Shown: piece after piece, positions 1 to 64,000 of the stretch
How positions within the stretch are numbered: position 1 is the first letter of the stretch
Layout of the letters: each line of letters starts with the position of its first letter
Assembly (NCBI RefSeq): GCF_051903065.1
Contig: NZ_CP178438.1
Reading direction: 5' to 3' (one strand)
Origin: Escherichia coli
GTDB taxonomy: Bacteria; Pseudomonadota; Gammaproteobacteria; Enterobacterales; Enterobacteriaceae
Length of the DNA: 64,000 nucleotides
Program-made: the position numbers and the translations under genes
The notes under the pieces: model-generated
The model's database searches: none
Told to the model about the DNA's origin: nothing
What the model saw: only the letters and a program-made list of their open reading frames with translations

Positions 1-1
1 C

Positions 2-1450
2 GACTTAAACCCTAACGTCGCCAACCGCAACAAAGGCCCACGCCGTCAGCCGGAAAAGAATGTTTTCACCGATGAACAGATTGAGAAGCTGGAAGAAATC
101 TTCCATTCCTCCATGTTCAACTACCAGCGCCACTGGTGGGAAGCCGGAAAAACCAACCGCATCCGCAACCTGCTGAAGTCACGCCAGATCGGCGCAACCT
201 TCTATTTTGCCCGTGAAGCCCTGATTGACGCCCTGCTGACCGGACGTAACCAGATTTTCCTTTCCGCCAGCAAGGCACAGGCCCACGTCTTTAAGCAGTA
301 CATCATCGACTTCGCCAAAGAAGTGGAGGTGGAGCTGAAAGGTGATCCGATGGTGCTTCCTAACGGTGCCACGCTTTACTTCCTCGGCACCAATGCCCGC
401 ACTGCCCAGAGTTATCACGGCAACCTGTATCTGGATGAATATTTCTGGATACCGAAATTTCAGGAGCTGCGCAAAGTGGCTTCCGGTATGGCTATTCACA
501 AAAAATGGCGACAAACCTATTTTTCCACGCCATCCAGCCTGACACACAGTGCTTATCCGTTCTGGTCCGGTGCGCTGTTCAACCGTGGACGCAACAAAGC
601 CGACAAGGTGGACATCGACCTGTCCCACAGCAATCTGGCCCCCGGCCTGCTGTGCGCAGACGGGCAATACCGCCAGATAGTCACCGTGGAAGATGCGGTG
701 CGCGGCGGCTGTAACCTGTTCGACCTCGACCAGCTACGCATGGAGTACAGCCCGGACGAATACCAGAACCTGCTGATGTGCGAGTTCGTGGACGATCTCG
801 CGTCCGTGTTCCCGCTCAGCGAACTGCAGGCGTGCATGGTGGACAGTTGGGAAGTCTGGACCGACTTTCATGCACTGGCCCTGCGCCCGTTTGGCTGGCG
901 CGAGGTGTGGATCGGTTATGACCCGGCAAAAGGTACGCAGAACGGCGACAGCGCCGGATGCGTGGTGGTGGCACCGCCAGCCGTGCCAGGCGGTAAGTTT
1001 CGCATTCTTGAGCGTCACCAGTGGCGCGGGATGGACTTCCGCGCCCAGGCTGACGCCATCAAAAAACTGACCGAACAGTACAACGTGACCTATATCGGCA
1101 TCGACTCGACAGGTGTCGGTCACGGGGTTTACGAGAACGTGAAAGCGTTCTTTCCTGCCGTCCGGGAGTTTGTCTACAACCCCAACGTTAAAAACGCCCT
1201 GGTACTCAAAGCCTACGACATTATCAGTCACCGTCGTCTGGAGTTTGACGCCGGACACACCGACATAGCGCAGTCATTTATGGCAATCCGTCGCGCCACC
1301 ACCGCCAGTGGCAACCGCCCGACCTATGAAGCCAGCCGCAGCGAAGAAGCCAGCCACGCCGATCTGGCCTGGGCAACGATGCACGCACTGTTTAACGAAC
1401 CGCTGCAGGGCGAGTCCGCCAATACCAGCAATATTGTGGAGATTTTTTGA
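2..1450 (+). CDS. Phage terminase large (ATPase) subunit, P2 gpP-like; 5' end lies off the window (reading frame open to position 2)
   Basis: Translation shows a terminase-type ATPase N-region (KSRQIGATFYFAREA) and no in-frame stop upstream of 113; gene order P then Q as in P2-family phages. Confidence 0.8.
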   Translation, partial: DLNPNVANRNKGPRRQPEKNVFTDEQIEKLEEIFHSSMFNYQRHWWEAGKTNRIRNLLKSRQIGATFYFAREALIDALLTGRNQIFLSASKAQAHVFKQYIIDFAKEVEVELKGDPMVLPNGATLYFLGTNARTAQSYHGNLYLDEYFWIPKFQELRKVASGMAIHKKWRQTYFSTPSSLTHSAYPFWSGALFNRGRNKADKVDIDLSHSNLAPGLLCADGQYRQIVTVEDAVRGGCNLFDLDQLRMEYSPDEYQNLLMCEFVDDLASVFPLSELQACMVDSWEVWTDFHALALRPFGWREVWIGYDPAKGTQNGDSAGCVVVAPPAVPGGKFRILERHQWRGMDFRAQADAIKKLTEQYNVTYIGIDSTGVGHGVYENVKAFFPAVREFVYNPNVKNALVLKAYDIISHRRLEFDAGHTDIAQSFMAIRRATTASGNRPTYEASRSEEASHADLAWATMHALFNEPLQGESANTSNIVEIF

Positions 1451-2475
1451 TGGGAAAGAGTAAGAAAAACCGCGCTGCGGCGACGAATCAGCTCAAGCAT
1501 AAAAGCCAAACTTCAGCCGAAGCATTCAGCTTCGGTGATCCCATTCCAGTACTTGACCGCCGCGAACTGCTGGACTATGTGGAATGCGTACAGACGGATC
1601 GCTGGTATGAGCCACCCGTAAGTTTTGACGGACTGGCGCGAACATTCCGCGCCGCCGTTCACCACAGCTCACCGATTGCAGTGAAATGCAACATTCTGAC
1701 CAGTACCTACATCCCTCACCCGCTGCTCAGCCAGCAGGCTTTTTCGCGTTTTGTGCAGGACTATCTGGTTTTTGGTAACGCCTACCTGGAGAAACGCACG
1801 AACCGGTTCGGTGAAGTGATCGCCATTGAGCCTGCTCTGGCAAAATACACCCGACGCGGGTTAGACCTTGATACCTACTGGTTTGTGCAATACGGTATGA
1901 CAACCCAGCCGTATCAGTTCACGAAAGGCAACATTTTTCATCTGATGGAACCTGACATTAACCAGGAGATCTACGGCCTGCCCAGCTATCTTTCTGCTAT
2001 TCCGTCCGCCCTGCTCAACGAGTCCGCCACGCTGTTCCGCCGCAAGTATTACATTAACGGCAGCCATGCAGGTTTCATCATGTACATGACCGATGCCGCG
2101 CAGAACCAGGAGGATGTGAACAACCTCCGCAACGCGATGAAAAGCGCCAAAGGTCCAGGCAATTTCCGCAACCTGTTTATGTACTCGCCTAACGGCAAAA
2201 AAGACGGACTTCAGATCATTCCTCTGTCTGAAGTCGCGGCGAAGGATGAGTTTTTAAACATCAAGAACGTGAGCCGGGACGATATGATGGCTGCGCATCG
2301 TGTTCCGCCACAGATGATGGGGATCATGCCGAATAATGTTGGGGGGTTTGGGGATGTGGAGAAGGCCAGCCGCGTGTTTGTCCGAAATGAATTGATGCCG
2401 CTTCAAAAATGTCTTGAAGGTATCAATTGTTGGCTAGATGCAGATGTAATAAAGTTTAACCAATACATTTTGTAA
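1447..2475 (+). CDS. Phage portal (capsid) protein, P2 gpQ-like
   Basis: 342-aa ORF immediately downstream of and overlapping the terminase gene; size and position match P2 Q. Confidence 0.75.
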   Translation: MMGKSKKNRAAATNQLKHKSQTSAEAFSFGDPIPVLDRRELLDYVECVQTDRWYEPPVSFDGLARTFRAAVHHSSPIAVKCNILTSTYIPHPLLSQQAFSRFVQDYLVFGNAYLEKRTNRFGEVIAIEPALAKYTRRGLDLDTYWFVQYGMTTQPYQFTKGNIFHLMEPDINQEIYGLPSYLSAIPSALLNESATLFRRKYYINGSHAGFIMYMTDAAQNQEDVNNLRNAMKSAKGPGNFRNLFMYSPNGKKDGLQIIPLSEVAAKDEFLNIKNVSRDDMMAAHRVPPQMMGIMPNNVGGFGDVEKASRVFVRNELMPLQKCLEGINCWLDADVIKFNQYIL

Positions 2476-2486
2476 ATTCCTTCGGT

Positions 2487-2511
2487 AAAAGGCCGCTATG
2501 CGGCCTTTTTT
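2487..2511. terminator. Bidirectional hairpin terminator between portal gene and convergent cargo gene
   Basis: ggccgc-tat-gcggcc stem-loop flanked by A-run and T-run. Confidence 0.6.
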
Positions 2512-3202
2512 AATTTGCGTCATCATTTTTTTTATTTTCTAAAGACTCAATATACCCTCGCAAATTAAATTCTTTATTTTCTCTGAGTTTAGGTCCTTCT
2601 TTAGTATCTGAGCCTCGTTGCTCACGTAAACTTTTATTCAAAGCATCGATCAATTCTTGTCTAGAGATTTCCGTTGCAATTAACCCATCAAAATATCTCT
2701 TCATTTTTCTCGCGCTCTCGGTTACTTTAACAACTTCAAAACCAAGGCAGAGCAAATAAATTAGCGTTGTTATTGTAAATCCAGTATCTACAGAGATAAA
2801 ATAGCCAATATCGAGCACTTTCTTAAGTGATTCCAAGGGCATAACCATGCACAATAAAACCAAAAGCAAACCAGTGCCAAGATATAAATAAGTCATTGAG
2901 TTTCTTTCAATCAGCTTGAAGTACTCATCTCTCTGACCTTCAAAGCTAGCAACAATCTTAGGGGGTGTTTTTTTTGGAAGATCGAGGTCTCGAATTTTAT
3001 CCTGAAGATCTACGTATCTTTTAATAAGTAAACCGACTATGGCAGCAGTGATTAATGAAAGCGTTTTCGATAAAATATTGCCCATTTCCACGAGCACATT
3101 TAATTTATAATTAATCAGATATACTACACTCGATGCCAATACTCCACTTAAAATGGATAATATTATATAAAACGCATATCGCTCCACTCGATTTTTAATC
3201 AT
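2510..3202 (-). CDS. Hypothetical 4-TM membrane protein (candidate effector of a two-gene cargo cassette)
   Basis: 230-aa ORF with about four hydrophobic helices and a charged C-terminal tail; AT-rich; overlaps upstream gene by 4 bp. Confidence 0.6.
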   Translation of the reverse strand: MIKNRVERYAFYIILSILSGVLASSVVYLINYKLNVLVEMGNILSKTLSLITAAIVGLLIKRYVDLQDKIRDLDLPKKTPPKIVASFEGQRDEYFKLIERNSMTYLYLGTGLLLVLLCMVMPLESLKKVLDIGYFISVDTGFTITTLIYLLCLGFEVVKVTESARKMKRYFDGLIATEISRQELIDALNKSLREQRGSDTKEGPKLRENKEFNLRGYIESLENKKNDDAN

Positions 3203-4188
3203 GGATTTATTACCCCATCAGCTAACAATCTGAGCAACCACTCTACCATTTCCTCACAAACGCTATCAATAACAGGCATCCCATTATTATATTCAATATT
3301 GACGGTGTCTTTTATTTGTATTTCGTCATTTCTTAAAATACCTGCGCCTTTTAACTCTATGGTTAATGCTTCATCACGGTTATCGATAAGAGCCTCCGTA
3401 ATTTTCCTTAAAATATTTTGTTCCTCATCATTAGCTTTATATTTATACCCTATAGAAACATCTATCGTTAAATGTTCTCGAGACATGTCAACTGAAACAT
3501 CCTGTGATGCATTGTGTTTACGCAACACATCAACTCTGTGCTCACCGATAAGAGATTTCAATAATTCACTAGCGACATCATCTACTCCATCTCCATAAGA
3601 GGATAGAGGCAGCTTCAAGCTTACATTTTTTACATTGCTACGCATCAGCAATTCATTAGTCAAACGTAAATTTCCTGCTTGTAATATAATAAAGTTATCA
3701 ACATCAACCCTTAGATTATCCTTCAAAATGTAATTAATATAATTTTCAATATCTTTAATTCTAATTGCACGACTTTGCAATATTATTACATGATTTTTGA
3801 CAATCCCGATATATGCAACACTATCTAAATATTCTTTCGGAACACTTCCAGTAAGCTTTAATGCTTCATAAGCCAATCGATTTTTTTTATATTCTGAAAC
3901 ATCAAAAACTGGCACACTATTCCCTGGCTCAATATAAACTATTTCACCAAAAAATATACCATTCCGTTCGAAGGAATCAGATAAAACCATGTGCGCGTGG
4001 CTGCTAACACAAGGGTCACTATCTCCAGTTTCAAGATAGTAAATTCTGTCCTCAACGGTTGGAAACTTGTGATTAACAATTTCGTTCATACGATTCTGCA
4101 AATCACTTGCTAAAAGAGCATCCTTTTTAGGAAGCATTACTGCGTGTCGATAGTGTAACGCTTTAACTTTTGAGGGATTACTGGCCAT
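3199..4188 (-). CDS. Hypothetical soluble protein (candidate sensor partner of the 4-TM protein); alternative TTG start at 4230
   Basis: ORF 3199..4230 in track; the ATG at 4188 (MASNPSKV) has a GGA 7 nt upstream; AT-rich; no family recognised. Confidence 0.55.
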   Translation of the reverse strand: MASNPSKVKALHYRHAVMLPKKDALLASDLQNRMNEIVNHKFPTVEDRIYYLETGDSDPCVSSHAHMVLSDSFERNGIFFGEIVYIEPGNSVPVFDVSEYKKNRLAYEALKLTGSVPKEYLDSVAYIGIVKNHVIILQSRAIRIKDIENYINYILKDNLRVDVDNFIILQAGNLRLTNELLMRSNVKNVSLKLPLSSYGDGVDDVASELLKSLIGEHRVDVLRKHNASQDVSVDMSREHLTIDVSIGYKYKANDEEQNILRKITEALIDNRDEALTIELKGAGILRNDEIQIKDTVNIEYNNGMPVIDSVCEEMVEWLLRLLADGVINP

Positions 4189-4270
4189 GAAACATCCATT
4201 ATTAATCTTAGATTTAGTGATATGGAACAATCATACAATCTGTTAATTTTTCTTGCCACAACTCCTTTTC

Positions 4271-4300
4271 GCGCGCTCGTATCCCCGCCACGCCTGCCCG
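4271..4300 (-). other. Putative phage cos site (cohesive-end region)
   Basis: Reverse complement reads GGCGTGGCGGGGATACGAG, resembling the P2/186 cohesive-end sequence as recalled from memory. Confidence 0.35.
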
Positions 4301-4498
4301 CTTTATGTAGTGGTTTTCATGCAGGTGCATGATCTACGCAAAAGCCCGCCAGTTCTGGCGGGCCTTAGCAAAAACGATCCTCAAACGATCATGCGATCTC
4401 ATGCGGCATAGACATGCACTACAGAGCTAACGCCTCGCAAGGGCTCGTTGTTCAACCTTGCTGACGCCAGAAACAAGTTCAGACGCCAGCAACGTTTC

Positions 4499-4732
4499 TT
4501 AATGCAGCCAGCTGTCGTCTTCCCACACCTTCTGCATAATTTTCATCACTTGTTTTCTTTCTTCGTCCAGTTGCAGTCCGGTCAGTTCCACACCGTTAGA
4601 GCTACCTTTGCGGATACGAATTACCGTTTTGGGATACAGGGGGCGCAGATTGCGGTAAAGCTCGGATTCAAGGGCGTCCAGTGTAGACTGGCTAATCTTC
4701 TGCTCTTTATCGATCATTATTTCAATGCGCAT
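4499..4732 (-). CDS. DinI-like protein (possibly the C-terminal part of a frameshifted tum-like antirepressor gene)
   Basis: Translation MRIEIMIDKEQ...WEDDSWLH resembles the DinI family; the longer ORF 4499..4804 overlaps the upstream small ORF in another frame. Confidence 0.6.
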   Translation of the reverse strand: MRIEIMIDKEQKISQSTLDALESELYRNLRPLYPKTVIRIRKGSSNGVELTGLQLDEERKQVMKIMQKVWEDDSWLH

Positions 4733-4742
4733 AAAAGTCACC

Positions 4743-4931
4743 TCAGCTGATGACATCCATTGAGCGGTTGTATTCGTGGGTTCTGATTTTTGCCATGAGT
4801 TCATCTGTCAGTTCAGAAACCCACTGCAGAGCCAGCCCCTTCTCTTCATCACTACACTCACTAGCCGCTACAAGCTTAAGAAAAAAATCAATGCGCTGGA
4901 GCTTCAAAGACTCCAAAAAATAGTCCTGCAT
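4743..4931 (-). CDS. Small SOS-regulated ORF (possible N-terminal part of a tum-like gene)
   Basis: 62-aa ORF directly downstream of a LexA box; with the DinI-like ORF spans about 144 codons. Confidence 0.4.
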   Translation of the reverse strand: MQDYFLESLKLQRIDFFLKLVAASECSDEEKGLALQWVSELTDELMAKIRTHEYNRSMDVIS

Positions 4932-4972
4932 CTTTCCTCCTATGACACCAAAGCAATACTGTATATATAATC

Positions 4973-4992
4973 ACTGTTTATATTTACAGTAT
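4973..4992. promoter_or_regulatory. LexA (SOS) box upstream of the tum/DinI-like operon
   Basis: CTGT-N8-ACAG core (ctgtttatatttacag) at 4974..4989 in an AT-rich promoter region, preceded by a CTGT half-site. Confidence 0.6.
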
Positions 4993-5083
4993 ATAATAAT
5001 CTTACTGATGTAAAACGTTTTTTTACGTTCATCAGCCTGATATGCCTGGTATTATTAAGAGCACGAATTGTTAACCCGCGTAA

Positions 5084-7498
5084 TTAATACAGGTTTCGCC
5101 ACTTATCATCTTCCTGCAAACGCTGGTTCCGATAGAAGATACGCAGGCCTGCTCCTGACGGAATACTGCCACCGCGAAGGAGTAAATCGACCTCTTTCTC
5201 GCTGCCATCAAATCCTCTGGACTTCAGTTCATAGACGAGCTGCTGTCGCTGATGATCTGTAATTCGCTGTTTGTAGTCTTTACGCCGTTTCGGCTTAACC
5301 AGGCGTAACCTTGCTGCCAGTTCCCGGCGCTCTTTTTTGCTCATACTGTGCAGATAATCGTGCAACTCCTTGTCATCCATGCGGGTAATATCCGTTCTGG
5401 TGTCCCCATCAGCTGATTTATCTTTCTCCTGTTGGTTCAAATTTTCAGCAAGGGGACAGTTATTGCCACGAGTCCAAGGGGCGCAAGCGCCCTGGTCGGC
5501 TACCGCCTCCTGAACGTCAACGGCTTTACGAACCATTTTCCACTTCACTGCATGAGTGCAGATCTTGCCCTCTGCAATGGGTGACCAGATGCCATAAATA
5601 CGAATGCCGTGATCGCCATAGGCGGTCGGCTCTTCGTTAATTTCATAAGCAGTTCTGATGAGGTGATATTTGCGGGGAACCAGTACGCCACCCTGCTTCA
5701 TGATGTAAGTGGCAAAACAACCAGCATCAGCAGCAGCCAGGATGGCATCAAGGCGCGGGTTATCCAGTACCGGCGCACCTGCTTTTTTGTCGCCCTGTTG
5801 CCTTGCCGCCTGACCAGCCAGCAATCGCAGTTCACGGTAAGCCTGACGCCCCGGAATACCAAAGAAGCGGAATTGCTGAACACGATGCAGAGACGCCCAG
5901 GCATTAACGTATTCAGCGTTATCACGCAGGGATTTACCCGTTTCCTTGCTGATCTCGCCAGCCAGACCACGCCCGTCAATGTTCTTACTAATGTATTTCG
6001 CAATGTAGCTTGTCGGCGTTCCTTTGCGCGGGTTTATCAGCTCAGACTTAAAGCGTGGCCCCGTGTTATTGCCCAGCTCCTCGCGGTCTTCACGGATGGC
6101 AAACTTACGCAACAATGCAGTAATGGCGCGGCGGTCTTTTTTGCGCATGAAACACAACAGGTGCCAGTGAACTGTGCCGTCATGATGCGGCTCAGCCACC
6201 CGCACGCCATACCAGCGCAACCCGGCTTTGTGCATAGCCTTACGAAATGCAGCAAACATGCCGACCAGATAATCGCTGCTTTGTCTTACTGTCGCGTTGG
6301 TCCAGGTCGGGTTTGGCCTGCCGTTATTTAGCGTGGAATGGAAACGTGACGGACAGGTGATGGTGTAGAAAACGGCGCAGTCACCACGCATTTCCGCGAT
6401 AAGCTCCAGGCCTTTAACACAGGCCATCATCTCGTTGCGGCGATGCGCCGGGTTGCTGCTGCTGGCGTTTACCACATCCTCCATGTTCAGCGTGTCGCCG
6501 TCTTCGTTCACCAGTTCATGAGAACGGAAAAACTCCAGCGACTTACGGCGCTGCTCACGTTTATGCATCACGGCTTCATAGCTAACATAGGGAGATGCTT
6601 TTTTGCTGACCAGGCAGACAGCACGCAACTGCTCTTCCCGCAATTCGCAACGCATCTTCCATAATTTCCGATACCACCAGTCGGCGCACAGCATACGCGC
6701 CAGCGAACCCGGAATGAGTTCATAAGGCACAGGTTTGCGGCGGTTTCTTTTCCGGCGGAGTTGCTCAAACGCAGGCGGTATGACATCCAGTCGCAGGGTT
6801 TCTGCAGCCACCTTTTCCCATGTCTTGCGGATTTCTTCTGGCTTAACATCATCGGAGGCGTACAAATCACCACAAGCGGCATCAAGACACATGCTCATAT
6901 GCGCAGCGACAAGGGTAGACAGGCGTTTCACCTGATCCTGACTCATTTCAGGCAGGATCAGCAGACCGTCCAGCCCCTCATGGCTTGCCATAAAACGAAA
7001 AGATGCAGATAGCTGGCTGTCGCGTACATGCTCCAGTCGTTCCAGACATGGCTTAATCGTCTCACGCAAATAGCGGGAATAAGCCTTTGGCCTGCCCATG
7101 CTGCTGAAATATTCAATACGTTGCATCAGCGGCTTGCTGATATGGGAAGGCTGGGCGTTGACGTCAGCCAGAATGACCATGTCTGGATTAAAACGCTGCT
7201 GCTCATGCGCCATCTTTGCCCGGCTAATGAGCTTATCCTGCTCCATTTCGCGTTGGACAGGATCACGGGATTCATTAAAGAAATAATGCTCCCAGACCTG
7301 ATCACTCAGTGCCTCGCGGCGCAGTTGTTCCTGCTCGTTATCGGTAGCGTACAGAGTGATCAGGTTTGAAAGCGCAGAAACCGGCGCAACTTCCGCCGGG
7401 TCCAGATAAGGGTTAATGGCCTTTTTCGGGCTGTTCCATGAGAACGCTGCGGCAGCCTCGTTAAAGCCGCAGCAGTTGTTCATATCGGCATGACTCAT
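5084..7498 (-). CDS. Phage replication initiation protein (P2/186 gene A-like rolling-circle endonuclease)
   Basis: 804-aa ORF in the early-operon position of P2-like phages. Confidence 0.75.
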
Positions 7499-8352
7499 GC
7501 ACGTACTCCGTACACGGCAGAACTATCCACGCCACGCGAATAATCAAATCCCACCCAGCAGCGCGGCCCGGAAACAGCAATGATTTCTGTTGCTGATTTA
7601 CCCTCGCCAGCTGCCACACCGATGCTGCGTTTTACCTTGATATAGTGGTGAATAAAATTGCGATACAGCGAACGGATCAGGGATGTGTCACTGTTAGAAA
7701 CAATGACCGGATGTCCTTCTGATGACCGATGTTCAAGAACGGATGCCAGGTGATACTGATCATCTTCAGTGAAACCATCAGTGTGATAGCCGGAAAACGT
7801 ACCGTCATACGGCGGATCGCAATACACCACATCCCCCGCCTTCAACATCGCCAGCGTTTCATCAAAGCTGGCGCAGATAAACGTTGCTCGCTGGGCTTTT
7901 TCTGCAAATGCGCGAATTTCTTTTTCAGGGAAATACGGATTTTTATAATTACCGTAGGGAATGTTGAAATGCCCGCTCTTGTTATAGCGACATAAACCAC
8001 GGTAACCGTGACGATTGAGATACAGGAAATATACCGCTTTCATGAAATCAGTAATTTCAGTTGAGTAATTAAACTCCTGCCTTATGTTGTAATAAGCCAC
8101 CTCCCTGTTTGCGATCTCAAATAAAACTCTGGCGCGAGATATAAACGATTCACAATCAGCAGCAACCTTTTTATAGAGGTTGATTAAATCAGGATTAATA
8201 TCCGCAACAAGATAGCTGGGGTACTCCGTCTCCATCATCACTGCACAGGAACCCGCGAAAGGTTCAACCAGTCGCGGGCCAGCAGGAAGGTGTTTTTTCA
8301 GTTCGGACATAATTGCGGTTTTATTTCCCGCCCATTTCAGGATGGTGCTCAT
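7495..8352 (-). CDS. DNA adenine methyltransferase (Dam-like, phage-encoded orphan MTase); start may lie further upstream at 8412
   Basis: ILKWAGNK N-terminal motif and DPPY catalytic motif in translation. Confidence 0.8.
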
Positions 8353-8576
8353 ACAGCACCTCCGTTGTAATGTTTGCCTTTCAGCTCTGCGATTTCCTGA
8401 CAGGTAATGCAAAGCTGCACTCCAGGAATGGCGCGGCGGCGTGCTGGCGGAATTGGCACTTCACATTCAATGCAAAGCACGCGAGACACGCCCGGTGTTT
8501 TGGCACGGGCAGCACGGATATGGCGCTGGCGTTCTTCTTCAACGCGCTGCTGTACGAGATCCATTGCATCAGCCAT
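8349..8576 (-). CDS. TraR/DksA-family C4 zinc-finger protein
   Basis: 75-aa ORF with CxxC...CxxC spacing (CIECEVPI...CITCQE). Confidence 0.6.
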   Translation of the reverse strand: MADAMDLVQQRVEEERQRHIRAARAKTPGVSRVLCIECEVPIPPARRRAIPGVQLCITCQEIAELKGKHYNGGAV

Positions 8577-8815
8577 TAGTGGATCTCCTGCGCTTCGTTC
8601 TGGATTGCTTCAGCGGTCACACGCAGCAGTTCTGCCGCTTCGACGTGGTTTAGCTGGCGGGATGTGATATGACACGCAAGACTATCAAGGCGGGCAGCCA
8701 TTGCTTCAGCCCTTGCCCGGCGTTCTTCCAGACGAGCCTCTGTCAGTAAAATATTAAGCCCTACGTCATCCGGTCCGGTTTTAGTCGTGAGGGTTTCAAT
8801 ATTACGCATAATCAA
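8576..8815 (-). CDS. Hypothetical prophage early protein
   Basis: 79-aa ORF in operon context, translationally coupled to neighbours. Confidence 0.4.
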   Translation of the reverse strand: MIMRNIETLTTKTGPDDVGLNILLTEARLEERRARAEAMAARLDSLACHITSRQLNHVEAAELLRVTAEAIQNEAQEIH

Positions 8816-8876
8816 TTCTCCTGAATTTAGATAAAGGGATGCCCGGCGGGTTTACGCCATTAATTTCATTAGTTGG

Positions 8877-9218
8877 TTAATTCGGCATGGTTAGCCGTCT
8901 GGGAAATAAGCTCACTACTGCACGAAAATGATTCATTGCTTTAATCAACTCCCGCTTTTCGTCAGTGGTCAGCTCATTAATGCTGATGCTATGACGTTCA
9001 GCTGGAATTTTTGCCATAAAGAATATGGCAGCCAGTGCCCGTTTATTTTGTTCGCTATTAATATCCCGTGGATCACGCATATCTTTAATAAACCGTTCAA
9101 GCTCTGACTCAATATTAAGACCAAAAACTTTCGCCCTTAACTCCGCAATATGATTAAGTCCATTCAGGCGTTCACCGGGGCTTAATGGAACAGTCGCCGC
9201 AGCGCCTTCAATAGCCAT
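8877..9218 (-). CDS. Hypothetical prophage early protein
   Basis: 113-aa ORF in early operon. Confidence 0.4.
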   Translation of the reverse strand: MAIEGAAATVPLSPGERLNGLNHIAELRAKVFGLNIESELERFIKDMRDPRDINSEQNKRALAAIFFMAKIPAERHSISINELTTDEKRELIKAMNHFRAVVSLFPRRLTMPN

Positions 9219-9412
9219 TTGTTCCCCCGTTTTTTCGTAGATAGTTCTGCCAGCAATTCATCTTGTGAACGGCACGGATGCCAGCGTTTACCATCCTCAC
9301 CCATGATCCAGCCGTGACCGTAGTGCATTGCCGGGCTTTGTTTAACCAGCAGCGATGCAAATGATGGTTCTTTCGTAAGCATAAGCACCTCACAGCAAAC
9401 CGAATGAAGCAC
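9182..9412 (-). CDS. Hypothetical prophage early protein
   Basis: 76-aa ORF downstream of the CII-like gene. Confidence 0.35.
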   Translation of the reverse strand: MLHSVCCEVLMLTKEPSFASLLVKQSPAMHYGHGWIMGEDGKRWHPCRSQDELLAELSTKKRGNKWLLKALRRLFH

Positions 9413-9899
9413 CGAGGCCAGTCACGGTATCAACTGCACTCGCCATCGCAGGGTTAGCCTGTAAACGGGCCTGCAGTGAAACAGCAGCCAGCGCCATCAG
9501 TCGTGTTACAGAGTTAATGCTGCTGATAGCATCACGACGACCTGCACTGGTTTTTACATCGCCAGATACCGCACCTGCAGCAACACGCCCGATCTCTGCG
9601 GTTGCACTCATGACGTAATGCGGCAGTTTCTCTTTTGCTACCTCATTAATCGGTACACATGGCAGGCAGTGAATCTGTGCCAGAAAACCATCTATCAGCG
9701 TTGAATCTTCAGTCAGATCGGTAAGCAGCCAGATTTCTGGCGCATTGAGCTGATGCGGTTGATCTGGGTTGAGTTTGTTTCGCAGAGTCTGGACATTCAT
9801 TCCTGCACGTTCTGCCAGCTTCGCCATATTGTGACGAAGTGCAAAAGCTCTACAGGCTTCATCAAAATGCGGGTGTTTGGAAATCTTATAATCAAACAT
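9390..9899 (-). CDS. cII: 186 CII-like transcriptional activator
   Basis: 169-aa translation closely resembles coliphage 186 CII as recalled (MFDYKISKHPHFDEACRAFA...GASFGLL). Confidence 0.7.
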   Translation of the reverse strand: MFDYKISKHPHFDEACRAFALRHNMAKLAERAGMNVQTLRNKLNPDQPHQLNAPEIWLLTDLTEDSTLIDGFLAQIHCLPCVPINEVAKEKLPHYVMSATAEIGRVAAGAVSGDVKTSAGRRDAISSINSVTRLMALAAVSLQARLQANPAMASAVDTVTGLGASFGLL

Positions 9900-9931
9900 G
9901 CTACCCCCTTAGAAAGTTCTCATAATTGAAC

Positions 9932-10174
9932 TCACTTACCAACAATGACGCGGAAGTTGGAATGACCTAGGGATTCACGGACCTGATCGGTTTTGTACAT
10001 TAAATAACGCAGACTTACGCGGCCTTTGTTTTTTTCTTTCTTGACCATGTATTTAGCAAGCTGACCATGGTGAATTTTTTGATACACGGAGCCGCGGGAG
10101 ATACCTTCCCATTCCGCGAACTCTGCTGGCGTAGCCATCTCTTTTGGTACACGAATTGAAATATCAGTGCTCAT
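9932..10174 (-). CDS. Apl/Cox-like excisionase and lytic-switch HTH protein
   Basis: 80-aa HTH ORF first in the early operon, divergent from the repressor gene. Confidence 0.6.
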   Translation of the reverse strand: MSTDISIRVPKEMATPAEFAEWEGISRGSVYQKIHHGQLAKYMVKKEKNKGRVSLRYLMYKTDQVRESLGHSNFRVIVGK

Positions 10175-10233
10175 AGTGCAGTATCTCCCGATTAAGGTTT
10201 GGTTTACGTCGTTTTATCTCGTTTTACTTGATT

Positions 10234-10276
10234 CAATATTTGATACATCGAGATACTACGATCCAATATTTGATAC
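10234..10276. promoter_or_regulatory. Putative operator repeats in the CI/apl divergent promoter region
   Basis: Two copies of CAATATTTGATAC spaced 30 bp apart. Confidence 0.4.
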
Positions 10277-10293
10277 GTCAACAGGATTAAAAA

Positions 10294-10926
10294 ATGATAC
10301 AGGTAAAGGCTGGAGAGAATACAGGGGGAAGAGAGGCTATCCATAGACTAATGGCAGCCTATGATTTCAAGTCCAGACAGCAACTTTGCGATCACTTAGG
10401 CGCATCAAAAAGCACCATGGCAAACAGATACTTAAGAGATAGTTTTCCTGCAGAGTGGGTGATTCAGTGCGCCTTGGAAACAGGAGTTTCTTTACTGTGG
10501 CTAACCACCGGACAGGGAGAGCCAGGTCCAAACATTGAACCTAAAAAAAATATCAATTCCGTGAACTCCAGCAAAGTTGTACCTCTTTCTGAACTAGTAT
10601 CTCCTGAAATTGACAAGGCGACTCTCAACGGTGGTTTATTGGTCGATGCTGGAAAAGCAATCATTGATAGCAGCATACTCCCCTCAGACTCAAGCAACCT
10701 ACTGCTGGTGACTACTTCTGGTGATTCTTATTTAATAGATCGCAACCAAACACCACCAGTAAATGGTATGTGGTTAGTCGATATCGACGGGATAAAAAGC
10801 ATTGTTAAATTGACTCGGCTCCCGGGAAACAAATTAGTAGTGCATCAGGATGATTCATCGTTTGAGTGCGGTCTGGATGACATTGAGGTAGTAGGCCGCG
10901 CACTGAAAATCATTAAGAGCCTTTGA
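10294..10926 (+). CDS. cI: Prophage CI-like immunity repressor
   Basis: 210-aa ORF with N-terminal HTH, located directly upstream of int as in 186. Confidence 0.6.
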   Translation: MIQVKAGENTGGREAIHRLMAAYDFKSRQQLCDHLGASKSTMANRYLRDSFPAEWVIQCALETGVSLLWLTTGQGEPGPNIEPKKNINSVNSSKVVPLSELVSPEIDKATLNGGLLVDAGKAIIDSSILPSDSSNLLLVTTSGDSYLIDRNQTPPVNGMWLVDIDGIKSIVKLTRLPGNKLVVHQDDSSFECGLDDIEVVGRALKIIKSL

Positions 10927-10927
10927 T

Positions 10928-11941
10928 ATGACCATCAGAAAACAGCCGAACGGAAAATGGTTGTGTGAGTGCTATCCCAATGGACGCAATGGCAAGCGCG
11001 TGCGTAAGCAATTTGCTACGAAAGGCGAAGCCATTGCGTTTGAAAGCTTCACAATGGAAGAAGTGAATAAAAAACCGTGGTTGGGTGAAAAGGATGATCG
11101 GCGACGCCTATCAGAATTAATTGAGCTTTGGTATTCCCTGTATGGTCAAACACTCGCAGACCCCAAGCGCCTCATGGCGAAACTTAGAATTATCTGTAAT
11201 GGTCTAGGCGATCCCATCGCCTCAGAACTGACAGCTGGTGACTTTACAAAATACCGCGAAGCACGGTTAAAAGGTGAAATACGAAATGAAGATGGCACGC
11301 TTATGTCGCCCGTTAAGCCCCGCACGGTAAACCTTGAACAGCGCAATCTATCATCTGTGTTCGGTACATTAAAAAAACTAGGACACTGGTCAGCACCAAA
11401 CCCGCTGGCAGGACTTCCGACCTTCAAAATTGCCGAAGGTGAGCTGGCTTTTCTTTCCACAGACGAAATCAAGCGCCTGTTGGCGGCATGTGCTGAATCT
11501 CAAAACCCTAGCTTACTAATGATTGCAAAAATATGCCTAGCTACTGGCGCACGGTGGAGTGAAGCCGAAAATCTGCAGGGCCACCAAATATCGAAATACC
11601 GAATTACTTATACAAAAACAAAAGGCAAGAAAAACAGAACAGTACCCATATCACAGGAGCTGTATGACGAACTCCCAAAGAACAGAGGGAAGTTATTCTC
11701 ACCATGTAGAAAAGCCTTTGAACGAGCAGTAAAACGGGCAGGTATAGATCTACCGGATGGCCAATGCACCCACGTGCTGCGACATACGTTTGCTAGTCAC
11801 TTTATGATGAATGGCGGGAACATACTTGTGCTAAGGGATATTTTGGGACATTCGGATATCAAGATGACCATGGTTTACTCACATTTCTCACCAGATCATC
11901 TTGAAGATGCCGTTACTAAGAACCCATTAAACTTGATATAA
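10928..11941 (+). CDS. int: Tyrosine integrase, P2 family
   Basis: 337 aa; C-terminal HxLRHT...Y catalytic region; resembles P2 Int. Confidence 0.9.
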   Translation: MTIRKQPNGKWLCECYPNGRNGKRVRKQFATKGEAIAFESFTMEEVNKKPWLGEKDDRRRLSELIELWYSLYGQTLADPKRLMAKLRIICNGLGDPIASELTAGDFTKYREARLKGEIRNEDGTLMSPVKPRTVNLEQRNLSSVFGTLKKLGHWSAPNPLAGLPTFKIAEGELAFLSTDEIKRLLAACAESQNPSLLMIAKICLATGARWSEAENLQGHQISKYRITYTKTKGKKNRTVPISQELYDELPKNRGKLFSPCRKAFERAVKRAGIDLPDGQCTHVLRHTFASHFMMNGGNILVLRDILGHSDIKMTMVYSHFSPDHLEDAVTKNPLNLI

Positions 11942-11954
11942 AACAGCCAAAATT

Positions 11955-13712
11955 CTATTTCATCAAGTAATCCAATTCATCCTTCATAGGTATAACTTGC
12001 TCATAAAGTCTATGGTAGGATTTTCCAATTGCGCCCCTAAATTGAATAAGTTTAGGGGAAAAGCTACCGATATTAATAATATGTTCTTGCGCTATACCAG
12101 GATATGGATCGATAAAAATAATCTCTGTCATACCTAACTGATAAGCTTTTTTAGCACAAAGTTCACAAGGGCTAGCTGTAGTATATAGTTTCCCTCCATT
12201 AATACCGACCCCACCATATTTGGCCAATTGCAAAAAAGCATTCTCCTCTGCGTGTAATGCACGGGTATGCACTTGATTCCCTTTCTTTTCATCATCAAGG
12301 CTGTTGTGAATATCTTTAAAACAATATGGCAAATTAAGTCCTTTAAAAACAGTAGAACTTGAATCACTCGCCCTTATTTTTATTAAATTTTCTTTAACTT
12401 TACTCCTAAATTTTGTATTACTTCGTTCGTACAGGCTATATGTTCCCTCATCAAAATCATGCAATAACCCATCAAATGACCTCATAGAACAAGGAACTTG
12501 ACCTTTTGCTACATCGTTCCAACCAACTGACTTGATAGAGTTATCATTATCTGTCACAACCGCCCCTACTTGCCTAGATATACATCCAGAATTTAGTTTT
12601 ACAGTATATGCAACTTGCATAACCCTTTCCATGGCGGTAGGAGATATTAATCCAGGGTGTTGCATTAATGATACATACCACGCAATTTGTGCTTTGAGAA
12701 AATTATTATTATCAAATTCTTTTTTAGGGTTAAAAAAATGTATATCTGAAATTTCAATGCATTTTTTTACATTAGGATTAGTAAGATGATTATACTCGCC
12801 ATCTCCTTTACCAGATTCTTCATCATTAATTTTCTTTATCTGTTCCTCTGAGAACTTATGTAATTTCTTTAAATATCTGGTTCGATGTTCATCTGGTGCA
12901 TTTATAGAAACCAGATGGAATGCAGCATATCTATCTTTGAAGAATTTAGCTTCATACGGGTTACGTATCGCATCAATGACTATATACGCTTTATTATTCT
13001 TTACTTTTCTAATTATTTTAATAACACGATTAATTGTTTCAGGTAAATGAAAAACAGCCTTTGGAATAAAGTCTTGATTTTCATAATCTACATCAACCTT
13101 CCCTATTCTTCTAATTGACTTTCCTGCTGACTGATATAGCTCAATATATAAACCTGGCTCTAGTTCATTTAATTCCCTTTTAAAATCCCGTGTAAATTTT
13201 CGAGTAAGAGTTAATATCCTAATAAAGGTATCTTTCCCCCTGCCTTTAAAGTCAATCTCATCATCATGATTAAGAAGATTTTTTATCACCTCAAGATATT
13301 TTATCTTCAACAAACTTTTAGCGAACACACCATTAACAACCAGTTTCTTGGCTACCTTAAAGGAAATCGAATTTTCTTTTTTATCGGGGATTTTACTTGC
13401 AGAAAACTGAATGAATTTAGCTAAGGCCGATGGAGATAAAAGGAGCAAATATATTGAAATGAGATCACTGACCTTTATCGAATAGAAGTTCTTCCAATGA
13501 GTCTCTGCAAAATTTTTTACTATTTCATAACGCCGCAAATCCAATCCTTTATAATACTCAGCCAAGACGTTACTATCTGGAAAAGATATTTCTTTTTGTT
13601 CTAAAATATTTGCTGCAGTAGTACATCCTGAGCCAGTTCTCCCAGTTAAACCAATAAGAATAAATTGACTATTTTCTAAAAAAAGCTCACTAATAAATTT
13701 GTGTTCTCTCAT
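11955..13712 (-). CDS. P-loop nucleotide-kinase / cytidine-deaminase fusion protein (candidate antiphage dCTP-deaminase-type cargo gene)
   Basis: N-terminal GLTGRTGSGCTT Walker-A-like motif; C-terminal HAEENA...PCELC zinc-deaminase motif; AT-rich; lies between int and attR. Confidence 0.65.
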   Translation of the reverse strand: MREHKFISELFLENSQFILIGLTGRTGSGCTTAANILEQKEISFPDSNVLAEYYKGLDLRRYEIVKNFAETHWKNFYSIKVSDLISIYLLLLSPSALAKFIQFSASKIPDKKENSISFKVAKKLVVNGVFAKSLLKIKYLEVIKNLLNHDDEIDFKGRGKDTFIRILTLTRKFTRDFKRELNELEPGLYIELYQSAGKSIRRIGKVDVDYENQDFIPKAVFHLPETINRVIKIIRKVKNNKAYIVIDAIRNPYEAKFFKDRYAAFHLVSINAPDEHRTRYLKKLHKFSEEQIKKINDEESGKGDGEYNHLTNPNVKKCIEISDIHFFNPKKEFDNNNFLKAQIAWYVSLMQHPGLISPTAMERVMQVAYTVKLNSGCISRQVGAVVTDNDNSIKSVGWNDVAKGQVPCSMRSFDGLLHDFDEGTYSLYERSNTKFRSKVKENLIKIRASDSSSTVFKGLNLPYCFKDIHNSLDDEKKGNQVHTRALHAEENAFLQLAKYGGVGINGGKLYTTASPCELCAKKAYQLGMTEIIFIDPYPGIAQEHIINIGSFSPKLIQFRGAIGKSYHRLYEQVIPMKDELDYLMK

Positions 13713-13934
13713 TTCGCACCTGTTACGTTATAACACAAGTCTCTTCCATGTTGTATTTATTAGTATTTATTAAAAAACAAGAAATTGCAACATAGCGGTA
13801 ACAATACACACACCAAGAAAATGGCGGCAACTTGGCGGCAGAGCTTTAAAAACGTATAAAACGGATAAACACAAAACAATACCAACCAACTGTTTTTGAA
13901 AACAAATTATTGTTTTCATTATAATATAAATGGT

Positions 13935-13979
13935 ATGTAGGAATTTCGGACGCGGGTTCAACTCCCGCCAGCTCCACCA
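13935..13979 (+). other. Partial duplicate of ssrA (tmRNA) 3' end: prophage/island attR
   Basis: ATGTAGGAATTTCGGACGCGGGTTCAACTCCCGCCAGCTCCACCA matches the tmRNA 3' terminus (T-arm, acceptor, CCA) with no upstream tmRNA body. Confidence 0.85.
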
Positions 13980-14108
13980 ATCATGATTGGACGGTGTAAA
14001 AACAACACCAACAAAAACAGGAAGTTAGAAGTCTCAGCAGGACACCGACCAGACGGTGAGGAGACATAAAAGGATACGCAAAGGAGCCGCGGCTCCTGGT
14101 GACATGAA

Positions 14109-14130
14109 AGCCCACAGATGTGGGCTTTTT
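14109..14130 (+). terminator. Rho-independent terminator hairpin
   Basis: gcccaca-ga-tgtgggc stem followed by TTTTT. Confidence 0.6.
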
Positions 14131-14139
14131 CGTTGATGG

Positions 14140-17100
14140 TCAGAACGACCAGTTCACACCAGCCACCGCGTTCCACGGGGATTCCACATCGGCACCGTTG
14201 CTATACCCCACCCCGAGATGCCCGCTTAACGTACTGCTGAATGAGGCTTTAATACCTGCCTGGTATATTTCACGTCTGCCCGACAAATCATTGACGAAAT
14301 TACCGTCATTATTCACCTTCACCCGGTTATCATCGACAAATTCTTTGCGCACAGCCGCCTTCAGCCACGGCTCAACTTCCATACCGTTCCCCAGACGCAT
14401 GTTGTAACTCAGCGTTGCACCCAGTTCACGATATATACTGCGGGTATCGACTGATTTCGATTCCATGCCATTGGATAAATGATATTCAGGGTTATCAGCG
14501 GTGAACCCCGTTAACGATGCATACGGCGTCAGGTTCCAGTTACCATCGGTAAATCGCATCCCGGTTTCAATGTGACCGCCCAGCCCGTTGCTGCGATAAC
14601 TGCCGTTGGCGGCTCCACCGCTGCTCATTTTACCGGCTACGTTACTTTCAAAACGGTTCAGCTTCACGACACCGTCCAGATAAAAACCACTTTCATGTTC
14701 CCAACTGGCATAGCCGCCCAGAGAATAACTGCCCACACTGCCATGTCCTCCGCGATCAAAACCGATATGTGAATGGGAATAGCCCATAAAAGCGCCCAGC
14801 GTGGCAATCCCTTCAGGAATATCATTACGACTGTCGATTCCCACTGTCATTCCGGTCAGCGTCTGCTCAAACCCGGCACCCGCATCGGTGGTGACATTAT
14901 TACGGGTGTTATACGTCGCCCCCCAGACATTATTGTTGTGTGGACTCGCTTTCATTATGTTCAACCGCTCGCGAATACTGTTTAGCTCAGCATCAAATAC
15001 CAACGGTAATGTTGCAGCCATATTGAGTACGGCTGCCGTAGAAGGCGTGATGCGTTTCTCCGGAACGGGTGTCGGCGTTGGATCGGGAGTCGGGTCTGGT
15101 TTCGGATCCGGTTTTGGGTCTGGTTTTGGATCTGGCTTCGGATTTGGGTTGGGATTTGGGTTGGGATCCGGGTTGGGTTTGACATCATTGGTCAGGTTCC
15201 AGTTGCTGTTGCCATCGCTTTTCAGGACATACTCATAGGTCCCAAGATCAACGAAACCGCCAGTATTGCCCAGCGAAAACGAAGCATCCCCTCCCCCTGT
15301 TTTCACCAGCGTCATCGCGTCGTCAGACTGAGGGCTGACGCCGGTATCCTGAACAAAGATTTTAAAATTACCAGTGGCGTTGTTGTTGACGACCAGTTGA
15401 TCGCCCCGGGAGCCAGCAACGTTGGTATGCAGGTAGAAATTACCGCTACCGGAAAGTTCATTGGTTGTCAGCGTATTGTAGATACCGTTAGTTGTGGCAG
15501 GCGCTGCTGTTTGTGCTGATAAATAAACATCACCGTCGTTGAGTAGCAAACTGTTTACTCTATATTCGCAGTTGCTGGTACCTGCACAGGAATTATTGCT
15601 GTTAAGCCAGACACTGCCCCGGCTGGCAGCCGTCAGGTCGGCAAGCGTGGTATCGACGCCATTTCCCAGAGTTAATGTCGCGCTATCGGTAATCCGAACC
15701 GCCCCTTCAAGTTTTACTGGCGTAACATTATCCCGTGGCGTGATTAACGACAGGCTTCCTGTCGCGCCACTGACCGATGCATCCGCCAGCGTACCTGCGT
15801 AGATGATTGCCGTCCCGCCAGCGACCTGGAGATCTTCTGCCCGGGCCAGAGGCTGAAACTCATCTTTTGACCGCCCAAGGGTATATTGCCCGCCAGAGTT
15901 AACCTTTGTAGCGGAGTCCTGACCCAGGTTTTGCATTGCACCACCCTTGCCAACCGTGGAGTCATGGGCTTCGGTACCTGCTAATACCAATAAATTACCA
16001 CCATTTTCCAGCAACATATTGGTCGCTAAATTTCCGGCAATGGAAAAGGTGCCGTACTGGTGAGTACCGCTGATTTCAATACCGTTAGCCGTGCTCGTCT
16101 GGAGAGCGGCACCGCTGTTCTGGACGATATCTGTCGCTTTGCCATTATCGTTGACTGTCAGCGTTCCGCCTTCATTGATCGTTGTTTTTATTGCTTCTCC
16201 GTTAGCTGAAACTGTTTGTATTCCGCCGTCGTTAATTGTTGTCTCATTCGCCACACCCTCGACGATTTGTTCACCGCCGGTGAGCGTCGTGCCTGTCGCA
16301 GTGGCTTTTGTTTTGACGATCTCCCGTCCGCCCGTATTGACCTGTGTTTTGTCAGAAGAGGTGTCTGACTCTACGGTTAACACGCCGCCATTTGCCAGCA
16401 GGATATTGTTCGCCGCACCCTGCTCGATGCTGAACGCGACGCCATCCGCGCGTGTTCCTGTGACCCGCGTCGCCCTGGTGGTTGCAACCAAAGCGCCCTG
16501 CCTACTCTGCTGTATCCCCGTTGCGCTGCCTTTCTCCCACACATCGAGTGTGCCGCCGTCATTAAGCACCGAGTTTTCAGCCAGACCGCCCTCATTAACT
16601 ACCTGTGAACCCCCATTAATAATGGAACCTTCCGCTGTCCCGTTTGCCATAATTTGTTGTAGGCCAGAGACGATATCGGTATTGATTGCCTTACCATAAT
16701 TCTGAACGGTTTGCGTGCCACCATTGATGTGTGTTTTCTCTGTTGACCCACCATCAACAATTTGTTCACCACTTTCGATATTTGCCTCAGTGGCTAATCC
16801 ATATACCGTTTGCTTGCCACCTTTGATATTTGCTTTATCAGAAGTGGCACTGGCATATATTGTTTGGGTGCCAGCACTATTGAGTACAGTGCCAACATCT
16901 TTTCCATAAACATCCATTTTGCCGTTGGCATTAATAATCGTATCAACTGCCCGGGAACCAGTGACGACTGTTAATGAGCCAGCGTTTTCCAGCACTACAT
17001 TTTTAGCTTCTGAATTCCTGATGTAGAAAGCATCACCATAACTGTTGGTTCCTTCGATAAGTGTTCCGGAGGTCGTGGAAGCAATTAATGCGCCGCCGGA

Positions 17101-17470
17101 TTGTTGCTCAACATGCTTAGCCTCACCACCGTCCTGAACCTCCAGAACGCCGCCATTATTAAGTCTGGTGCTATCTGTTTTAGCCTCCTTCTGGACAATC
17201 AGCTTACCGCCAGCATCAATGGTAGTATTTTTCGCCGAGGTTTTAGCCACTACCGTCAGTTCGCCGGTATTTTCCAGCACAACATAATTAGCCTCCCCTC
17301 CGGTAATAGTGAAGTGAGAGAGCTTGTTGTATCCTTCGATATCAGTCCCTGCACCCGTGTTGGCAACTAAAGCACTGCCCGTCTCCTGGTTAACCCCATG
17401 TGCAATACCGCCGGTATAGACAATCAGCGAGCCTCCGGCGCTAATATTGCTGCCAATTGCCGTACCATCT
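14140..17470 (-). pseudogene. ypjA: Autotransporter adhesin (YpjA-like), 5'-truncated by IS903
   Basis: Repetitive passenger domain, PNPDP/KPDP linker, C-terminal beta-barrel ending in WSF; ORF lacks signal peptide and runs into the IS903 end. Confidence 0.7.
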
Positions 17471-18527
17471 GGCTTTGTTGAATAAATCAGATTTCGGGTA
17501 AGTCTCCCCCGTAGCGGGTTGTGTTTTCAGGCAATACGCACGCTTTCAGGCATACCTGCTTTCGTCATTTTGTTCAGCGCTCGTACCAGGGCCATAGCCT
17601 CTGCAACCTGACCATCGTAGTCACGCAGTGTCAGTGAACCCCCGAACAGCTGTTTTACCCGGTACATCGCCGTTTCCGCTATCGAGCGACGGTTGTAATC
17701 TGTTGTCCATTTCCACCGCGCATTACTCCCGGTCATTCGCTGATTAGCCACTGCACGGTTACGGTCTGCATATTCACCGGGCCAGTAACCCGCACCTTTT
17801 CGGGGAGGGATAAGCGCGCTGATTTTCTTACGCCGCAGTTCATCGTGACATAGCCGGGTATCGTAAGCGCCATCGGCGGCGGCTGACCTGATTTTCCGGT
17901 GGGTTTGCCGGATTAACCCGGGGAAGGCCTCTGAGTCCGTAACGTTGTTCAGCGACAGGTCAGCGCAGATGATTTCATGTGTTTTACTGTCAACGGCGAG
18001 ATGCAGCTTACGCCAGATACGGCGGCGTTCCTGGCCATGCTTTTTGACTTTCCACTCGCCTTCACCGAAGACCTTCAGCCCGGTGGAATCAATTACCAGG
18101 TGTGCGATTTCACCCCGGGTGGGCGTTTTGAAACTGACATTAACCGACTTTGCCCGCCTGCTGACACAGCTGTAATCCGGGCAGCGTAGCGGAACGTTCA
18201 TCAGAGAAAAAATGGAATCAATAAAGCCCTGCGCAGCGCGCAGGGTCAGCCTGAATACGCGTTTAATGACCAGCACAGTCGTGATGGCAAGGTCAGAATA
18301 GCGCTGAGGTCTGCCTCGTGAAGAAGGTGTTGCTGACTCATACCAGGCCTGAATAGCTTCATCATCCAGCCAGAAAGTTATGGAGCCACGGTTGATGAGG
18401 GCTTTATTGTAGGTGGGCCAGTTGGTGATTTTGAACTTTTGCTTTGCCACGGAACGGTCTGCGTTGTCGGGAAGATACGTGATCTGATCCTTCAACTCAG
18501 CAAAAGTTCGATTTATTCAACAAAGCC
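17471..18527 (-). mobile_element. IS903-group insertion sequence (IS5 family), complete 1057 bp
   Basis: Terminal inverted repeats GGCTTTGTTGAATAAATC at both ends. Confidence 0.85.
17527..18495 (-). CDS. IS903 transposase
   Basis: 322-aa ORF; translation matches IS903 transposase as recalled. Confidence 0.85.
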   Translation of the reverse strand: MKDQITYLPDNADRSVAKQKFKITNWPTYNKALINRGSITFWLDDEAIQAWYESATPSSRGRPQRYSDLAITTVLVIKRVFRLTLRAAQGFIDSIFSLMNVPLRCPDYSCVSRRAKSVNVSFKTPTRGEIAHLVIDSTGLKVFGEGEWKVKKHGQERRRIWRKLHLAVDSKTHEIICADLSLNNVTDSEAFPGLIRQTHRKIRSAAADGAYDTRLCHDELRRKKISALIPPRKGAGYWPGEYADRNRAVANQRMTGSNARWKWTTDYNRRSIAETAMYRVKQLFGGSLTLRDYDGQVAEAMALVRALNKMTKAGMPESVRIA

Positions 18528-18583
18528 GGGTGATGCTGCCAACTTACTGATTTAGTGTATGATGGTGTTTTTGAGGTGCTCCA

Positions 18584-18859
18584 GTGGCTTCTGTTTCTAT
18601 CAGCTGTCCCTCCTGTTCAGCTACTGACGGGGTGGTGCGTAACGGCAAAAGCACCGCCGGACATCAGCGCTATCTCTGCTCTCACTGCCGTAAAACATGG
18701 CAACTGCAGTTCACTTACACCGCTTCTCAACCCGGTACGCACCAGAAAATCATTGATATGGCCATGAATGGCGTTGGATGCCGGGCAACAGCCCGCATTA
18801 TGGGCGTTGGCCTCAACACGATTTTACGTCACTTAAAAAACTCAGGCCGCAGTCGGTAA
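18584..18859 (+). CDS. insA: IS1 InsA
   Basis: [21 protein letters not shown]... translation. Confidence 0.9.
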
Positions 18860-19281
18860 CCTCGCGCATACAGCCGGGCAGTGACGTCATCGTCTGCGCG
18901 GAAATGGACGAACAGTGGGGCTATGTCGGGGCTAAATCGCGCCAGCGCTGGCTGTTTTACGCGTATGACAGGCTCCGGAAGACGGTTGTTGCGCACGTAT
19001 TCGGTGAACGCACTATGGCGACGCTGGGGCGTCTTATGAGCCTGCTGTCACCCTTTGACGTGGTGATATGGATGACGGATGGCTGGCCGCTGTATGAATC
19101 CCGCCTGAAGGGAAAGCTGCACGTAATCAGCAAGCGATATACGCAGCGAATTGAGCGGCATAACCTGAATCTGAGGCAGCACCTGGCACGGCTGGGACGG
19201 AAGTCGCTGTCGTTCTCAAAATCGGTGGAGCTGCATGACAAAGTCATCGGGCATTATCTGAACATAAAACACTATCAATAA
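18778..19281 (+). CDS. insB: IS1 InsB (transposase expressed as InsAB' by frameshift)
   Basis: 167-aa ORF overlapping insA in the -1 frame. Confidence 0.9.
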
Positions 19282-19296
19282 GTTGGAGTCATTACC

Positions 19297-20468
19297 AAGA
19301 ACGTAAACAAATCCATCCAGAAGATATACATCTCACTGCAAAAGACTTCGAAGCAAGTAAAGATAACATCTCTAAGGATGAATGGGAAAACCTCCATGCA
19401 TTAAAAGAAAAGCGTTTAAATGGAATGCCTAAAACAACCCCCAAAAGTGACCAGGTTATTATGCTGCAAAATCAATACGTTCGTGAAATGCGAAAATATG
19501 GCGTACGAGGTTTACGTTATGATGCGGCAAAACACTCAAAACATGAACAAATAGAAAGATCAATAACCCCACCGCTTAAAAATTATAATGAGCGATTACA
19601 CAATACTAACTTATTTAACCCAAAATATCATGAAAAAGCCGTTATGAATTACATGGAATATCTGGTAACTAGTCAGTTGGATGAACAACAAATGTCATCG
19701 CTGCTTTATGAAAGAGATGATTTAAGCGCCATTGATTTTTCATTGCTCATGAAGACGATAAAAGCCTTTTCATTTGGTGGCGATCTCCAAACCCTTGCAT
19801 CAAAACCGGGTTCCACAATCTCAAGCATCCCATCAGAAAGACGGATATTGATTAACATTAACCACGATTTCCCTAACAATGGTAATCTTTTCAATGACTT
19901 TCTATTTAACCATCAACAAGATGAACAATTAGCAATGGCATATATGGCCGCTCTCCCGTTCAGCAGGCCTTTAGTTTACTGGGATGGCCAAGTATTAAAA
20001 TCAACGACTGAGATTAAAAATGATGATGGGTCCACGCGTGTCGGCGGTGAGGCGTGGCTTAATAAAGGTTGCTCTACCTATCAGCAGCTCTACAATGAAT
20101 TCCACGCATTATATATAGATAAAGCAGGAATATGGAGCGCATTTGAGGGTGTATTTGCAACTAAAAACGTTCTGGCCTTTAGTCGTGGGGATTCTGTGAA
20201 TATTAATCACTCTCCTCATGACGGACTAGTTATAATAAATAAAGGAAACGAAGAAATTGAAGGTGCCTGGCCTAACAAATTGCAACCAGGAATATATAAA
20301 AATATGGGGAGTAATAGCGTTAACATTATTATTAATAATACACGCAAAAGTATTCCCCCTGGTAAAGTATTTACGCTTAAAGGCGGAACTCTAAATATCA
20401 ACATTCCTGGGCGTAGCGCTCTTCTTTTAGGGAAAACAGGAGAACTGCCGAACTATCTCTATTTGTAA
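19297..20468 (+). pseudogene. ygaQ: 3' fragment of a glycoside-hydrolase family 13 (alpha-amylase-like, YgaQ-type) gene truncated by IS1
   Basis: Reading frame open from the IS1 boundary; GLRYDAAKH catalytic-region motif. Confidence 0.55.
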
Positions 20469-20690
20469 TTTAATGTTATATCTGCCCCGCTAAAACGGGG
20501 CAGATAATATGTTTAGTTTACTGACGGTCATTTTGCAGTGAAGCCATTTACTGTTTTTTATCGACCAGATAATCTGTTCTCTGATGGTAATTCCCCCCTA
20601 ACCTGTTGCTTTAGTTATTCATTTCCTGTCTCACTTTGCCTTAATACCCTACGTTAAATGTTACTAATTTGTTGTTTTTGATCACAATAA

Positions 20691-21782
<1,092 letters not shown>

Positions 21783-21800
21783 CGCAAAGGAATTGAGCGG

Positions 21801-23069
21801 ATGTATGATTTTGTGATTATTGGCGGTGGCATCATCGGCATGTCGACCGCCATGCAACTGATTGATGTCTACCCGGATGCCCGCATTGCGTTGCTGGAGA
21901 AAGAGTCCGGCCCGGCCTGTCACCAGACGGGCCACAACAGCGGCGTGATCCATGCCGGGGTTTATTACACGCCCGGCAGTCTGAAGGCGCAGTTTTGCCT
22001 GGCGGGAAACCGCGCCACCAAAGCCTTTTGCGATCAAAACGGCATTCGCTACGACAACTGCGGCAAGATGCTGGTCGCCACGTCTGAACTCGAAATGGAA
22101 CGGATGCGCGCCTTATGGGAACGCACGGCCGCGAACGGTATCGAGCGCGAGTGGTTAAACGCCGATGAACTGCGCGAGCGCGAACCGAATATCACCGGGC
22201 TTGGCGGTATTTTTGTGCCGTCCAGCGGCATTGTCAGCTACCGCGAAGTCACGGCGGCGATGGCAAAAATCTTCCAGGCCAGAGGCGGCGAGATTATCTA
22301 TAACGCCGAAGTCAGCGGCCTTAGTGAGCATAAAAACGGCGTGGTGATACGTACCCGTCAGGGTGGCGAATACGAAGCGTCAACGCTGATTAGCTGTTCC
22401 GGGCTGATGGCTGACCGGCTGGTGAAAATGCTCGGCCTCGAACCGGGCTTTATTATCTGCCCGTTCCGTGGCGAGTATTTCCGCCTGGTGCCGGAGCATA
22501 ACCAGATTGTTAACCACCTGATTTACCCCATCCCCGACCCGGCAATGCCGTTTTTAGGCGTTCATCTCACCCGCATGATCGACGGTAGCGTCACCGTTGG
22601 GCCAAACGCAGTGCTGGCGTTCAAACGCGAAGGCTATCGCAAGCGCGACTTCTCGTTTAGCGACACGCTGGAGATTTTAGGCTCGTCGGGGATTCGCCGG
22701 GTGCTGCAAAACCATCTACGCTCAGGACTGGGCGAGATGAAAAACTCGCTGTGCAAAAGCGGCTATCTGCGGCTGGTGCAAAAGTATTGTCCCCGGCTTT
22801 CGTTAAGCGATCTCCAGCCCTGGCCCGCCGGTGTGCGGGCGCAGGCGGTATCGCCGGACGGCAAGCTGATTGACGATTTTCTGTTTGTCACTACCCCGCG
22901 CACGATCCACACCTGCAATGCGCCCTCCCCGGCAGCGACATCAGCAATTCCTATTGGTGCGCATATTGTCAGCAAGGTACAAACGCTGTTGGCAAGCCAG
23001 AGTAACCCCGGACGCACGCTGCGAGCGGCACGTAGTGTGGATGCCTTACACGCCGCATTTAATCAATAA
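21801..23069 (+). CDS. lhgO: L-2-hydroxyglutarate dehydrogenase/oxidase
   Basis: FAD-binding GGGIIG N-terminus; synteny. Confidence 0.95.
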   Translation: MYDFVIIGGGIIGMSTAMQLIDVYPDARIALLEKESGPACHQTGHNSGVIHAGVYYTPGSLKAQFCLAGNRATKAFCDQNGIRYDNCGKMLVATSELEMERMRALWERTAANGIEREWLNADELREREPNITGLGGIFVPSSGIVSYREVTAAMAKIFQARGGEIIYNAEVSGLSEHKNGVVIRTRQGGEYEASTLISCSGLMADRLVKMLGLEPGFIICPFRGEYFRLVPEHNQIVNHLIYPIPDPAMPFLGVHLTRMIDGSVTVGPNAVLAFKREGYRKRDFSFSDTLEILGSSGIRRVLQNHLRSGLGEMKNSLCKSGYLRLVQKYCPRLSLSDLQPWPAGVRAQAVSPDGKLIDDFLFVTTPRTIHTCNAPSPAATSAIPIGAHIVSKVQTLLASQSNPGRTLRAARSVDALHAAFNQ

Positions 23070-23091
23070 CCTTTGTAAACAGGATGTAGCG

Positions 23092-24540
23092 ATGAAACTG
23101 AACGACAGTAACTTATTCCGCCAGCAGGCGTTGATTAACGGGGAATGGCTGGACGCCAACAATGGTGAAGTCATCGACGTCACCAATCCGGCGAACGGCG
23201 ACAAGCTGGGTAGCGTGCCGAAAATGGGCGCAGATGAAACCCGCGCCGCTATCGACGCCGCCAACCGCACCCTGCCCGCATGGCGTGCGCTCACCGCCAA
23301 AGAACGCGCCAACATTCTGCGCAACTGGTTCAATTTGATGATGGAGCATCAGGACGATTTAGCGCGCCTGATGACCCTCGAACAGGGTAAACCGCTGGCT
23401 GAAGCGAAAGGCGAAATCAGCTACGCCGCCTCTTTTATTGAGTGGTTTGCCGAAGAAGGCAAACGCATTTATGGCGACACCATTCCCGGTCATCAGGCCG
23501 ATAAGCGCCTGATTGTTATCAAGCAGCCGATTGGCGTCACCGCGGCCATCACACCATGGAACTTCCCGGCGGCGATGATTACCCGTAAAGCCGGCCCGGC
23601 GCTGGCGGCAGGCTGCACCATGGTGCTGAAGCCCGCCAGTCAAACGCCGTTCTCTGCGTTGGCGCTGGCGGAGCTGGCGATCCGCGCGGGCATTCCGGCA
23701 GGCGTGTTTAACGTGGTCACCGGTTCGGCGGGCGCGGTGGGTAACGAACTGACCAGCAATCCGCTGGTGCGCAAACTGTCGTTTACCGGTTCGACCGAAA
23801 TTGGCCGCCAGTTAATGGAACAGTGCGCGAAAGACATCAAAAAAGTGTCGCTGGAGCTGGGCGGCAACGCGCCGTTTATCGTCTTTGACGATGCCGATCT
23901 CGATAAAGCCGTGGAAGGCGCACTGGCTTCGAAATTCCGCAACGCCGGGCAAACCTGCGTCTGCGCCAACCGTTTATATGTGCAGGACGGCGTGTATGAC
24001 CGCTTTGCCGAAAAATTGCAGCAGGCGGTGAGCAAACTGCATATCGGCGACGGGCTGGAGAAAGGCGTCACCATCGGGCCGCTGATCGATGAAAAAGCGG
24101 TAGCAAAAGTGGAAGAGCATATTGCCGATGCGCTGGAGAAAGGCGCGCGCGTGGTTTGCGGCGGTAAAGCGGATGAACGCGGCGGCAACTTCTTCCAGCC
24201 GACCATTCTGGTGGACGTTCCAGCCAACGCCAAAGTCTCGAAAGAAGAGACGTTCGGCCCCCTCGCCCCGCTGTTCCGCTTTAAAGATGAAGCCGATGTG
24301 ATTGCGCAAGCCAATGACACCGAGTTTGGCCTTGCCGCCTATTTCTACGCCCGTGATTTAAGCCGCGTCTTCCGCGTGGGCGAAGCGCTGGAGTACGGCA
24401 TCGTCGGCATCAATACCGGCATTATTTCCAATGAAGTGGCCCCGTTCGGCGGCATCAAAGCCTCGGGTCTGGGTCGTGAAGGTTCGAAGTATGGCATCGA
24501 AGATTACTTAGAAATCAAATATATGTGCATTGGTCTTTAA
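23092..24540 (+). CDS. gabD: Succinate-semialdehyde dehydrogenase
   Basis: 482 aa from MKLNDSN; aldehyde dehydrogenase motifs. Confidence 0.95.
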   Translation: MKLNDSNLFRQQALINGEWLDANNGEVIDVTNPANGDKLGSVPKMGADETRAAIDAANRTLPAWRALTAKERANILRNWFNLMMEHQDDLARLMTLEQGKPLAEAKGEISYAASFIEWFAEEGKRIYGDTIPGHQADKRLIVIKQPIGVTAAITPWNFPAAMITRKAGPALAAGCTMVLKPASQTPFSALALAELAIRAGIPAGVFNVVTGSAGAVGNELTSNPLVRKLSFTGSTEIGRQLMEQCAKDIKKVSLELGGNAPFIVFDDADLDKAVEGALASKFRNAGQTCVCANRLYVQDGVYDRFAEKLQQAVSKLHIGDGLEKGVTIGPLIDEKAVAKVEEHIADALEKGARVVCGGKADERGGNFFQPTILVDVPANAKVSKEETFGPLAPLFRFKDEADVIAQANDTEFGLAAYFYARDLSRVFRVGEALEYGIVGINTGIISNEVAPFGGIKASGLGREGSKYGIEDYLEIKYMCIGL

Positions 24541-24553
24541 CTGGAGAACGCGA

Positions 24554-25834
24554 ATGAGCAGCAATAAAGAGTTAATGCAGCGCCGCAGTCAGGCAGTTCC
24601 TCGTGGCGTTGGGCAAATTCACCCCATTTTCGCTGATCGCGCGGAAAACTGCCGGGTGTGGGACGTTGAAGGCCGTGAGTATCTTGATTTCGCGGGCGGC
24701 ATTGCGGTGCTCAATACCGGGCACCTGCATCCTAAAGTGGTTGCGGCGGTGGAAGCGCAGTTGAAAAAATTGTCGCACACCTGCTTCCAGGTGCTGGCTT
24801 ACGAGCCGTATCTGGAGCTGTGCGAGATTATGAATCAGAAGGTGCCGGGCGATTTTGCCAAGAAAACGCTACTGGTCACCACGGGTTCCGAAGCGGTGGA
24901 AAACGCGGTGAAAATCGCCCGCGCCGCCACCAAACGTAGCGGAACTATCGCCTTTAGCGGCGCGTACCACGGGCGCACGCATTACACGCTGGCGCTGACC
25001 GGCAAGGTGAATCCGTACTCTGCGGGCATGGGGCTGATGCCTGGGCACGTTTATCGCGCGCTTTATCCTTGCCCGCTGCACGGCATCAGTGAAGATGACG
25101 CTATCGCCAGCATTCACCGAATTTTTAAAAATGATGCTGCGCCGGAAGATATCGCCGCCATCGTGATTGAGCCGGTTCAGGGCGAAGGCGGTTTCTACGC
25201 CGCGACGCCAGCCTTTATGCAGCGTTTACGCGCGCTGTGTGACGAGCACGGGATCATGCTGATTGCCGATGAAGTGCAGAGCGGCGCGGGGCGTACCGGC
25301 ACGCTGTTTGCGATGGAGCAGATGGGCGTTGCGCCGGATCTTACCACCTTTGCGAAATCGATCGCGGGCGGTTTCCCGCTGGCGGGCGTCACCGGGCGCG
25401 CGGAAGTGATGGATGCCGTCGCTCCAGGCGGTCTGGGCGGAACCTATGCCGGTAACCCGATTGCCTGCGTAGCTGCGCTGGAAGTGTTGAAGGTGTTTGA
25501 GCAGGAAAATCTGCTGCAAAAAGCCAACGATCTGGGGCAGAAGCTAAAAGACGGATTGCTGGCGATAGCCGAAAAACACCCGGAGATCGGCGACGTACGC
25601 GGCCTGGGAGCGATGATTGCCATCGAGCTGTTTGAAGATGGCGATCACAGCAAACCGGACGCCAAACTCACCGCCGAGATCGTGGCTCGCGCCCGCGATA
25701 AAGGCCTGATTCTTCTCTCCTGCGGCCCGTATTACAACGTGCTGCGCATCCTTGTACCGCTCACCATTGAAGACGCTCAGATCCGTCAGGGTCTGGAGAT
25801 CATCGGCCAGTGTTTTGCTGAGGCGAAGCAGTAG
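24554..25834 (+). CDS. gabT: 4-aminobutyrate aminotransferase
   Basis: 426 aa from MSSNKELMQRR; class III aminotransferase. Confidence 0.95.
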   Translation: MSSNKELMQRRSQAVPRGVGQIHPIFADRAENCRVWDVEGREYLDFAGGIAVLNTGHLHPKVVAAVEAQLKKLSHTCFQVLAYEPYLELCEIMNQKVPGDFAKKTLLVTTGSEAVENAVKIARAATKRSGTIAFSGAYHGRTHYTLALTGKVNPYSAGMGLMPGHVYRALYPCPLHGISEDDAIASIHRIFKNDAAPEDIAAIVIEPVQGEGGFYAATPAFMQRLRALCDEHGIMLIADEVQSGAGRTGTLFAMEQMGVAPDLTTFAKSIAGGFPLAGVTGRAEVMDAVAPGGLGGTYAGNPIACVAALEVLKVFEQENLLQKANDLGQKLKDGLLAIAEKHPEIGDVRGLGAMIAIELFEDGDHSKPDAKLTAEIVARARDKGLILLSCGPYYNVLRILVPLTIEDAQIRQGLEIIGQCFAEAKQ

Positions 25835-25844
25835 CACCGCCCCC

Positions 25845-26110
25845 ATGCCGGAGGCGACGCTGCGCGTCTTGTCCGGCCTACAGGTATCAGGTCGGATAAG
25901 GCGTTTACGCCGCATCCGACATTCGGCGCACCATGCCGGAGGCGACGCTTACGCGTCTTGTCCGGCCTACGGAAATGTAGGTCGGATAAGGCGTTTACGC
26001 CGCATCCGACAATCGGCGCACCCATGCCGGAGGCGACGCTTTGCGTCTTGTCCGGCCTACGGGGATCCAGGTCGGATAAGGCGTTTACGCCGCATCCGAC
26101 AATCTGTACG
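25845..26110. repeat. REP/BIME cluster (about 4 REP units) between gabT and gabP
   Basis: Repeated gccggatgcggcgtaaacgccttatccgacct units in alternating orientation. Confidence 0.85.
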
Positions 26111-26250
26111 TGAACAGGAATAAATCTATGTTGGCCGGGTAAGGCGGAGCCGCTCTCCGGCAAAAAGAATCAATAACAATTAAACGCGTGACCCGACGCG
26201 GGAAATGTCGGGGCGCTCTCCCAAGTGACACACTTTCGAGAGGATTCAGG

Positions 26251-27651
26251 ATGGGGCAATCATCGCAACCACATGAGTTAGGCGGCGGGCTGAAGTCACG
26301 CCATGTCACCATGTTGTCTATTGCCGGTGTTATCGGCGCAAGTCTGTTTGTCGGTTCCAGCGTCGCCATCGCCGAAGCGGGCCCGGCGGTATTACTGGCC
26401 TATCTGTTCGCCGGGCTACTGGTGGTTATGATTATGCGGATGTTGGCGGAAATGGCGGTTGCCACGCCCGATACCGGTTCGTTTTCCACCTATGCCGATA
26501 AAGCCATTGGTCGCTGGGCGGGCTATACCATCGGCTGGTTGTACTGGTGGTTTTGGGTACTGGTTATCCCGCTGGAAGCCAACATCGCCGCCATGATCCT
26601 GCACTCGTGGGTTCCAGGCATTCCCATCTGGTTATTTTCCCTCGTCATTACCCTTGCCTTAACTGGCAGTAATTTATTAAGCGTTAAAAACTACGGCGAA
26701 TTTGAGTTCTGGCTGGCGCTGTGCAAAGTCATCGCTATCTTGGCCTTTATTTTCCTTGGTGCAGTCGCAATTAGCGGTTTTTACCCGTATGCCGACGTGA
26801 GCGGGATCTCAAGATTGTGGGATAGCGGCGGCTTTATGCCCAACGGCTTCGGTGCGGTATTAAGCGCGATGTTGATCACCATGTTCTCGTTTATGGGCGC
26901 AGAAATTGTCACCATTGCCGCCGCGGAATCCGACACGCCGGAAAAACATATTGTCCGCGCTACCAACTCGGTTATCTGGCGTATTTCTATCTTCTATTTG
27001 TGCTCTATTTTTGTCGTAGTGGCGTTAATACCGTGGAATATGCCGGGGCTGAAAGCCGTTGGTTCTTATCGCTCGGTTCTGGAATTGCTCAATATTCCCC
27101 ATGCGAAATTAATCATGGACTGCGTGATATTACTTTCCGTAACCAGCTGTCTGAACTCGGCGCTGTATACCGCGTCAAGGATGCTCTACTCCTTAAGCCG
27201 TCGCGGTGATGCGCCCGCGGTAATGGGCAAAATCAATCGCAGTAAAACCCCGTATGTGGCGGTGTTACTCTCCACCGGAGCGGCATTTTTAACGGTGGTG
27301 GTGAACTATTACGCACCTGCGAAAGTGTTTAAATTCCTGATAGACAGCTCCGGTGCTATCGCCCTGCTGGTTTATTTAGTCATCGCCGTTTCACAGTTGC
27401 GGATGCGTAAAATTCTGCGAGCAGAAGGAAGCGAAATTCGCTTGCGCATGTGGCTTTACCCGTGGCTCACCTGGCTGGTAATAGGCTTTATTACCTTTGT
27501 GTTGGTGGTGATGTTATTCCGCCCGGCGCAACAGTTAGAAGTGATCTCTACCGGCTTATTAGCGATAGGGATTATCTGTACCGTGCCGATTATGGCGCGC
27601 TGGAAAAAGCTGGTATTGTGGCAAAAAACACCCGTTCATAATACGCGCTGA
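26251..27651 (+). CDS. gabP: GABA permease
   Basis: 466 aa from MGQSSQPHELGGGLKSRH; APC transporter. Confidence 0.95.
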   Translation: MGQSSQPHELGGGLKSRHVTMLSIAGVIGASLFVGSSVAIAEAGPAVLLAYLFAGLLVVMIMRMLAEMAVATPDTGSFSTYADKAIGRWAGYTIGWLYWWFWVLVIPLEANIAAMILHSWVPGIPIWLFSLVITLALTGSNLLSVKNYGEFEFWLALCKVIAILAFIFLGAVAISGFYPYADVSGISRLWDSGGFMPNGFGAVLSAMLITMFSFMGAEIVTIAAAESDTPEKHIVRATNSVIWRISIFYLCSIFVVVALIPWNMPGLKAVGSYRSVLELLNIPHAKLIMDCVILLSVTSCLNSALYTASRMLYSLSRRGDAPAVMGKINRSKTPYVAVLLSTGAAFLTVVVNYYAPAKVFKFLIDSSGAIALLVYLVIAVSQLRMRKILRAEGSEIRLRMWLYPWLTWLVIGFITFVLVVMLFRPAQQLEVISTGLLAIGIICTVPIMARWKKLVLWQKTPVHNTR

Positions 27652-27671
27652 TAATGATCAGGAGTCACACC

Positions 27672-28334
27672 ATGACCATTACGTCTCTGGATGGCTATCG
27701 CTGGCTGAAGAACGATATTATTCGCGGTAATTTTCAACCGGATGAAAAATTACGAATGAGTTTGCTGACATCGCGTTATGCACTTGGCGTTGGGCCGTTA
27801 CGGGAAGCTCTTTCGCAACTGGTGGCGGAACGGCTGGTCACGGTGGTGAATCAAAAAGGGTATCGGGTGGCGTCTATGTCAGAGCAGGAGCTGCTCGATA
27901 TTTTCGACGCCCGCGCCAATATGGAAGCGATGTTAGTGAGTCTGGCGATTGCCCGCGGTGGCGATGAGTGGGAGGCAGACGTTCTCGCAAAAGCGCATCT
28001 GCTGAGTAAGCTTGAGGCCTGTGACGCCAGCGAGAAAATGCTTGATGAGTGGGATCTGCGTCATCAGGCGTTTCATACTGCAATTGTGGCGGGCTGTGGT
28101 TCTCACTATTTGCTGCAAATGCGTGAACGGTTGTTTGATCTGGCGGCGCGTTATCGATTTATCTGGCTGCGGCGAACGGTGCTTTCGGTGGAAATGCTGG
28201 AGGATAAACACGATCAGCACCAGACCCTGACTGCGGCGGTACTGGCGCGAGATACCGCGCGCGCCAGTGAGTTAATGTGCCAGCATTTACTGACGCCAAT
28301 TCCCATTATCCAGCAGGCGATGGCTGGCAATTAA
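27672..28334 (+). CDS. csiR: GntR-family repressor CsiR
   Basis: 220 aa from MTITSLDGYRWL. Confidence 0.9.
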   Translation: MTITSLDGYRWLKNDIIRGNFQPDEKLRMSLLTSRYALGVGPLREALSQLVAERLVTVVNQKGYRVASMSEQELLDIFDARANMEAMLVSLAIARGGDEWEADVLAKAHLLSKLEACDASEKMLDEWDLRHQAFHTAIVAGCGSHYLLQMRERLFDLAARYRFIWLRRTVLSVEMLEDKHDQHQTLTAAVLARDTARASELMCQHLLTPIPIIQQAMAGN

Positions 28335-28784
28335 CTACTCTTCAGGAATACGCAACACTTGCCCCGGGTAAATTTTATCCGGGCTTTTTAGCATCGGTTT
28401 ATTCGCTTCGAAGATTTTATTGTACAGATTGGCGTTACCGTAGACCTGTTTGGAAATGGCACTCAGAGTGTCGCCAGACTTAACGGTATAAAACTGGCTG
28501 GCAGTGGCTGGTGTCGCCGTTTTCACCTGATCATCGACACTGGCAATACCGGAAATATTCCCCACCGCAACAAGGATTTTCTCCTTCGCCTCCTGACTCA
28601 GGCCGTCACCAGTGACCGTCGCTTTGCCGTCGGCAATTTGAATGTTCACTTTATCGGCATCCGGTATACCGGTTTTGTTCAGATGCTCCTGCACCTTCTT
28701 CGCCTGATCGTCTTTATCGTGCTGACCTGTAACCGCGTCCCAGAGTTTTTCTCCGGCATCTTTCACAAAATTGAACAGACCCAT
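28335..28784 (-). CDS. ygaU: Potassium-binding protein Kbp (BON-LysM)
   Basis: 149 aa from [15 protein letters not shown]. Confidence 0.9.
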
Positions 28785-28867
28785 AGCTACCTCATTCGTT
28801 AACGGAAACACTCAGAAAGTGTAGCAGAGGAACGCGGCGCGTTAACGCCGCGGGGATGAGCACAGGT

Positions 28868-29026
28868 TTAATCGCGGGTTTGCACCCAGAACGCGTGAAT
28901 CAAACCGGGGATATACCCAAGCAGTGTCAGCAGAATATTAATAATGAACGCCCAACCGAACCCTTTACCGAGCAGCACGCCGAGCGGCGGCAGAATGATG
29001 GTGATGACGATTCTCCAGAAACCCAT
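28868..29026 (-). CDS. yqaE: Small membrane protein YqaE (UPF0057)
   Basis: 52-aa minus-strand ORF MGFWRIVITIILPPLGVLLGKGF..., not in the 60-aa-cutoff track. Confidence 0.8.
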   Translation of the reverse strand: MGFWRIVITIILPPLGVLLGKGFGWAFIINILLTLLGYIPGLIHAFWVQTRD

Positions 29027-29208
29027 ATGTACTCCCTATAAGAAAATTACTCATTGTTTAAAAAGAGATTTTATCTCTTAAGCGTAGTAATTTTAGCGGA
29101 GGCTGCCAGTTTCAGCTTACGCTTTTACTCTCATTTACGCTGCTGATGCTGGTATATGTTGCATTTTTAGTTTAGAGTTTACTTAATTTAGAAAATACTT
29201 AAATAAAT

Positions 29209-29508
29209 ATGACTGAACTCGCGCAATTACAGGCCAGTGCCGAACAGGCAGCGGCCTTATTGAAAGCAATGAGCCACCCTAAACGGTTGCTGATTCTGTG
29301 CATGCTTAGCGGTTCCCCCGGCACCAGCGCGGGAGAGCTGACGCGCATTACCGGACTGAGTGCCTCTGCGACATCACAGCATCTCGCCCGTATGCGGGAC
29401 GAAGGGCTTATCGACAGCCAACGGGATGCCCAACGCATTCTATATTCCATTAAAAATGAGGCGGTAAATGCCATTATCGCCACCCTGAAAAATGTCTATT
29501 GTCCGTAA
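29209..29508 (+). CDS. ygaV: ArsR-family transcriptional regulator
   Basis: 99-aa HTH protein. Confidence 0.9.
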   Translation: MTELAQLQASAEQAAALLKAMSHPKRLLILCMLSGSPGTSAGELTRITGLSASATSQHLARMRDEGLIDSQRDAQRILYSIKNEAVNAIIATLKNVYCP

Positions 29509-29517
29509 GGAGTCACT

Positions 29518-30036
29518 ATGGCTTTGACAACCATTTCGCCGCATGATGCACAAGAATTAATCGCACGCGGCGCAAAGTTAATCGATATTCGTGACGCTGA
29601 TGAATATCTTCGTGAACATATTCCTGAAGCAGATCTGGCTCCATTATCCGTGCTGGAACAGTCAGGTCTCCCGGCTAAATTACGTCGCGAGCAAATTATA
29701 TTCCACTGCCAGGCAGGTAAACGCACCAGTAATAACGCCGATAAATTAGCAGCGATTGCCGCCCCCGCAGAAATCTTTTTACTCGAAGATGGGATTGATG
29801 GCTGGAAAAAAGCAGGATTGCCAGTAGCGGTAAATAAATCTCAACCCTTGCCGTTAATGCGCCAGGTGCAGATCGCTGCGGGTGGTTTAATATTAATCGG
29901 CGTTGTACTGGGTTATACCGTAAATAGCGGTTTCTTCTTATTAAGCGGCTTTGTTGGTGCCGGGTTACTGTTTGCAGGAATTAGCGGTTTTTGTGGGATG
30001 GCAAGGTTGTTAGATAAGATGCCGTGGAACCAATGA
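29518..30036 (+). CDS. ygaP: Membrane-anchored rhodanese (thiosulfate sulfurtransferase)
   Basis: Rhodanese domain with C-terminal TM segments. Confidence 0.9.
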
Positions 30037-30088
30037 GCTTGAGAAGCGACGCCGGACGCGCCATAGCAGCGACATCCGGCCTCAGTAA

Positions 30089-30493
30089 TTAGATCAGGAA
30101 ATCGTCGAGAGATTTACCTTCTGCCAGCGCCTGAGCGATTGGCTTCGGTGTACGGCCCTGACCGGTCCAGGTTTTAGTTTCACCGTTAACATCGGTGAAT
30201 TTATATTTCGCCGGACGCGGCTGGCGTTTTTTACCAGCACGTGGTGCAGCAGCAGAGCTATTACCCAATAACTCTTCCGGGTTAATTCCGTCAGCTTTCA
30301 TCAGCTCCAGCCAGGTGCTAATTTTTTCCTGGCGCTCTGCCAGTTCACGCTGCTGCTGTTCTTCTTCTTCACGTCTTTCTTTAGTGACAACCCTGAATTT
30401 TTCGAGCATTTCTTCAAGAACGTCAATGGAGAATTCGCGAGCCATCGCACGGAGGGTGCGAATGTTATTTAAACTTTGTAACATTACGGACAT
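30089..30493 (-). CDS. stpA: H-NS paralogue StpA
   Basis: 134-aa translation. Confidence 0.95.
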
Positions 30494-31160
30494 AATAAAG
30501 AAAACCTTTTAACGCCAAAACAAAAAAGTATTTCGTCGCGTAGTGTAAGCGATCACTTATTATATTTCCACAAAATTTAATCTATTTACAGTCCTGCGCG
30601 AGATTATTTCAGCTGTTATTTTCTGAAACTCTCAGAATAATTTCAAGATTATATATTAGCCATTTTGATGAGTAATTTAGGTTATTGGTGAACAGAGTGG
30701 CGCTCTCTGCTCGCTAATTCCGCAAGCCTGACAAAACCGAAGTGAATAAAAATGCAATATAACAGAATAAAAGAAAACACCACTCACTGGTGCTTTCTGC
30801 TGTTAATGTACATTTTCTGGCATAAAAAATGCTGTAAATGACCCGGTCACGACATACACCGAATTCTCTACGCTTATAGCGTTACCTCACCCCCAAACTT
30901 TCATTAGTGAAATTAAAGGAAAGGTCATATCTAATTGATTTAATTGAAAATAAATCATATCGGCATGTAAAAATCCACAATGTACAAAAAACGAGCCGTT
31001 ACGGAATATTTTATCTACAAAAACTGACTAAATAAAAATTTTTCACTAATTGATTAGTCATAGTCAGCGATATACGCTATGCGAAAATGCAGATGGCAAT
31101 GAGATCCACTGCTTTCATCTCCATTAACATCCCATTACGCTTTTATTAAGGAGCATTAGC

Positions 31161-31610
31161 ATGTTCTCACCGCAGTCACGCTTGCGTCATGCAGTTGCAG
31201 ATACGTTCGCGATGGTTGTTTACTGTTCTGTCGTGAACATGTGTATTGAAGTTTTCCTCTCCGGAATGAGCTTCGAACAGTCTTTTTATTCCAGATTGGT
31301 AGCGATTCCGGTGAACATCTTAATTGCATGGCCATACGGTATGTACCGCGATCTGTTTATGCGCGCGGCACGCAAAGTTAGCCCGTCGGGCTGGATAAAA
31401 AATCTGGCGGATATCCTGGCTTATGTGACGTTCCAGTCACCGGTGTATGTGGCGATCTTGTTAGTGGTGGGCGCAGACTGGCATCAGATTATGGCGGCAG
31501 TCAGTTCAAACATCGTTGTTTCGATGTTGATGGGGGCGGTTTATGGCTACTTCCTCGATTATTGCCGCCGACTGTTTAAAGTCAGCCATTACCAGCAGGT
31601 AAAAGCCTGA
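31161..31610 (+). CDS. alaE: L-alanine exporter AlaE
   Basis: 149-aa membrane protein. Confidence 0.9.
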
Positions 31611-31646
31611 CTCTTCTTTTCGCGACTGGCATCGCCAGTCGCGTCT

Positions 31647-31991
31647 TTAACTGGCTTCGCCAAATAAACCATTCAAATAACGTTCAAGCGCAACACGCGA
31701 ACTAAAGCCATGCGGGATACCGTAATGCTCGTGTCGCTCGCCTGCTAAATAGAGCGGAAATTGTTGATAATGATCGCAAGTTTTAATATCGGAAGCGGGT
31801 TCAGCCAGTGTCGAACTACGTTCTTTTAATGTTGGATGAATTACCAGTGCGGTACGTCCCATTCGCGCTTCGCGATTAACATAGACATAATTTTCCCCAC
31901 GGCGGTAACCATACGCTTTCTGGGTTACCACATCGACAGTAAAACCGACTTTTTCAAGTACGCGCGCCACCTCGTCTGGTCGTAAATACAT
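31647..31991 (-). CDS. ygaC: UPF0319/DUF2002 protein YgaC
   Basis: 114 aa; synteny. Confidence 0.85.
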
Positions 31992-32130
31992 ATTTGATCC
32001 TCGTTATTATCAACCGCGGGCCTACCTTACCTGATTGCGCATTCACAACGCTTTCAGAAAAGTCCATAAAGCCGCGATGAACCTCAGTTAAGAAAATTAT
32101 GGTCTACACTGAAAATTACATCGAATTCTA

Positions 32131-32472
32131 ATGGGGGATCATATGTTTAACCGACCGAACCGCAACGACGTTGATGATGGCGTGCAGGATATCCAGAATG
32201 ATGTCAATCAATTAGCTGACAGCCTCGAATCTGTATTGAAGTCCTGGGGCAGCGACGCCAAAGGGGAAGCTGAAGCCGCACGCAGTAAAGCTCAGGCATT
32301 GCTGAAAGAAACCAGGGCGCGAATGCATGGTCGTACTCGCGTCCAGCAAGCCGCGCGCGATGCCGTAGGCTGCGCGGATTCTTTTGTTCGTGAAAGACCC
32401 TGGTGTAGTGTGGGTACAGCGGCTGCGGTAGGTATTTTTATCGGCGTACTGTTAAGCATGCGCAAATCGTAG
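32131..32472 (+). CDS. ygaM: ElaB/YgaM-family membrane-anchored protein
   Basis: 113-aa ORF with C-terminal TM; possible start at 32143. Confidence 0.85.
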   Translation: MGDHMFNRPNRNDVDDGVQDIQNDVNQLADSLESVLKSWGSDAKGEAEAARSKAQALLKETRARMHGRTRVQQAARDAVGCADSFVRERPWCSVGTAAAVGIFIGVLLSMRKS

Positions 32473-32719
32473 TGCAAAAATGATAATAAATACGCGTCTT
32501 TGACCCCGAAGCCTGTCTTCGGGGTTTCTTTTTGCCTGGTGAATCACAAAAATCCCCCTACCCCGTCACGCTCATACCCAGGGTACTTTCGACCACCATT
32601 TGCTATATATTGTGTGGTTGAATCTTTTTTCAACTACATCTAGTATCTCTGTATCAACAGAGAGACAACCCGACGCGTATCATCGCGCCGTATCTTCATT
32701 TTAAACGGAAATACGAATC

Positions 32720-32965
32720 ATGCGCATTACTATTTACACTCGTAACGATTGCGTTCAGTGCCACGCCACCAAACGGGCGATGGAAAACCAGGGCTTTGAT
32801 TTTGAAATGATTAATGTCGATCGCGTTCCTGAAGCGGCAGAAGCGTTGCGTGCTCAGGGCTTTCGTCAGTTGCCGGTAGTGATTGCTGGCGATCTTAGCT
32901 GGTCTGGTTTCCGTCCGGACATGATTAACCGTCTGCATCCAGCGCCACACGCGGCCAGTGCATGA
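32720..32965 (+). CDS. nrdH: Glutaredoxin-like protein NrdH
   Basis: 81 aa with CVQC redox motif. Confidence 0.95.
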
Positions 32966-33372
32966 GCCAGCTCGTCTACTTCTCCAGCAGCTCCGAAAAC
33001 ACGCAGCGTTTTATCGAACGTTTAGGTCTGCCCGCGGTGCGCATCCCGCTCAATGAGCGGGAACGGATTCAGGTAGACGAGCCTTACATCCTGATCGTGC
33101 CCTCTTACGGCGGCGGCGGTACGGCTGGCGCGGTGCCACGACAGGTAATTCGCTTTTTAAACGACGAGCATAACCGGGCATTGCTGCGCGGCGTTATTGC
33201 TTCGGGTAATCGCAACTTTGGTGAGGCGTATGGCCGCGCCGGAGATGTGATTGCCCGGAAATGCGGCGTGCCGTGGCTGTACCGTTTTGAACTCATGGGT
33301 ACGCAAAGCGATATCGAAAACGTTCGTAAAGGAGTAACCGAATTTTGGCAACGACAACCGCAGAATGCCTGA
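32962..33372 (+). CDS. nrdI: Flavodoxin-like NrdI
   Basis: 136 aa; synteny. Confidence 0.95.
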
Positions 33373-35489
33373 CGCAGGAAACGATGGATTATCACGCGCT
33401 GAATGCGATGCTTAACCTCTACGATAGCGCAGGTCGCATTCAGTTCGATAAAGACCGCCAGGCCGTTGACGCCTTTATTGCGACGCATGTGCGTCCGAAC
33501 AGTGTGACCTTCAGTAGCCAGCAGCAGCGCCTGAACTGGCTGGTCAACGAAGGTTACTATGATGAAAGCGTTCTTAATCGCTACTCTCGCGACTTTGTCA
33601 TTACGCTGTTTGCCCACGCACACACCAGCGGTTTTCGTTTCCAGACATTCCTCGGGGCATGGAAGTTTTACACCAGCTATACGTTGAAGACATTCGACGG
33701 TAAACGTTATCTGGAAGATTTTGCCGATCGAGTCACGATGGTGGCGCTGACGCTGGCACAAGGCGATGAGACGCTGGCGTTGCAACTGACAGATGAAATG
33801 CTGTCAGGACGCTTTCAGCCAGCCACGCCAACATTCCTCAACTGCGGTAAGCAGCAGCGCGGCGAACTGGTTTCCTGTTTTTTGCTGCGTATTGAAGACA
33901 ATATGGAGTCGATTGGTCGGGCGGTAAATTCCGCACTGCAACTGTCGAAACGCGGCGGCGGCGTAGCATTTTTGCTGTCGAATCTGCGAGAAGCGGGCGC
34001 GCCAATTAAACGTATTGAAAATCAATCGTCTGGCGTGATTCCGGTGATGAAAATGCTGGAAGACGCATTTTCCTATGCCAACCAGCTCGGCGCGCGTCAG
34101 GGGGCTGGGGCAGTCTATTTACATGCTCATCATCCCGATATTCTGCGTTTTCTCGATACAAAACGGGAAAATGCCGACGAAAAAATCCGGATTAAAACAC
34201 TGTCGCTGGGCGTGGTGATCCCGGATATCACTTTCCATCTGGCAAAAGAGAATGCGCAGATGGCGCTGTTTTCGCCTTATGACGTAGAGCGAGTTTATGG
34301 CAAACCGTTTGCCGATATCGCCATTAGCGAACACTATGACGAACTGGTTGCCGATGAACGCATTCGCAAAAAATACCTCAACGCCCGTGATTTCTTCCAG
34401 CGACTGGCAGAAATCCAGTTTGAGTCCGGCTATCCCTACATCATGTATGAAGACACGGTAAACCGTGCTAACCCTGTCGCCGGGCGCATAAATATGAGTA
34501 ATCTCTGCTCAGAAATTTTGCAGGTTAACAGCGCCTCAGAGTATGACGAGAATCTCGACTATGCCCGCACAGGCCATGATATTTCCTGCAATTTAGGTTC
34601 GTTGAATATTGCGCACACCATGGATTCCCCCGATTTTGCCCGCACGGTAGAGACTGCCGTGCGCGGTTTAACGGCAGTATCAGATATGAGTCATATCCGC
34701 AGCGTGCCGTCCATCGAAGCCGGAAATGCCGCCTCGCACGCCATCGGACTGGGGCAGATGAATTTACATGGTTATCTGGCGAGGGAAGGCATCGCTTATG
34801 GTTCGCCGGAAGCACTGGATTTCACCAATCTCTATTTCTATACCATCACCTGGCACGCACTGCGTACCTCGATGTTGCTGGCGCGCGAACGCGGTGAAAC
34901 CTTCGCCGGGTTCAAACAGTCACGCTATGCCAGCGGTGAATATTTTAGCCAATATCTGCAAGGTAACTGGCAGCCGAAAACCGCGAAAGTTGGCGGACTG
35001 TTTGCCCGTAGCGGTATTACGTTACCTACCCGTGAGATGTGGGCGCAGCTGCGCGACGACGTGATACGCTATGGCATATACAACCAGAATCTTCAGGCGG
35101 TGCCGCCAACCGGTTCTATCTCTTATATCAACCATGCCACGTCGAGTATTCATCCGATTGTGGCGAAAGTAGAGATACGCAAAGAGGGCAAAACAGGACG
35201 CGTTTACTACCCTGCCCCATTTATGACTAACGAAAATCTGGCGCTGTATCAGGACGCTTACGAAATCGGCGCAGAAAAGATCATCGACACCTACGCGGAA
35301 GCGACTCGCCATGTCGATCAGGGGCTGTCGCTGACGCTGTTTTTCCCCGATACCGCCACCACTCGCGATATCAACAAAGCGCAGATTTACGCCTGGCGCA
35401 AAGGTATCAAAACGCTCTATTACATCCGCCTGCGTCAGATGGCGCTGGAAGGCACTGAAATTGAAGGCTGCGTCTCCTGTGCACTTTAA
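33345..35489 (+). CDS. nrdE: Class Ib ribonucleotide reductase alpha subunit
   Basis: 714 aa. Confidence 0.95.
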
Positions 35490-36458
<969 letters not shown>

Positions 36459-36813
36459 GGGTGTTATTTTCAAAAATATCACTACCCGCGACAGGGAAAT
36501 AATTCCCGCCAAATAGCTTTTTATCACGCAAATATTTTGTGGTGATCTACACTGATACTCTGTTGCATTATTCGCCTGAAACCACAATATTCAGGCGTTT
36601 TTTCGCTATCTTTGACAAAAAATATCAACTTTTCTCGATTTGCTCTCAGCCCTTATATCACGGGAAATTCCGGCGATTTGCTCACATCAATATTCATGCC
36701 ACATTTGCCCTCAGGGGTTGCCTCAGATTCTCAGTATGTTAGGGTAGAAAAAAGTGACTATTTCCATTGGGTAATGTATCGACATAAACAAATAACAGGA
36801 ATCTTTCTATTGC

Positions 36814-38016
36814 ATGGCAATTAAATTAGAAATTAAAAATCTTTATAAAATATTTGGTGAGCATCCACAGCGAGCTTTCAAATATATCGAACAAGGACTT
36901 TCAAAAGAACAAATTCTGGAAAAAACTGGGCTATCGCTTGGCGTAAAAGACGCCAGTCTGGCCATTGAAGAAGGCGAGATATTTGTCATCATGGGATTAT
37001 CCGGTTCGGGTAAATCCACAATGGTACGCCTTCTCAATCGCCTGATTGAACCCACCCGCGGGCAAGTACTGATTGATGGTGTGGATATTGCCAAAATATC
37101 CGACGCCGAACTCCGTGAGGTGCGCAGAAAAAAGATTGCGATGGTCTTCCAGTCCTTTGCCTTAATGCCGCATATGACCGTGCTGGACAATACTGCGTTT
37201 GGTATGGAATTGGCCGGAATTAATGCCGAAGAACGCCGGGAAAAAGCCATTGATGCACTGCGTCAGGTCGGGCTGGAAAATTATGCCCACAGCTACCCGG
37301 ATGAACTCTCTGGCGGGATGCGTCAACGTGTGGGATTAGCCCGCGCGTTAGCGATTAATCCGGATATTTTATTAATGGATGAAGCCTTCTCGGCGCTCGA
37401 TCCATTAATTCGCACCGAGATGCAGGATGAGCTGGTAAAATTACAGGCGAAACATCAGCGCACCATTGTCTTTATTTCCCACGATCTCGATGAAGCCATG
37501 CGTATTGGCGACCGAATTGCCATTATGCAAAATGGTGAAGTGGTACAGGTCGGCACACCGGATGAAATTCTCAATAATCCGGCGAATGATTATGTCCGTA
37601 CCTTCTTCCGTGGCGTTGATATTAGTCAGGTATTCAGTGCGAAAGATATTGCCCGCCGGACACCGAATGGCTTAATTCGTAAAACCCCTGGCTTCGGCCC
37701 ACGTTCGGCACTGAAATTATTGCAGGATGAAGATCGCGAATATGGCTACGTTATCGAACGCGGTAATAAGTTTGTCGGCGCAGTCTCCATCGATTCGCTT
37801 AAAACCGCGTTAACGCAGCAGCAAGGTCTTGATGCGGCGCTGATTGATGCGCCGTTAGCAGTCGATGCACAAACGCCTCTTAGCGAGTTGCTCTCTCATG
37901 TCGGACAGGCACCCTGTGCGGTGCCCGTGGTCGACGAGGACCAACAGTATGTCGGCATCATTTCGAAAGGAATGCTGCTGCGCGCTTTAGATCGTGAGGG
38001 GGTAAATAATGGCTGA
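36814..38016 (+). CDS. proV: Glycine betaine/proline ABC transporter ATPase
   Basis: 400 aa; Walker [10 protein letters not shown]; C-terminal CBS domains. Confidence 0.95.
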
Positions 38017-39073
38017 TCAAAATAATCCGTGGGATACCACGCCAGCGGCGGACAGTGCCGCACAATCCGCAGACGCCTGGGGTACACCGGCGACTGCACC
38101 GACTGACGGCGGTGGTGCTGACTGGCTGACCAGTACGCCTGCGCCAAACGTCGAGCATTTTAATATTCTCGATCCGTTCCATAAAACGCTGATCCCGCTC
38201 GACAGTTGGGTCACTGAAGGGATCGACTGGGTCGTTACCCATTTCCGTCCCGTCTTCCAGGGCGTGCGCGTTCCGGTTGATTATATCCTCAACGGTTTCC
38301 AGCAATTGCTGCTGGGTATGCCCGCACCGGTGGCGATTATCGTTTTCGCTCTCATCGCCTGGCAGATTTCCGGGGTCGGAATGGGTGTGGCGACGCTGGT
38401 TTCGCTGATTGCCATCGGCGCAATCGGTGCCTGGTCGCAGGCAATGGTTACTCTGGCGCTGGTGTTAACCGCCCTGCTGTTCTGTATCGTCATCGGTTTG
38501 CCGTTGGGGATATGGCTGGCGAGAAGTCCGCGAGCGGCGAAAATTATTCGTCCACTGCTTGATGCCATGCAGACCACGCCAGCGTTTGTTTATCTGGTGC
38601 CAATCGTCATGCTATTTGGTATCGGTAACGTGCCGGGCGTGGTGGTGACGATCATCTTTGCTCTGCCGCCGATTATCCGTCTGACCATTCTGGGGATTAA
38701 CCAGGTTCCGGCGGATCTGATTGAAGCCTCGCGCTCATTCGGTGCCAGCCCGCGCCAGATGCTGTTCAAAGTTCAGTTACCGCTGGCGATGCCGACCATT
38801 ATGGCGGGCGTTAACCAGACGCTGATGCTGGCCCTTTCTATGGTGGTCATCGCCTCGATGATTGCCGTCGGCGGGCTGGGTCAGATGGTACTTCGCGGTA
38901 TCGGTCGTCTGGATATGGGGCTTGCCACCGTTGGCGGCGTCGGGATTGTGATCCTCGCCATTATCCTCGATCGCCTGACGCAGGCCGTTGGGCGCGACTC
39001 ACGCAGTCGCGGCAACCGTCGCTGGTACACCACTGGCCCTGTCGGTCTGCTGACCCGCCCATTCATTAAGTAA
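38009..39073 (+). CDS. proW: Glycine betaine/proline ABC transporter permease
   Basis: 354 aa. Confidence 0.95.
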
Positions 39074-39129
39074 CTCTGCACTTGCCCGGTGACACCGGGC
39101 ATATCACCCTGCCAAAAAAAGGAATAACA

Positions 39130-40122
39130 ATGCGACATAGCGTTCTTTTTGCGACAGCGTTTGCCACGCTTATCTCTACACAAACTTTTGCTGCCGATCT
39201 GCCGGGCAAAGGCATTACTGTTAATCCAGTTCAGAGCACCATCACCGAAGAAACCTTCCAGACACTGCTGGTCAGTCGTGCGCTGGAGAAATTAGGTTAT
39301 ACCGTCACTAAACCCAGCGAAGTGGATTACAACGTTGGCTACACCTCGCTTGCTTCCGGCGATGCAACCTTCACCGCCGTGAACTGGACGCCACTGCATG
39401 ACAACATGTACGAAGCTGCCGGTGGCGATAAGAAATTTTATCGTGAAGGGGTATTTGTTAACGGCGCGGCACAGGGTTACCTGATCGATAAGAAAACCGC
39501 CGACCAGTACAAAATCACCAACATCGCACAACTGAAAGATCCGAAGATCGCCAAACTGTTCGATACCAACGGCGACGGTAAAGCGGATTTAACCGGTTGT
39601 AACCCAGGCTGGGGCTGCGAAGGTGCGATCAACCACCAGCTTGCCGCGTATGAACTGACCAACACCGTGACGCATAATCAGGGGAACTACGCAGCGATGA
39701 TGGCCGACACCATCAGTCGCTACAAAGAGGGCAAACCGGTGTTTTACTACACCTGGACGCCGTACTGGGTGAGTAATGAGCTGAAGCCAGGGAAAGATGT
39801 GGTCTGGTTGCAGGTGCCGTTCTCTGCACTGCCGGGCGATAAAAATGCCGATACCAAACTGCCGAATGGCGCGAATTACGGCTTCCCGGTCAGCACCATG
39901 CATATCGTTGCCAATAAAGCCTGGGCCGAGAAAAACCCGGCAGCAGCGAAACTGTTTGCCATTATGCAGTTGCCAGTGGCAGATATTAACGCCCAGAACG
40001 CCATTATGCATGACGGCAAAGCCTCAGAAGGCGATATTCAGGGCCACGTTGATGGCTGGATCAAAGCCCACCAGCAGCAGTTCGATGGCTGGGTGAATGA
40101 GGCGTTGGCAGCGCAGAAGTAA
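39130..40122 (+). CDS. proX: Glycine betaine/proline periplasmic binding protein
   Basis: 330 aa from [21 protein letters not shown] signal peptide. Confidence 0.95.
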
Positions 40123-40124
40123 TT

Positions 40125-40215
40125 TTTATTCGGGCGGATAAGGCGTTTTCGCCGCATCCGCCGCTCTGTACACAATGCCTGATGCGACGCTGGCGCGTCT
40201 TATCATGCCTACAAA
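40125..40215. repeat. REP element downstream of proX
   Basis: gcggataaggcgttttcgccgcatccgcc / gcctgatgcgacgctggcgcgtcttatcatgcctac palindromic units. Confidence 0.75.
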
Positions 40216-40313
40216 CCACACCGCACATTTCAACAATCTATCTTTCATCCCATATTCATCAACATCCGCTATTATTGATTTCCAGCTTAATCATCACCTG
40301 ATGAACAAAAATA

Positions 40314-41498
40314 ATGACCAAACCTAATCATGAGCTTAGCCCGGCGCTAATCGTGCTGATGTCTATCGCCACCGGTCTGGCGGTCGCCAGCAACTATTAC
40401 GCCCAGCCATTGCTCGACACCATCGCGCGTAACTTTTCCCTTTCCGCCAGTTCGGCAGGCTTTATTGTTACCGCCGCGCAGTTGGGCTATGCCGCCGGTC
40501 TGCTGTTTCTTGTTCCTCTGGGTGACATGTTTGAACGTCGCCGCCTGATTGTCTCAATGACCTTACTGGCGGCAGGTGGCATGTTAATTACTGCCAGCAG
40601 TCAGTCGCTGGCGATGATGATCCTCGGTACGGCATTAACCGGTTTGTTCTCGGTCGTGGCACAAATTCTGGTTCCGCTGGCAGCAACGTTGGCATCACCA
40701 GACAAACGCGGCAAAGTGGTTGGCACCATTATGAGCGGTCTGCTGCTGGGGATCTTACTCGCACGGACCGTTGCCGGATTGCTGGCGAACCTCGGCGGCT
40801 GGCGCACCGTCTTTTGGGTCGCTTCGGTATTAATGGCACTGATGGCGCTGGCGTTATGGCGTGGTCTGCCACAAATGAAATCAGAAACCCACCTCAACTA
40901 CCCACAGTTGTTAGGTTCCGTTTTCAGCATGTTTATCAGCGATAAGATCCTGCGCACCCGCGCATTGCTGGGCTGCCTGACTTTTGCCAACTTCAGCATT
41001 CTCTGGACCTCGATGGCCTTTTTGCTTGCCGCTCCACCTTTTAACTACAGCGATGGCGTAATTGGTCTGTTTGGACTTGCGGGGGCTGCCGGAGCGTTGG
41101 GCGCTCGTCCGGCGGGCGGTTTTGCCGACAAGGGCAAATCGCACCACACCACAACTTTCGGTCTGCTGCTGCTGTTACTTTCATGGCTGGCAATCTGGTT
41201 TGGTCACACTTCCGTACTGGCGTTGATTATCGGCATTCTGGTGCTGGACCTCACCGTACAGGGCGTGCATATCACTAACCAGACGGTAATTTATCGAATA
41301 CATCCTGATGCGCGTAATCGCCTGACCGCAGGTTACATGACCAGCTACTTTATTGGCGGTGCCGCCGGTTCGCTAATTTCAGCCTCAGCCTGGCAACATG
41401 GCGGTTGGGCTGGCGTTTGTCTGGCTGGCGCGACGATTGCCCTGGTTAACTTACTGGTCTGGTGGCGAGGTTTTCATCGTCAGGAAGCCGCAAATTAA
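40314..41498 (+). CDS. ygaY: MFS transporter YgaY (intact here)
   Basis: 394-aa uninterrupted ORF with multiple TM helices. Confidence 0.85.
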   Translation: MTKPNHELSPALIVLMSIATGLAVASNYYAQPLLDTIARNFSLSASSAGFIVTAAQLGYAAGLLFLVPLGDMFERRRLIVSMTLLAAGGMLITASSQSLAMMILGTALTGLFSVVAQILVPLAATLASPDKRGKVVGTIMSGLLLGILLARTVAGLLANLGGWRTVFWVASVLMALMALALWRGLPQMKSETHLNYPQLLGSVFSMFISDKILRTRALLGCLTFANFSILWTSMAFLLAAPPFNYSDGVIGLFGLAGAAGALGARPAGGFADKGKSHHTTTFGLLLLLLSWLAIWFGHTSVLALIIGILVLDLTVQGVHITNQTVIYRIHPDARNRLTAGYMTSYFIGGAAGSLISASAWQHGGWAGVCLAGATIALVNLLVWWRGFHRQEAAN

Positions 41499-41621
41499 GC
41501 AATCAGCAACCGTTTTCGTGGCTTTACACTTATAAGGGTGTTAAGAAGCCCATCAGTCTGATAAGGTTAAGATATTCATTCAGTCTATTTATAATATTAA
41601 CAATCGTTAAGCGTACACTCT

Positions 41622-42359
41622 ATGGAAAGCCCTACTACACAGCCTGCTCCTGGTTCGGCGACCTTCATGGAAGGATGCAAAGACAGTTTACCGATTGTTA
41701 TTAGTTATATTCCGGTGGCCTTTGCGTTCGGTCTGAATGCGACCCGTCTGGGATTCTCTCCTCTCGAAAGCGTTTTTTTCTCCTGCATCATTTATGCAGG
41801 CGCGAGCCAGTTCGTCATTACCGCGATGCTGGCAGCCGGGAGTAGTTTGTGGGTTGCTGCACTGACCGTCATGGCAATGGATGTTCGCCATGTGTTGTAT
41901 GGCCCGTCACTGCGTAGCCGTATTATTCAGCGTCTGCAAAAATCGAAAACCGCCCTGTGGGCGTTTGGCCTGACGGATGAGGTTTTTGCCGCCGCAACCG
42001 CAAAACTGGTACGCAATAATCGCCGCTGGAGCGAGAACTGGATGATCGGCATTGCCTTCAGTTCATGGTCATCGTGGGTATTTGGTACGGTAATAGGGGC
42101 ATTCTCCGGCAGCGGCTTGCTGCAAGGTTATCCCGCCGTTGAAGCAGCATTAGGTTTTATGCTTCCGGCACTCTTTATGAGTTTCCTGCTCGCCTCTTTC
42201 CAGCGCAAACAATCTCTTTGCGTTACCGCAGCGTTAGTTGGTGCCCTTGCAGGCGTAACGCTATTTTCTATTCCCGTCGCCATTCTGGCAGGCATTGTCT
42301 GTGGCTGCCTCACTGCGTTAATACAGGCATTCTGGCAAGGAGCGCCCGATGAGCTATGA
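41622..42359 (+). CDS. ygaZ: AzlC-family L-valine exporter subunit
   Basis: 245 aa. Confidence 0.9.
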
Positions 42360-42684
42360 GGTTCTGCTGCTTGGGTTACTGGTTGGCGCGGCGAATTATT
42401 GCTTCCGCTATTTGCCGCTGCGCCTGCGTGTGGGTAATGCCCGCCCAACCAAACGTGGCGCGGTAGGTATTTTGCTCGACACCATTGGCATCGCCTCGAT
42501 ATGCGCTCTGCTGGTTGTCTCTACCGCACCAGAAGTGATGCACGATACACGCCGTTTCGTGCCCACGCTGGTCGGCTTCGCGGTACTGGGTGCCAGTTTC
42601 TATAAAACACGCAGCATTATCATCCCAACACTGCTTAGTGCGCTGGCCTATGGGCTCGCCTGGAAAGTGATGGCGATTATATAA
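42349..42684 (+). CDS. ygaH: AzlD-family L-valine exporter subunit
   Basis: 111 aa. Confidence 0.9.
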
Positions 42685-42774
42685 CCCACAAGAATCATTT
42701 TTCTAAAACAATACATTTACTTTATTTGTCACTGTTGTTACTATATCGGCTGAAATTAATGAGGTCATACCCAA

Positions 42775-43305
42775 ATGGATAGTTCGTTTACGCCCATTGA
42801 ACAAATGCTAAAATTTCGCGCCAGCCGCCACGAAGATTTTCCTTATCAGGAGATCCTTCTGACTCGTCTTTGCATGCACATGCAAAGCAAGCTGCTGGAG
42901 AACCGCAATAAAATGCTGAAGGCTCAGGGGATTAACGAGACGTTGTTTATGGCGTTGATTACGCTGGAGTCTCAGGAAAACCACAGTATTCAGCCTTCTG
43001 AATTAAGTTGTGCTCTTGGATCATCCCGTACCAACGCGACGCGTATTGCCGATGAACTGGAAAAACGCGGTTGGATCGAACGTCGTGAAAGCGATAACGA
43101 TCGCCGCTGCCTGCATCTGCAATTAACGGAAAAAGGTCACGAGTTTTTGCGCGAGGTTTTACCACCGCAGCATAACTGCCTGCATCAACTCTGGTCCGCG
43201 CTCAGCACAACAGAAAAAGATCAGCTCGAGCAAATCACCCGCAAATTGCTCTCCCGTCTCGACCAGATGGAACAAGACGGTGTGGTTCTCGAAGCGATGA
43301 GCTAA
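42775..43305 (+). CDS. mprA: MarR-family repressor MprA/EmrR
   Basis: 176 aa. Confidence 0.95.
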
Positions 43306-43431
43306 CGCGTCATCTCGCTCAAAAATCCAGATTTATAAAAGAAAAAATGACTGGCCAGCATCGCAACATGCTGGCCTTTTTGGCAAGCAGGTCGGCTCAG
43401 CCGATGAGTTAAGAAGATCGTGGAGAACAAT

Positions 43432-44604
43432 ATGAGCGCAAATGCGGAGACTCAAACCCCGCAGCAACCGGTAAAGAAGAGCGGCAAACGTAAGCGTCTG
43501 CTCCTCCTTCTCACCTTGCTCTTTATAATTATTGCCGTAGCGATAGGGATTTATTGGTTTTTAGTACTGCGTCATTTCGAAGAAACCGATGACGCATACG
43601 TGGCAGGGAATCAAATTCAAATTATGTCTCAGGTGTCTGGCAGCGTGACGAAAGTCTGGGCCGATAACACCGATTTTGTAAAAGAAGGCGACGTGCTGGT
43701 CACTCTCGACCCGACAGATGCTCGCCAGACGTTTGAAAAAGCCAAAACTGCACTGGCTTCCAGCGTTCGCCAAACCCACCAGCTGATGATTAACAGCAAA
43801 CAGTTGCAGGCGAATATTGAGGTGCAAAAAATCGCCCTCGCGAAAGCACAAAGCGACTACAACCGCCGTGTGCCGCTGGGCAATGCCAACCTGATTGGTC
43901 GCGAAGAGCTGCAACACGCCCGCGACGCCGTTACCAGTGCCCAGGCGCAACTGGACGTCGCGATTCAACAATACAATGCCAATCAGGCGATGATTCTGGG
44001 GACTAAACTGGAAGATCAGCCTGCCGTGCAACAGGCTGCCACCGAAGTACGTAACGCCTGGCTGGCGCTGGAGCGTACTCGTATTGTCAGTCCGATGACC
44101 GGTTATGTCTCCCGCCGCGCGGTACAGCCTGGGGCGCAAATTAGCCCAACGACGCCGCTGATGGCGGTCGTTCCAGCCACCAATATGTGGGTGGATGCCA
44201 ACTTTAAAGAGACGCAGATTGCCAATATGCGTATCGGTCAGCCGGTCACTATCACCACCGATATTTACGGCGATGATGTGAAATACACCGGTAAAGTGGT
44301 TGGTCTGGATATGGGCACAGGTAGCGCGTTCTCACTGCTTCCGGCGCAAAATGCGACCGGTAACTGGATCAAAGTCGTTCAGCGTCTGCCTGTTCGTATC
44401 GAACTGGACCAAAAACAGCTGGAGCAATACCCGCTGCGTATCGGTTTATCCACGCTGGTGAGCGTCAATACCACTAACCGTGACGGTCAGGTACTGGCAA
44501 ATAAAGTACGTTCCACACCGGTAGCGGTAAGCACCGCGCGTGAAATCAGCCTGGCACCTGTCAATAAACTGATCGACGATATCGTAAAAGCTAACGCTGG
44601 CTAA
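43432..44604 (+). CDS. emrA: Multidrug efflux membrane fusion protein EmrA
   Basis: 390 aa from MSANAETQTPQQ. Confidence 0.95.
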   Translation: MSANAETQTPQQPVKKSGKRKRLLLLLTLLFIIIAVAIGIYWFLVLRHFEETDDAYVAGNQIQIMSQVSGSVTKVWADNTDFVKEGDVLVTLDPTDARQTFEKAKTALASSVRQTHQLMINSKQLQANIEVQKIALAKAQSDYNRRVPLGNANLIGREELQHARDAVTSAQAQLDVAIQQYNANQAMILGTKLEDQPAVQQAATEVRNAWLALERTRIVSPMTGYVSRRAVQPGAQISPTTPLMAVVPATNMWVDANFKETQIANMRIGQPVTITTDIYGDDVKYTGKVVGLDMGTGSAFSLLPAQNATGNWIKVVQRLPVRIELDQKQLEQYPLRIGLSTLVSVNTTNRDGQVLANKVRSTPVAVSTAREISLAPVNKLIDDIVKANAG

Positions 44605-44620
44605 TCCAGAGGTGCGTGTG

Positions 44621-46159
44621 ATGCAACAGCAAAAACCGCTGGAAGGCGCGCAACTGGTCATTATGACGATTGCGCTGTCACTGGCGACATTCATGCAGGT
44701 GCTGGACTCCACCATTGCTAACGTGGCGATCCCCACTATCGCCGGGAATCTGGGCTCATCGCTCAGCCAGGGAACGTGGGTAATCACTTCTTTCGGGGTG
44801 GCGAATGCCATCTCGATCCCGCTTACCGGCTGGCTGGCAAAGCGCGTCGGGGAAGTGAAACTGTTCCTCTGGTCCACCATCGCCTTTGCTATTGCGTCGT
44901 GGGCGTGTGGTGTCTCCAGCAGCCTAAATATGCTGATCTTCTTCCGCGTGATTCAGGGGATTGTCGCCGGGCCGTTGATCCCGCTTTCGCAAAGTCTATT
45001 GCTGAATAACTACCCGCCAGCCAAACGCTCAATCGCGCTGGCGTTGTGGTCGATGACGGTGATTGTCGCGCCAATTTGCGGCCCGATCCTCGGCGGCTAT
45101 ATCAGTGATAATTATCACTGGGGCTGGATATTCTTCATCAACGTGCCGATTGGCGTGGCGGTGGTGTTGATGACATTGCAGACGCTGCGCGGACGCGAAA
45201 CCCGCACCGAACGGCGGCGGATTGATGCCGTGGGGCTGGCACTGCTGGTTATTGGTATCGGCAGCCTGCAGATTATGCTCGACCGCGGTAAAGAGCTGGA
45301 CTGGTTTTCATCACAGGAAATTATCATCCTTACCGTGGTGGCGGTGGTGGCTATCTGCTTCCTGATTGTCTGGGAGCTGACCGACGATAACCCGATAGTC
45401 GATCTGTCGTTGTTTAAGTCGCGCAACTTCACCATCGGCTGCTTGTGTATCAGCCTCGCGTATATGCTCTACTTCGGCGCTATTGTTCTGCTGCCGCAGT
45501 TGTTGCAGGAGGTCTACGGTTACACGGCAACGTGGGCAGGTCTGGCCTCTGCGCCGGTAGGGATTATTCCGGTGATCCTGTCGCCGATTATCGGCCGCTT
45601 CGCGCATAAACTGGATATGCGCCGACTGGTAACCTTCAGCTTTATTATGTATGCCGTCTGCTTCTACTGGCGTGCCTATACCTTTGAACCGGGCATGGAT
45701 TTTGGCGCGTCGGCCTGGCCGCAGTTTATCCAGGGCTTCGCTGTGGCCTGCTTCTTTATGCCGCTGACCACCATTACGCTGTCTGGTTTGCCACCGGAAC
45801 GACTGGCGGCGGCATCAAGTCTCTCCAACTTTACGCGTACGCTGGCGGGGTCTATCGGCACGTCGATAACCACAACCATGTGGACCAACCGCGAGTCGAT
45901 GCACCATGCGCAGTTAACCGAGTCGGTAAACCCGTTCAACCCGAATGCCCAGGCGATGTACAGTCAACTGGAAGGGCTTGGGATGACGCAACAGCAGGCC
46001 TCCGGCTGGATTGCCCAGCAGATCACTAACCAGGGGCTGATTATTTCCGCCAATGAGATCTTCTGGATGTCAGCCGGGATATTCCTCGTCCTGCTGGGGC
46101 TGGTGTGGTTTGCTAAACCGCCATTTGGCGCAGGTGGCGGCGGAGGCGGTGCGCACTAA
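44621..46159 (+). CDS. emrB: Multidrug efflux MFS pump EmrB
   Basis: 512 aa from MQQQKPLEGAQL. Confidence 0.95.
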   Translation: MQQQKPLEGAQLVIMTIALSLATFMQVLDSTIANVAIPTIAGNLGSSLSQGTWVITSFGVANAISIPLTGWLAKRVGEVKLFLWSTIAFAIASWACGVSSSLNMLIFFRVIQGIVAGPLIPLSQSLLLNNYPPAKRSIALALWSMTVIVAPICGPILGGYISDNYHWGWIFFINVPIGVAVVLMTLQTLRGRETRTERRRIDAVGLALLVIGIGSLQIMLDRGKELDWFSSQEIIILTVVAVVAICFLIVWELTDDNPIVDLSLFKSRNFTIGCLCISLAYMLYFGAIVLLPQLLQEVYGYTATWAGLASAPVGIIPVILSPIIGRFAHKLDMRRLVTFSFIMYAVCFYWRAYTFEPGMDFGASAWPQFIQGFAVACFFMPLTTITLSGLPPERLAAASSLSNFTRTLAGSIGTSITTTMWTNRESMHHAQLTESVNPFNPNAQAMYSQLEGLGMTQQQASGWIAQQITNQGLIISANEIFWMSAGIFLVLLGLVWFAKPPFGAGGGGGGAH

Positions 46160-46166
46160 GGTTGTC

Positions 46167-46192
46167 AAAGGGAGCTTCGGCTCCCTTTTTAT
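46167..46192 (+). terminator. Rho-independent terminator after emrB
   Basis: gggagc-ttcg-gctccc followed by TTTTT. Confidence 0.8.
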
Positions 46193-46416
46193 TTGCTCAT
46201 TCTGCAAACGGTTGTTTTATCCACTCATTCGGTGTATCTTTTCGCCGCCCCAAACTCTTCCATTCACCATTAACCGGTTCTGAGCATTCGCTCAGGTTGT
46301 TAATTCTCTTTTTCCTTCGCCCTCGCTTTCGCGGGTGATACTCACATTTTCCGTTTAACCCCATAACTCGCACCCTCGCGGGCGTACGTTTATTACACAC
46401 AAAATAATGGATTATT

Positions 46417-47124
46417 ATGAATACCCAACTTAAATACGGGAGAACCTGGCATTATCCTTTCTCCCCCGGCACCACCAGCGATGACCGCATTAACGCCGAT
46501 TACTGGCAGGATTTACAGGCCATCACGCAATTGGTGCACACAGAAAAACTCGACGGCGAAAATAACTGCCTTAACCGCTACGGCGTGTTTGCCCGTTCCC
46601 ATGCTGCGCCTACGCAGTCGGCATGGACTTATAAAATTCGCCAGCGTTGGCAACTGCTGAAAAACGATCTCGGCGATCTGGAACTGTTTGGTGAAAATCT
46701 CTACGCCGTTCATTCCATTGAATACCGCGCACTGGAACAGGACTTTTACCTGTTTGCCGTTCGCTGCCAGGATATGTGGCTGAGCTGGGAAGAGGTGCAG
46801 TTTTACGCCGCTCTGTTTGATTTCCCCTTCGTTCCCGAAATCTCCGGTCCGCAGCCGGGGAATGATGAAAAAAGCTGGCAACGTGATTTTCTGGCACTGA
46901 CCAATGCGCGCGGCGCGTTCGATCCCTGGGATACACAAACCGGGCAACCCTGTACGCTGGAAGGCATTGTCAGCCGGAATCGTGATGCGTTTTCCGTCGC
47001 TGACTTTTCGCATAACGTCTTCAAGTATGTGCGCAAAAATCATGTCAAAACCACCGTGCACTGGAAACGACACTGGCAACGGGCGCGGATGGCCCATGAG
47101 TTCGCTTATGGAGAACAGTCATGA
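46417..47124 (+). CDS. ATP-dependent polynucleotide (RNA) ligase-like nucleotidyltransferase
   Basis: Motif I EKLDGEN (KxDG), motif IV-like LEGIVSR, motif V-like [10 protein letters not shown]. Confidence 0.65.
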
Positions 47125-48233
47125 TTTGGCAGCTTACCGACGATAAACGCTGGTCGACACTACGCCAGCGTTTCAGTTGGGTTGAGGAGATGCATCACAC
47201 GCCACAAGACCCTGAGCATCATGGTGAAGGCGACGTCGGCCTGCATACCGAAATGGTGCTGAACGCCCTCGTTACTCTGCCAGAATTCCAGCAACTCCCC
47301 GCTCAACAGCAGGAAGTTTTATGGGCGGCGGCGTTATTGCATGATGTTGAAAAGCGCAGCACTACCGTGCAGGAAAACGGACGTATTCAGTCGCCGGGCC
47401 ATGCTCGTCGGGGCGAACTGACGGCCCGGCTGATTTTGTGGCGCGATATCCCAACGCCGTTCATGCTGCGCGAGCAAATCGTTGCGCTGGTGCGTCTGCA
47501 TGGGTTACCGCTATGGTTACTGGAACGTCCGGAACCGGAGCGTTTGCTGCTCACGGCTGCAATGCGCATCGACACGGGTCTGCTCGCTTTGCTTGCTCGT
47601 GCCGATCTGCTTGGTCGCCAAAGCCCGGATCGGCAATCAATGCTGGAACGCATCGATCTGTTCGAGCTGTTTTGCCAGGAGCAACAGTGTTGGGGAAAAG
47701 TGCGCTCGTTCGTGTCTGATTCCGCACGCTGGCATTACCTGACCCATGAGCAAAGTTCTCCTGATTTTGTTCCCTGGGAGGCTGAACCTTTTGAGGTCAT
47801 TTTGCTGTGTGGCTTACCGGGTATGGGCAAAGATCGCTATATCAATGAACAGTGCCAGGGAATGGACGTTATCAGCCTTGATGATATGCGGCGGCGAATC
47901 AATGCCAATCCGGACGACAAAACCGCCACCGGGCGTATTGTGCAACAGGCAAAAGAAGAGGCACGCGTTTTTTTACGCCAGAAAAAGCCGTTCATCTGGA
48001 ATGCAACGAACATTACCCGCCAGCTGCGTAGCCAGCTCATCAGCCTGTTTACGGCTTACGGCGCACGAGTAAAAATCGTTTATCTTGAAGTGCCATGGGC
48101 GCAATGGAAGCAGCAAAATGCCAGACGCGAGTATGCAGTTCCTGAAGCGGTCGTGATGCGGATGGCCTCAAGGCTGGAAGTTCCTCAACCTGATGAAGCA
48201 CATAGCGTGGAGTATCGGGTGATTGAAAGGTAA
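47121..48233 (+). CDS. HD-domain phosphohydrolase / P-loop NTPase fusion (predicted polynucleotide kinase-phosphatase)
   Basis: N-terminal H..HD motifs ([18 protein letters not shown]); C-terminal Walker-A-like GLPGMGKD; start overlaps ligase stop by 4 bp. Confidence 0.6.
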
Positions 48234-48272
48234 AAAAACCGGGCGGTGGTGTCACCTGCCCGGCTTCTTTTG
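48232..48272. terminator. Bidirectional terminator between the HD/P-loop gene and luxS
   Basis: Imperfect GC hairpin flanked by A-run and T-run. Confidence 0.5.
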
Positions 48273-48281
48273 TTCCACTGA

Positions 48282-48797
48282 CTAAATGTGCAGTTCCTGC
48301 AACTTCTCTTTCGGCAGCGCCAGTTCTTCGTTGCTGTTGATGCGCACGTCACGTTCCAGAATGCTACGCGCAATATCCTGCGCTTCCTGCAACGAGTGCA
48401 TCTGGTAAGTGCCACACTGGTAGACGTTCAGTTCCGGGATCTGATTCTGATCCTGCACTTTCAGCACGTCTTCCATTGCCGCTTTCCAGGCATCAGCAAC
48501 ACGCTGCTCATCTGGCGTACCAATCAGACTCATATAAAAACCGGTGCGGCAGCCCATTGGCGAGATATCGATAATCTCTACACCATTACCGTTAAGATGG
48601 TTACGCATAAAACCAGCAAACAGGTGCTCCAGGGTATGGATCCCTCTTTCTGGCATCACTTCTTTGTTCGGCACGCAGAAGCGCAGATCGAACACGGTGA
48701 TTGCGTCGCCATGCGGGGTGTTCATTGTTTTCGCCACCCGAACTGCAGGCGCTTCCATCCGGGTATGATCGACTGTGAAGCTATCTAACAACGGCAT
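48282..48797 (-). CDS. luxS: S-ribosylhomocysteine lyase (AI-2 synthase)
   Basis: 171 aa with HTLEH motif. Confidence 0.95.
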
Positions 48798-48865
48798 TTA
48801 GCCACCTCCGGTAATTTTTTTAAAAATTTTCTGAACTCTTTCTTCCCAGGCGAGTCTGAGTATAT

Positions 48866-48938
48866 GAAAGACGCGCATTTGTTATCATCATCCCTGAATT
48901 CAGAGATGAAATTTTGGCCACTCACGAGTGGCCTTTTT
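48866..48938 (+). ncRNA. micA: Small RNA MicA (SraD)
   Basis: GAAAGACGCGCATTTGTTATCATCATCCCTGAATTCAGAGATGAAATTTTGGCCACTCACGAGTGGCCTTTTT matches MicA with intrinsic terminator. Confidence 0.9.
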
Positions 48939-48946
48939 CTTTTCTG

Positions 48947-50530
<1,584 letters not shown>

Positions 50531-50575
50531 TTAATTAGCATAACTGTAATGGTGACCATATGTGCAGGCCTACAA

Positions 50576-51004
50576 TTAGTGCCACCACATCATGCCCTGA
50601 ATGGTCGCTGCTGCAACTGCAACATAGCGTAACGCTTTACCAAGGCACAAAAAAAAGATTACTGGCCCCCAGGAGATGCGCATCCATCCCGCTAAGAGAC
50701 ACAGTAAATCGCCAACCACGGGCATCCAGCTTAATAATAGCGCGACTGCACCATAGCGTTTCAGCCAGCCGGTAGCATTCTCTTGCCAGCGCGATGTTTT
50801 ACGCAATGGAAAGAAACGCCCAAGGATAACGTTAGTTAACCCTCCAAGGCTATTACCCATTGTTGCTGTTAAAACTAAAACCCAGGGATGACTGATCCCG
50901 GAAAGCAACGTTGCCACCAGCACGACTTCGGAGTTGCCGGGTAATAGTGTAGCGCTGAGAAAACTACTGGCAAACAACGAGAAAAGCGATAACGCTTCAC
51001 TCAC
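50576..51004 (-). CDS. yqaA: DedA/YqaA-family inner membrane protein
   Basis: 142 aa. Confidence 0.9.
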   Translation of the reverse strand: MSEALSLFSLFASSFLSATLLPGNSEVVLVATLLSGISHPWVLVLTATMGNSLGGLTNVILGRFFPLRKTSRWQENATGWLKRYGAVALLLSWMPVVGDLLCLLAGWMRISWGPVIFFLCLGKALRYVAVAAATIQGMMWWH

Positions 51005-51567
51005 AGCAAGCGAACGTCCACAGCGTCCATACCTGCGGCACGGGCCGCCTGAATACCGAAATCGGCATCTTCAAAGACCACACACTGCGTCGGTTGCACG
51101 CCCATACGCTGCGCGCACAACAAAAATGTGTCTGGCGCGGGTTTATGGTGTTTGACGTGATCGGCAGCGACGACGGCGTCAAAATAACGGCGTAATCCCA
51201 GGTGATCCAGCAATGCCTCAGCGATGGCGCTTTCACTCCCCGTTCCTACAGCCATTGGGCGACGACCATGCCAACTTTTCACCACTTCAACAAGAGGAAG
51301 CGGCTCGACACTATCCAGCAGCATACTTCTTACTGCTTCTGTTTTTTCACGCGCTAACGCATGCGGGTCGAGATCGGCCTGATTCAGCTCAATAATTGCC
51401 TGAGCAATACGCCAGGTGGGCGATCCATTAAGCGCAATCATCGCCTGAACATCGTACTGAAGACCGTAGTGCCCTAATACTTCGCGCCACGCTTTACGGT
51501 GCGTAGGCTCCGTATCCAGGATTGTGCCATCCATATCAAAAATTAAACCTGCATAACGCTCGTACAT
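51001..51567 (-). CDS. yqaB: HAD-family sugar phosphatase YqaB
   Basis: 188 aa with IFDMDGT HAD motif. Confidence 0.9.
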   Translation of the reverse strand: MYERYAGLIFDMDGTILDTEPTHRKAWREVLGHYGLQYDVQAMIALNGSPTWRIAQAIIELNQADLDPHALAREKTEAVRSMLLDSVEPLPLVEVVKSWHGRRPMAVGTGSESAIAEALLDHLGLRRYFDAVVAADHVKHHKPAPDTFLLCAQRMGVQPTQCVVFEDADFGIQAARAAGMDAVDVRLL

Positions 51568-51847
51568 GGTCTTCTCGCAAGTCGAAAAATATGACGCTAC
51601 TTTAGCGTAATTGCTTGATTTTGTCGCTGATGGCGAAGGAGAAGAAAATTCAGGAAATGGATAAAGTAGTTATTTAGAAATGAGATATTTTTGAAGGAAA
51701 TTTTTTGGAGAAGATGGTGCATCCGGGAGGATGACTCACTGGCGTTCGCCCTTCGGGCCGTTGCTAAAGCAACGTTATCCTTCCTGGTGCCTGCGGTTAA
51801 TTCCGCTACCTCTTCGATATCTTCATTGCTGAAGATTTCGGAGAATA

Positions 51848-51924
51848 TGGTGCATCCGGGAGGATTCGAACCTCCGACCGCTCGGTTCGTAGCCGAGTAC
51901 TCTATCCAGCTGAGCTACGGATGC
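51848..51924 (-). tRNA. argQ: tRNA-Arg (anticodon ACG)
   Basis: Reverse complement is GCATCCGTAGCTCAGCTGGATAGAGTACTCGGCTACGAACCGAG...CACCA. Confidence 0.9.
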
Positions 51925-52122
51925 ATCGGGAAAATTTATTTTACTGCTGATATTGATATCGCTACTAAAGCCATATCAAGTAAGAGATGGTGCATCCGGG
52001 AGGATTACTCGCCTTGCGGCTCGCCCTTCGGGCCGTTGCTGGCGCAACGTTATCCTCCCTGGTGCCTGCGGTTAATTCCGCTACCTCTTCGATACCTTCA
52101 TTGCTGAAGATTTCGGAGAATA

Positions 52123-52199
52123 TGGTGCATCCGGGAGGATTCGAACCTCCGACCGCTCGGTTCGTAGCCGAGTACTCTATCCAGCTGAGCTACGGATGC
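52123..52199 (-). tRNA. argZ: tRNA-Arg (anticodon ACG)
   Basis: Identical tRNA-Arg sequence. Confidence 0.9.
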
Positions 52200-52261
52200 A
52201 TCGGGAAATTTATTTTACTGCTGATATTGATACCGCTACTAAAGCTGTATCAAGTAAGAGA

Positions 52262-52338
52262 TGGTGCATCCGGGAGGATTCGAACCTCCGACCGCTCGGT
52301 TCGTAGCCGAGTACTCTATCCAGCTGAGCTACGGATGC
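52262..52338 (-). tRNA. argY: tRNA-Arg (anticodon ACG)
   Basis: Identical tRNA-Arg sequence. Confidence 0.9.
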
Positions 52339-52402
52339 ATCGGGAAACTTACTTTACTGCAGATTTTTTGATACCGCTACTAAAGCCGTATCAAGTAAGA
52401 GA

Positions 52403-52479
52403 TGGTGCATCCGGGAGGATTCGAACCTCCGACCGCTCGGTTCGTAGCCGAGTACTCTATCCAGCTGAGCTACGGATGC
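52403..52479 (-). tRNA. argV: tRNA-Arg (anticodon ACG)
   Basis: Identical tRNA-Arg sequence. Confidence 0.9.
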
Positions 52480-52482
52480 AAA

Positions 52483-52575
52483 TGGCGGTGAGGCGGGGAT
52501 TCGAACCCCGGATGCAGCTTTTGACCGCATACTCCCTTAGCAGGGGAGCGCCTTCAGCCTCTCGGCCACCTCACC
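52483..52575 (-). tRNA. serV: tRNA-Ser (anticodon GCU)
   Basis: Reverse complement is GGTGAGGTGGCCGAGAGGCTGAAGGCGCTCCCCTGCTAAGGGAG...CGCCA with long variable arm. Confidence 0.9.
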
Positions 52576-52890
52576 ACACGCCTCTTACGAGTGCTTCGAA
52601 GAACTTGTTTATCGCTCATCGTCGCTGCGTGGCGCACATATTACTTTCTGAGACTTATAAGTCAAACAATTTTTCCCACACTTTTATCGTTTGCACACTT
52701 CACGCTCAATTAGTCTGTAAAAACGTCAAAAAGAGTGTTTTATCAACAGAAAAACGGAGGTCTGACAGATAGCAGTAATGTAAAAAAATGGAGACTTAAG
52801 TTGAATGAACGGGAGTAAAGCGAAAAGACTATAGAGTGAAGGAGAAATTTTGAGGGTGCGTCTCACCGATAAAGATGAGACGCGGAAAGA

Positions 52891-53076
52891 TTAGTAACTG
52901 GACTGCTGGGATTTTTCAGCCTGGATACGCTGGTAGATCTCTTCACGGTGAACAGAAACTTCCTTCGGGGCATTTACGCCAATACGTACCTGGTTGCCCT
53001 TTACCCCTAAAACTGTCACGGTGACCTCATCCCCAATCATGAGGGTCTCACCAACTCGACGAGTCAGAATCAGCAT
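52891..53076 (-). CDS. csrA: Carbon storage regulator CsrA
   Basis: 61 aa [48 protein letters not shown]. Confidence 0.97.
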
Positions 53077-53310
53077 TCTTTGCTCCTTGAAAGATTAAAA
53101 GAGTCGGGTCTCTCTGTATCCCGGCATTATCCATCATATAACGCCAAAAAGTAAGCAATGACAAACACATTACATCTAAGCAGTCATGGCATTACATTCT
53201 GTTAAACCTAAGTTTAGCCGATATACACAACTTCAACCTGACTTTATCGTTGTCGATAGCGTTAATGCGAATGCCGTGAAGCGAGTCCACGGCATTGCCT
53301 GACGCTTATA

Positions 53311-55941
53311 TTATTGCAATTTCGCGCTGACCCAGCCTTTCACACTGGCTAACGCTGCAGGTAAGGCCGCAGCATCCGTACCACCGGCTTGCGCCATGTC
53401 AGGACGTCCACCACCCTTGCCGCCCACCTGCTGAGCGACCATACCAATCAGTTCCCCTGCTTTCACACGATCTGTGACGTCCTTAGATACGCCTGCAATC
53501 AGAGAAACCTTACCTTCGGCTACCGTTGCCAGCACGATAATTGTCGACCCCAGCTGATTTTTTAAATCGTCAACCATGGTACGCAACATTTTCGGCTCAA
53601 CACCGCTAAGCTCGCTAACCAACAGCTTAACACCATTAACATCAATTGCCTTACTGGAAAGATTTGCGCTCTCCTGTGCGGCAGCTTGTTCTTTAAGCTG
53701 TTGTAGTTCTTTTTCTAACTGACGCGTACGTTCCAGTACTGAGCGCACTTTATCAGCCAGATTATTGCTATCGCCTTTCAGCAGATGCGCGACTTCGCTT
53801 AAGCGATCGCTGTCTGCATGAACGGTGGCGATAGCACCTTCTCCGGTTACCGCTTCGATACGACGAACGCCTGCAGCAGTACCCGATTCAGAGATGATGC
53901 GGAACAGACCAATATCACCAGTGCGGCTGGCGTGAGTACCGCCACACAGCTCGGTGGAGAAATCGCCCATGCTCAGCACGCGTACGCGCTCATCATACTT
54001 CTCGCCGAACAGCGCCATCGCACCTTTCGCTTTCGCCGCTTCGAGATCCATGATGTTGGTTTCGATCGGCAAATTGCGACGAATCTGTGCGTTCACCAGG
54101 TCTTCGACCACACGAATCTCTTCTGGTTTCATCGCTTCGTTGTGTGAGAAGTCGAAGCGCAGCACCTTGTCGTTAACCAGTGAACCTTTCTGCGATACAT
54201 GAGTACCCAGAACCTGGCGCAGCGCAGCGTGCATCAGGTGCGTTGCGGAGTGATTCAGACGAATACGGGCGCGACGAGCCTCATCAACATCAGCCTGCAC
54301 AGCGTCGCCCACTTTCAGAGAACCCGCAGCAAGTTTACCGATGTGACCAATCGCCTGGCCGTATTTCTGCGTATCTTCCACCACGAAGGAGAAGTTAGCG
54401 CCTTTCAGTTCGCCTTTATCACCAACCTGACCGCCGGATTCCGCATAGAATGGCGTTTGATCCAGCACGACCACAGCTTCCTGGCCTGCATTGATGGCAT
54501 CAACCGCTTTACCATCAACAAACAGCGCGGTCACTTTGCCGTTCAGTTCCAGATGGTCATAGCCTTTAAATTCAGATGCACTGTCAACACGGATCATTGC
54601 GTTGTAATCGGCACCAAAGCCGCTGGCTTCGCGCGCCCGACGACGCTGCTCTTCCATTGCTGCTTCAAAACCAGCTTCGTCAACTTTGATGTTGCGCTCA
54701 CGACAAACATCAGCCGTCAGGTCAACCGGGAAGCCATAGGTGTCGTACAGACGGAAAGCAGTTTCACCATCCAGCGTATCACCAGAAAGTTTTGCCAGCT
54801 CTTCATCCAGCAACGCCAGACCGCGCTCCAGAGTACGAGCAAACTGCTCTTCTTCAGTCTTCAGCACCTGCTCAACCTGCGCCTGCTGGCGTTTCAGGTC
54901 TTCACCCGCAGAGCCCATAACGTCGATCAGCGGACCAACCAGTTTGTAGAAGAAGGTTTCTTTCGCGCCGAGCATATTACCGTGACGCACTGCGCGACGA
55001 ATGATACGACGCAGTACATAACCACGGTTTTCATTGGACGGCATTACGCCATCCGCGATCAGGAACGCACAAGAACGAATGTGGTCAGCGATTACGCGCA
55101 GCGATTTATTGCTCAGATCGGTTGCGCCAGTGACTTTCGCTACCGCCTGGATCAACGTGCGGAACAGGTCGATGTCATAGTTAGAGTTAACGTGTTGCAG
55201 CACCGCAGCAATACGCTCCAGACCCATACCGGTATCTACAGACGGTTTCGGCAGCGGTTCCATCGTGCCATCGGCCTGGCGGTTGAACTGCATGAAGACG
55301 ATGTTCCAGATCTCAATGTAGCGGTCGCCGTCTTCTTCCGGACTTCCCGGAGGGCCACCCCAAATGTGGTCGCCGTGATCGTAGAAGATTTCGGTGCACG
55401 GGCCGCACGGACCAGTGTCACCCATCTGCCAGAAGTTGTCAGATGCGTATGGCGCACCTTTGTTATCGCCGATGCGAATAATACGTTCGCGCGGGATCCC
55501 TACTTCTTTTTCCCAGATTTCGTAGGCTTCGTCGTCGCTTTCATAGACGGTAACCCACAGACGCTCTTTCGGCAGGGCAAACCATTTTTCGCTGGTCAGC
55601 AGTTCCCATGCAAACTGAATGGCATCGTGTTTGAAATAGTCGCCGAAGCTGAAGTTGCCCAGCATTTCGAAGAAGGTATGGTGACGCGCGGTGTAACCGA
55701 CGTTTTCCAGGTCGTTGTGTTTACCACCCGCACGCACGCAGCGTTGGGAAGTGGTAGCGCGGGAATAATTACGCTTGTCGAGCCCAAGGAACACATCCTT
55801 GAACTGGTTCATCCCGGCGTTGGTAAACAACAAAGTTGGGTCGTTATGGGGTACCAGGGAGCTGCTGGCAACTACCTGATGTCCCTTACTATGGAAAAAG
55901 TCGAGAAACGCCTGACGGATCTCAGCGGTGCTCTTGCTCAT
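53311..55941 (-). CDS. alaS: Alanine-tRNA ligase
   Basis: 876 aa. Confidence 0.97.
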
Positions 55942-56068
55942 AATTATCCTGAAATCAAGCTAACGAAATATCGCCACCAGCTCCAGCGTGTCTTAACCGC
56001 CGGGCTGGTAACTGAAAAGTGGGAATAAGATAAGTTTTCTTGACTGGGAAGTAAAATACCGTATGCGT

Positions 56069-56569
56069 TCAGTCGGCAAAATTTCGCCAAATATCCTGGA
56101 TATCTTCCATCAGATAGCCACGATAGAGCAGAAAACGCTGGATCTTAACTTTTTCTGAAAAGACAGTTGGCAAAGGTTCACCATATTTTCGCGTCGCCTG
56201 ATCGCGCGCCAGTGCGCACCAGTCGATGTCACATTCACGCATCGCTTTTTCTGTCGCTTCGCGGGAAATACCTTTCTGATTCAGTTCCTGGCGAATACGC
56301 GCAGGTCCATAACCTTTGCGGCTACGGCTGGCGATAAAGCGCGCAACAAATCGGCTGTCATCGAGATAGCCATGTTCATGGCACCAGGTAATAACGCGCT
56401 CGTAATCTTCTGCCGTAGCATCAATCTCTTCTGGGCCATTTTTGCCCATAATCGGTGCCGCGAGTTTACGTCGCAGTTCTTGCTCACTGTGATCGCGCAC
56501 CGCCAGAATGCGTACCGCACGATCCAACAGGCGAGCATATGCCGGGCGACGGGACGTTGATTCTGTCAT
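56069..56569 (-). CDS. recX: RecA regulator RecX
   Basis: 166 aa. Confidence 0.95.
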
Positions 56570-56811
56570 GGCATATCCTTACAACTTAAAAAAGCAAAAG
56601 GGCCGCAGATGCGACCCAGGTTTTGCTGATAAACAGATTTAATAGTCAATGAGTGTGCAGAATGTTCCCGCAGGCCCAATTCGTTAGAGGATCGAGGTGA
56701 GAGTAATTTTTCACGCCAGTGCTGGCCTGTTCCCCTCACCCTAACCCTCTCCCCAAAGGGGCGAGGGGACCGTCCGTGCACACATTATCTATTATCATCA
56801 ATAACGAACGA

Positions 56812-57952
<1,141 letters not shown>

Positions 57953-58450
57953 TCAAGTGTTTTGTAGAAATTGTTGCCACAAGGTCTGCAATGCATACGC
58001 AGTAGCCTGACGGCGCACCGCATCACGGTCGCCGCTGAAGCATTCCCGCCGGGTAATGCCTTCACCGCGGGCAGTGGCAAAAGCAAACCAGACGGTGCCG
58101 ACAGGCTTCTCTTCACTGCCGCCATCCGGCCCGGCGATACCACTAATAGACACGGCGTAATCAGCACGAGCCGCTTTCAGTGCGCCTATCGCCATTTCCA
58201 CCACGACGGGTTCGCTCACCGCGCCATGCTGCGCCAGCGTCTCTTCGCGTACGCCGATCATTTGCGCTTTGGCTTCGTTACTGTAGGTGACAAATCCGCG
58301 TTCAAACCAGGCGGAACTGCCGGCAATATCGGTAATCACTTTCGCTACCCAACCGCCGGTACAAGACTCAGCAGTTGTTACGGTTGCGCCACGGGCTTTC
58401 AGCGCCTGCCCAACCTGTTCGCTTAACTGCATCAGTTCACTGTCAGTCAT
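57953..58450 (-). CDS. pncC: NMN amidohydrolase PncC (CinA-like)
   Basis: 165 aa from MTDSELMQLSEQ. Confidence 0.9.
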   Translation of the reverse strand: MTDSELMQLSEQVGQALKARGATVTTAESCTGGWVAKVITDIAGSSAWFERGFVTYSNEAKAQMIGVREETLAQHGAVSEPVVVEMAIGALKAARADYAVSISGIAGPDGGSEEKPVGTVWFAFATARGEGITRRECFSGDRDAVRRQATAYALQTLWQQFLQNT

Positions 58451-58594
58451 CACAACCTCTGTCAGTCAAAAATTTATGCCGGACAAGATAGCACTTTCGT
58501 CAGGAAGATGGTGTTGGCGTTGCAATTTTACGAGAAGGATTCAGAAAAAAGCTGATTAGCCAGAGGGAAGCTCACGCCCCCCTCTTGCAAATAG

Positions 58595-59680
58595 TTACTG
58601 CACGCGCGCCAGCGCCACGGCTTGTCCTAACTGCCAGACCGCCATTGCGTAATGGGTGCTGTGGTTATAACGGGTAATGGTGTAGAAGTTCGGCAGACCG
58701 TACCAGTACTGGTAACCGGTACCGACATCCAGACGCAGCAGGCTGGCTTGTTGATGGTTGCCCAGCGGCTGCTGTGGCGTTAAACCTGCCGCGGCAAGCT
58801 GCGAAATGCTGTACTTGGTTTTGAAGCCATTTGGCAAGCCTGGAGCCTGACCGTTTGCCATTACCGCGACCTGATCGCCTTTCACCCAACCGTGCGCTTT
58901 GAAATAGTTCGCCACGCTACCGATCGCATCAACCGGATCCCACAGGTTGATATGCCCGTCGCCGCTGAAATCTACCGCATATTGTTTGTAAGACGACGGC
59001 ATAAACTGTCCGTAGCCCATCGCCCCGGCAAAGGAACCTTTCAGATTGAGCGGATCGTCCTGCTCGTCGCGCGCCATCAGCAGGAAGGTTTCCAGCTCGC
59101 CAGAGAAATACTCCGCGCGGCGTGGGTAGTTAAATGACAGCGTTGCCAGCGCATCGAGGATGCGAGTTTTCCCCATCACGCGCCCCCAGCGGGTTTCAAC
59201 GCCGATAATCCCGACGATAATTTCCGGCGGTACGCCATACACCTGCCACGCGCGATTCAACGCATCTTCATACTGATTCCAGAAAACCACACCGTTCTGC
59301 ACATTGTCCGGCGTAATAAATTTTTTGCGATAACGCAGCCATGCGCCGTTCGGACCTGATGGCGGTTTCACCGATGTCGTTGGTGCCTGGTTATCCATCA
59401 GCCGCAGTACCGAATCCAGACGTTTCGCCTGGGAGAGAATTTCCTGCAACTGCTGACGATCGAAACCGTGTTTGTTCACCATTTTGTCGATGAACTGCTG
59501 GGCATTCGGGTTATTGGCGAAGTCACCGCCCATCTGCATCACATTGTGCTGCGGCTCAAGCAGGAAGCCGCCAGACGGCGTTCCGGTGGTCGTATCAGTC
59601 TCAGTAGGTTTTGGCTTGCTGCTACAGGCGGCAAGCAACACAAAAAGGGGAAGCAATGTTACATAACGACGCTTGAACAT
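58595..59680 (-). CDS. mltB: Membrane-bound lytic murein transglycosylase B
   Basis: 361 aa from MFKRRYVTLLPLFVLLAACSS lipoprotein signal. Confidence 0.9.
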   Translation of the reverse strand: MFKRRYVTLLPLFVLLAACSSKPKPTETDTTTGTPSGGFLLEPQHNVMQMGGDFANNPNAQQFIDKMVNKHGFDRQQLQEILSQAKRLDSVLRLMDNQAPTTSVKPPSGPNGAWLRYRKKFITPDNVQNGVVFWNQYEDALNRAWQVYGVPPEIIVGIIGVETRWGRVMGKTRILDALATLSFNYPRRAEYFSGELETFLLMARDEQDDPLNLKGSFAGAMGYGQFMPSSYKQYAVDFSGDGHINLWDPVDAIGSVANYFKAHGWVKGDQVAVMANGQAPGLPNGFKTKYSISQLAAAGLTPQQPLGNHQQASLLRLDVGTGYQYWYGLPNFYTITRYNHSTHYAMAVWQLGQAVALARVQ

Positions 59681-59917
59681 GAGGGGTCCATTTAACAGAT
59701 TCAACCAGGGGCAAGTATGGTAAAGCATCACGCCCCGCACAAGGAAGCGGTAGTCACTGCCCGATACGGACTTTACATAACTCAACTCATCCCCCTCGCT
59801 ATCCTTTTATTCAAACTTTCAAATTAAAATATTTATCTTTCATTTTGCGATCAAAATAACACTTTTAAATCTTTCAATCTGATTAGATTAGGTTGCCGTT
59901 TGGTAATAAAACAATAA

Positions 59918-61455
<1,538 letters not shown>

Positions 61456-61465
61456 AGGCTGAAAC

Positions 61466-62620
<1,155 letters not shown>

Positions 62621-62654
62621 TCAACAGCGGAGATCCGTTAAGGATCTCCGCGAG

Positions 62655-62700
62655 ACTAATAGAATGCCTGATGCGCTACTCTTATCAGGCCTACAGGACT
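62655..62700. repeat. REP-like palindromic element between srlD and gutM
   Basis: gcctgatgcgctactcttatcaggcctac palindrome. Confidence 0.5.
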
Positions 62701-62725
62701 TCCGCCACTATATTAAGGATAAGTT

Positions 62726-63085
62726 ATGGTATCCGCACTCATCACCGTCGCCGTTATCGCCTGGTGTGCGCAACTGGCCTTAGGCGGCTGGCAAATTTCT
62801 CGTTTTAACCGTGCCTTCGATGCACTTTGCCAACAAGGGCGCGTTGGCGTGGGACGTTCCAGCGGGCGCTTTAAACCACGGGTCGTGGTCGCCATTGCGC
62901 TGGACGATCAGCAGCGCATCGCCGACACCTTGTTTATGAAAGGACTGACTGTCTTCGCACGACCGCAAAAAATTCCCGCAATTACGGGCATGCATTCTGC
63001 TGATTTACAGCCCGATGTGATCTTTCCCCATGATCCACTATCACAGAATGCTCTATCATTGGCGCTTAAACTGAAACGTGGATAA
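62726..63085 (+). CDS. gutM: Glucitol operon activator GutM
   Basis: 119 aa. Confidence 0.9.
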   Translation: MVSALITVAVIAWCAQLALGGWQISRFNRAFDALCQQGRVGVGRSSGRFKPRVVVAIALDDQQRIADTLFMKGLTVFARPQKIPAITGMHSADLQPDVIFPHDPLSQNALSLALKLKRG

Positions 63086-63151
63086 TTTCGTTGTGAATGT
63101 TACTTGCTTGCGAAGTTATCATTTTGAAACCTAAATCAGGTAATCACGCCC

Positions 63152-63925
63152 ATGAAACCTCGTCAGCGTCAGGCCGCCATTCTGGAGTATCTGCAAAAGC
63201 AGGGTAAATGCTCGGTTGAAGAATTGGCGCAATACTTTGACACCACAGGCACAACCATTCGCAAAGATCTGGTCATTCTGGAACATGCCGGAACCGTCAT
63301 TCGTACTTATGGCGGAGTGATGTTGAATAAAGAGGAATCCGATCCGCCTATCGATCATAAAACACTCATCAACACCCACAAGAAAGAGCTGATTGCAGAA
63401 GCTGCCGTTAGTTTTATCCATGATGGCGATTCGATCATTCTTGATGCTGGCAGTACCGTTTTGCAGATGGTTCCCCTGCTCTCGCGCTTTAATAACATCA
63501 CGGTGATGACCAACAGCCTGCATATCGTCAATGCGCTATCCGAACTGGATAACGAACAAACTATCCTGATGCCAGGCGGAACGTTTCGTAAAAAATCGGC
63601 CTCATTTCACGGACAGCTGGCAGAGAATGCCTTCGAGCATTTCACCTTCGACAAATTATTCATGGGTACTGACGGCATCGATCTCAATGCGGGCGTAACC
63701 ACCTTCAACGAGGTTTATACCGTCAGTAAGGCAATGTGCAATGCCGCGCGCGAAGTGATTTTGATGGCGGACTCATCAAAGTTTGGCCGTAAAAGCCCCA
63801 ACGTAGTTTGCAGTCTTGAAAGCGTCGATAAGCTGATTACCGACGCAGATATCGATCCGGCGTTTCGTCAGGCGCTGGAAGAGAAAGGGATCGATGTGAT
63901 CATAACCGGAGAGAGCAATGAGTGA
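63152..63925 (+). CDS. srlR: DeoR-family glucitol repressor SrlR
   Basis: 257 aa. Confidence 0.95.
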
Positions 63926-64000
63926 AGCACTACTGAACGCGGGACGTCAGACGTTAATGCTGGAATTGCAGGAAGCAAGCCGTTTACCGGAACGTCTGGG
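63918..64000 (+). CDS. gutQ: D-arabinose 5-phosphate isomerase GutQ, 5' part only (runs off window)
   Basis: [28 protein letters not shown]-terminus overlapping the srlR stop. Confidence 0.85.

Follow-up and report, generated by a model that had tools for sequence, protein, structure and literature searches.

The gene on the minus strand at 11955..13712 of the window, by which we mean the whole 64,000-nucleotide stretch of Escherichia coli DNA analyzed here, very probably (at roughly 0.88) codes for a dCTP deaminase that defends against phages as a single protein, a member of the AW1.7/U09/AvcD family carried as int–att cargo by a 186-like prophage in ssrA. The reading frame runs from an ATG start to a TAG stop at 11955-11957 and specifies 585 amino acids that are recognized by both PADLOC and NCBIfam models. 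It is an intact copy of a catalogued anti-phage gene, and in that sense already known and nothing new. A chance origin of the frame is not an issue, because it extends over 1.76 kb in DNA of 33% G+C and family E-values reach 2e-146. A preliminary description of this DNA had portrayed the gene as strongly AT-rich, convergent with int, and placed in the moron position between int and an ssrA-derived attR. All of this was borne out: the G+C content of the gene is 33.2% versus 50.1% for the whole window, the integrase gene faces it from the plus strand, and both the coordinates and a comparison with E. coli strain 127 place int on one side and attR on the other.

Family assignment

The NCBIfam equivalog NF041025, named "anti-phage dCTP deaminase," scores 420.5 bits against a cut-off of 400, and its alignment spans residues 17-577 of the protein and the entire profile. 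The PADLOC dCTPase model PDLC02373 matches at 2e-146. A full-length match to phrog_8118 was likewise obtained, and PHROGs dCMP deaminase families also match the C-terminal domain. Only one residue (V120A) separates the window protein from RefSeq WP_001513130.1, the "anti-phage dCTP deaminase" of strain 127, and RefSeq uses the same name for the gene in six E. coli genomes, whose copies are 99.5-99.8% identical. Among 5,426 complete E. coli genomes, near-identical copies occur in 6 and homologs of any kind in 43, and the copies reside on mobile DNA in every case examined. Deposited phage genomes contain no full-length homolog, the best match being 27% identical over 62% of the protein; carriage of the gene by an infectious phage is suggested solely by the structure of the prophage.

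The enzyme of strain AW1.7 (WP_045268677.1), with which the window protein shares 75% identity over its full length (437/586), depletes dCTP upon T7 infection and blocks several phages (bioRxiv 10.1101/2021.04.26.441389; Nat Microbiol 2022). Its defense is lost with either G29A/C30A or C370A/C401A (Tal et al., 10.1101/2021.04.26.441389). These four residues correspond to G29, C30, C377, and C408 in the window protein, where four of four are kept. The remaining residues required for defense, H487, E489, C516, and C519, are present as well. Tal et al. delineate the family as single polypeptides of more than 350 amino acids that combine an N-terminal kinase-like P-loop with a C-terminal cytidine/dCMP deaminase domain (bioRxiv 10.1101/2021.04.26.441389), and this is the architecture found here, with 585 amino acids, a P-loop at residues 21-32, and the deaminase domain PF00383 at residues 361-533. 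The location on a mobile element that characterizes the family is equally evident, in the int–att slot of a 186-like prophage. The call of a dCTP-deaminase-type defense gene made in the preliminary description is thus supported by the identity to AW1.7, by the conservation of the tested residues, and by the very check that it had suggested, a profile comparison with defensive dCTP deaminases, in which NF041025 exceeded its cut-off and PADLOC agreed.

Domain architecture

The same description had ascribed to the protein a P-loop nucleotide-kinase-like domain followed by a CMP/dCMP deaminase domain. Pfam and the fold matches of an AF2 model agree with this layout, and the three motifs it named are all located in the 585-residue protein: the P-loop GLTGRTGSGCTT at residues 21-32, HAEENA at 487-492, and PCELC at 515-519. 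The N-terminal kinase-like domain (approximately residues 1-350; 12663..13712, minus strand) is delimited by its motifs, the AF2 model, and a weak CoaE Pfam match. Its Walker A motif is non-canonical, reading G24-x4-G29-C30-T31 with a cysteine where a lysine is expected, and it is complemented by a Walker-B-like YIVID247. A poorly conserved helical insert occupies approximately residues 91-160. The C-terminal zinc-dependent CMP/dCMP-type deaminase domain (approximately residues 356-585; 11958..12647, minus strand) is matched by PF00383 with an E-value of 2.7e-14. It bears the catalytic residues H487, E489, C516, and C519, together with C377 and C408, the cysteines of a second zinc site.

Across 116 homologs, the P-loop, the Walker-B-like motif, the HAE and PCxxC motifs, and the second-zinc-site cysteines are invariant, and the segments at about residues 91-160 and 406-480 are the least conserved. 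Divergence in these two segments could alter the regulation or the specificity of the deaminase. The AF2 model has a pLDDT of 79. Its C-terminal half matches the fold of dCMP deaminases (E 6.6e-7, or about 1e-6), and its N-terminal half weakly resembles adenylate kinase 5 and dephospho-CoA kinase. Searched by sequence and by fold, the PDB holds no full-length relative, only matching dCMP deaminase domains.

The int–att slot of the prophage

A P2/186-type tyrosine integrase gene (10928..11941, plus strand), recognized by its reading frame and its tyrosine-recombinase family matches, adjoins the deaminase gene tail to tail: its TAA stop reaches 11941, leaving 13 nucleotides (nts) before the stop codon of the deaminase gene. 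Its counterpart in strain 127 is annotated as "site-specific integrase." It is preceded by a 186-type CI repressor gene (10294..10926, plus strand; reading frame and strain 127 annotation), with the apl/cII/fil early genes further leftward. The CI repressor and these early genes together identify the element as a 186-like P2-family prophage. A related locus in Citrobacter has Pfam matches to Phage_CI_repr, Phage_CP76, and Phage_186_Fil.

At the other boundary, 222 nts from the deaminase gene, lies a 45-nt fragment of the ssrA (tmRNA) 3′ end (13935..13979, plus strand), which constitutes the attR core. The Rfam tmRNA model matches it partially, at 34.7 bits (E 1.3e-11), a sub-gathering score as expected for a fragment, and the fragment is invariant in all related loci compared. 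It represents the distal att site, because the near-identical prophage of strain 127 carries a full ssrA at its opposite end. Alignment of relatives further defined a prophage att arm (13821..13934) that is common to related prophages regardless of their cargo. The arm is about 90% identical to the corresponding DNA of the U09 construct, of strain 127, and of FLI21, which carries other cargo, and this identity extends as far as about 13820/13821. The att core and the adjoining arm are kept in the Citrobacter and NCTC9038 loci too, with differing content. A GCCGCCA direct repeat within the arm may be an integrase arm site.

In related prophages, the slot between int and att holds either other deaminase alleles or unrelated cargo, and the dCTP deaminase alleles in this slot number at least four across E. 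coli and Citrobacter, having diverged to 70-83% identity. Conserved bounds (int and att) thus enclose content that varies among related prophages, as befits a hotspot, and the slot has been described as a minor P2 defense hotspot (bioRxiv 10.64898/2026.02.27.708500). The main P2 hotspot is situated elsewhere, flanked by replication gene A and the portal gene, where this window has two unannotated genes.

The upstream region

Alignment of upstream regions revealed that the deaminase gene is headed by a cargo-specific 5′ flank of approximately 110 nts (13713..13820, minus strand) bearing a Shine–Dalgarno sequence, AGGTG. The Citrobacter allele of 83% identity has a conserved counterpart of this flank; the U09-like allele and the FLI21 cargo do not. 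Few distinct sequences were available among the upstream regions of the four allele types aligned, and the conservation seen upstream is due to the att arm. The gene likely possesses its own promoter, to judge from an extended −10-like element, TGnTATAAC, picked out by visual inspection; a promoter scan of the upstream minus strand found no consensus site and no more sites than shuffled sequences contain.

Proposed mechanism

By this account, a short promoter region of its own would drive the AT-rich gene in the lysogen, and the deaminase, to judge from its relatives, would be kept inactive in uninfected cells. Infection by a lytic phage able to shut down host transcription would then release the enzyme. 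This step is suggested by the T7 gp5.7/gp0.7 escape mutants obtained against AW1.7 and by the loss of the labile AvcI RNA that activates Vibrio AvcD. Once released, the zinc deaminase (H487/E489/C516/C519) would hydrolytically convert dCTP, and probably dCMP, to dUTP and dUMP, a chemistry borrowed from relatives and matched here by the residues that perform it. Collapse of the dCTP pool would stall phage DNA replication, which would protect the lysogen and, with it, the prophage. The P-loop domain, with its invariant cysteine in place of the Walker A lysine, most likely works by binding a nucleotide or its triphosphate and not as a classical kinase. In relatives, this domain is needed for function (10.1101/2021.04.26.441389).

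Alternative explanations

A variant of the main explanation, differing from it in the control step alone, would make the locus an AvcID-type type III toxin–antitoxin, in which a labile 5′ noncoding RNA, transcribed from the 233 nts that separate the start codon from the ssrA-derived att core, inhibits the deaminase post-translationally until transcription shut-off removes the RNA. AvcD enzymes of Vibrio, Proteus, and ETEC depend on such an antitoxin (Hsueh et al. 2022, 2023): in V. cholerae, V. parahaemolyticus, P. mirabilis, and ETEC alike, the homolog is held in check by its own cognate RNA of about 150-280 nts, encoded directly 5′ and in the same orientation as the deaminase, co-transcribed with it, and often annotated as a small ORF. 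A 63-amino acid ORF with a TTG start (13770..13961, minus strand) does lie 5′ of the window gene in the same orientation. A labile inhibitor would also fit the T7 mutants that escape AW1.7, whose mutations fall in the host-RNAP modifiers gp5.7/gp0.7 (10.1101/2021.04.26.441389). Nonetheless, such control is unlikely here. Deaminase-specific upstream DNA amounts to only about 110 nts (13713-13820), the rest being att arm and core that are about 90% kept with other cargo. The 233-nt upstream stretch folds no better than its shuffles (z = −1.29; 23 of 200 fold as well), and Rfam, even at a permissive threshold, matches nothing upstream beyond the tmRNA fragment. Moreover, the AW1.7 clone contains only 83 nts of upstream DNA, yet is tolerated and infection-inducible (10.1101/2021.04.26.441389). 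Folding, Rfam, and the upstream alignment therefore yield no evidence of an AvcI-type RNA, a result to be read in light of the lack of mutual sequence similarity among AvcI RNAs, which places them beyond the reach of homology searches and leaves computation unable to show their absence. With the ETEC TW10598 allele as the query, no record for H10407 AvcD, the homolog whose RNA antitoxin has been demonstrated, appeared among the 40 matches listed or the four TW10598-allele records. Doubtful indeed is a more specific form, in which a labile AvcI-like RNA spanning the att arm and the ssrA-derived core (13713-13979, minus strand) silences the enzyme. If true, its template would in part be the recombination site, and prophage excision and re-integration would rewire control of the deaminase. 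Alternatively, the AW1.7-like clade may need no RNA antitoxin and may sense infection via the helical insert at about residues 91-160.

Could the protein serve something other than defense by dCTP depletion? A nucleotide-metabolism helper like T4 cd, raising dUMP/dTTP for the lytic growth of the prophage itself and not for host defense, would account for a C-terminal domain whose nearest relatives by sequence and fold are the dCMP deaminases of phages and cells, T4 Cd with its second zinc site among them, and that the PHROGs dCMP deaminase families recognize. This role was rejected as very improbable. The gene sits outside the lytic operons, in a variable slot where sister prophages carry unrelated cargo, so the phage can do without it; with about 50% G+C in the surrounding window, extra dTTP is not obviously needed; free sequenced phages lack a full-length homolog; and two-domain relatives deplete dCTP and block phages. 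Still harder to credit is a ComEB-like housekeeping dCMP deaminase, or else a TadA/APOBEC-like editor of tRNA or phage DNA, domain-search outcomes of the kind that the preliminary description had named as speaking against its own proposal. The ComEB equivalog TIGR02571 reaches 41.6 bits against a cut-off of 219.45, over residues 483-537 only, and ComEB is a single domain of about 150 amino acids that lacks the extra ~350-residue domain present here. Nor is the gene housekeeping in its distribution, being rare and always on mobile DNA where examined. For an editor, one may cite weak Pfam matches to MafB19, Bd3614, and APOBEC_N (E 0.0035-0.07, with APOBEC_N at 0.071) and the presence of TadA/ADAT2 structures among the fold matches at E-values of about 1e-3. 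However, these fold matches are distant (1.4e-3 at best), trailing the dCMP deaminases at 6.6e-7 by approximately three orders of magnitude; no NCBIfam editing-deaminase model matches; and DNA- and RNA-seq revealed no editing by the AW1.7 enzyme (10.1101/2021.04.26.441389).

Significance

An anti-phage dCTP deaminase at this position would equip the lysogen with a nucleotide-depletion defense and probably narrow its phage sensitivity, which bears on phage typing and phage therapy. Relatives are already validated, one of them in the same prophage slot, and the RefSeq annotation is already in place, and beyond correct annotation the importance of this copy is small. The locus does offer a clean example of the int–att cargo slot in ssrA-integrating 186-like prophages. 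The general question concerns the off-state and the switch-on of AW1.7-type single-gene dCTP deaminases, and it is no easier to approach with this locus than with existing clones.

Comparison with known systems

The catalytic half of the protein has its counterparts in T4 Cd and other dCMP deaminases (PDB 1VQ2, 4P9C, 2W4L, and 2HVW) and in the bifunctional dCMP/dCTP deaminase of PBCV-1 (7FH4), with which it shares the fold and the HAE/PCxxC zinc site. The N-terminal part of T4 Cd aligns with the C377/C408 region and has cysteines near those positions in the aligned stretch. Unlike the window protein, dCMP deaminases are only about 130-190 amino acids long, lack a P-loop domain, and act in dTTP biosynthesis; identity to the window C-terminal domain is about 20%.

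The AvcID systems (DcdV–DifV; V. cholerae VSP-I, V. parahaemolyticus, P. mirabilis, and ETEC H10407) share both the P-loop kinase-like and the dCMP-deaminase domains, and in both cases the Walker A motif dispenses with its lysine, having Ser52 in V. cholerae AvcD and Cys30 here. AvcD enzymes deaminate dCTP as well as dCMP and become active upon transcription shut-off (Hsueh et al.). V. cholerae AvcD is shorter, at 532 amino acids versus 585, and AvcID includes an AvcI antitoxin RNA of at minimum 152-174 nts, for which folding and alignments found no counterpart upstream of the window gene.

AW1.7 resembles the window protein in being one polypeptide that begins with a P-loop kinase-like domain and ends with a zinc deaminase. 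The window protein is nine amino acids longer, and the two diverge mainly at about residues 91-160 and 420-480. Their genomic settings differ: the AW1.7 gene belongs to a small island at tRNA-Phe and adjoins a P4-type integrase, whereas the window gene belongs to a 186-like prophage at ssrA. Fixed positions that hold changing sets of anti-phage genes are known from P2-family prophages (Rousset et al. 2022, PMC9122126; 10.64898/2026.02.27.708500). The U09 dCTP deaminase, which is also protective against phages (Tal et al., Table S5, 10.1101/2021.04.26.441389), comes from the same slot as the window gene, as its construct opens with the ypjA terminator, followed by the ssrA att core and then the att arm, a stretch that shares 90% identity with window positions 13820-14140. 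Likeness of the U09 protein itself is judged via the NCTC9038 allele (WP_032248869.1), which is 70% identical to the window protein, lies between att and 186-type int/CI genes, and has a 5′ flank 98% identical to the U09 construct. The proximal promoter region of this U09/NCTC9038 allele is unlike that of the window allele, and its gene-to-int gap in NCTC9038 is about 380 nts compared to 13. By extrapolation from these relatives at 70-75% identity, the window allele would be expected to be active as they are, to be expressed in the lysogen, and to cover a similar range of phages.

The dCTP deaminase and its fold

The minus-strand gene at 11955-13712 is an uninterrupted ORF of 585 codons with an ATG start. 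The encoded protein has GLTGRTGSGCTT at residues 21-32, HAEENA at residues 487-492 and PCELC at residues 515-519. The G+C content of the gene is 33.2%, against 50.1% for the entire window, and the composition profile of the window dips at 12-14 kb. The ORF, its motifs, its AT-richness, its convergence with the integrase gene and the nearby ssrA fragment are all present as the preliminary description had them. Its reading of the gene as a dCTP-deaminase-type defence gene is correct. The HMM comparison that it proposed matches the defensive family: the protein scores 420.5 bits across the entire profile of the NCBIfam equivalog NF041025, "anti-phage dCTP deaminase" (curated cut-off, 400 bits), and 2e-146 against the PADLOC dCTPase model. 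It also matches phrog_8118 end to end, and is 75% identical over its full length (437/586) to the validated enzyme of E. coli AW1.7.

Pfam recognises residues 361-533 as a CMP/dCMP deaminase zinc-binding domain; near the N-terminus it detects nothing beyond weak kinase-like signals (CoaE, E 0.059). Matches in the PDB, by sequence and by fold, are dCMP deaminases only, the best being T4 Cd and the cyanophage S-TIM5, human, S. mutans and PBCV-1 bifunctional enzymes. In an AlphaFold2 model built from 50 homologs (mean pLDDT 79), the N-terminal half weakly resembles adenylate kinase 5 and the dephospho-CoA kinase domain of CoA synthase (E ~0.01). The two identities that would have counted against a defensive role, a housekeeping dCMP deaminase and a tRNA-editing enzyme, are both rejected: the ComEB model gives 41.6 bits where its cut-off is 219, and by fold the dCMP deaminases match about a thousand-fold more strongly than the tRNA-editing deaminases do. 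Both the gene and its location are known: the gene has already been catalogued and annotated within a characterised defence family, and the prophage hotspot that holds it has been described.

Across 116 aligned homologs, each at least ~55% identical, the P-loop GLTGRTGSGCT, a Walker-B-like hhhhD (D247), H487-A-E489, P-C516-x-x-C519, and C377, C408, C464 and H482 are invariant. Conservation is lowest at residues ~91-160, a helical insert in the AlphaFold2 model, and at ~406-480. In all 116 homologs a cysteine takes the place of the Walker A lysine. The corresponding residue of V. cholerae AvcD, the deaminase of the Vibrio-type AvcID system, is a serine whose change to lysine kills activity. Together, these observations make it unlikely that the "kinase" domain acts as a classical phosphotransferase.

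The prophage and its cargo slots

The deaminase gene is convergent with that of a 337-aa tyrosine integrase (10928-11941, plus strand), the two stop codons being 13 nt apart. Upstream of its start codon, at a distance of 222 nt, is a 45-nt copy of the ssrA 3' end (13935-13979, plus strand). Rfam matches this copy to the tmRNA model, at the model's 3' end, with 34.7 bits (E 1.3e-11), a score below the gathering score, as expected of a fragment. The copy is the displaced att site, that of the prophage end which carries the integrase gene. The spacing and the ssrA copy bear out the earlier placement of the gene between int and an ssrA-derived attR; it is the sole gene in this interval (the int-att slot), and the chromosome to the right of the att site continues with ypjA. 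To the left of the integrase are genes for a 186-type CI repressor, Apl, CII, Fil, a TraR/DksA-type protein, Dam methylase, replication protein A, DinI, portal and terminase. E. coli strain 127 has the same arrangement at 99.4% nucleotide identity, and its prophage continues with head, lysis and tail genes of P2 type, then ogr and finally a complete ssrA adjoining smpB. From this gene content and the strain 127 continuation, the element is identified as a 186-like P2-family prophage of ~35 kb in the ssrA 3' end.

The window protein differs by one residue (V120A) from WP_001513130.1 of strain 127, annotated in RefSeq as "anti-phage dCTP deaminase". Its allele (at least 99.5% nucleotide identity) occurs in 6 of 5,426 complete E. 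coli genomes and any DNA-level homolog in 43; among the 40 matches listed, all except the weakest partial ones bear the same annotation. The int-att slot of a 186-like prophage also houses an 83%-identical allele in Citrobacter braakii, the NCTC9038/U09-type allele and a 70%-identical allele in ETEC TW10598, and this slot is reported to be a minor defence hotspot of P2 phages (10.64898/2026.02.27.708500). No full-length homolog was found among deposited phage genomes. In a sister 186-like prophage at ssrA in E. coli FLI21 (NZ_CP139808.1), the slot instead holds an unrelated hypothetical gene of 352 aa (WP_059320302.1; 1748-2806 of that locus, L014), in the same direction as int; it has no match in PADLOC and is another, unannotated cargo gene of the slot. 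At the opposite prophage end in strain 127 (NZ_CP023377.1), outside the window, a hypothetical 237-aa gene between ogr and the complete ssrA (11996-12709 of that locus, L017), likewise unmatched in PADLOC, may mark a further cargo slot adjoining attL.

The main P2-family defence hotspot (2510-4230, minus strand), bounded by the portal gene (1447-2475) on one side and DinI and replication gene A on the other, is filled by two overlapping AT-rich ORFs (~33-34% G+C) of 343 aa (3199-4230, minus strand) and 230 aa (2510-3202, minus strand). Neither protein matches PADLOC, NCBIfam or Pfam; the 343-aa protein matches phrog_3482 (3e-32), whose function is not known. The sister prophage of strain 127 carries an S8 peptidase and an AAA ATPase there instead. 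Found in 2 of 5,426 complete E. coli genomes and annotated hypothetical, the pair is a candidate uncharacterised two-gene defence system, and probably a more novel item of this prophage than the deaminase.

Beyond the att site only the 3' 3.1 kb of the autotransporter gene ypjA remains (ORF 14140-17280, minus strand), interrupted upstream by an IS5-type transposase gene (17527-18495) that is directly followed by IS1 insA/insB-like ORFs (18584-19281). Judged by its position, the ORF at 19425-20468 probably represents part of the alpha-amylase-family gene located between IS1 and glaH in strain 127. The stretch from ypjA to ypjCB and tRNA-Ile appears deleted relative to that strain. Four tRNA-Arg(ACG) genes clustered with a tRNA-Ser(GCU) gene (51848-52575, minus strand) resemble the ordinary E. 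coli argQZYV-serV cluster and are unrelated to the deaminase.

Control and proposed mechanism

In Vibrio, Proteus and ETEC H10407, AvcD is inhibited post-translationally by its cognate non-coding RNA, AvcI, which has a minimum length of 152-174 nt, lies directly 5' of AvcD in the same orientation, and disappears once phages halt host transcription. AvcI RNAs from different species share no sequence similarity. In alignments, the att core and arm are ~90% conserved to roughly 13821 across prophages with different deaminase alleles, and equally in one prophage with unrelated cargo, leaving only ~110 nt (13713-13820) of upstream DNA specific to the deaminase module. Predicted folding of the entire 233-nt upstream DNA is not better than that of shuffles (z = -1.29), the only Rfam family it matches is tmRNA, and the AW1.7 gene functions with 83 nt of upstream DNA. 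The upstream conservation is accounted for by the att arm. Together, these results leave an AvcI-type antitoxin at this locus a possible but unsupported feature. A 63-aa TTG-initiated ORF (13770-13961, minus strand) lies upstream of the deaminase gene, reads in its direction, and overlaps both the ssrA-derived core and the att arm. "Small hypothetical ORFs" like it proved to be AvcI RNAs in other species, but this one is probably a chance frame, because it falls mostly within sequence common to prophages with other cargo.

Family membership, intact catalytic and P-loop residues and a prophage cargo position are established in the window. In close relatives, infection triggers dCTP depletion and the cell is protected from phages; both domains are required, and activity is linked to host transcription shut-off. 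By extension, the window enzyme would be expressed in the lysogen from its own promoter and stay latent in uninfected cells. Infection would then activate it, and by deaminating dCTP (and dCMP) to deoxyuridine nucleotides it would stall phage DNA synthesis.

Comparison with the validated enzymes

The two family members that Tal and colleagues cloned, from E. coli AW1.7 and U09, both protect E. coli MG1655 from several phages (10.1101/2021.04.26.441389). With the 576-aa AW1.7 enzyme, dCTP is depleted after T7 infection while DNA and RNA are not edited. Defence is abolished by G29A/C30A in the P-loop and by C370A/C401A at the zinc-binding site, and T7 escape mutations map to gp5.7 and gp0.7, modifiers of host RNA polymerase (10.1101/2021.04.26.441389). 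In the window protein the counterparts of these four mutated residues are G29, C30, C377 and C408; the AW1.7 protein compared was WP_045268677.1, from the complete AW1.7 genome, which is part of the E. coli collection. The genomic settings differ: the AW1.7-type gene adjoins a P4-type integrase at tRNA-Phe in AW1.7, and a P4-type integrase in Citrobacter freundii as well, rather than occupying a 186-like int-att slot. The 5' end of the U09 construct, by contrast, comprises ypjA terminator, ssrA att core and att arm sequence with 90% identity to window 13820-14140. The remainder of the available U09 5' flank is 98% identical to that of the NCTC9038 deaminase gene, a gene flanked by att on one side and a 186-type int/CI pair on the other, whose product is 70% identical to the window protein. 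Given this shared att sequence and flank, one of the two validated genes, that of U09, appears to derive from the same prophage slot.

Follow-up and report, generated by a model that had tools for sequence, protein, structure and literature searches.

Proline-rich spacers and polymorphism of proline repeats are already documented in autotransporters. In TibA, the self-associating autotransporter of ETEC, "an additional proline-rich domain" lies between the junction and the membrane domain (PMC3835316), and in the pertactin of Bordetella the number of the R1 repeats, (GGXXP)n, and of the R2 repeats, (PQP)n, differs between strains (PMC3279416). In TonB, domain II is made of (Glu-Pro)n-(Lys-Pro)m, the Pro-X segments of which are taken as polyproline-II (PPII) helices spanning the periplasm (PMC12204202). 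The reference gene ypjA of E. coli K-12 also encodes a protein with a tract of Pro-X dipeptides; our literature search found no published description of this YpjA/EhaD tract or of its polymorphism. We analysed it in a stretch of 64,000 nucleotides of E. coli (contig NZ_CP178438.1), which we call the window, and in the complete genomes of the species. We think it probable that this tract serves YpjA/EhaD as a proline-rich spacer, in the form of a PPII-like stalk, and that its length drifts through slippage during replication.

The tract lies on the minus strand of the window at 15058..15177, as delimited by translation, by the codon table and by a six-frame scan. Its translation, PNPDPNPNPNPNPKPDPKPDPKPDPKPDPTPDPTPTPVPE, consists of 20 unbroken Pro-X dipeptides where X is N, D, K, T, V or E. 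This amounts to 120 nt of coding repeat and to 40 residues, half of which (20/40) are prolines, with a periodicity of 6 nt and of 12 nt. Tandem Repeats Finder detects head-to-tail units with a period of 12, in an array of 6.9 copies with 83% matches at 15080-15177, together with arrays of period 24 and of period 36. In the 1,069 residues of the protein which lie outside the tract there are 13 prolines. A run of 20 Pro-X units is expected by chance at about 5e-36 sites; the longest run obtained in 2,000 shuffles of the residues had 4 units, to be compared with the 20 observed, and the six-frame scan of the 64-kb window gave no further run of at least 6 units in any frame. The proline-rich tandem repeat announced by the preliminary description thus exists, far beyond what chance would give, and the peptide quoted there is the first 25 residues of the tract. 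The interval proposed for it, 15060-15190, is right within a few bases: it takes in the preceding N-D-V-K codons and misses the last 2 nt. At the DNA level the repeat of the window is imperfect and interrupted, because codon choice varies (CCC, CCA and CCG are mixed, as are AAC with AAT, AAA with AAG, and GAT with GAC). The longest stretch of exact period 12 is 28 nt long, that is to say 2.3 copies of CCCAACCCAAAT.

The tract is surrounded by an open frame of 1,109 codons on the minus strand (14140-17470). Judging by its sequence matches, this gene is ypjA/ehaD, an AIDA-type (type Va) autotransporter adhesin gene of E. coli. The name was obtained by a megablast search against 5,426 complete E. 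coli genomes, which returned "adhesin-like autotransporter YpjA/EhaD", with ypjA in all the matches listed. The identity with ypjA of K-12 (b2647) is 97.4% over 3,515 nt, and the chromosomal neighbourhood resembles that of K-12, csiD/glaH and lhgO being found downstream of the gene. In this frame Pfam reports, in order, six AIDA repeats (PF16168, E 1e-104), a Pertactin domain, the tract and an Autotransporter beta-domain. We must also mention an ORF of 145 codons on the plus strand (14801-15238), in which the tract is read as GSGFGSGFG. If it were the real gene, the signal would belong to the plus strand. The frame is open and has weak low-complexity Pfam matches, one of which (TrAA12) is under the curated cut-off while another (KRTAP, a keratin-associated matrix family) is just above its own. 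However, the ORF is contained wholly within the minus-strand frame, the Pfam and PDB matches of which are strong, and the differences between alleles are mainly synonymous for the minus-strand codons. These facts contradict the plus-strand reading, to which we give practically no credit.

The domains which frame the tract were located by Pfam, by a sequence search of the PDB and by structure prediction. Directly upstream one finds a Pertactin-like/autochaperone domain (15190..15558, minus strand; PF03212, E 4e-45), the C-terminal end of the beta-helical passenger. This upstream flank matches the C-terminal passenger regions of pertactin (1DAB), of IgA1 protease (3H09) and of Hap (3SYJ), which are described as autochaperone regions (PMC5767081). 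The solved passenger chains of pertactin, 1DAB and 2IOU, align to residues 33-138 of the query, upstream of the tract. Directly downstream of the tract comes an alpha-helical linker, ITPSTAAVLNMAATLPLVFDAELNSIRERL... (14953..15045, minus strand), which is predicted to pass through the pore of the barrel and is nearly invariant across the family. It is followed by the beta-barrel translocator domain and the stop codon (14140..14934, minus strand; PF03797, E 8e-45). The linker helix aligns to the starts of the BrkA translocator (3QQ2) and of Vag8 (7AKV), and the barrel matches the same two structures. The PDB sequence matches are found on both sides of the tract only, and none runs across it.

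We modelled the last 486 residues with AF2 from an alignment of 26 sequences (mean pLDDT 84). The model displays a confident beta-helix up to residue 137, with confident beta-strands in the Pertactin-like domain, then a coil at residues 143-179 whose pLDDT is <50, then the linker helix at residues 186-216 (pLDDT about 90) and finally the barrel, with confident antiparallel strands at residues 223-485 (pLDDT about 90). The coil corresponds to the tract. The tract thus separates the autochaperone from the alpha-helical linker, as a spacer placed upstream of the linker like that of TibA. The repeat had been described beforehand as lying inside the linker between passenger and barrel. This holds insofar as the tract is found between PF03212 and PF03797, but the linker in the strict sense is the alpha-helix downstream of the tract.

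We aligned 30 homologues at this junction and found that the insertion point is fixed. It lies between the end of the passenger, G-T-Y-E-Y-x-L...W-x-L, and the helix ITPSTAAVLNMAA...PLVFDAEL, both of which are conserved, the motif of the helix being nearly invariant in the family. What is inserted between them is mostly proline-rich and goes from 0 residues in the YejO-like paralogues up to about 78 in others. As the spacer is absent from YejO and similar paralogues, it should be dispensable for secretion, and the alignment points to an optional, length-tolerant module outside the conserved secretion core.

The same comparison bears on the possibility of a specific role of the tract in binding or adhesion, as a proline-rich motif recognized by a host or bacterial partner. 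Proline-rich PPII segments often serve as interaction motifs, and the tract occupies the position of the TibA domain, the deletion of which reportedly impaired adhesion in the hands of Cote and Mourez in 2011. A sequence-specific ligand should nevertheless be conserved, and this is not what we observe: close paralogues do without the segment, the X residues are freely exchanged between alleles (N/D/K/T/I/G/A/E), and the length goes from 10 to 44 units. A ligand module hence seems improbable to us.

In order to describe the length of the spacer in the species, we compared a query of 351 nt centred on the tract with the 5,426 complete E. coli genomes. This part of ypjA is present in 2,524 of them, that is about 47%. 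Allele frequencies were obtained from two evenly spaced samples of the about 2,500 ypjA-positive records and from counts by bands of identity. The first sample (60 records) contained 31 tracts of 19 units, 19 of 18 units, 8 of 20 units and 1 of 15 units, the spans being respectively 345, 339, 351 and 321 nt. The second sample, for which the query was a 551-nt segment of K-12, gave the same picture of lengths. With this K-12 segment 1,269 records have an identity of 99% or more, and they therefore share the tract length of K-12. The common lengths are 18, 19 (K-12) and 20 units (window, O157:H7), while 10, 11 and 15 units are rarer. The E. coli alleles of 10 and 11 units were found in the protein database, along with E. 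albertii alleles of 9, 15 and 16 units. Over all the alleles that we met in E. coli, the tract has 10 to 44 Pro-X units.

In both samples the spans differ by multiples of 6 nt only. Over all the spans compared, those of the Pro-Asn alleles described below included, there is one exception, a span of 840 nt; in that strain the length of the tract is still a multiple of 3 and the frameshift is located outside it. We aligned ten alleles both as protein and as DNA. All the insertions and deletions fall inside the tract, at repeat boundaries, and the flanks are nearly invariant, their differences being mostly synonymous in the minus-strand frame. In the 18-unit allele the perfect 12-nt unit CCCAACCCAAAT is present in exactly one copy fewer, and in the 15-unit allele 24 nt are missing, at the limits of which there is a direct repeat of 14 nt. 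Every tract which was read base by base is in frame (17/17). As the changes in length are multiples of 6 nt and occur inside the tract, we concluded that the tract is a coding VNTR with an in-frame copy-number polymorphism and not a frameshift switch. A tandem repeat in the gene of a surface adhesin, some alleles of which are annotated as frameshifted, may of course evoke a contingency locus, where frameshifting slippage would drive the phase variation of ypjA. In such a locus, however, a change in the number of repeats shifts the reading frame or the spacing of the promoter, and this does not happen here with a unit of 6 or 12 nt. The 17 tracts in frame and the spans, all but one of which differ by multiples of 6, contradict the switch, which we regard as very improbable.

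The alleles whose repeat is interrupted, to which that of the window belongs, look stable within lineages. The sampled O157 strains all have 20 units and the K-12-like strains all have 19, and no variation in length within a lineage was seen in the two samples for the interrupted allele type of the window.

A different behaviour was revealed by one record of the second sample, the span of which is 132 nt longer. This allele (ETEC6334) has 41 units, almost all of them Pro-Asn, and is built from perfect arrays (AATCCGAACCCA)n and (AATCCA)n. When it was used as a query, the best 60 records displayed 15 different numbers of units, namely 24-31, 33, 38-41, 43 and 44; 7 of these 60 lengths were read base by base and the other 53 were deduced from the alignment spans. 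In the 7 alleles read, the copy numbers of the two arrays vary independently and always in frame. Among porcine ETEC/O139 strains which do not otherwise differ in their flanks, one finds 38, 39, 40, 41 or 44 units, and the identities reported for them are fully accounted for by gaps. The differences in length among these strains are most likely the product of recent slippage. This fast VNTR behaviour is limited to the pure Pro-Asn allele type, which is found in at least 60 genomes and possibly in up to about 157 records, if one counts those with flanks at least 95% identical.

The preliminary description had presented the repeat as prone to slippage and to variation in length, and had proposed to compare the number of repeats among homologues, an identical length everywhere being the outcome that would speak against it. 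The lengths do differ, with alleles of 10, 11, 15, 18-20 and 24-44 units. The expectation was thus correct as to variation, but the variation is fast only in the pure Pro-Asn type.

The mechanism that we propose for the spacer is the following. A proline at each second position would be incompatible with a helix or a sheet and would impose an extended, polyproline-II-like chain. Because alternate prolines exclude helix and sheet, and because the segments of TonB adopt PPII, a PPII conformation and a stalk function are by analogy the most likely ones for the tract. With about 0.31 nm per residue, the 40 residues would form a semi-rigid stalk of roughly 12 nm, which would keep the folded adhesin off the barrel and let it reach out past the LPS layer. 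Such a spacer would tolerate changes in length, because it has no fold to break. These changes would arise from replication slippage (slipped-strand mispairing) or from unequal exchange between direct repeats, and the resulting polymorphism would be largely neutral or weakly selected. Slippage would be slow where codon usage interrupts the repeat, as in the window, in K-12 and in O157, and fast in the perfect Pro-Asn arrays. The searchable literature yielded no experiment on this segment of YpjA.

Some of the Pro-Asn-type ypjA genes are annotated as pseudogenes, and therefore part of the variation may accumulate without constraint. Selection could also have had a share where certain lineages expanded their tract to 24-44 units. 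One may go further and imagine that the Pro-Asn tract is a fast-evolving "molecular ruler", slippage fitting the stalk to the thickness of the O-antigen or of the capsule under a selection specific to each lineage. We find this unlikely. If it were true, the 24-44 units would measure roughly 15-27 nm when fully extended, the length would decide whether the adhesin is exposed or masked, and the tract would act by degrees and in frame, where phase variation switches on and off.

Selection might also come from the host. The tract would then be a surface-exposed immunodominant repeat, the length and sequence of which are driven by antibodies. Antigenic variation of this kind appears rather unlikely to us, although the prediction places the tract outside the cell and gives it no structure, although it is hypervariable in some lineages from pigs and humans, and although the (GGXXP)n and (PQP)n repeats of Bordetella pertactin have been proposed as a precedent (PMC3279416). 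The common alleles are indeed fixed in very large lineages (the 1,269 records of K-12 type, and the sampled O157 strains, all with 20 units), and the fact that ypjA is often a pseudogene argues against a strong immune pressure. The gene is poorly expressed in K-12. We found no serological data on the tract, and a spacer whose length drifts by slippage is the explanation that we retain.

We now turn to the state of the gene in the window. It is present as its 3' 3,331 nt, that is 1,109 codons in frame (14140..17470, minus strand), without start codon or signal peptide. The homology with K-12 spans positions 5009-8515 of the K-12 locus and nothing beyond, and it stops at position 17470 of the window. 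The window lacks some 1,256 nt at the 5' end of ypjA, and with them the start codon and the signal peptide. Direct reading of the sequence shows that ypjA is truncated there by an IS903 of 1,057 bp (17471..18527), with terminal inverted repeats GGCTTTGTTGAATAAATC and a transposase ORF at 17527-18495; the annotation of an identical strain assigns it to the IS903B family. An IS1 of 768 bp, also read directly (18529..19296), starts one base past the end of IS903 and contains an insB-like ORF (18778-19281). Beyond IS1 one finds a 5'-truncated amylase-like gene, and pinH, ypjB and ypjC, which belong to the gene order of K-12, are absent from the window.

We call this copy a remnant because the homology with K-12 ypjA ends at 17470 against IS903 and the 5' end is missing. 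A working autotransporter has a start codon and an N-terminal signal peptide, and this copy has neither; it is therefore the remnant of a member of the autotransporter family and not a working member. The IS1 marks the deletion that took the 5' end of ypjA. What is left is a 3' remnant from an IS903/IS1-associated deletion, the 5' quarter of the gene being lost, and the tract of the window is a relic whose product cannot be exported. Inactivation by IS903 had been recognized in the preliminary description, which understated the damage: the gene lacks some 1,256 nt at its 5' end, and IS1 comes directly after IS903. Two Ecuadorian isolates, 23CRST027 and 23CRST031, have the same arrangement with a pseudogene copy 100% identical to that of the window, and in 23CRST027 NCBI annotates this copy as a pseudogene "missing N-terminus". 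One IS-truncated copy of ypjA was also present among the 60 records of the first sample.

For the window itself the tract has little importance, since only a truncated relic of the gene is left there. Features of this sort are ordinary in this class of proteins, and the present one raises no new biological question. What the analysis documents more generally is that, in the public genomes of E. coli, the spacer of YpjA/EhaD is an in-frame VNTR with 10-44 units. The lineages which carry its Pro-Asn variant, such as porcine ETEC/O139 and some human strains, could be typed with it at high resolution, and one must be aware that pipelines for annotation and for pan-genomes will separate ypjA alleles because of the tract alone. 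YpjA is in use as a surface-display scaffold (PMC13101318), and the spacer offers the users of this scaffold a site for insertions or spacers which is naturally tolerant to length.

Finally, the tract can be set against the known systems which resemble it to various degrees. The procyclins of trypanosomes (PARP; EP and GPEET) carry an acidic Pro-X repeat in a surface coat, and the likeness is compositional only; the corresponding Pfam family, Trypan_PARP, matches the tract below threshold, with 33 bits for a cut-off of 100. The GECM-10 loci used for E. coli MLVA are like the tract in that they have 6-bp units and an in-frame variation of copy number, and in that closely related isolates differ. 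Among them CVN016 was the suspected candidate, as it has large allele numbers and is frequently absent. The tract is not one of these loci, since neither in the window nor at ypjA of K-12 is it flanked by any of the 10 primer pairs. When the 20 primers were checked against the window and the K-12 ypjA locus, the single match was CVN016R, with 2 mismatches, at position 52552 of the window, far off the tract.

Domain II of TonB is like the tract as regards the alternation of proline with charged X residues (Lys-Pro-Asp-Pro in the tract) and the notion of a rod which sets a distance (PMC12204202). The two proteins are however unrelated, and TonB is periplasmic whereas YpjA belongs to the cell surface; they are alike in physical behaviour only and not by ancestry. 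Pertactin and YpjA are both autotransporters with proline-containing tandem repeats whose number differs between strains, and the Pertactin domain of YpjA adjoins the tract. The tract differs from the repeats of pertactin in that its unit is Pro-X and not PQP, and in that it lies after the autochaperone, outside any fold. Moreover, a vaccine-driven selection has been argued for pertactin, whereas nothing comparable is known for YpjA.

TibA, with its residues 627-677, shares the AIDA-type type Va class with YpjA. Its proline-rich domain has the same position as the tract and a similar size, about 50 residues (PMC3835316), so that the two spacers can be likened by position, size and proline content. 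The tract is proline-rich and lies between the autochaperone and the membrane domain, which is what characterizes a spacer of the TibA type. Features of this kind are thus known already, and the range of 10-44 units adds a little to what is known of them.

On its 5' side, the ypjA remnant (the 3' part of an AIDA-type autotransporter adhesin gene, 14140-17470, minus strand) ends at two insertion sequences, IS903 (17471-18527) and IS1 (18529-19296), which are adjacent, only one base separating them. Missing from this junction are the 5' part of ypjA and its K-12 neighbours pinH, ypjB and ypjC, and the next gene past the two elements is an amylase-like gene of the ygaQ type, itself truncated at its 5' end. 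No target duplication of IS903 is visible. The interval 17471-19296 has the appearance of a scar left behind by an IS-mediated deletion.

Among the matches listed, ypjA is broken in other E. coli genomes (strains F765 and 20A24 included) by many different insertion sequences: IS5, IS903B, IS600 and IS1, the last of these in the part coding for the barrel. In strain F765, an IS1203 is inserted in the Pro-X-coding tract itself, at the equivalent of window position 15098/15099. Loss of ypjA appears to be recurrent in E. coli. Several listed copies of ypjA with a long tract, made almost entirely of Pro-Asn units, carry a frameshift or an internal stop according to their annotation. In the best 60 matches to the long Pro-Asn allele, ypjA is only about 3.35-3.5 kb long, against 4.58 kb in K-12; hence the length of the AIDA-repeat passenger also varies between allele families.

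On the plus strand, a 145-codon ORF (14801-15238) reads GSGFGSGFG... across the Pro-X tract. We rejected it as a gene: it arises as an antisense reading of the Pro-X codons, and its Pfam matches are of low complexity only (TrAA12 does not reach its cut-off, and KRTAP passes its own by a narrow margin). ORF finders could nevertheless mis-call it as a gene.

The published primer CVN016R, of a generic E. coli MLVA scheme, matches the window with two mismatches at about 52552 (minus strand); its sequence presumably resembles the 5' end of a tRNA gene. Since nothing in the window matches the forward primer, the CVN016 locus cannot be amplified from it.

Beside the ypjA remnant, a 585-aa ORF (11955-13712, minus strand) with a cytidine/dCMP deaminase zinc-binding domain matches the PADLOC dCTPase model, which describes dCTP deaminase anti-phage defence (E 2e-146). 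Next to it are the genes of a phage integrase (10928-11941) and of a P2-type CI repressor (10294-10926). The segment 10294-13712 looks like the end of a prophage or of an integrative element, carrying a defence gene. In strain 23CRST027, whose ypjA remnant is 100% identical, ssrA directly adjoins the remnant, whereas in the window these phage and defence genes do.

Follow-up and report, generated by a model that had tools for sequence, protein, structure and literature searches.

An abutting IS903B-IS1A pair at a deletion between ypjA and ygaQ in Escherichia coli

Both IS1 and IS903 are described in textbooks, and genes are well known to be lost through IS-linked deletion; adjacent deletions are classic for IS1, for which they were reportedly described by Reif and Saedler in 1975. 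For IS903, adjacent deletions are called common in a passage of PMC11708052 that refers to Weinert et al. 1983, and the same article reports that in the long-term evolution experiment deletions adjacent to IS150 grew stepwise, with nested end points. Here we analyzed a 64,000-nucleotide stretch of E. coli DNA (hereafter the window) in which a complete IS903B and a complete IS1A are separated by one nucleotide. Like an IS-adjacent deletion, which arises by intramolecular replicative transposition, the window keeps an exact IS terminus at the joint, shows no duplication, has collinear flanks and lacks the intervening DNA, and the deletion end points of its lineage are nested and growing, as were those of IS150 in the long-term evolution experiment. 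On the other hand, two IS families meet in the window, which is unlike the usual IS-adjacent deletion and makes the acting transposase ambiguous, and the window has neither the time series nor the intermediates of the evolution experiment.

A similar junction exists in E. coli LA3 (NZ_CP141840), where an IS903B was inserted in the left terminus of an IS1. The junction ...AACAAAGCC-G-GGTGATGC... is identical over 141 bp in LA3 and the window, both elements are intact in both places, and the same 9-mer, GGGTGATGC, is found in the same register. Only LA3, however, has a second copy of this 9-mer on the left of IS903, as expected of a simple insertion, whereas the window has ypjA sequence there; the chromosomal locus is also another one and the IS1 is of the subtype IS1B. 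In the Klebsiella pneumoniae plasmid pRHBSTW-00433_2 (NZ_CP056531), the right end of IS903B again lies a few bases from the left end of IS1, the spacer is the start of the IS903 duplication and the IS1 has no duplication, but the spacer is 4 nt long (GGAT) instead of 1 nt, the pair is plasmid-borne and the flanks are unrelated. Pattern scans of genome and metagenome contig collections gave no match in which any IS903 end and any IS1 end were 0-9 nt apart, and two of the three remaining combinations of an IS903 end with an IS1 end had no abutting cases in E. coli genomes. Since the other end combinations were not seen, LA3 is a single precedent and does not prove a hot spot.

The IS903B lies at 17471-18527 (1057 bp, minus strand). 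Its terminal inverted repeats, GGCTTTGTTGAATAAATC, are perfect over 18 bp (17471-17488 and 18510-18527), and its transposase ORF (17527-18495, minus strand) runs uninterrupted through 322 codons and scores 357 bits against the NCBIfam model NF033579 (IS5 family), the cut-off of which is 140. Over the 1057 bp the copy shows no difference from that in 23CRST031 and 4-14 differences from five other typical IS903B copies, while a sixth, divergent copy on the plasmid pSYM5/6 differs at 68 positions. The length, the inverted repeats, the ORF and this near identity identify the element as IS903 (IS5 family, IS903 group). After the single G at 18528 comes the IS1A (18529-19296, 768 bp, plus strand), for which we relied on the sequence, profile matches and copy comparison. 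It begins with GGTGATGCTGCC... and ends with ...GGAGTCATTACC, forming imperfect inverted repeats of about 23 bp (GGTGATGCTGCC... and GGTAATGACTCC...). Its frames insA (18584-18859) and insB' (18778-19281) share an A6C slippery site (AAAAAAC, programmed -1 frameshift) at 18835-18841, NF033558 matches both parts with 91 and 146 bits, and PGAP labels the identical copy in a sibling genome "programmed frameshift". No difference was found over the 768 bases between this copy and those in ECNB21-M121, GCA_949766195 and Z503, and the length, the repeats and the insA/insB' frameshift layout are those of IS1. A reading made from the letters of the window only, hereafter the sequence-only reading, had described a complete IS903 and a complete IS1 one nucleotide apart, and the coordinates, inverted repeats and ORFs bear this out to the base.

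Perfect 9-bp duplications were present in all of the simple IS903 insertions that we examined elsewhere (5/5). In the window, IS903B taken alone is flanked by GTACCATCT on the left (17462-17470) and GGGTGATGC on the right (18528-18536), so that a 9-bp target-site duplication is absent, and IS1A taken alone lies between ACAAAGCCG and AAGAACGTA (19297-19305), which likewise leaves it with no duplication of 8-9 bp. Nor do the 9-mers around the whole pair, GTACCATCT and AAGAACGTA, match each other, a difference already noticed in the sequence-only reading. The absence at IS903B concerns the insertion history and later rearrangement of the copy and is no argument about which element it is; at IS1A it similarly reflects a later deletion and leaves membership in IS1 unaffected. 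The 9-mer GGGTGATGC joins the G to the 8 nt with which the left inverted repeat of IS1 begins; it equals the LA3 duplication and is a candidate 9-bp target of IS903, and AAGAACGTA, going by the relatives described below, would be where a deletion from the right end of IS1 ended in ygaQ. In the intact ypjA of these relatives GTACCATCT is followed by TTCTCAAC; in the window, either an IS903 duplication in ypjA has left it behind as its left copy, or a deletion from the left end of IS903 stopped there.

On the left, the pair borders a remnant of ypjA/ehaD (14140-17470, minus strand), delimited by the ORF, the TIGR01414 match, the PGAP annotation of the sibling copy and the MG1655 alignment. The remnant consists of the C-terminal 1109 sense codons and the stop codon, and its frame is open to the IS903 boundary. 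It keeps part of the passenger and the beta-barrel (NCBIfam TIGR01414, autotransporter barrel, 333 bits) and lacks the N-terminal ~419 codons with the start codon and the signal peptide, and the autotransporter frame was thus rightly described before as running into the IS903 end with neither of these. PGAP calls the copy in the sibling genome "incomplete; missing N-terminus". Judged from its sequence, which has neither the full passenger nor the signal peptide, YpjA/EhaD, an AIDA-type autotransporter adhesin, is a pseudogene here, and with start codon and signal peptide gone, export is predicted to be impossible. On the right, a remnant of ygaQ, an alpha-amylase family pseudogene (19296-20468, plus strand), was recognized from sibling annotation, MG1655 alignment and Pfam; its C-terminal 390 codons form a frame that opens at the final base of IS1, and 1,081 nt are gone from the 5' end of the gene. 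An alpha-amylase-like frame opening out of the IS1 right end had therefore been seen correctly, but calling it GH13-like rests on the annotation of intact homologues; the remnant itself contains no GH13 catalytic (beta/alpha)8 domain, and its sole match is Pfam Alpha-amylase_C (E = 1.2e-5). The catalytic part of YgaQ falls in the deleted 1,081 nt, and the family assignment of the intact homologues is that given in their record annotation. The first intact gene on this side is glaH (csiD; 20805-21782, plus strand), placed by the annotation of an identical sibling sequence and by the ORF list, and the intergenic region upstream of it is untouched.

When the window was aligned with MG1655, the left flank stopped at 2,781,470 and the right flank resumed at 2,787,478, the two being collinear with 6,007 bp absent between them. 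This segment contains 1,256 nt of the 5' part of ypjA, pinH, ypjB, ypjC, ileY and 1,081 nt of the 5' part of ygaQ. All of the genes suspected from the letters to be missing are thus within the gap, although the ancestor was probably not K-12-like but carried an island, as described below. The 64 kb of the window contain no tRNA-Ile gene, and ileY was not found elsewhere; the sibling genome does have ileX, the paralogue of ileY, likewise with a CAU anticodon. For the lineage allele of the ypjA-5'/ypjCB/ileY' segment, neither complete sibling genome was among the top matches listed, and the same was true for the island, which among complete genomes was found only in ECNB21-M121. Matching duplications, or the missing genes at lineage identity in the two sibling genomes, would have spoken against a deletion; neither was found.

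All three junctions are identical in two independent complete RefSeq genomes, 23CRST027 and 23CRST031 (NZ_AP045789 and NZ_AP045800), from which the window differs by single-base homopolymer indels only; the arrangement is therefore no assembly artefact. A junction search of 5,426 complete E. coli genomes showed the two outer junctions in no other clone, and no strain with just one of the two elements at the site was among these genomes; the junction at 19297 is shared by nine draft contigs. The same ssrA-ypjA-ileY-ygaQ locus is disrupted in other strains too, IS1 and/or IS903B interrupting ypjA and ygaQ in Z503, 2017.17.03CC, NDM5, FELIX_MS724 and GCA_949766195. In these strains IS1-linked deletions variously take the 5' end of ypjA, pinH and ypjCB, and the 5' part of ygaQ together with ileY is lost in 2017.17.03CC and kept in Z503. 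The break points of the five strains are each different, and none has the outer junctions of the window.

In an identity search of RefSeq with the right flank, the next genome was just 98.4% identical. The true relatives were found by exact-protein look-ups and have identical LhgD and GabD proteins, and their flanks differ from the window by 0-3 SNPs. Their ileY contains an inserted type I-A retron island with an integrase, and they have the same IS1, preceded on the left by a G. In ECNB21-M121 the order is intact ypjA, a 47-nt ileY remnant, integrase, PtuB, PtuA, retron RT, IS1A (plus strand) and glaH, the retron type being confirmed by the PADLOC models RT_I-A, PtuA and PtuB. The left flank of the IS1 in GCA_949766195, ...AATTTCG followed directly by GGTGATGC, is common to ECNB21-M121. 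The right junctions of IS1 differ in this pair (20371 and 20516) from each other and from that of the window (19297), which is the least deleted of the three nested end points, and in the lineage as a whole IS1 has at least four junctions with no duplication. Since a tree built from the flank SNPs gives the three structural types as a star in which all variants are private, it is by parsimony that we regard the ancestor of the window as probably having carried the island. The nested right end points imply at least two deletions, and the true loss was probably about 11.7 kb to the left of IS1, in addition to an earlier, separate deletion at the right end of IS1.

Starting from what was observed directly, namely the anatomy of the pair, the absent duplications, the collinear deletion, the structures of the relatives and the LA3 precedent, we infer the order of events and the transposase behind the last joint. 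Our preferred reading, to which we assign a probability of about 0.5, is that deletions driven by transposases occurred step by step in an IS-rich E. coli clone, leaving the pair as their scar, and that IS903 made the last joint. Going by the relatives, an island with a tyrosine integrase and a type I-A (Ec78-like) retron would have stood between ypjCB and ygaQ, inserted in the 3' half of ileY, with IS1A in its right part preceded by ...AATTTCG. The right end of IS1 would then have made an adjacent deletion ending at 19297, taking with it the rest of the island, the intact copy of ileY and the first 1,081 nt of ygaQ; the sister strains have the same IS1 with the same left flank and deletions that reach further right, as given above. 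Next, IS903B would have been joined to the 9-bp target G+GGTGATGC overlapping the left terminus of IS1, and the ~11.7 kb from that target to ypjA position 17470 would have been lost, including the 5' end of ypjA, the pinH remnant, ypjCB, the ileY remnant, the integrase and the retron RT-PtuA-PtuB genes. Because a 9-bp staggered target leaves the full IS1 on one side, both elements would remain intact.

This second step could have been taken by three routes, all of which would yield the observed structure. IS903 may have inserted at the IS1 end, as in LA3, and then deleted leftwards; it may have been in ypjA first, its right end attacking the target by intramolecular transposition; or two IS903 copies may have recombined. 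Recombination between directly repeated IS copies likewise leaves one IS with two different 9-mers flanking it, but it requires a second copy of IS903 (or IS1) that is no longer observable. That IS903 made this joint at all is a leaning at about even odds, based on the analogy with LA3, where GGGTGATGC is a proven IS903 target duplication. The published target motif of IS903, WTTYA-N9-TRAAW (PMC2577343), is matched at 7 of 10 positions by the reconstructed island-IS1 site, which ranks in the top 4% of local positions, and at 4 of 10 by the ypjA site, a target of median quality; this score favors the island-IS1 site weakly, and the scores of real IS903 insertions range between 2 and 8 of 10.

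The lone G at 18528 could come equally well from three sources: the initial base of an IS903 duplication GTACCATCT, the base preceding the lineage IS1 in the relatives (...AATTTCG), and, which we rate unlikely, the first base of a GATCCAGTA duplication as in FELIX_MS724. It thus fits equally well a simple insertion of IS903 in ypjA followed by an IS1 left-end deletion that stopped 1 nt from IS903, and we consider such a history possible, though distinctly less probable than the preferred one. In this case IS903B would be an ordinary ypjA insertion with the duplication GTACCATCT, IS1 would have attacked a target made up of the terminal 8 nt of IS903 and the base that opens the right-hand copy of the duplication, and TACCATCT with everything up to IS1 would have been removed, leaving the G as a residue of the duplication. 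The left 9-mer does start with G, as this model demands, and in the K. pneumoniae plasmid the left 9-mer GGATTACTC is followed by IS903-GGAT-IS1, a 4-base match expected by chance in 1/256. Copies of IS1 lacking a duplication and nested IS1 deletions are frequent at the locus and in the lineage, where IS1 is the element with a demonstrated tendency to make deletions, and the count of events equals that of the preferred reading. The model would, however, make the agreement with the LA3 duplication in both register and 9-mer a pure coincidence, no case was found of an IS1 inserted beside an IS903 end with an IS1 duplication, and the 4 of 10 motif positions at the ypjA site add weak evidence against it. 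In exact look-ups, which are insensitive in draft assemblies, neither the junction protein predicted for a simple IS903 insertion in ypjA nor that predicted for IS903 at the island-IS1 junction was on record; the native junction ORF, used as a positive control, was found in two complete assemblies only.

We think it improbable that a single deletion of 6 kb acted on a K-12-like arrangement that never had the island, with IS1 in ygaQ and IS903 in ypjA as independent insertions. The clean gap of 6,007 bp against MG1655 would suit such an event, insertions of IS1 in ygaQ arose independently in many lineages (in 14 genomes an IS1 end lies no more than a few hundred bp from this site), and the SNP tree does not place the clone of the window inside the island-bearing group. 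Yet every structurally resolved relative (0-3 SNPs) has an identical IS1A here in the same orientation, with nested right junctions, and it is much less parsimonious to suppose that another IS1 inserted on its own into these 1.2 kb in the same clone. Moreover, a simple IS1 insertion would put A, not G, to the left of IS1, so that this explanation works only when it is combined with a last joint made by IS1.

A source of the IS903 in a ygaQ insertion like that of FELIX_MS724, which then deleted leftwards into ypjA before IS1 arrived with a local deletion of ~21 bp, is very improbable. The IS903B of FELIX_MS724 has the duplication GATCCAGTA, points the same way, lies 13 nt upstream of the IS1 right junction and is also followed by a G; the scheme, however, needs four events, including an implausibly short (21-bp) intramolecular event of IS1, the flanks of that strain are ~97% identical to the window and so belong to a different lineage, its IS903 copy differs at 11 positions, and relatives within the lineage have no IS903 in ygaQ. 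We rejected this source as unparsimonious and of another lineage. Finally, that no deletion occurred, the arrangement being due to two simple insertions, misassembly or relocated genes, hardly deserves consideration, and we rejected it: IS elements are a classic source of misassembly but nothing else was found in its favor, whereas duplications are absent at both elements, the junctions agree in two separate complete assemblies, and at lineage identity the missing segment was not found in the sibling genomes, with no tRNA-Ile in the window. The sequence-only reading, which had favored an IS-mediated deletion over two simple insertions, is upheld by the absent duplications, the collinear flanks and the loss of the interval that it listed.

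In LA3 the IS903 lies 8 nt inside the IS1 end, and in the Klebsiella plasmid the IS1 end lies inside the IS903 duplication. A rather unlikely idea built on these two cases is that the termini of IS1 and IS903 are reciprocal preferred targets for each other's transposases. If it were true, abutted IS903-IS1 pairs would recur as two-sided deletion engines, and the pair might have become fixed in the clone, perhaps as the loss of the retron island, ileY or YpjA was advantageous.

The event itself is ordinary, well-understood genome decay, and IS-linked loss with mismatched flanks is already known. It explains the ypjA and ygaQ pseudogenes and the absence of ileY in this clone. Going by the relatives, an anti-phage retron island was probably erased too, so that K-12 as a reference misstates what was lost. 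With ileY and the retron gone, the decoding of AUA would be left to ileX alone; we expect no strong phenotype, since ileX is kept and just 57% of complete E. coli genomes have ileY with its native flank. The locus offers a natural example of nested IS-adjacent deletions like those seen in laboratory evolution, and its local value lies mainly in annotation and epidemiology, where the clone-specific junction sequences could act as markers.

A complete IS903B (17471-18527, 1057 bp) with perfect 18-bp inverted repeats and a complete IS1A (18529-19296, 768 bp) are separated in the window, a stretch of E. coli chromosome, by a single G (18528). The IS903B transposase is an open ORF of 322 codons on the minus strand (357 bits with the NCBIfam IS5 model), and in IS1A insA, insB' and the A6C frameshift site are all present. 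The 9-mers outside the whole pair are GTACCATCT on the left and AAGAACGTA on the right, and neither element taken alone is bounded by matching 9-mers (GTACCATCT/GGGTGATGC for IS903, ACAAAGCCG/AAGAACGTA for IS1), which bears out the abutting pair with differing flanks described in the sequence-only reading. At every simple IS903 insertion retrieved from other places, the 9-bp duplication is perfect. Both elements show all the structural features of their families except a flanking duplication, and the missing duplication tells of the insertion history, not of element identity.

Left of IS903B lies a minus-strand ypjA/ehaD remnant of 1109 sense codons and the stop, which retains the beta-barrel and is devoid of the start, the signal peptide and ~419 codons. 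Right of IS1A, the last 390 codons of ygaQ run in a frame open out of the element, with Alpha-amylase_C as the only detectable domain, and are followed by glaH-lhgD-gabDTP. When aligned with MG1655, the left flank ends at 2,781,470 and the right flank picks up at 2,787,478; the intervening 6,007 bp comprise 1,256 nt of ypjA, then pinH, ypjB, ypjC and ileY, and 1,081 nt of ygaQ, exactly the genes that had been listed as missing relative to the K-12 order. ARAGORN detected no tRNA-Ile within the 64-kb window. The sibling genome 23CRST027 carries, after mug, the paralogue ileX (CAU anticodon), which differs from ileY in one compensated acceptor-stem pair; the rare AUA codon is read by both ileX and ileY (PMC2408971). 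Absence of ileY is common, because only 3,091 of the 5,426 complete E. coli genomes have ileY with its native 5' flank (query L010 9263-9600); in many genomes there is just one tRNA-Ile(CAU) gene.

Relatives of the clone (the window strain and its siblings 23CRST027 and 23CRST031) were found by exact-protein look-up with its LhgD, with 0-3 SNPs between their flanks and those of the window. In ECNB21-M121 (NZ_CP083585), ypjA is intact and is followed by a pinH remnant, ypjCB and only the 3' 47 nt of ileY, then by an island consisting of a frameshifted tyrosine integrase, a hypothetical gene, PtuB, PtuA, a retron reverse transcriptase, a Fic remnant and two small ORFs, and then by IS1A (plus strand) and directly glaH; no intact tRNA-Ile is present at this locus either. 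By PADLOC, the retron with its three genes is of type I-A (Ec78-like: RT, PtuA, PtuB), and the insertion point of the integrase-borne island in the relatives is the 3' half of ileY. The IS1 of ECNB21-M121 is identical to that of the window base for base, has ...CTCCTGAATTTCG as its left neighbour, and its right junction corresponds to window 20516. Its right end stands ~290 bp upstream of the glaH (csiD) start (L015 2950-3255), where it could affect the csiD promoter region; the same intergenic region is intact in the window. GCA_949766195 has the left flank of ECNB21-M121 and a right junction at 20371, and three draft contigs are of this type, while nine draft contigs begin inside IS1 with the window's own 19297 junction. 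In GCA_949766195 a second, inverted IS1 cuts ypjA at a point 101 bp past the IS903 site of the window, with a deletion that reaches into the island (L011 1661-2529), and therefore one lineage has seen two independent truncations of ypjA within ~100 bp. Among the complete genomes, the island was found only in ECNB21-M121, the siblings not being among the matches listed, and the siblings were likewise not among the matches listed at lineage identity for the segment from the 5' part of ypjA to the ileY remnant.

We consider the structure to be the product of stepwise IS-mediated deletion, with a probability of about 0.9. The simplest reading is that one ancestral IS1 was anchored on the island and that deletion from its right end would have progressed into ygaQ, to 19297, then to 20371 and then to 20516; IS-adjacent deletions that grow step by step are documented from the long-term evolution experiment (PMC11708052). 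In the clone, a separate event would have removed ~11.7 kb left of IS1, a stretch corresponding to ECNB21-M121 reverse-complement 4261-15992. The IS-mediated deletion proposed from the sequence alone is supported in this way and refined in two respects: more than one step is involved, and the starting point was probably not a K-12-like ancestor. The event falls into the classic category of IS-adjacent deletions, and there is nothing new in kind here.

Two models of how the last joint arose, one with IS903 and one with IS1 as the acting element, both predict the lone G. A joint made by IS903, through insertion and then leftward deletion, right-end attack from ypjA, or recombination between two IS903 copies, has roughly even odds in our view, because the register and the 9-mer are exactly as in E. 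coli LA3. The lineage IS1 would have supplied its ancestral left neighbour G, and the 9-mer G+GGTGATGC would have been the IS903 target. LA3 has the same 141-bp junction, but there IS903 has GGGTGATGC on both sides and is therefore a genuine insertion, its site lying 8 nt inside the IS1 end. A joint made by IS1, in which IS903 inserted simply in ypjA and a deletion from the IS1 left end halted one base from it, seems less likely; it would leave over exactly the lone G, as the duplication GTACCATCT starts with G, and it has a precedent in the K. pneumoniae plasmid NZ_CP056531, where the IS903 left 9-mer is GGATTACTC and IS903-GGAT-IS1 follows, the IS1 end being joined within the IS903 duplication. 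In the same plasmid (~2340-2370), GTAATGATACCAACGTG stands directly after the IS1 right end (…CATTACC, then CACAGGTGG); it resembles the terminus of a further, diverged IS1-like element and would be a second IS-against-IS junction. Compared with the published IS903 target motif, WTTYA-N9-TRAAW (PMC2577343), the site between island and IS1 fits at 7 of 10 positions (top 4% locally) and the ypjA site at 4 of 10, a comparison that discriminates weakly because real insertions span 2 to 8 of 10. Searches for two other end combinations and of two large contig collections yielded no further abutting IS903/IS1 case, and junction searches and predicted-protein look-ups, of low sensitivity as judged by a positive control, returned no intermediates.

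An assembly artefact is ruled out, since all three junctions are identical in 23CRST027 (NZ_AP045789) and 23CRST031 (NZ_AP045800), two complete and mutually independent RefSeq genomes from Ecuador. Over the compared span, from window 13935 rightwards to 27000 (23CRST027) and 41000 (23CRST031), each sibling has one 1-base homopolymer indel relative to the window, the former in IS903 (1056 bp) and the latter in IS1 (GGG vs GGGG, about 19026-19029). These indels, because of which PGAP labels the sibling transposases 'frameshifted', probably arose as sequencing errors, given that the window has both ORFs intact. The siblings do not carry the P2-like prophage occupying window 1-13934, and the window thus represents a third, closely related strain; in the prophage-free siblings ssrA stands directly before ypjA. 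The right part of this prophage fills the first ~13.9 kb of the window and holds a portal gene (1447-2475), a replication endonuclease, an integrase (10928-11941) and, at the attR end, an anti-phage dCTP deaminase (11955-13712), with a 45-nt copy of the ssrA 3' end at 13935-13979. Elsewhere in the window, the gabT-gabP intergenic region (25843-26104) contains two overlapping copies, ~91% identical and offset by ~88 bp, which look like tandem REP/BIME-type repeats, and a minus-strand cluster of four tRNA-Arg(ACG) and one tRNA-Ser(GCT) lies at 51848-52575 in an argQZYV-serV type arrangement.

Across E. coli, the ypjA-ygaQ locus serves as a general hot spot for IS elements. Other lineages have simple IS903B insertions at three further sites (duplications GATCCAGTA, GGTGGTATT and TATGTTTTC), IS1-linked deletions at the locus are seen in Z503 and 2017.17.03CC, and in 14 genomes an IS1 end lies no more than a few hundred bp away from the ygaQ junction of the window. 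YpjA is an autotransporter associated with biofilm (PMC9289746). Phenotypic effects may plausibly follow from the truncation of YpjA, from the loss of one of the two tRNA genes that decode AUA, and from the retron's probable loss.

Follow-up and report, generated by a model that had tools for sequence, protein, structure and literature searches.

The stretch of DNA studied here (henceforth the window) comprises 64,000 nucleotides of Escherichia coli contig NZ_CP178438.1. At 40314..41498, on its plus strand, it carries the ygaY coding sequence, a single open reading frame (ORF) of 394 amino acids that starts with ATG and contains no internal stops, as seen both in the ORF listing and by direct reading of the sequence. 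The RefSeq CDS has the same bounds, and both the AF2 model and a match to Pfam MFS_1 (PF07690; 142.2 bits against a cut-off of 33.4, E=2.6e-41) identify the product as an MFS transporter. By our estimate, 394 open codons would arise at random with a probability of (61/64)^394, i.e., ~6e-9, which places the frame far beyond chance. The choice of start codon is supported by identical RefSeq coordinates in strain ECNB21-M121 (100% identical to the window over this stretch) and by the near invariance of M1 in an alignment of 86 homologues. The predicted protein has the same sequence as RefSeq WP_000165699.1 (‘MFS transporter’). At the DNA level the allele is rare (4 of 5426 genomes at least 99% identical over 1.6 kb); the protein that it encodes is the common one.

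Upstream of ygaY lie proV, proW and proX (the last gene of proVWX; 39130..40122, plus strand), and downstream ygaZ (41622..42359), ygaH, mprA/emrR and emrA, as judged from ORFs and the annotation of a near-identical strain; ygaZ-ygaH (41622..42684, plus strand) are annotated as L-valine exporter subunits. The initial annotation had described an uninterrupted 394-aa MFS reading frame downstream of proX, and on both points it was correct. The 191-bp proX-ygaY spacer (40123..40313, plus strand; sequence reading and Rfam) holds a REP/BIME-type element at 40132-40209 (Rfam naRNA4, RF02564; 73.5 bits), because of which BLAST searches hit many extra places per genome. The same Rfam family also scored at 25890-25967 and 25980-26057, with 69-77 bits over the copies in the window. 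In BL21(DE3) the spacer is 100 bp longer, and in some other strains it likewise has ~100 bp more; we read the extra sequence as a second REP/BIME-type copy. Our promoter/terminator scan found no consensus sigma-70 promoter on the plus strand upstream of ygaY, with counts not above shuffled expectation, and no Shine-Dalgarno-like sequence was evident in the spacer before the ATG. A promoter-like site was detected by the same type of scan in the ygaY-ygaZ spacer (41567-41595, plus strand).

Several other features of the window were recorded along the way. Two inserted genes lie between emrB and luxS (approximately 46417-48233, plus strand). One codes for a protein of 235 aa with an RNA_ligase domain (PF09414), the other for a kinase-like, ATP-binding protein of 370 aa with an AAA_33 match (PF13671). 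The window shares this insert with ECNB21-M121, whereas BL21(DE3), in which emrB adjoins luxS, lacks it. PADLOC returned no match for the insert; the two genes may be an accessory pair that acts in RNA repair or is of a defence type. An IS1 copy occupies 18527-19296, and to its left the window no longer matches ECNB21-M121 (otherwise 99.986% identical), which holds a retron Ec78 system where the two diverge. The best matches to positions 1-20515 were variable islands with the ypjA autotransporter, an ‘anti-phage dCTP deaminase’ and prophage-type genes (replication endonuclease, terminase ATPase subunit and integrase). Also recorded, and ordinary for this part of the chromosome, were the MicA sRNA (48866-48937, 83.9 bits), adjoining luxS, and five minus-strand tRNA genes at 51851-52575, for which the ECNB21-M121 record gives one tRNA-Ser along with four tRNA-Arg.

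We then compared ygaY with its K-12 counterpart. In MG1655 (NC_000913.3) the gene (b2681) is an annotated pseudogene of 1178 bp, and PGAP describes the BW25113 copy as ‘MFS transporter, frameshifted’; the statement in the initial annotation that ygaY is disrupted in K-12 MG1655 was thus borne out. Alignment did not return the same intact ORF in K-12. Instead, the window and MG1655 copies differed by 52 substitutions and one indel, a stretch of 7 bp at about gene positions 256-264 that is deleted in K-12. The deletion affects codons 86-88 and throws the sequence out of frame beyond codon 85, halfway along TM3 (helix 75-94 in the AF2 model), which removes nine and a half helices; what is left in K-12 is an 88-aa product and a separate 305-aa ORF starting at Met90. 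In the window the lesion site is an imperfect 7-bp tandem repeat, GCGGCAG-GTGGCAT, at 40569..40582 (plus strand; codons A86-A87-G88-G89-M90, placed by alignments). Both repeat units are kept there and the frame is open, so the window does not carry a K-12-type pseudogene allele; in K-12 a single GCGGCAT unit remains (CTG-GCGGCAT-GTTG).

The AF2 model of YgaY (pLDDT 93.8, pTM 0.92) has 12 transmembrane (TM) helices and a central loop helix at 196-209. The predicted arrangement of the 12 helices as two six-helix bundles, together with an MFS_1 score above the gathering cut-off, indicates that the protein belongs to the MFS. Foldseek placed the structurally solved DHA1 drug:H+ antiporters SotB, MdfA and NorA at the top of its matches (E 4e-12 to 5e-10, TM 0.80-0.86). 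Profile searches were less specific: NCBIfam gave generic MFS matches with no equivalog or subfamily model reaching its cut-off, including the DHA1 (TC 2.A.1.2) models Bcr/CflA (TIGR00710; 50.4 vs 200.9 bits), EmrD (38.1 vs 479) and Cmx/CmrA (52.5 vs 400). The DHA1 likeness of the predicted structure is one of how the protein might work, not one of membership. A PDB sequence search likewise returned generic, weak MFS matches, the best being the glucose transporter GlcP over its N-terminal half only.

Two MFS signature motifs were compared with the sequence. Motif A has the consensus G-x-L-a-D-r-x-G-R-K/R and lies in the TM2-TM3 loop. The loop of YgaY between helices 45-65 and 75-94 carries such a motif, P68-L-G-D71-M-F-E-R75-R-R77; it lacks the first and the middle Gly of the consensus, and its G70 and D71 hardly vary among the 86 homologues. 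The antiporter motif C (g-x-x-x-G-P-x-x-G-G, with its GP dipeptide) is located in TM5, where YgaY has a glycine-rich segment (G137-TIMS-G142-LLL-G146-ILLAR151-TVAG155) with no GP dipeptide. In the 86-sequence alignment G62, P68 and G251 were invariant, and Y28, Q31, P32, G70, D71, R151, D272, D312, R336 and others were at least 90% conserved. A deep homologue search yielded 1144 clusters at 50% identity (E<=1e-30). Its top match was a 596-aa ENA metagenome protein, 73% identical, that scored 1092 bits against a self-match of 834, as would be expected of a ygaY frame that has been duplicated or fused, probably through an assembly artefact.

In TCDB, YgaY of E. coli (P76628) is listed as 2.A.1.36.3, ‘function unknown’ (PMC5417439). 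The listing in 2.A.1.36 (the YnfM family) extends to the protein in the window, which has no replacement relative to the K-12 frame in aligned codons. BLASTP between YgaY and E. coli YnfM gave 26% identity over residues 1-390 vs 20-414 (E=2e-20), i.e., full-length homology. YnfM has been reported to export glutarate in BL21(DE3) and in C. glutamicum, in a manner sensitive to CCCP, and deletion of ynfM alone abolished glutarate export in BL21(DE3) (PMC12622518). Given that BL21(DE3) encodes a YgaY identical to that of the window, YgaY is not a redundant glutarate exporter under those conditions, and glutarate, suggested as a substrate by analogy with YnfM, was dropped as our leading guess. We searched the literature for a study characterising intact YgaY and found none; the mentions concerned uses of the K-12 pseudogene, chromatin studies and TCDB listings. 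Orthologues at 50-57% identity were found in unrelated neighbourhoods, with no conserved regulator or enzyme and no hint of a substrate.

Judged from its predicted fold and relatives, YgaY would most likely export a small organic solute in a proton-coupled manner, using the MFS rocker switch (alternating access). The nearly invariant charged residues D71 and R75-R77 (motif-A-like loop), R151, D272, D312 and R336 are candidates for gating and for proton or substrate coupling. Which way YgaY would transport, and coupled to which ion, is predicted from fold relatives and one distant paralogue, and the main alternative is that YgaY is an importer (a solute:H+ symporter), e.g., for uptake of an osmoprotectant or nutrient beside proVWX. 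The MFS fold does not fix direction, with the D-galactonate:H+ symporter and GlpT also among the fold matches, and the best PDB sequence match is the partial one to GlcP; moreover, ygaY stays adjacent to proVWX throughout the Escherichia and Citrobacter loci compared, and read-through from proVWX after salt shock has been reported. On the other hand, that adjacency is lost in the orthologues at 50-57% identity, the top fold matches are all exporters, as is YnfM, the single characterised member of the TCDB family, and the downstream ygaZH and emrAB are annotated as exporters too. Import is thus a serious possibility that we nevertheless regard as rather unlikely, and we retain export as the preferred reading.

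As to expression, papers on the K-12 locus describe ygaY transcripts as scarce and report that a minor peak of H-NS at the gene forms a bridge to the proU regulatory element; a moderate induction of ygaY upon salt shock is attributed there to read-through from proVWX. Considering the H-NS binding reported in K-12 and the lack of a consensus promoter or Shine-Dalgarno sequence, the intact gene may be poorly expressed. By analogy with the K-12 locus, its expression would probably be low and could rise through read-through from proVWX after osmotic upshift.

We next considered whether the intact frame is ancestral and maintained by selection. Intact orthologues, mostly of 394 aa, were found in Shigella, E. 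fergusonii (98%), E. marmotae (98%), E. albertii (96%) and Citrobacter (93%), and the gene order nrdF-proVWX-ygaY-ygaZH-mprA-emrAB is kept in E. fergusonii and Citrobacter. Nei-Gojobori counts of synonymous (Sd) and non-synonymous (Nd) differences from the window were 51 and 0 for K-12 (dN/dS 0), 83.5 and 8.5 for E. fergusonii (dN/dS 0.029), and 186.1 and 37.9 for Citrobacter (dN/dS 0.038, at a dS of about 1.2). Syntenic intact orthologues in the outgroups and low dN/dS together show that the intact ygaY is ancestral and under strong purifying selection. Both adjectives of the initial annotation are in line with these data: ‘ancestral’ agrees with the syntenic 394-aa orthologues of E. fergusonii and Citrobacter, and ‘functional’ is supported, at the level of sequence evolution, by the dN/dS of 0-0.04.

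The same data bear on the possibility that ygaY is an intact yet silent relic, i.e., bound by H-NS, equipped with poor expression signals and without a role in fitness, and merely not yet broken. Such a state would fit the missing consensus promoter and ribosome-binding site, the H-NS signal and low transcripts reported at K-12 ygaY, and the fact that K-12 grows normally without the gene, whose deletion serves as a neutral control. However, a neutral relic would have gathered replacements and stops, whereas the window and K-12 differ by synonymous changes only, dN/dS stays at 0.03-0.04 as far out as Citrobacter, and the 394-codon frame is kept in at least five species. We therefore consider a silent relic quite improbable and favour a gene that is maintained by selection.

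The K-12 copy itself has no replacement substitutions relative to the window and is, outside the gap, 100% identical to that of the natural strain 1916D6, so that its inactivation is recent on an evolutionary scale. Divergence from K-12 is raised, and almost wholly synonymous, across 39200..41342 (plus strand): by gene, dS was 0.19 in ygaY and 0.10 in proX, compared to 0.00-0.025 in proV, proW, ygaZ, ygaH and mprA. The right edge of this patch is sharp and falls at ygaY codon 343, suggesting that the patch is probably a recombination mosaic.

To establish how common the two states of the gene are, we counted the deletion by the exact junction 40-mer and by record spans of spread matches rather than by identity bands, which are only partly useful because the high local SNP density puts intact alleles in the 80-90% band as well. 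The exact 40-nt K-12 junction occurred in 353 of 5426 complete E. coli genomes. Among 60 evenly spaced matches listed, the carriers mostly had recognisable K-12 laboratory names (e.g., MG1655, BW25113, C600, MC4100, JM109, TG1, J53-derived, EPI300 or S17-1) or were isolates of serotype O16:H48, and the others had K-12-sized genomes. A gapped 61-nt search from the intact allele recovered the locus in 5416 genomes; among 60 spread matches listed, a 54-nt span was seen only in the ~4 ranked lowest, in agreement with about 353 carriers. The 7-bp deletion is confined to one K-12 haplotype, and as it is common to K-12 sublines that separated early, it would predate their divergence.

All 8 natural isolates taken from across the identity ranking (O157-like, APEC O1, ST131 and O113:H21 among them) were annotated with an intact ygaY CDS, as were ECNB21-M121 and BL21(DE3), giving 10 of 10 inspected non-K-12 genomes; in one of the 8 isolates the protein is 393 aa long, having lost a codon in frame. 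Among 39 full-locus matches listed, a frame-breaking difference in length was seen only in two BW25113 records. Strain PO06101 has a natural in-frame 3-bp deletion at codon 284, in a run of Leu codons, which leaves 393 aa and keeps the frame; it is the second minor variation in length seen in ygaY. On the basis of the junction count and the ten inspected annotations, ygaY is usually intact in E. coli, and it is K-12 that deviates. The suggestion that this strain may retain an ancestral functional transporter consequently holds in part: the ancestral intact gene stands, and special retention by this strain does not, as being intact is the norm. That K-12 carries a pseudogene with intact homologues elsewhere (RefSeq WP_000165699.1) is already known; our additions are modest and consist of the proposed origin of the K-12 lesion by repeat slippage, the frequency of the G88C allele and the synonymous-only divergence.

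The proposed origin of the lesion starts from a natural allele. At the lesion site, strain 1916D6 reads GCGGCATGCGGCAT, i.e., CTG-GCGGCAT-GCGGCAT-GTTG, a perfect 7-bp tandem duplication that arises via GGC->TGC (G88C); other natural alleles have GCGGCAG-GCGGCAT or GCAGCGG-GCGGTAT. We found G88C in 791 of 5426 genomes (about 15%), whose origins include humans, dogs, poultry, pigs and water. Two haplotypes flank the allele, one matched exactly (685 genomes) and one that differs by three flank SNPs (104). An older, tolerated G88C substitution (GGC->TGC) may thus have turned the imperfect 7-bp repeat into the perfect tandem GCGGCAT-GCGGCAT, and replication slippage in a K-12 ancestor would then have dropped one GCGGCAT unit. 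On these sequence comparisons, we infer that G88C first, followed by loss of one unit through slippage, is the most parsimonious history. By the same reasoning, the repeat units in the window, with their two mismatches, should be less prone to slippage. A probe with three copies of the repeat aligns to 2-copy alleles as two overlapping pieces at 100%; judging from coverage, there was no 3-copy allele among the 791 matches (all at least 80% coverage, none in the 80-90% band). With no 3-copy expansion in the collection, the K-12 deletion looks like a single accident rather than phase variation.

The order of events could also be turned around, such that the intact state is derived: a K-12-like frameshift would be ancestral for the K-12/G88C haplotype, and G88C would represent repair by 7-bp re-duplication, with Cys88 as a scar. 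The perfect duplication of the 1916D6 type is exactly what re-duplicating the K-12 sequence would give, and both routes need two events. However, G88C is spread over 791 diverse natural genomes and both flanking haplotypes, while the deletion is found in 353 genomes of apparently one laboratory lineage, and codon 88 is GGC or GGT in other E. coli alleles and in outgroups, one substitution from TGC. Repair is for these reasons highly unlikely, and even if correct it would leave the window allele untouched, as the window carries neither form. We found nothing to suggest that the K-12 ‘pseudogene’ stems from an error of sequencing or annotation, with K-12 truly intact, and this reading is ruled out for practical purposes by the identical junction 40-mer in 353 complete-genome records, whose carriers include the long-separated K-12 sublines MG1655, BW25113, C600, AB1157, MC4100, JM109, TG1 and J53.

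Returning to slippage after G88C, a bolder version is that G88C is a slippage-prone ‘pre-pseudogene’ state with recurrent and maybe reversible loss, of which K-12 would be the one case captured, and that, separately, YgaY is an osmotically co-expressed exporter tied to proVWX via read-through and the reported H-NS bridge. We put this forward as a speculation that is improbable as it stands. We are highly confident of the explanation as a whole, namely that the window carries an ordinary, ancestral and intact ygaY allele encoding an MFS transporter and that the K-12 copy bears the lesion.

The result has little import beyond annotation hygiene, but it illustrates several points. K-12 is the reference for gene function in E. 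coli, so genes that are broken in it, ygaY among them, stay uncharacterised. In K-12, ygaY has served as a ‘neutral’ control and as a site for engineering, and it features in papers on metabolic engineering and imaging, although strong purifying selection maintains it in natural E. coli, Shigella, other Escherichia and Citrobacter. What was found in K-12 about the proU-ygaY chromatin bridge and about read-through bears on a gene that is real in most strains, and BL21(DE3), with its identical intact YgaY, is a ready host for a substrate search. Slippage at the perfect 7-bp repeat would be a small example of how a silent-looking polymorphism predisposes a gene to loss. The picture is the mirror image of a strain that retains something: K-12 lost what nearly all other E. 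coli keep.

The closest known systems include the copies whose protein is the same as in the window, i.e., those of the WP_000165699.1 carriers BL21(DE3), O113:H21 FWSEC0010, strain 222 and ECNB21-M121. K-12 ygaY (b2681; UniProt P76628; TCDB 2.A.1.36.3) is the same gene at the same locus with the same neighbours, at 95.6% nucleotide identity and with 0 amino-acid replacements in aligned codons; it differs in missing 7 bp, so that its product ends at 88 aa, and in its annotation as a pseudogene, whereas the copy in the window is whole. YnfM, which gives its name to TCDB 2.A.1.36, belongs to the same family as YgaY, and the TM5 Arg is aligned between the two, although YnfM is only a distant paralogue. 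Finally, SotB (6KKK/6KKL; TM 0.84-0.86), MdfA (4ZP0/4ZOW; TM 0.83) and NorA (8TTF; TM 0.80-0.81) have a 12-TM MFS fold like that predicted for YgaY, while their sequence identity to it is just 15-18%.

Follow-up and report, generated by a model that had tools for sequence, protein, structure and literature searches.

The 2 extra units in the arginine tRNA operon of this Escherichia coli are tRNA-linked repeats (TLRs), relatives of rtT RNA that belong to an already known class of elements. They lie in a window of 64,000 nucleotides, the whole stretch of DNA that was analyzed, and we refer to them as U1 and U2. U1 is the counterpart of the internal raZ repeat of strain K-12 and U2 that of the terminal raQ repeat, while raV is missing here. 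We consider it likely that these raZ- and raQ-type units are co-transcribed with the tRNAs and released by tRNA 3'-end processing; the RNA so released, for which no function has been demonstrated, is probably dispensable in the laboratory. Their assignment to the TLRs is based on position, on sequence and on homology: both units are located directly 3' of a stable-RNA gene, on the same strand and inside a tRNA operon; their terminal 19 nt (U1) or 18 nt (U2) match the 3' end of the upstream gene; and they are homologous to catalogued K-12 TLRs, with near-identity to the units of the arg operon. [quoted passage not shown] 2021, PMC8144298). These repeats, first seen by Egan and Landy (1978), were catalogued by Rudd (1999), and K-12 has a total of 22 at ten loci, with one to five at each (PMC8144298). 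The strain table of the same paper names raQ, raZ and raV (EcoGene names) as the TLRs of the argY/Z/Q operon and also contains a strain deleted for all 22 TLRs (PMC8144298). Of the TLRs, only the three rrn copies have been assigned a function, in vitro binding of Hfq and CsrA, and the stringent-response claim for rtT, the sole functional claim, was withdrawn (PMC8144298). Within the literature on argQ/argZ we found nothing about the spacers. The TRIP1 repeats described in the Rudd paper were also considered and rejected, being an unrelated family found at other loci.

The operon lies on the minus strand between csrA and yqaB (positions 51560-52700 of the window) and corresponds to serV-argV-argY-argZ-argQ of K-12; all features described below are on the same strand. 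ARAGORN and the Rfam tRNA model identified one tRNA-Ser(GCT) and four identical 77-nt tRNA-Arg(ACG) genes. The first gene of the operon, equivalent to serV, is the tRNA-Ser(GCU) at 52483..52575 (ARAGORN; 56.8 bits with the Rfam tRNA model), which is annotated also in the 100%-identical RefSeq match. The region is 100% identical to that of E. coli ECNB21-M121, in which only the tRNAs and yqaB are annotated. A gap of 3 nt separates tRNA-Ser from the first tRNA-Arg (copy 1, 52403..52479), which occupies the argV position. Copy 1 is followed by a plain 64-nt spacer without TLR (52339-52402), at the place where raV sits in K-12, and then by copy 2 (52262..52338), a plain 62-nt spacer (52200-52261) and copy 3 (52123..52199). 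The spacer after copy 3 measures 198 nt and consists of the 135-nt U1 and an ordinary inter-tRNA spacer of 63 nt (51925..51987) with the sequence type of the plain spacers. This leads to copy 4, in the argQ position (51848..51924), and 3' of this gene are the 133-nt U2 and then the flank toward yqaB. Each tRNA-Arg copy was identified by ARAGORN, the Rfam tRNA model and sequence read-out. A consensus scan gave a promoter-like site upstream of serV (TTGACT, 16-nt spacer, TAATAT; 52638..52665), a match that is not above shuffle expectation, and, between U2 and yqaB, a terminator-like hairpin with a T-run (51594..51608) that is a candidate for the operon end.

U1 (51988..52122) and U2 (51715..51847) are supported by sequence read-out, match to the Rfam RtT model, alignment with the K-12 arg and tyrT units and folding. 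The tRNA-Arg 3' end (plus strand TGGTGCATCCGGGAGGA...) was found by the repeat finder 6 times in the array, in the four genes and at 51715 and 51988. The last 19 nt of U1 (AAUCCUCCCGGAUGCACCA, 51988-52006) are an exact copy of the 3' end of tRNA-Arg with its CCA, and so are the last 18 nt of U2 (51715-51732). This repetition of the tail in extra units is far above chance. The unit-specific DNA joined to the tails amounts to 116-117 nt, and U1 and U2 are near-identical (repeat family D2, 196 nt, 96% identity). U1 begins at the base that follows the CCA of copy 3, and U2 likewise after the CCA of copy 4. The possibility that the units are tRNA genes or pseudogenes was rejected: ARAGORN calls five real tRNAs only, the Rfam tRNA model finds nothing on the units even at E<=10, and the only tRNA parts recognizable in the units are the acceptor and T-stem strands. 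A first-pass annotation, made from the sequence alone, had reported four intact tRNA-Arg(ACG) genes spaced 275, 139 and 141 bp apart, and these distances are correct when measured from start to start. It had also recognized two additional units that carry the tRNA 3' end joined to near-identical spacers, in agreement with our results, although the positions given for them (about 51713 and 51984) miss the repeat starts by a few bases. Its description of the units as degenerate repeats, made of a truncated tRNA and a spacer, is not supported as it stands: what it took for a spacer is the structured and conserved core of a TLR.

Folded together with its pseudo-3' end, as had been proposed there, this "spacer" yields a minimum free energy of -59.9 kcal/mol for U1 (z = -6.5) and of -47.5 kcal/mol for U2 (z = -4.45). 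The fold is composed of a 5' extended hairpin, a small hairpin, a 13-bp closing helix, and three hairpins inside this helix. In U1, the 5' extended hairpin immediately follows the CCA of the tRNA (unit positions 4-37; 52086..52119), and a hairpin of other sequence occupies the same place in units from Enterobacter, Citrobacter, Siccibacter and a metagenome-assembled genome (MAG). The small hairpin, GCGG-N6-CCGC (unit positions 42-55; 52068..52081), was obtained both by folding and with RNAalifold, and its pair 43-57 varies from GC to AU in the alignment of Arg-type units. The 5' strand of the closing stem, GCACCAGGGAGGAU (52052..52065; fold, RNAalifold and pairing test), is the complement of the tail derived from the tRNA, and its sequence is similar to the 5' strand of the tRNA-Arg acceptor (GCAUCCG) fused to the 5' strand of the T stem (GGAGG). 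The conserved core consists of the hairpins CGUUGC-GCCA-GCAACG, GCCC-GAA-GGGC and GCC-GCAA-GGC (52011..52049; fold, RNAalifold), and the tRNA-derived tail AAUCCUCCCGGAUGC-ACCA (51988..52006; read-out, fold) provides the 3' strand of the closing stem and a free ACCA. The complete helix reads GCACC(A)GGGAGGAU / AUCCUCCCGG(A)UGC, in which GGGAGGAU and AUCCUCCC are the strands of the closing stem and ACCA is left unpaired. In U2 the closing stem is weaker (GGAAGG, resulting in an A.C mismatch) and hairpin 3 differs. As modeled, the closing helix is an acceptor/T-stem minihelix that carries the conserved core in place of the T loop. When folded singly, 17 of 23 distinct Arg-type units, drawn from 6 genera (Escherichia, Citrobacter, Enterobacter, Superficieibacter, Siccibacter and one MAG), adopt the architecture of U1. 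In TLRs more generally, the modeled design combines a continuous acceptor/T-stem helix and a free ACCA with a conserved domain of three or four hairpins for the T loop, and it recurs across Gammaproteobacteria behind at least eight tRNA families.

The structure is conserved by compensatory changes. The RNAalifold consensus of 18 Arg-type units, a small sample with many close kin, contains 27 pairs, 5 of them with compensatory double changes; in hairpin 1, CGUUGC/GCAACG is replaced by CACUGC/GCAGUG, and the pairs of hairpin 3 vary among GC, CG, UA and AU. The pairing between the tail and its upstream complement co-varies with tRNA identity across Gammaproteobacteria. A set of 94 distinct TLRs, representing 32 different tRNA tails, was tested with the 5' strand placed immediately upstream of the GAGAA or AACG motif, an anchor that is wrong for some Ser units. 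This strand paired with its own tail at 5.0 of 8 tRNA-specific positions, while swapping the tails between tRNA types in 2,000 permutations gave a mean of 3.60 +/- 0.11 and a maximum of 3.98 of 8 positions. Duplex energy was -15.5 kcal/mol with the cognate tail and -11.7 with non-cognate ones. Part of this pairing could reflect descent from the tRNA's own 5' strands instead of selection. The closing stem shows A.C and not G.U in several alignment cells (GGAAGG variants), and wobble pairs alone therefore do not settle on which strand the pairing matters. Published R-scape/CaCoFold work gives covariation support in the RtT family. Locus-specific details are kept across genera, such as the GCCAC..GUGGC hairpin 3 of Pro-type units, which argues for long vertical retention under constraint and not for recent spread.

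The core of the Arg units is common to the K-12 TLRs of tRNA-Lys (lysT operon and lysV), tRNA-Pro (proK) and tRNA-Tyr, each of which carries the tail of its own tRNA, and it is shared by the serX TLR from hairpin 2 onward, where hairpin 1 differs. A pattern scan of one genome per species detected at least 169 units in at least 120 stretches, with the core located behind at least 8 tRNA families. Among the matches listed, the tails are those of tRNA-Lys, Tyr, Arg(ACG), Arg(CCG), Pro, four Ser isoacceptors, Gln and Asp, those of Gln, Asp and Arg(CCG) occurring in Gammaproteobacteria other than E. coli, and the hosts are Enterobacterales, Xanthomonas, Aliidiomarina, Aliiglaciecola, Aliamphritea, and MAGs of Halieaceae and Woeseiaceae. 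In Photorhabdus, the units consist of entire tRNA-Lys bodies that hold the core within their T loop. Both units match the Rfam RtT model (RF00391) in full length, with 31.2-33.1 bits for U1 and 22.0 for U2, which is below the 45-bit gathering threshold, and model positions 50-130 align to them with high posterior probability. The 3' half of RtT is present in the Arg units, namely hairpin 1, the CCCGAAGGG hairpin, GA..GAGUAAUCC, and the tRNA tail ending in CCA. In the alignment, the 5' module GAUGAGAA-(CC..GG)UUCGAC (GAUGAGAA...GGUUCGAC) and the next hairpin are absent from the Arg units, in which GGAU is fused directly to AACGUUGC with no RtT 5' module between them. The K-12 TLRs of tRNA-Tyr (133-137 bits), Pro (101), Lys (47-60) and Ser (46) pass this threshold; 2 of the 3 serX copies do so and one scores 36 bits, and the K-12 arg units have no RtT listing at E<=0.01.

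Comparison of strains revealed precise presence or absence of units, with boundaries at the duplicated tRNA 3' end. Seven architectures were found in nine E. coli arrays (S, tRNA-Ser; A, tRNA-Arg; U, unit). The array of this window is S-A-A-A-U-A-U and that of K-12 is S-A-U-A-A-U-A-U. M15 has S-A-U-A-U, BA92 has S-A-U-A-U-A-U, and both FDAARGOS_1258 and CS5L have S-A-A-A-A-U. A 40-nt 5'-hairpin remnant is present in O157:H7 4276 (S-A-A-A-[40-nt 5'-hairpin remnant]-A-U) and in RIVM_C039227 (S-A-U-A-A-[remnant]-A), the latter with no terminal unit. At least one full Arg-type unit occurs in 5,352 of 5,426 complete E. coli genomes (98.6%), and such units are unannotated in all of the matches listed. 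Of the 5,426 genomes, 3,668 (68%) have a raV-type unit and 32%, like this window, do not. The 40-nt remnant, which retains the 5'-hairpin module only, was found in 654 genomes (12% of 5,426), and in approximately 489 of 5,426 (9%) the terminal unit is missing and the last tRNA-Arg is joined straight to the flank. Junctions were counted with junction-specific short queries; whole-array BLAST coverage merges repeated pieces. In arrays that lack the unit, the flank joins the tRNA CCA exactly as it joins the pseudo-CCA elsewhere (U2 boundaries in RIVM_C039227), which points to gain and loss across direct repeats. The comparison shows that copy number changes through recombination or slippage, involving either the tails of 18-19 bp or the identical 77-bp tRNA genes. 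The recombination history suggested in the first-pass annotation is thus supported, with units gained or lost precisely at the duplicated tRNA 3' end, and the outcome that it had set against its reading, an identical structure in all strains, was not observed, as the copy number of the array is polymorphic.

Because they are inside the tRNA transcription unit, U1 and U2 are very probably transcribed, and their location between the serV promoter-like site and the terminator-like hairpin (51608..51594) suggests that they are co-transcribed with the tRNAs. A unit would be produced within the polycistronic tRNA precursor, and its 5' end would arise from the cleavage by which the upstream tRNA acquires its mature 3' end, by analogy with rtT RNA and RrB. 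The tRNA-like helix and CCA would then direct 3'-end processing of the unit itself, as for a tRNA, probably through RNase E cleavage immediately 3' of the unit and subsequent trimming by exonucleases. The predicted product is a discrete, stable and structured RNA of approximately 130 nt. We infer such excision by the tRNA-processing machinery because analogous RNAs behave in this way: the annotated K-12 rttR RNA starts 7 nt past the CCA of tyrV and has its 3' end precisely at the pseudo-CCA, RtT RNAs were detected by RNA-seq in Klebsiella, and the 3' end of RrB is located 3 nt beyond the duplicated 5S tail, at an RNase E-type site (PMC8144298). The listing of an all-22-TLR deletion strain and the natural polymorphism suggest that the released RNA is dispensable, and its conservation suggests that it is not neutral. 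TLRs, the Arg units among them, might be tRNA minihelix mimics, an idea that we regard as quite improbable. If it were true, the RNA would act as a growth-rate-coupled decoy or sensor by engaging the machinery that recognizes the CCA end or the acceptor stem (RNase P, RNase T/PH, the CCA-adding enzyme, and conceivably synthetases or RelA), and the whole-tRNA-Lys arrays of Photorhabdus would be the ancestral or full-length form.

Other explanations for the units were weighed against processing of a TLR from the tRNA precursor. They could be inert scars of unequal crossing-over, in which truncated tRNA-Arg 3' ends are joined to a meaningless, unconstrained spacer that gives no discrete product. 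The array is indeed recombinogenic, gaining and losing units precisely at direct repeats, and the strain table includes the mutant deleted for all 22 TLRs (PMC8144298). However, the "spacer" is a core common to the TLRs of other tRNAs and other genera, its hairpins are kept by compensatory changes, changes in its 5' strand follow the tRNA tail, variants specific to a locus are retained in different genera, and 98.6% of the E. coli genomes keep at least one unit. Conservation and covariation already largely refute inert scars, which we consider very unlikely. The units could also be the remnant or miniature of a tRNA-targeting insertion, the core having invaded tRNA genes in the T-loop region through events that were integrase-type or driven by homology; the displaced tRNA 3' end would have stayed behind as an attR-like direct repeat, and the units would live on as selfish or neutral passengers. 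Units are flanked by direct repeats extending from the T loop to the CCA, and integration sites of the T-loop class are typically bounded by such repeats, as Williams is said to have described in 2002. The occurrence of one core behind at least 8 tRNA families and its position within the T loop of whole tRNA-Lys bodies in Photorhabdus are also in line with an insertion. Nevertheless, the units carry no integrase or other cargo, their cores are locus-specific and vertically inherited across genera with no recent exchange, and the structure-preserving covariation implies a constraint at the RNA level, making this explanation quite unlikely. It concerns the origin of the units and not their present function, and is compatible with their being processed as TLRs.

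Two further proposals assign a product to the units. An excised unit could be a trans-acting regulatory RNA or sponge that binds a protein or sRNAs, with an output tied to the transcription rate of the operon. Precedents for this are RrA/B/F (Hfq, CsrA) and the 3'ETS of leuZ (sRNAs) (PMC8144298), the unit RNA is conserved and predicted to be strongly structured, and it contains GGA motifs (AGGGAGGAU). Yet the InvenireSRNA probability of CsrA binding is <0.01 for all 19 TLRs of tRNA operons (PMC8144298), the GGA motifs are within the paired closing stem of the fold, the copy number and even the presence of units differ between strains, and there is no known target; we judge a regulatory RNA to be unlikely. 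The other candidate product is a small basic protein resembling the Tpr of the tyrT locus: a 23-codon TTG-start ORF in U1 (51976-52047, minus strand) is preceded by AGGGAGGA, with a Shine-Dalgarno-like sequence 5 nt upstream, and has the QRPEGR frame in common with K-12 Tpr. This ORF is broken in U2 and in K-12 raV and raZ, in which the loop CUUUAG creates a stop two codons past the TTG; in the fold, the "Shine-Dalgarno" and the start codon both lie hidden within the closing stem and hairpin 1; and the variation tracks base-pairing and not codons. Coding of a Tpr-like protein is extremely unlikely and was rejected, the ORF being present in U1 only and not conserved between copies or orthologues.

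Within the window, the units are catalogued arg-operon TLRs in a common strain variant and have little weight as a finding. The TLR family has remained a puzzle as to its role since 1978: it is structured, shows compensatory changes, and is found behind many tRNAs across Gammaproteobacteria. The Arg-type units are left unannotated by RefSeq/PGAP and are missed by the Rfam RtT model. Their natural presence/absence polymorphisms offer ready-made isogenic-like contrasts for functional tests, and the helix formed by tail and complement provides a concrete, testable model of processing.

Several known RNAs resemble the Arg units in part. The 3'ETS of leuZ (Lalaouna et al. 2015, cited in PMC8144298) is, as described in that citation, likewise a by-product of a tRNA precursor that persists as RNA. 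In the same description it differs from the Arg units in being a short, unstructured and Hfq-dependent sponge with known sRNA partners, and it appears there without duplicated tRNA tail and without conserved multi-hairpin core. RrA, RrB and RrF, located after 5S rRNA, belong by definition to the same TLR family, are transcribed with the upstream stable-RNA operon, and form discrete RNAs with the 3' end at the duplicated tail (PMC8144298). Unlike the Arg units they have a 5S rRNA tail and are placed between two terminators, and their in vitro binding of Hfq and CsrA contrasts with the prediction that TLRs of tRNA operons do not bind CsrA (PMC8144298). The rtT/RttR RNA and the 178-bp tyrT repeats (Egan and Landy 1978; Bosl and Kersten 1991) share with the Arg units their position directly after a tRNA gene and an end that equals its 3' 19 nt, and also the pairing of this tail with an upstream complement in the closing stem. 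The tyrT repeats and the Arg units are homologous over the 3' 80 nt, comprising GUUGC-loop-GCAACG, GCCCGAAGGGC, GA-hairpin-GAGUAAUCC, and the tRNA tail. With about 45 nt less sequence, the Arg units have neither the GAUGAGAA...GGUUCGAC module nor hairpin 0, and no Tpr-type ORF. K-12 itself has three units, after argV, argZ and argQ, whereas the window has two, the raV type being absent, and the hairpin-1 loops are swapped relative to K-12 (GCCA in U1, UUUA in U2). Otherwise, raZ corresponds to U1 and raQ to U2 almost base for base, with the same tRNA-Arg tail of 18-19 nt and like boundaries.

The tandem-unit arrays of Photorhabdus caribbeanensis (NZ_RCWB01000021.1; comparison stretches L015 9046-9538, L016, and L017 5420-7870, in their own coordinates) comprise at least 13 tandem units of 175 bp each, located 3' of genuine tRNA-Val/Lys genes. 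The unit consists of a near-complete tRNA-Lys(UUU) body, including the acceptor, the D arm, the anticodon arm, the 5' strand of the T-stem and UUCGA, and its T loop holds an inserted tRNA-linked repeat (TLR) core of approximately 63 nt followed by AUCCUGCACGACCCACCA. Many unit copies carry acceptor-stem mutations. These units may be the full-length form ancestral to the short E. coli TLRs, or a tRNA/TLR recombinant. For the short Lys TLRs of the K-12 lysT-valT-lysW-valZ-lysYZQ operon (L009 562-730, 851-1017, 1155-1321, and 1377-1544), the match to the Rfam RtT model (54-60 bits) covers both the preceding tRNA-Lys gene and the TLR, the tRNA-Lys body being the part aligned to the 5' half of the model. 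Such an alignment over the tRNA-Lys body is consistent with long-form TLRs being degenerate tRNAs that carry an insertion in the T loop.

Among the matches listed, a TLR-type core with its cognate tRNA tail was also found far outside Enterobacterales, in Xanthomonas maliensis (L049), in L045, L061, L073, L083, and L087, and in several gammaproteobacterial MAGs, and tRNA-Gln, Asp, and Arg(CCG) also precede such elements. In these outlying elements, complementarity between the closing strand and the tail extends to as many as 14-16 nt (e.g., UGGGGGACUGGGAU / AUCCUAGUCCCCCA). Both the host range and the tRNA types are lower bounds, the true range being wider.

Within the raZ-type unit of the window (51988-52122) and the L025, L031, and L050 units, the first bases (UAUUCUCC, window 52115-52122) are similar to the tail (UAAUCCUCC). 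When 23 units were each folded singly, 6 of the folds paired these first bases, and not the tail, with part of the 5' strand of the closing stem (GGGAGGAUA, window 52052-52061), a predicted pairing that possibly represents an alternative structure. A 102-nt spacer variant (L004 1326-1427, E. coli O157:H7 4276; L006 661-762, RIVM_C039227) has neither the core nor the tRNA tail: of the unit it retains just the 5' hairpin, in a 40-nt version (UAUUCUCCGUAAUCAUCAGUGAUGAUGGUUAAGAUGGA), with a U-rich stretch after it. Because this remnant, present in 654 of the 5,426 complete E. coli genomes compared and absent from the window, keeps the 5' hairpin alone, the hairpin looks like a separable module of the TLR unit.

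Among the listed E. coli genomes (H31-H38), RefSeq/PGAP has no annotation under the 51988-52122 and 51715-51847 units, and the tRNA genes are the sole features annotated at the arg-operon locus of the K-12 record. Downstream of the K-12 proK TLR, a REP-type element (L012 776-855) matches Rfam naRNA4 (CssrE) with 69 bits on the + strand, above the 59.5-bit threshold, and with 51 bits, under it, on the opposite strand. This element is unrelated to the proK TLR.

In the K-12 serX (L011), proK (L012), lysV (L013), and lysQ (L009 1654-1830) terminal TLRs, the intrinsic terminator is part of the duplicated segment, giving the order tRNA, terminator, TLR core, tRNA tail, and the same terminator repeated. 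The arg-operon units differ in having no such terminator in front. Like RrB, a TLR downstream of 5S rRNA for which transcription by terminator read-through has been reported (PMC8144298), the terminal TLRs of these K-12 loci would be transcribed only via read-through of the terminator.
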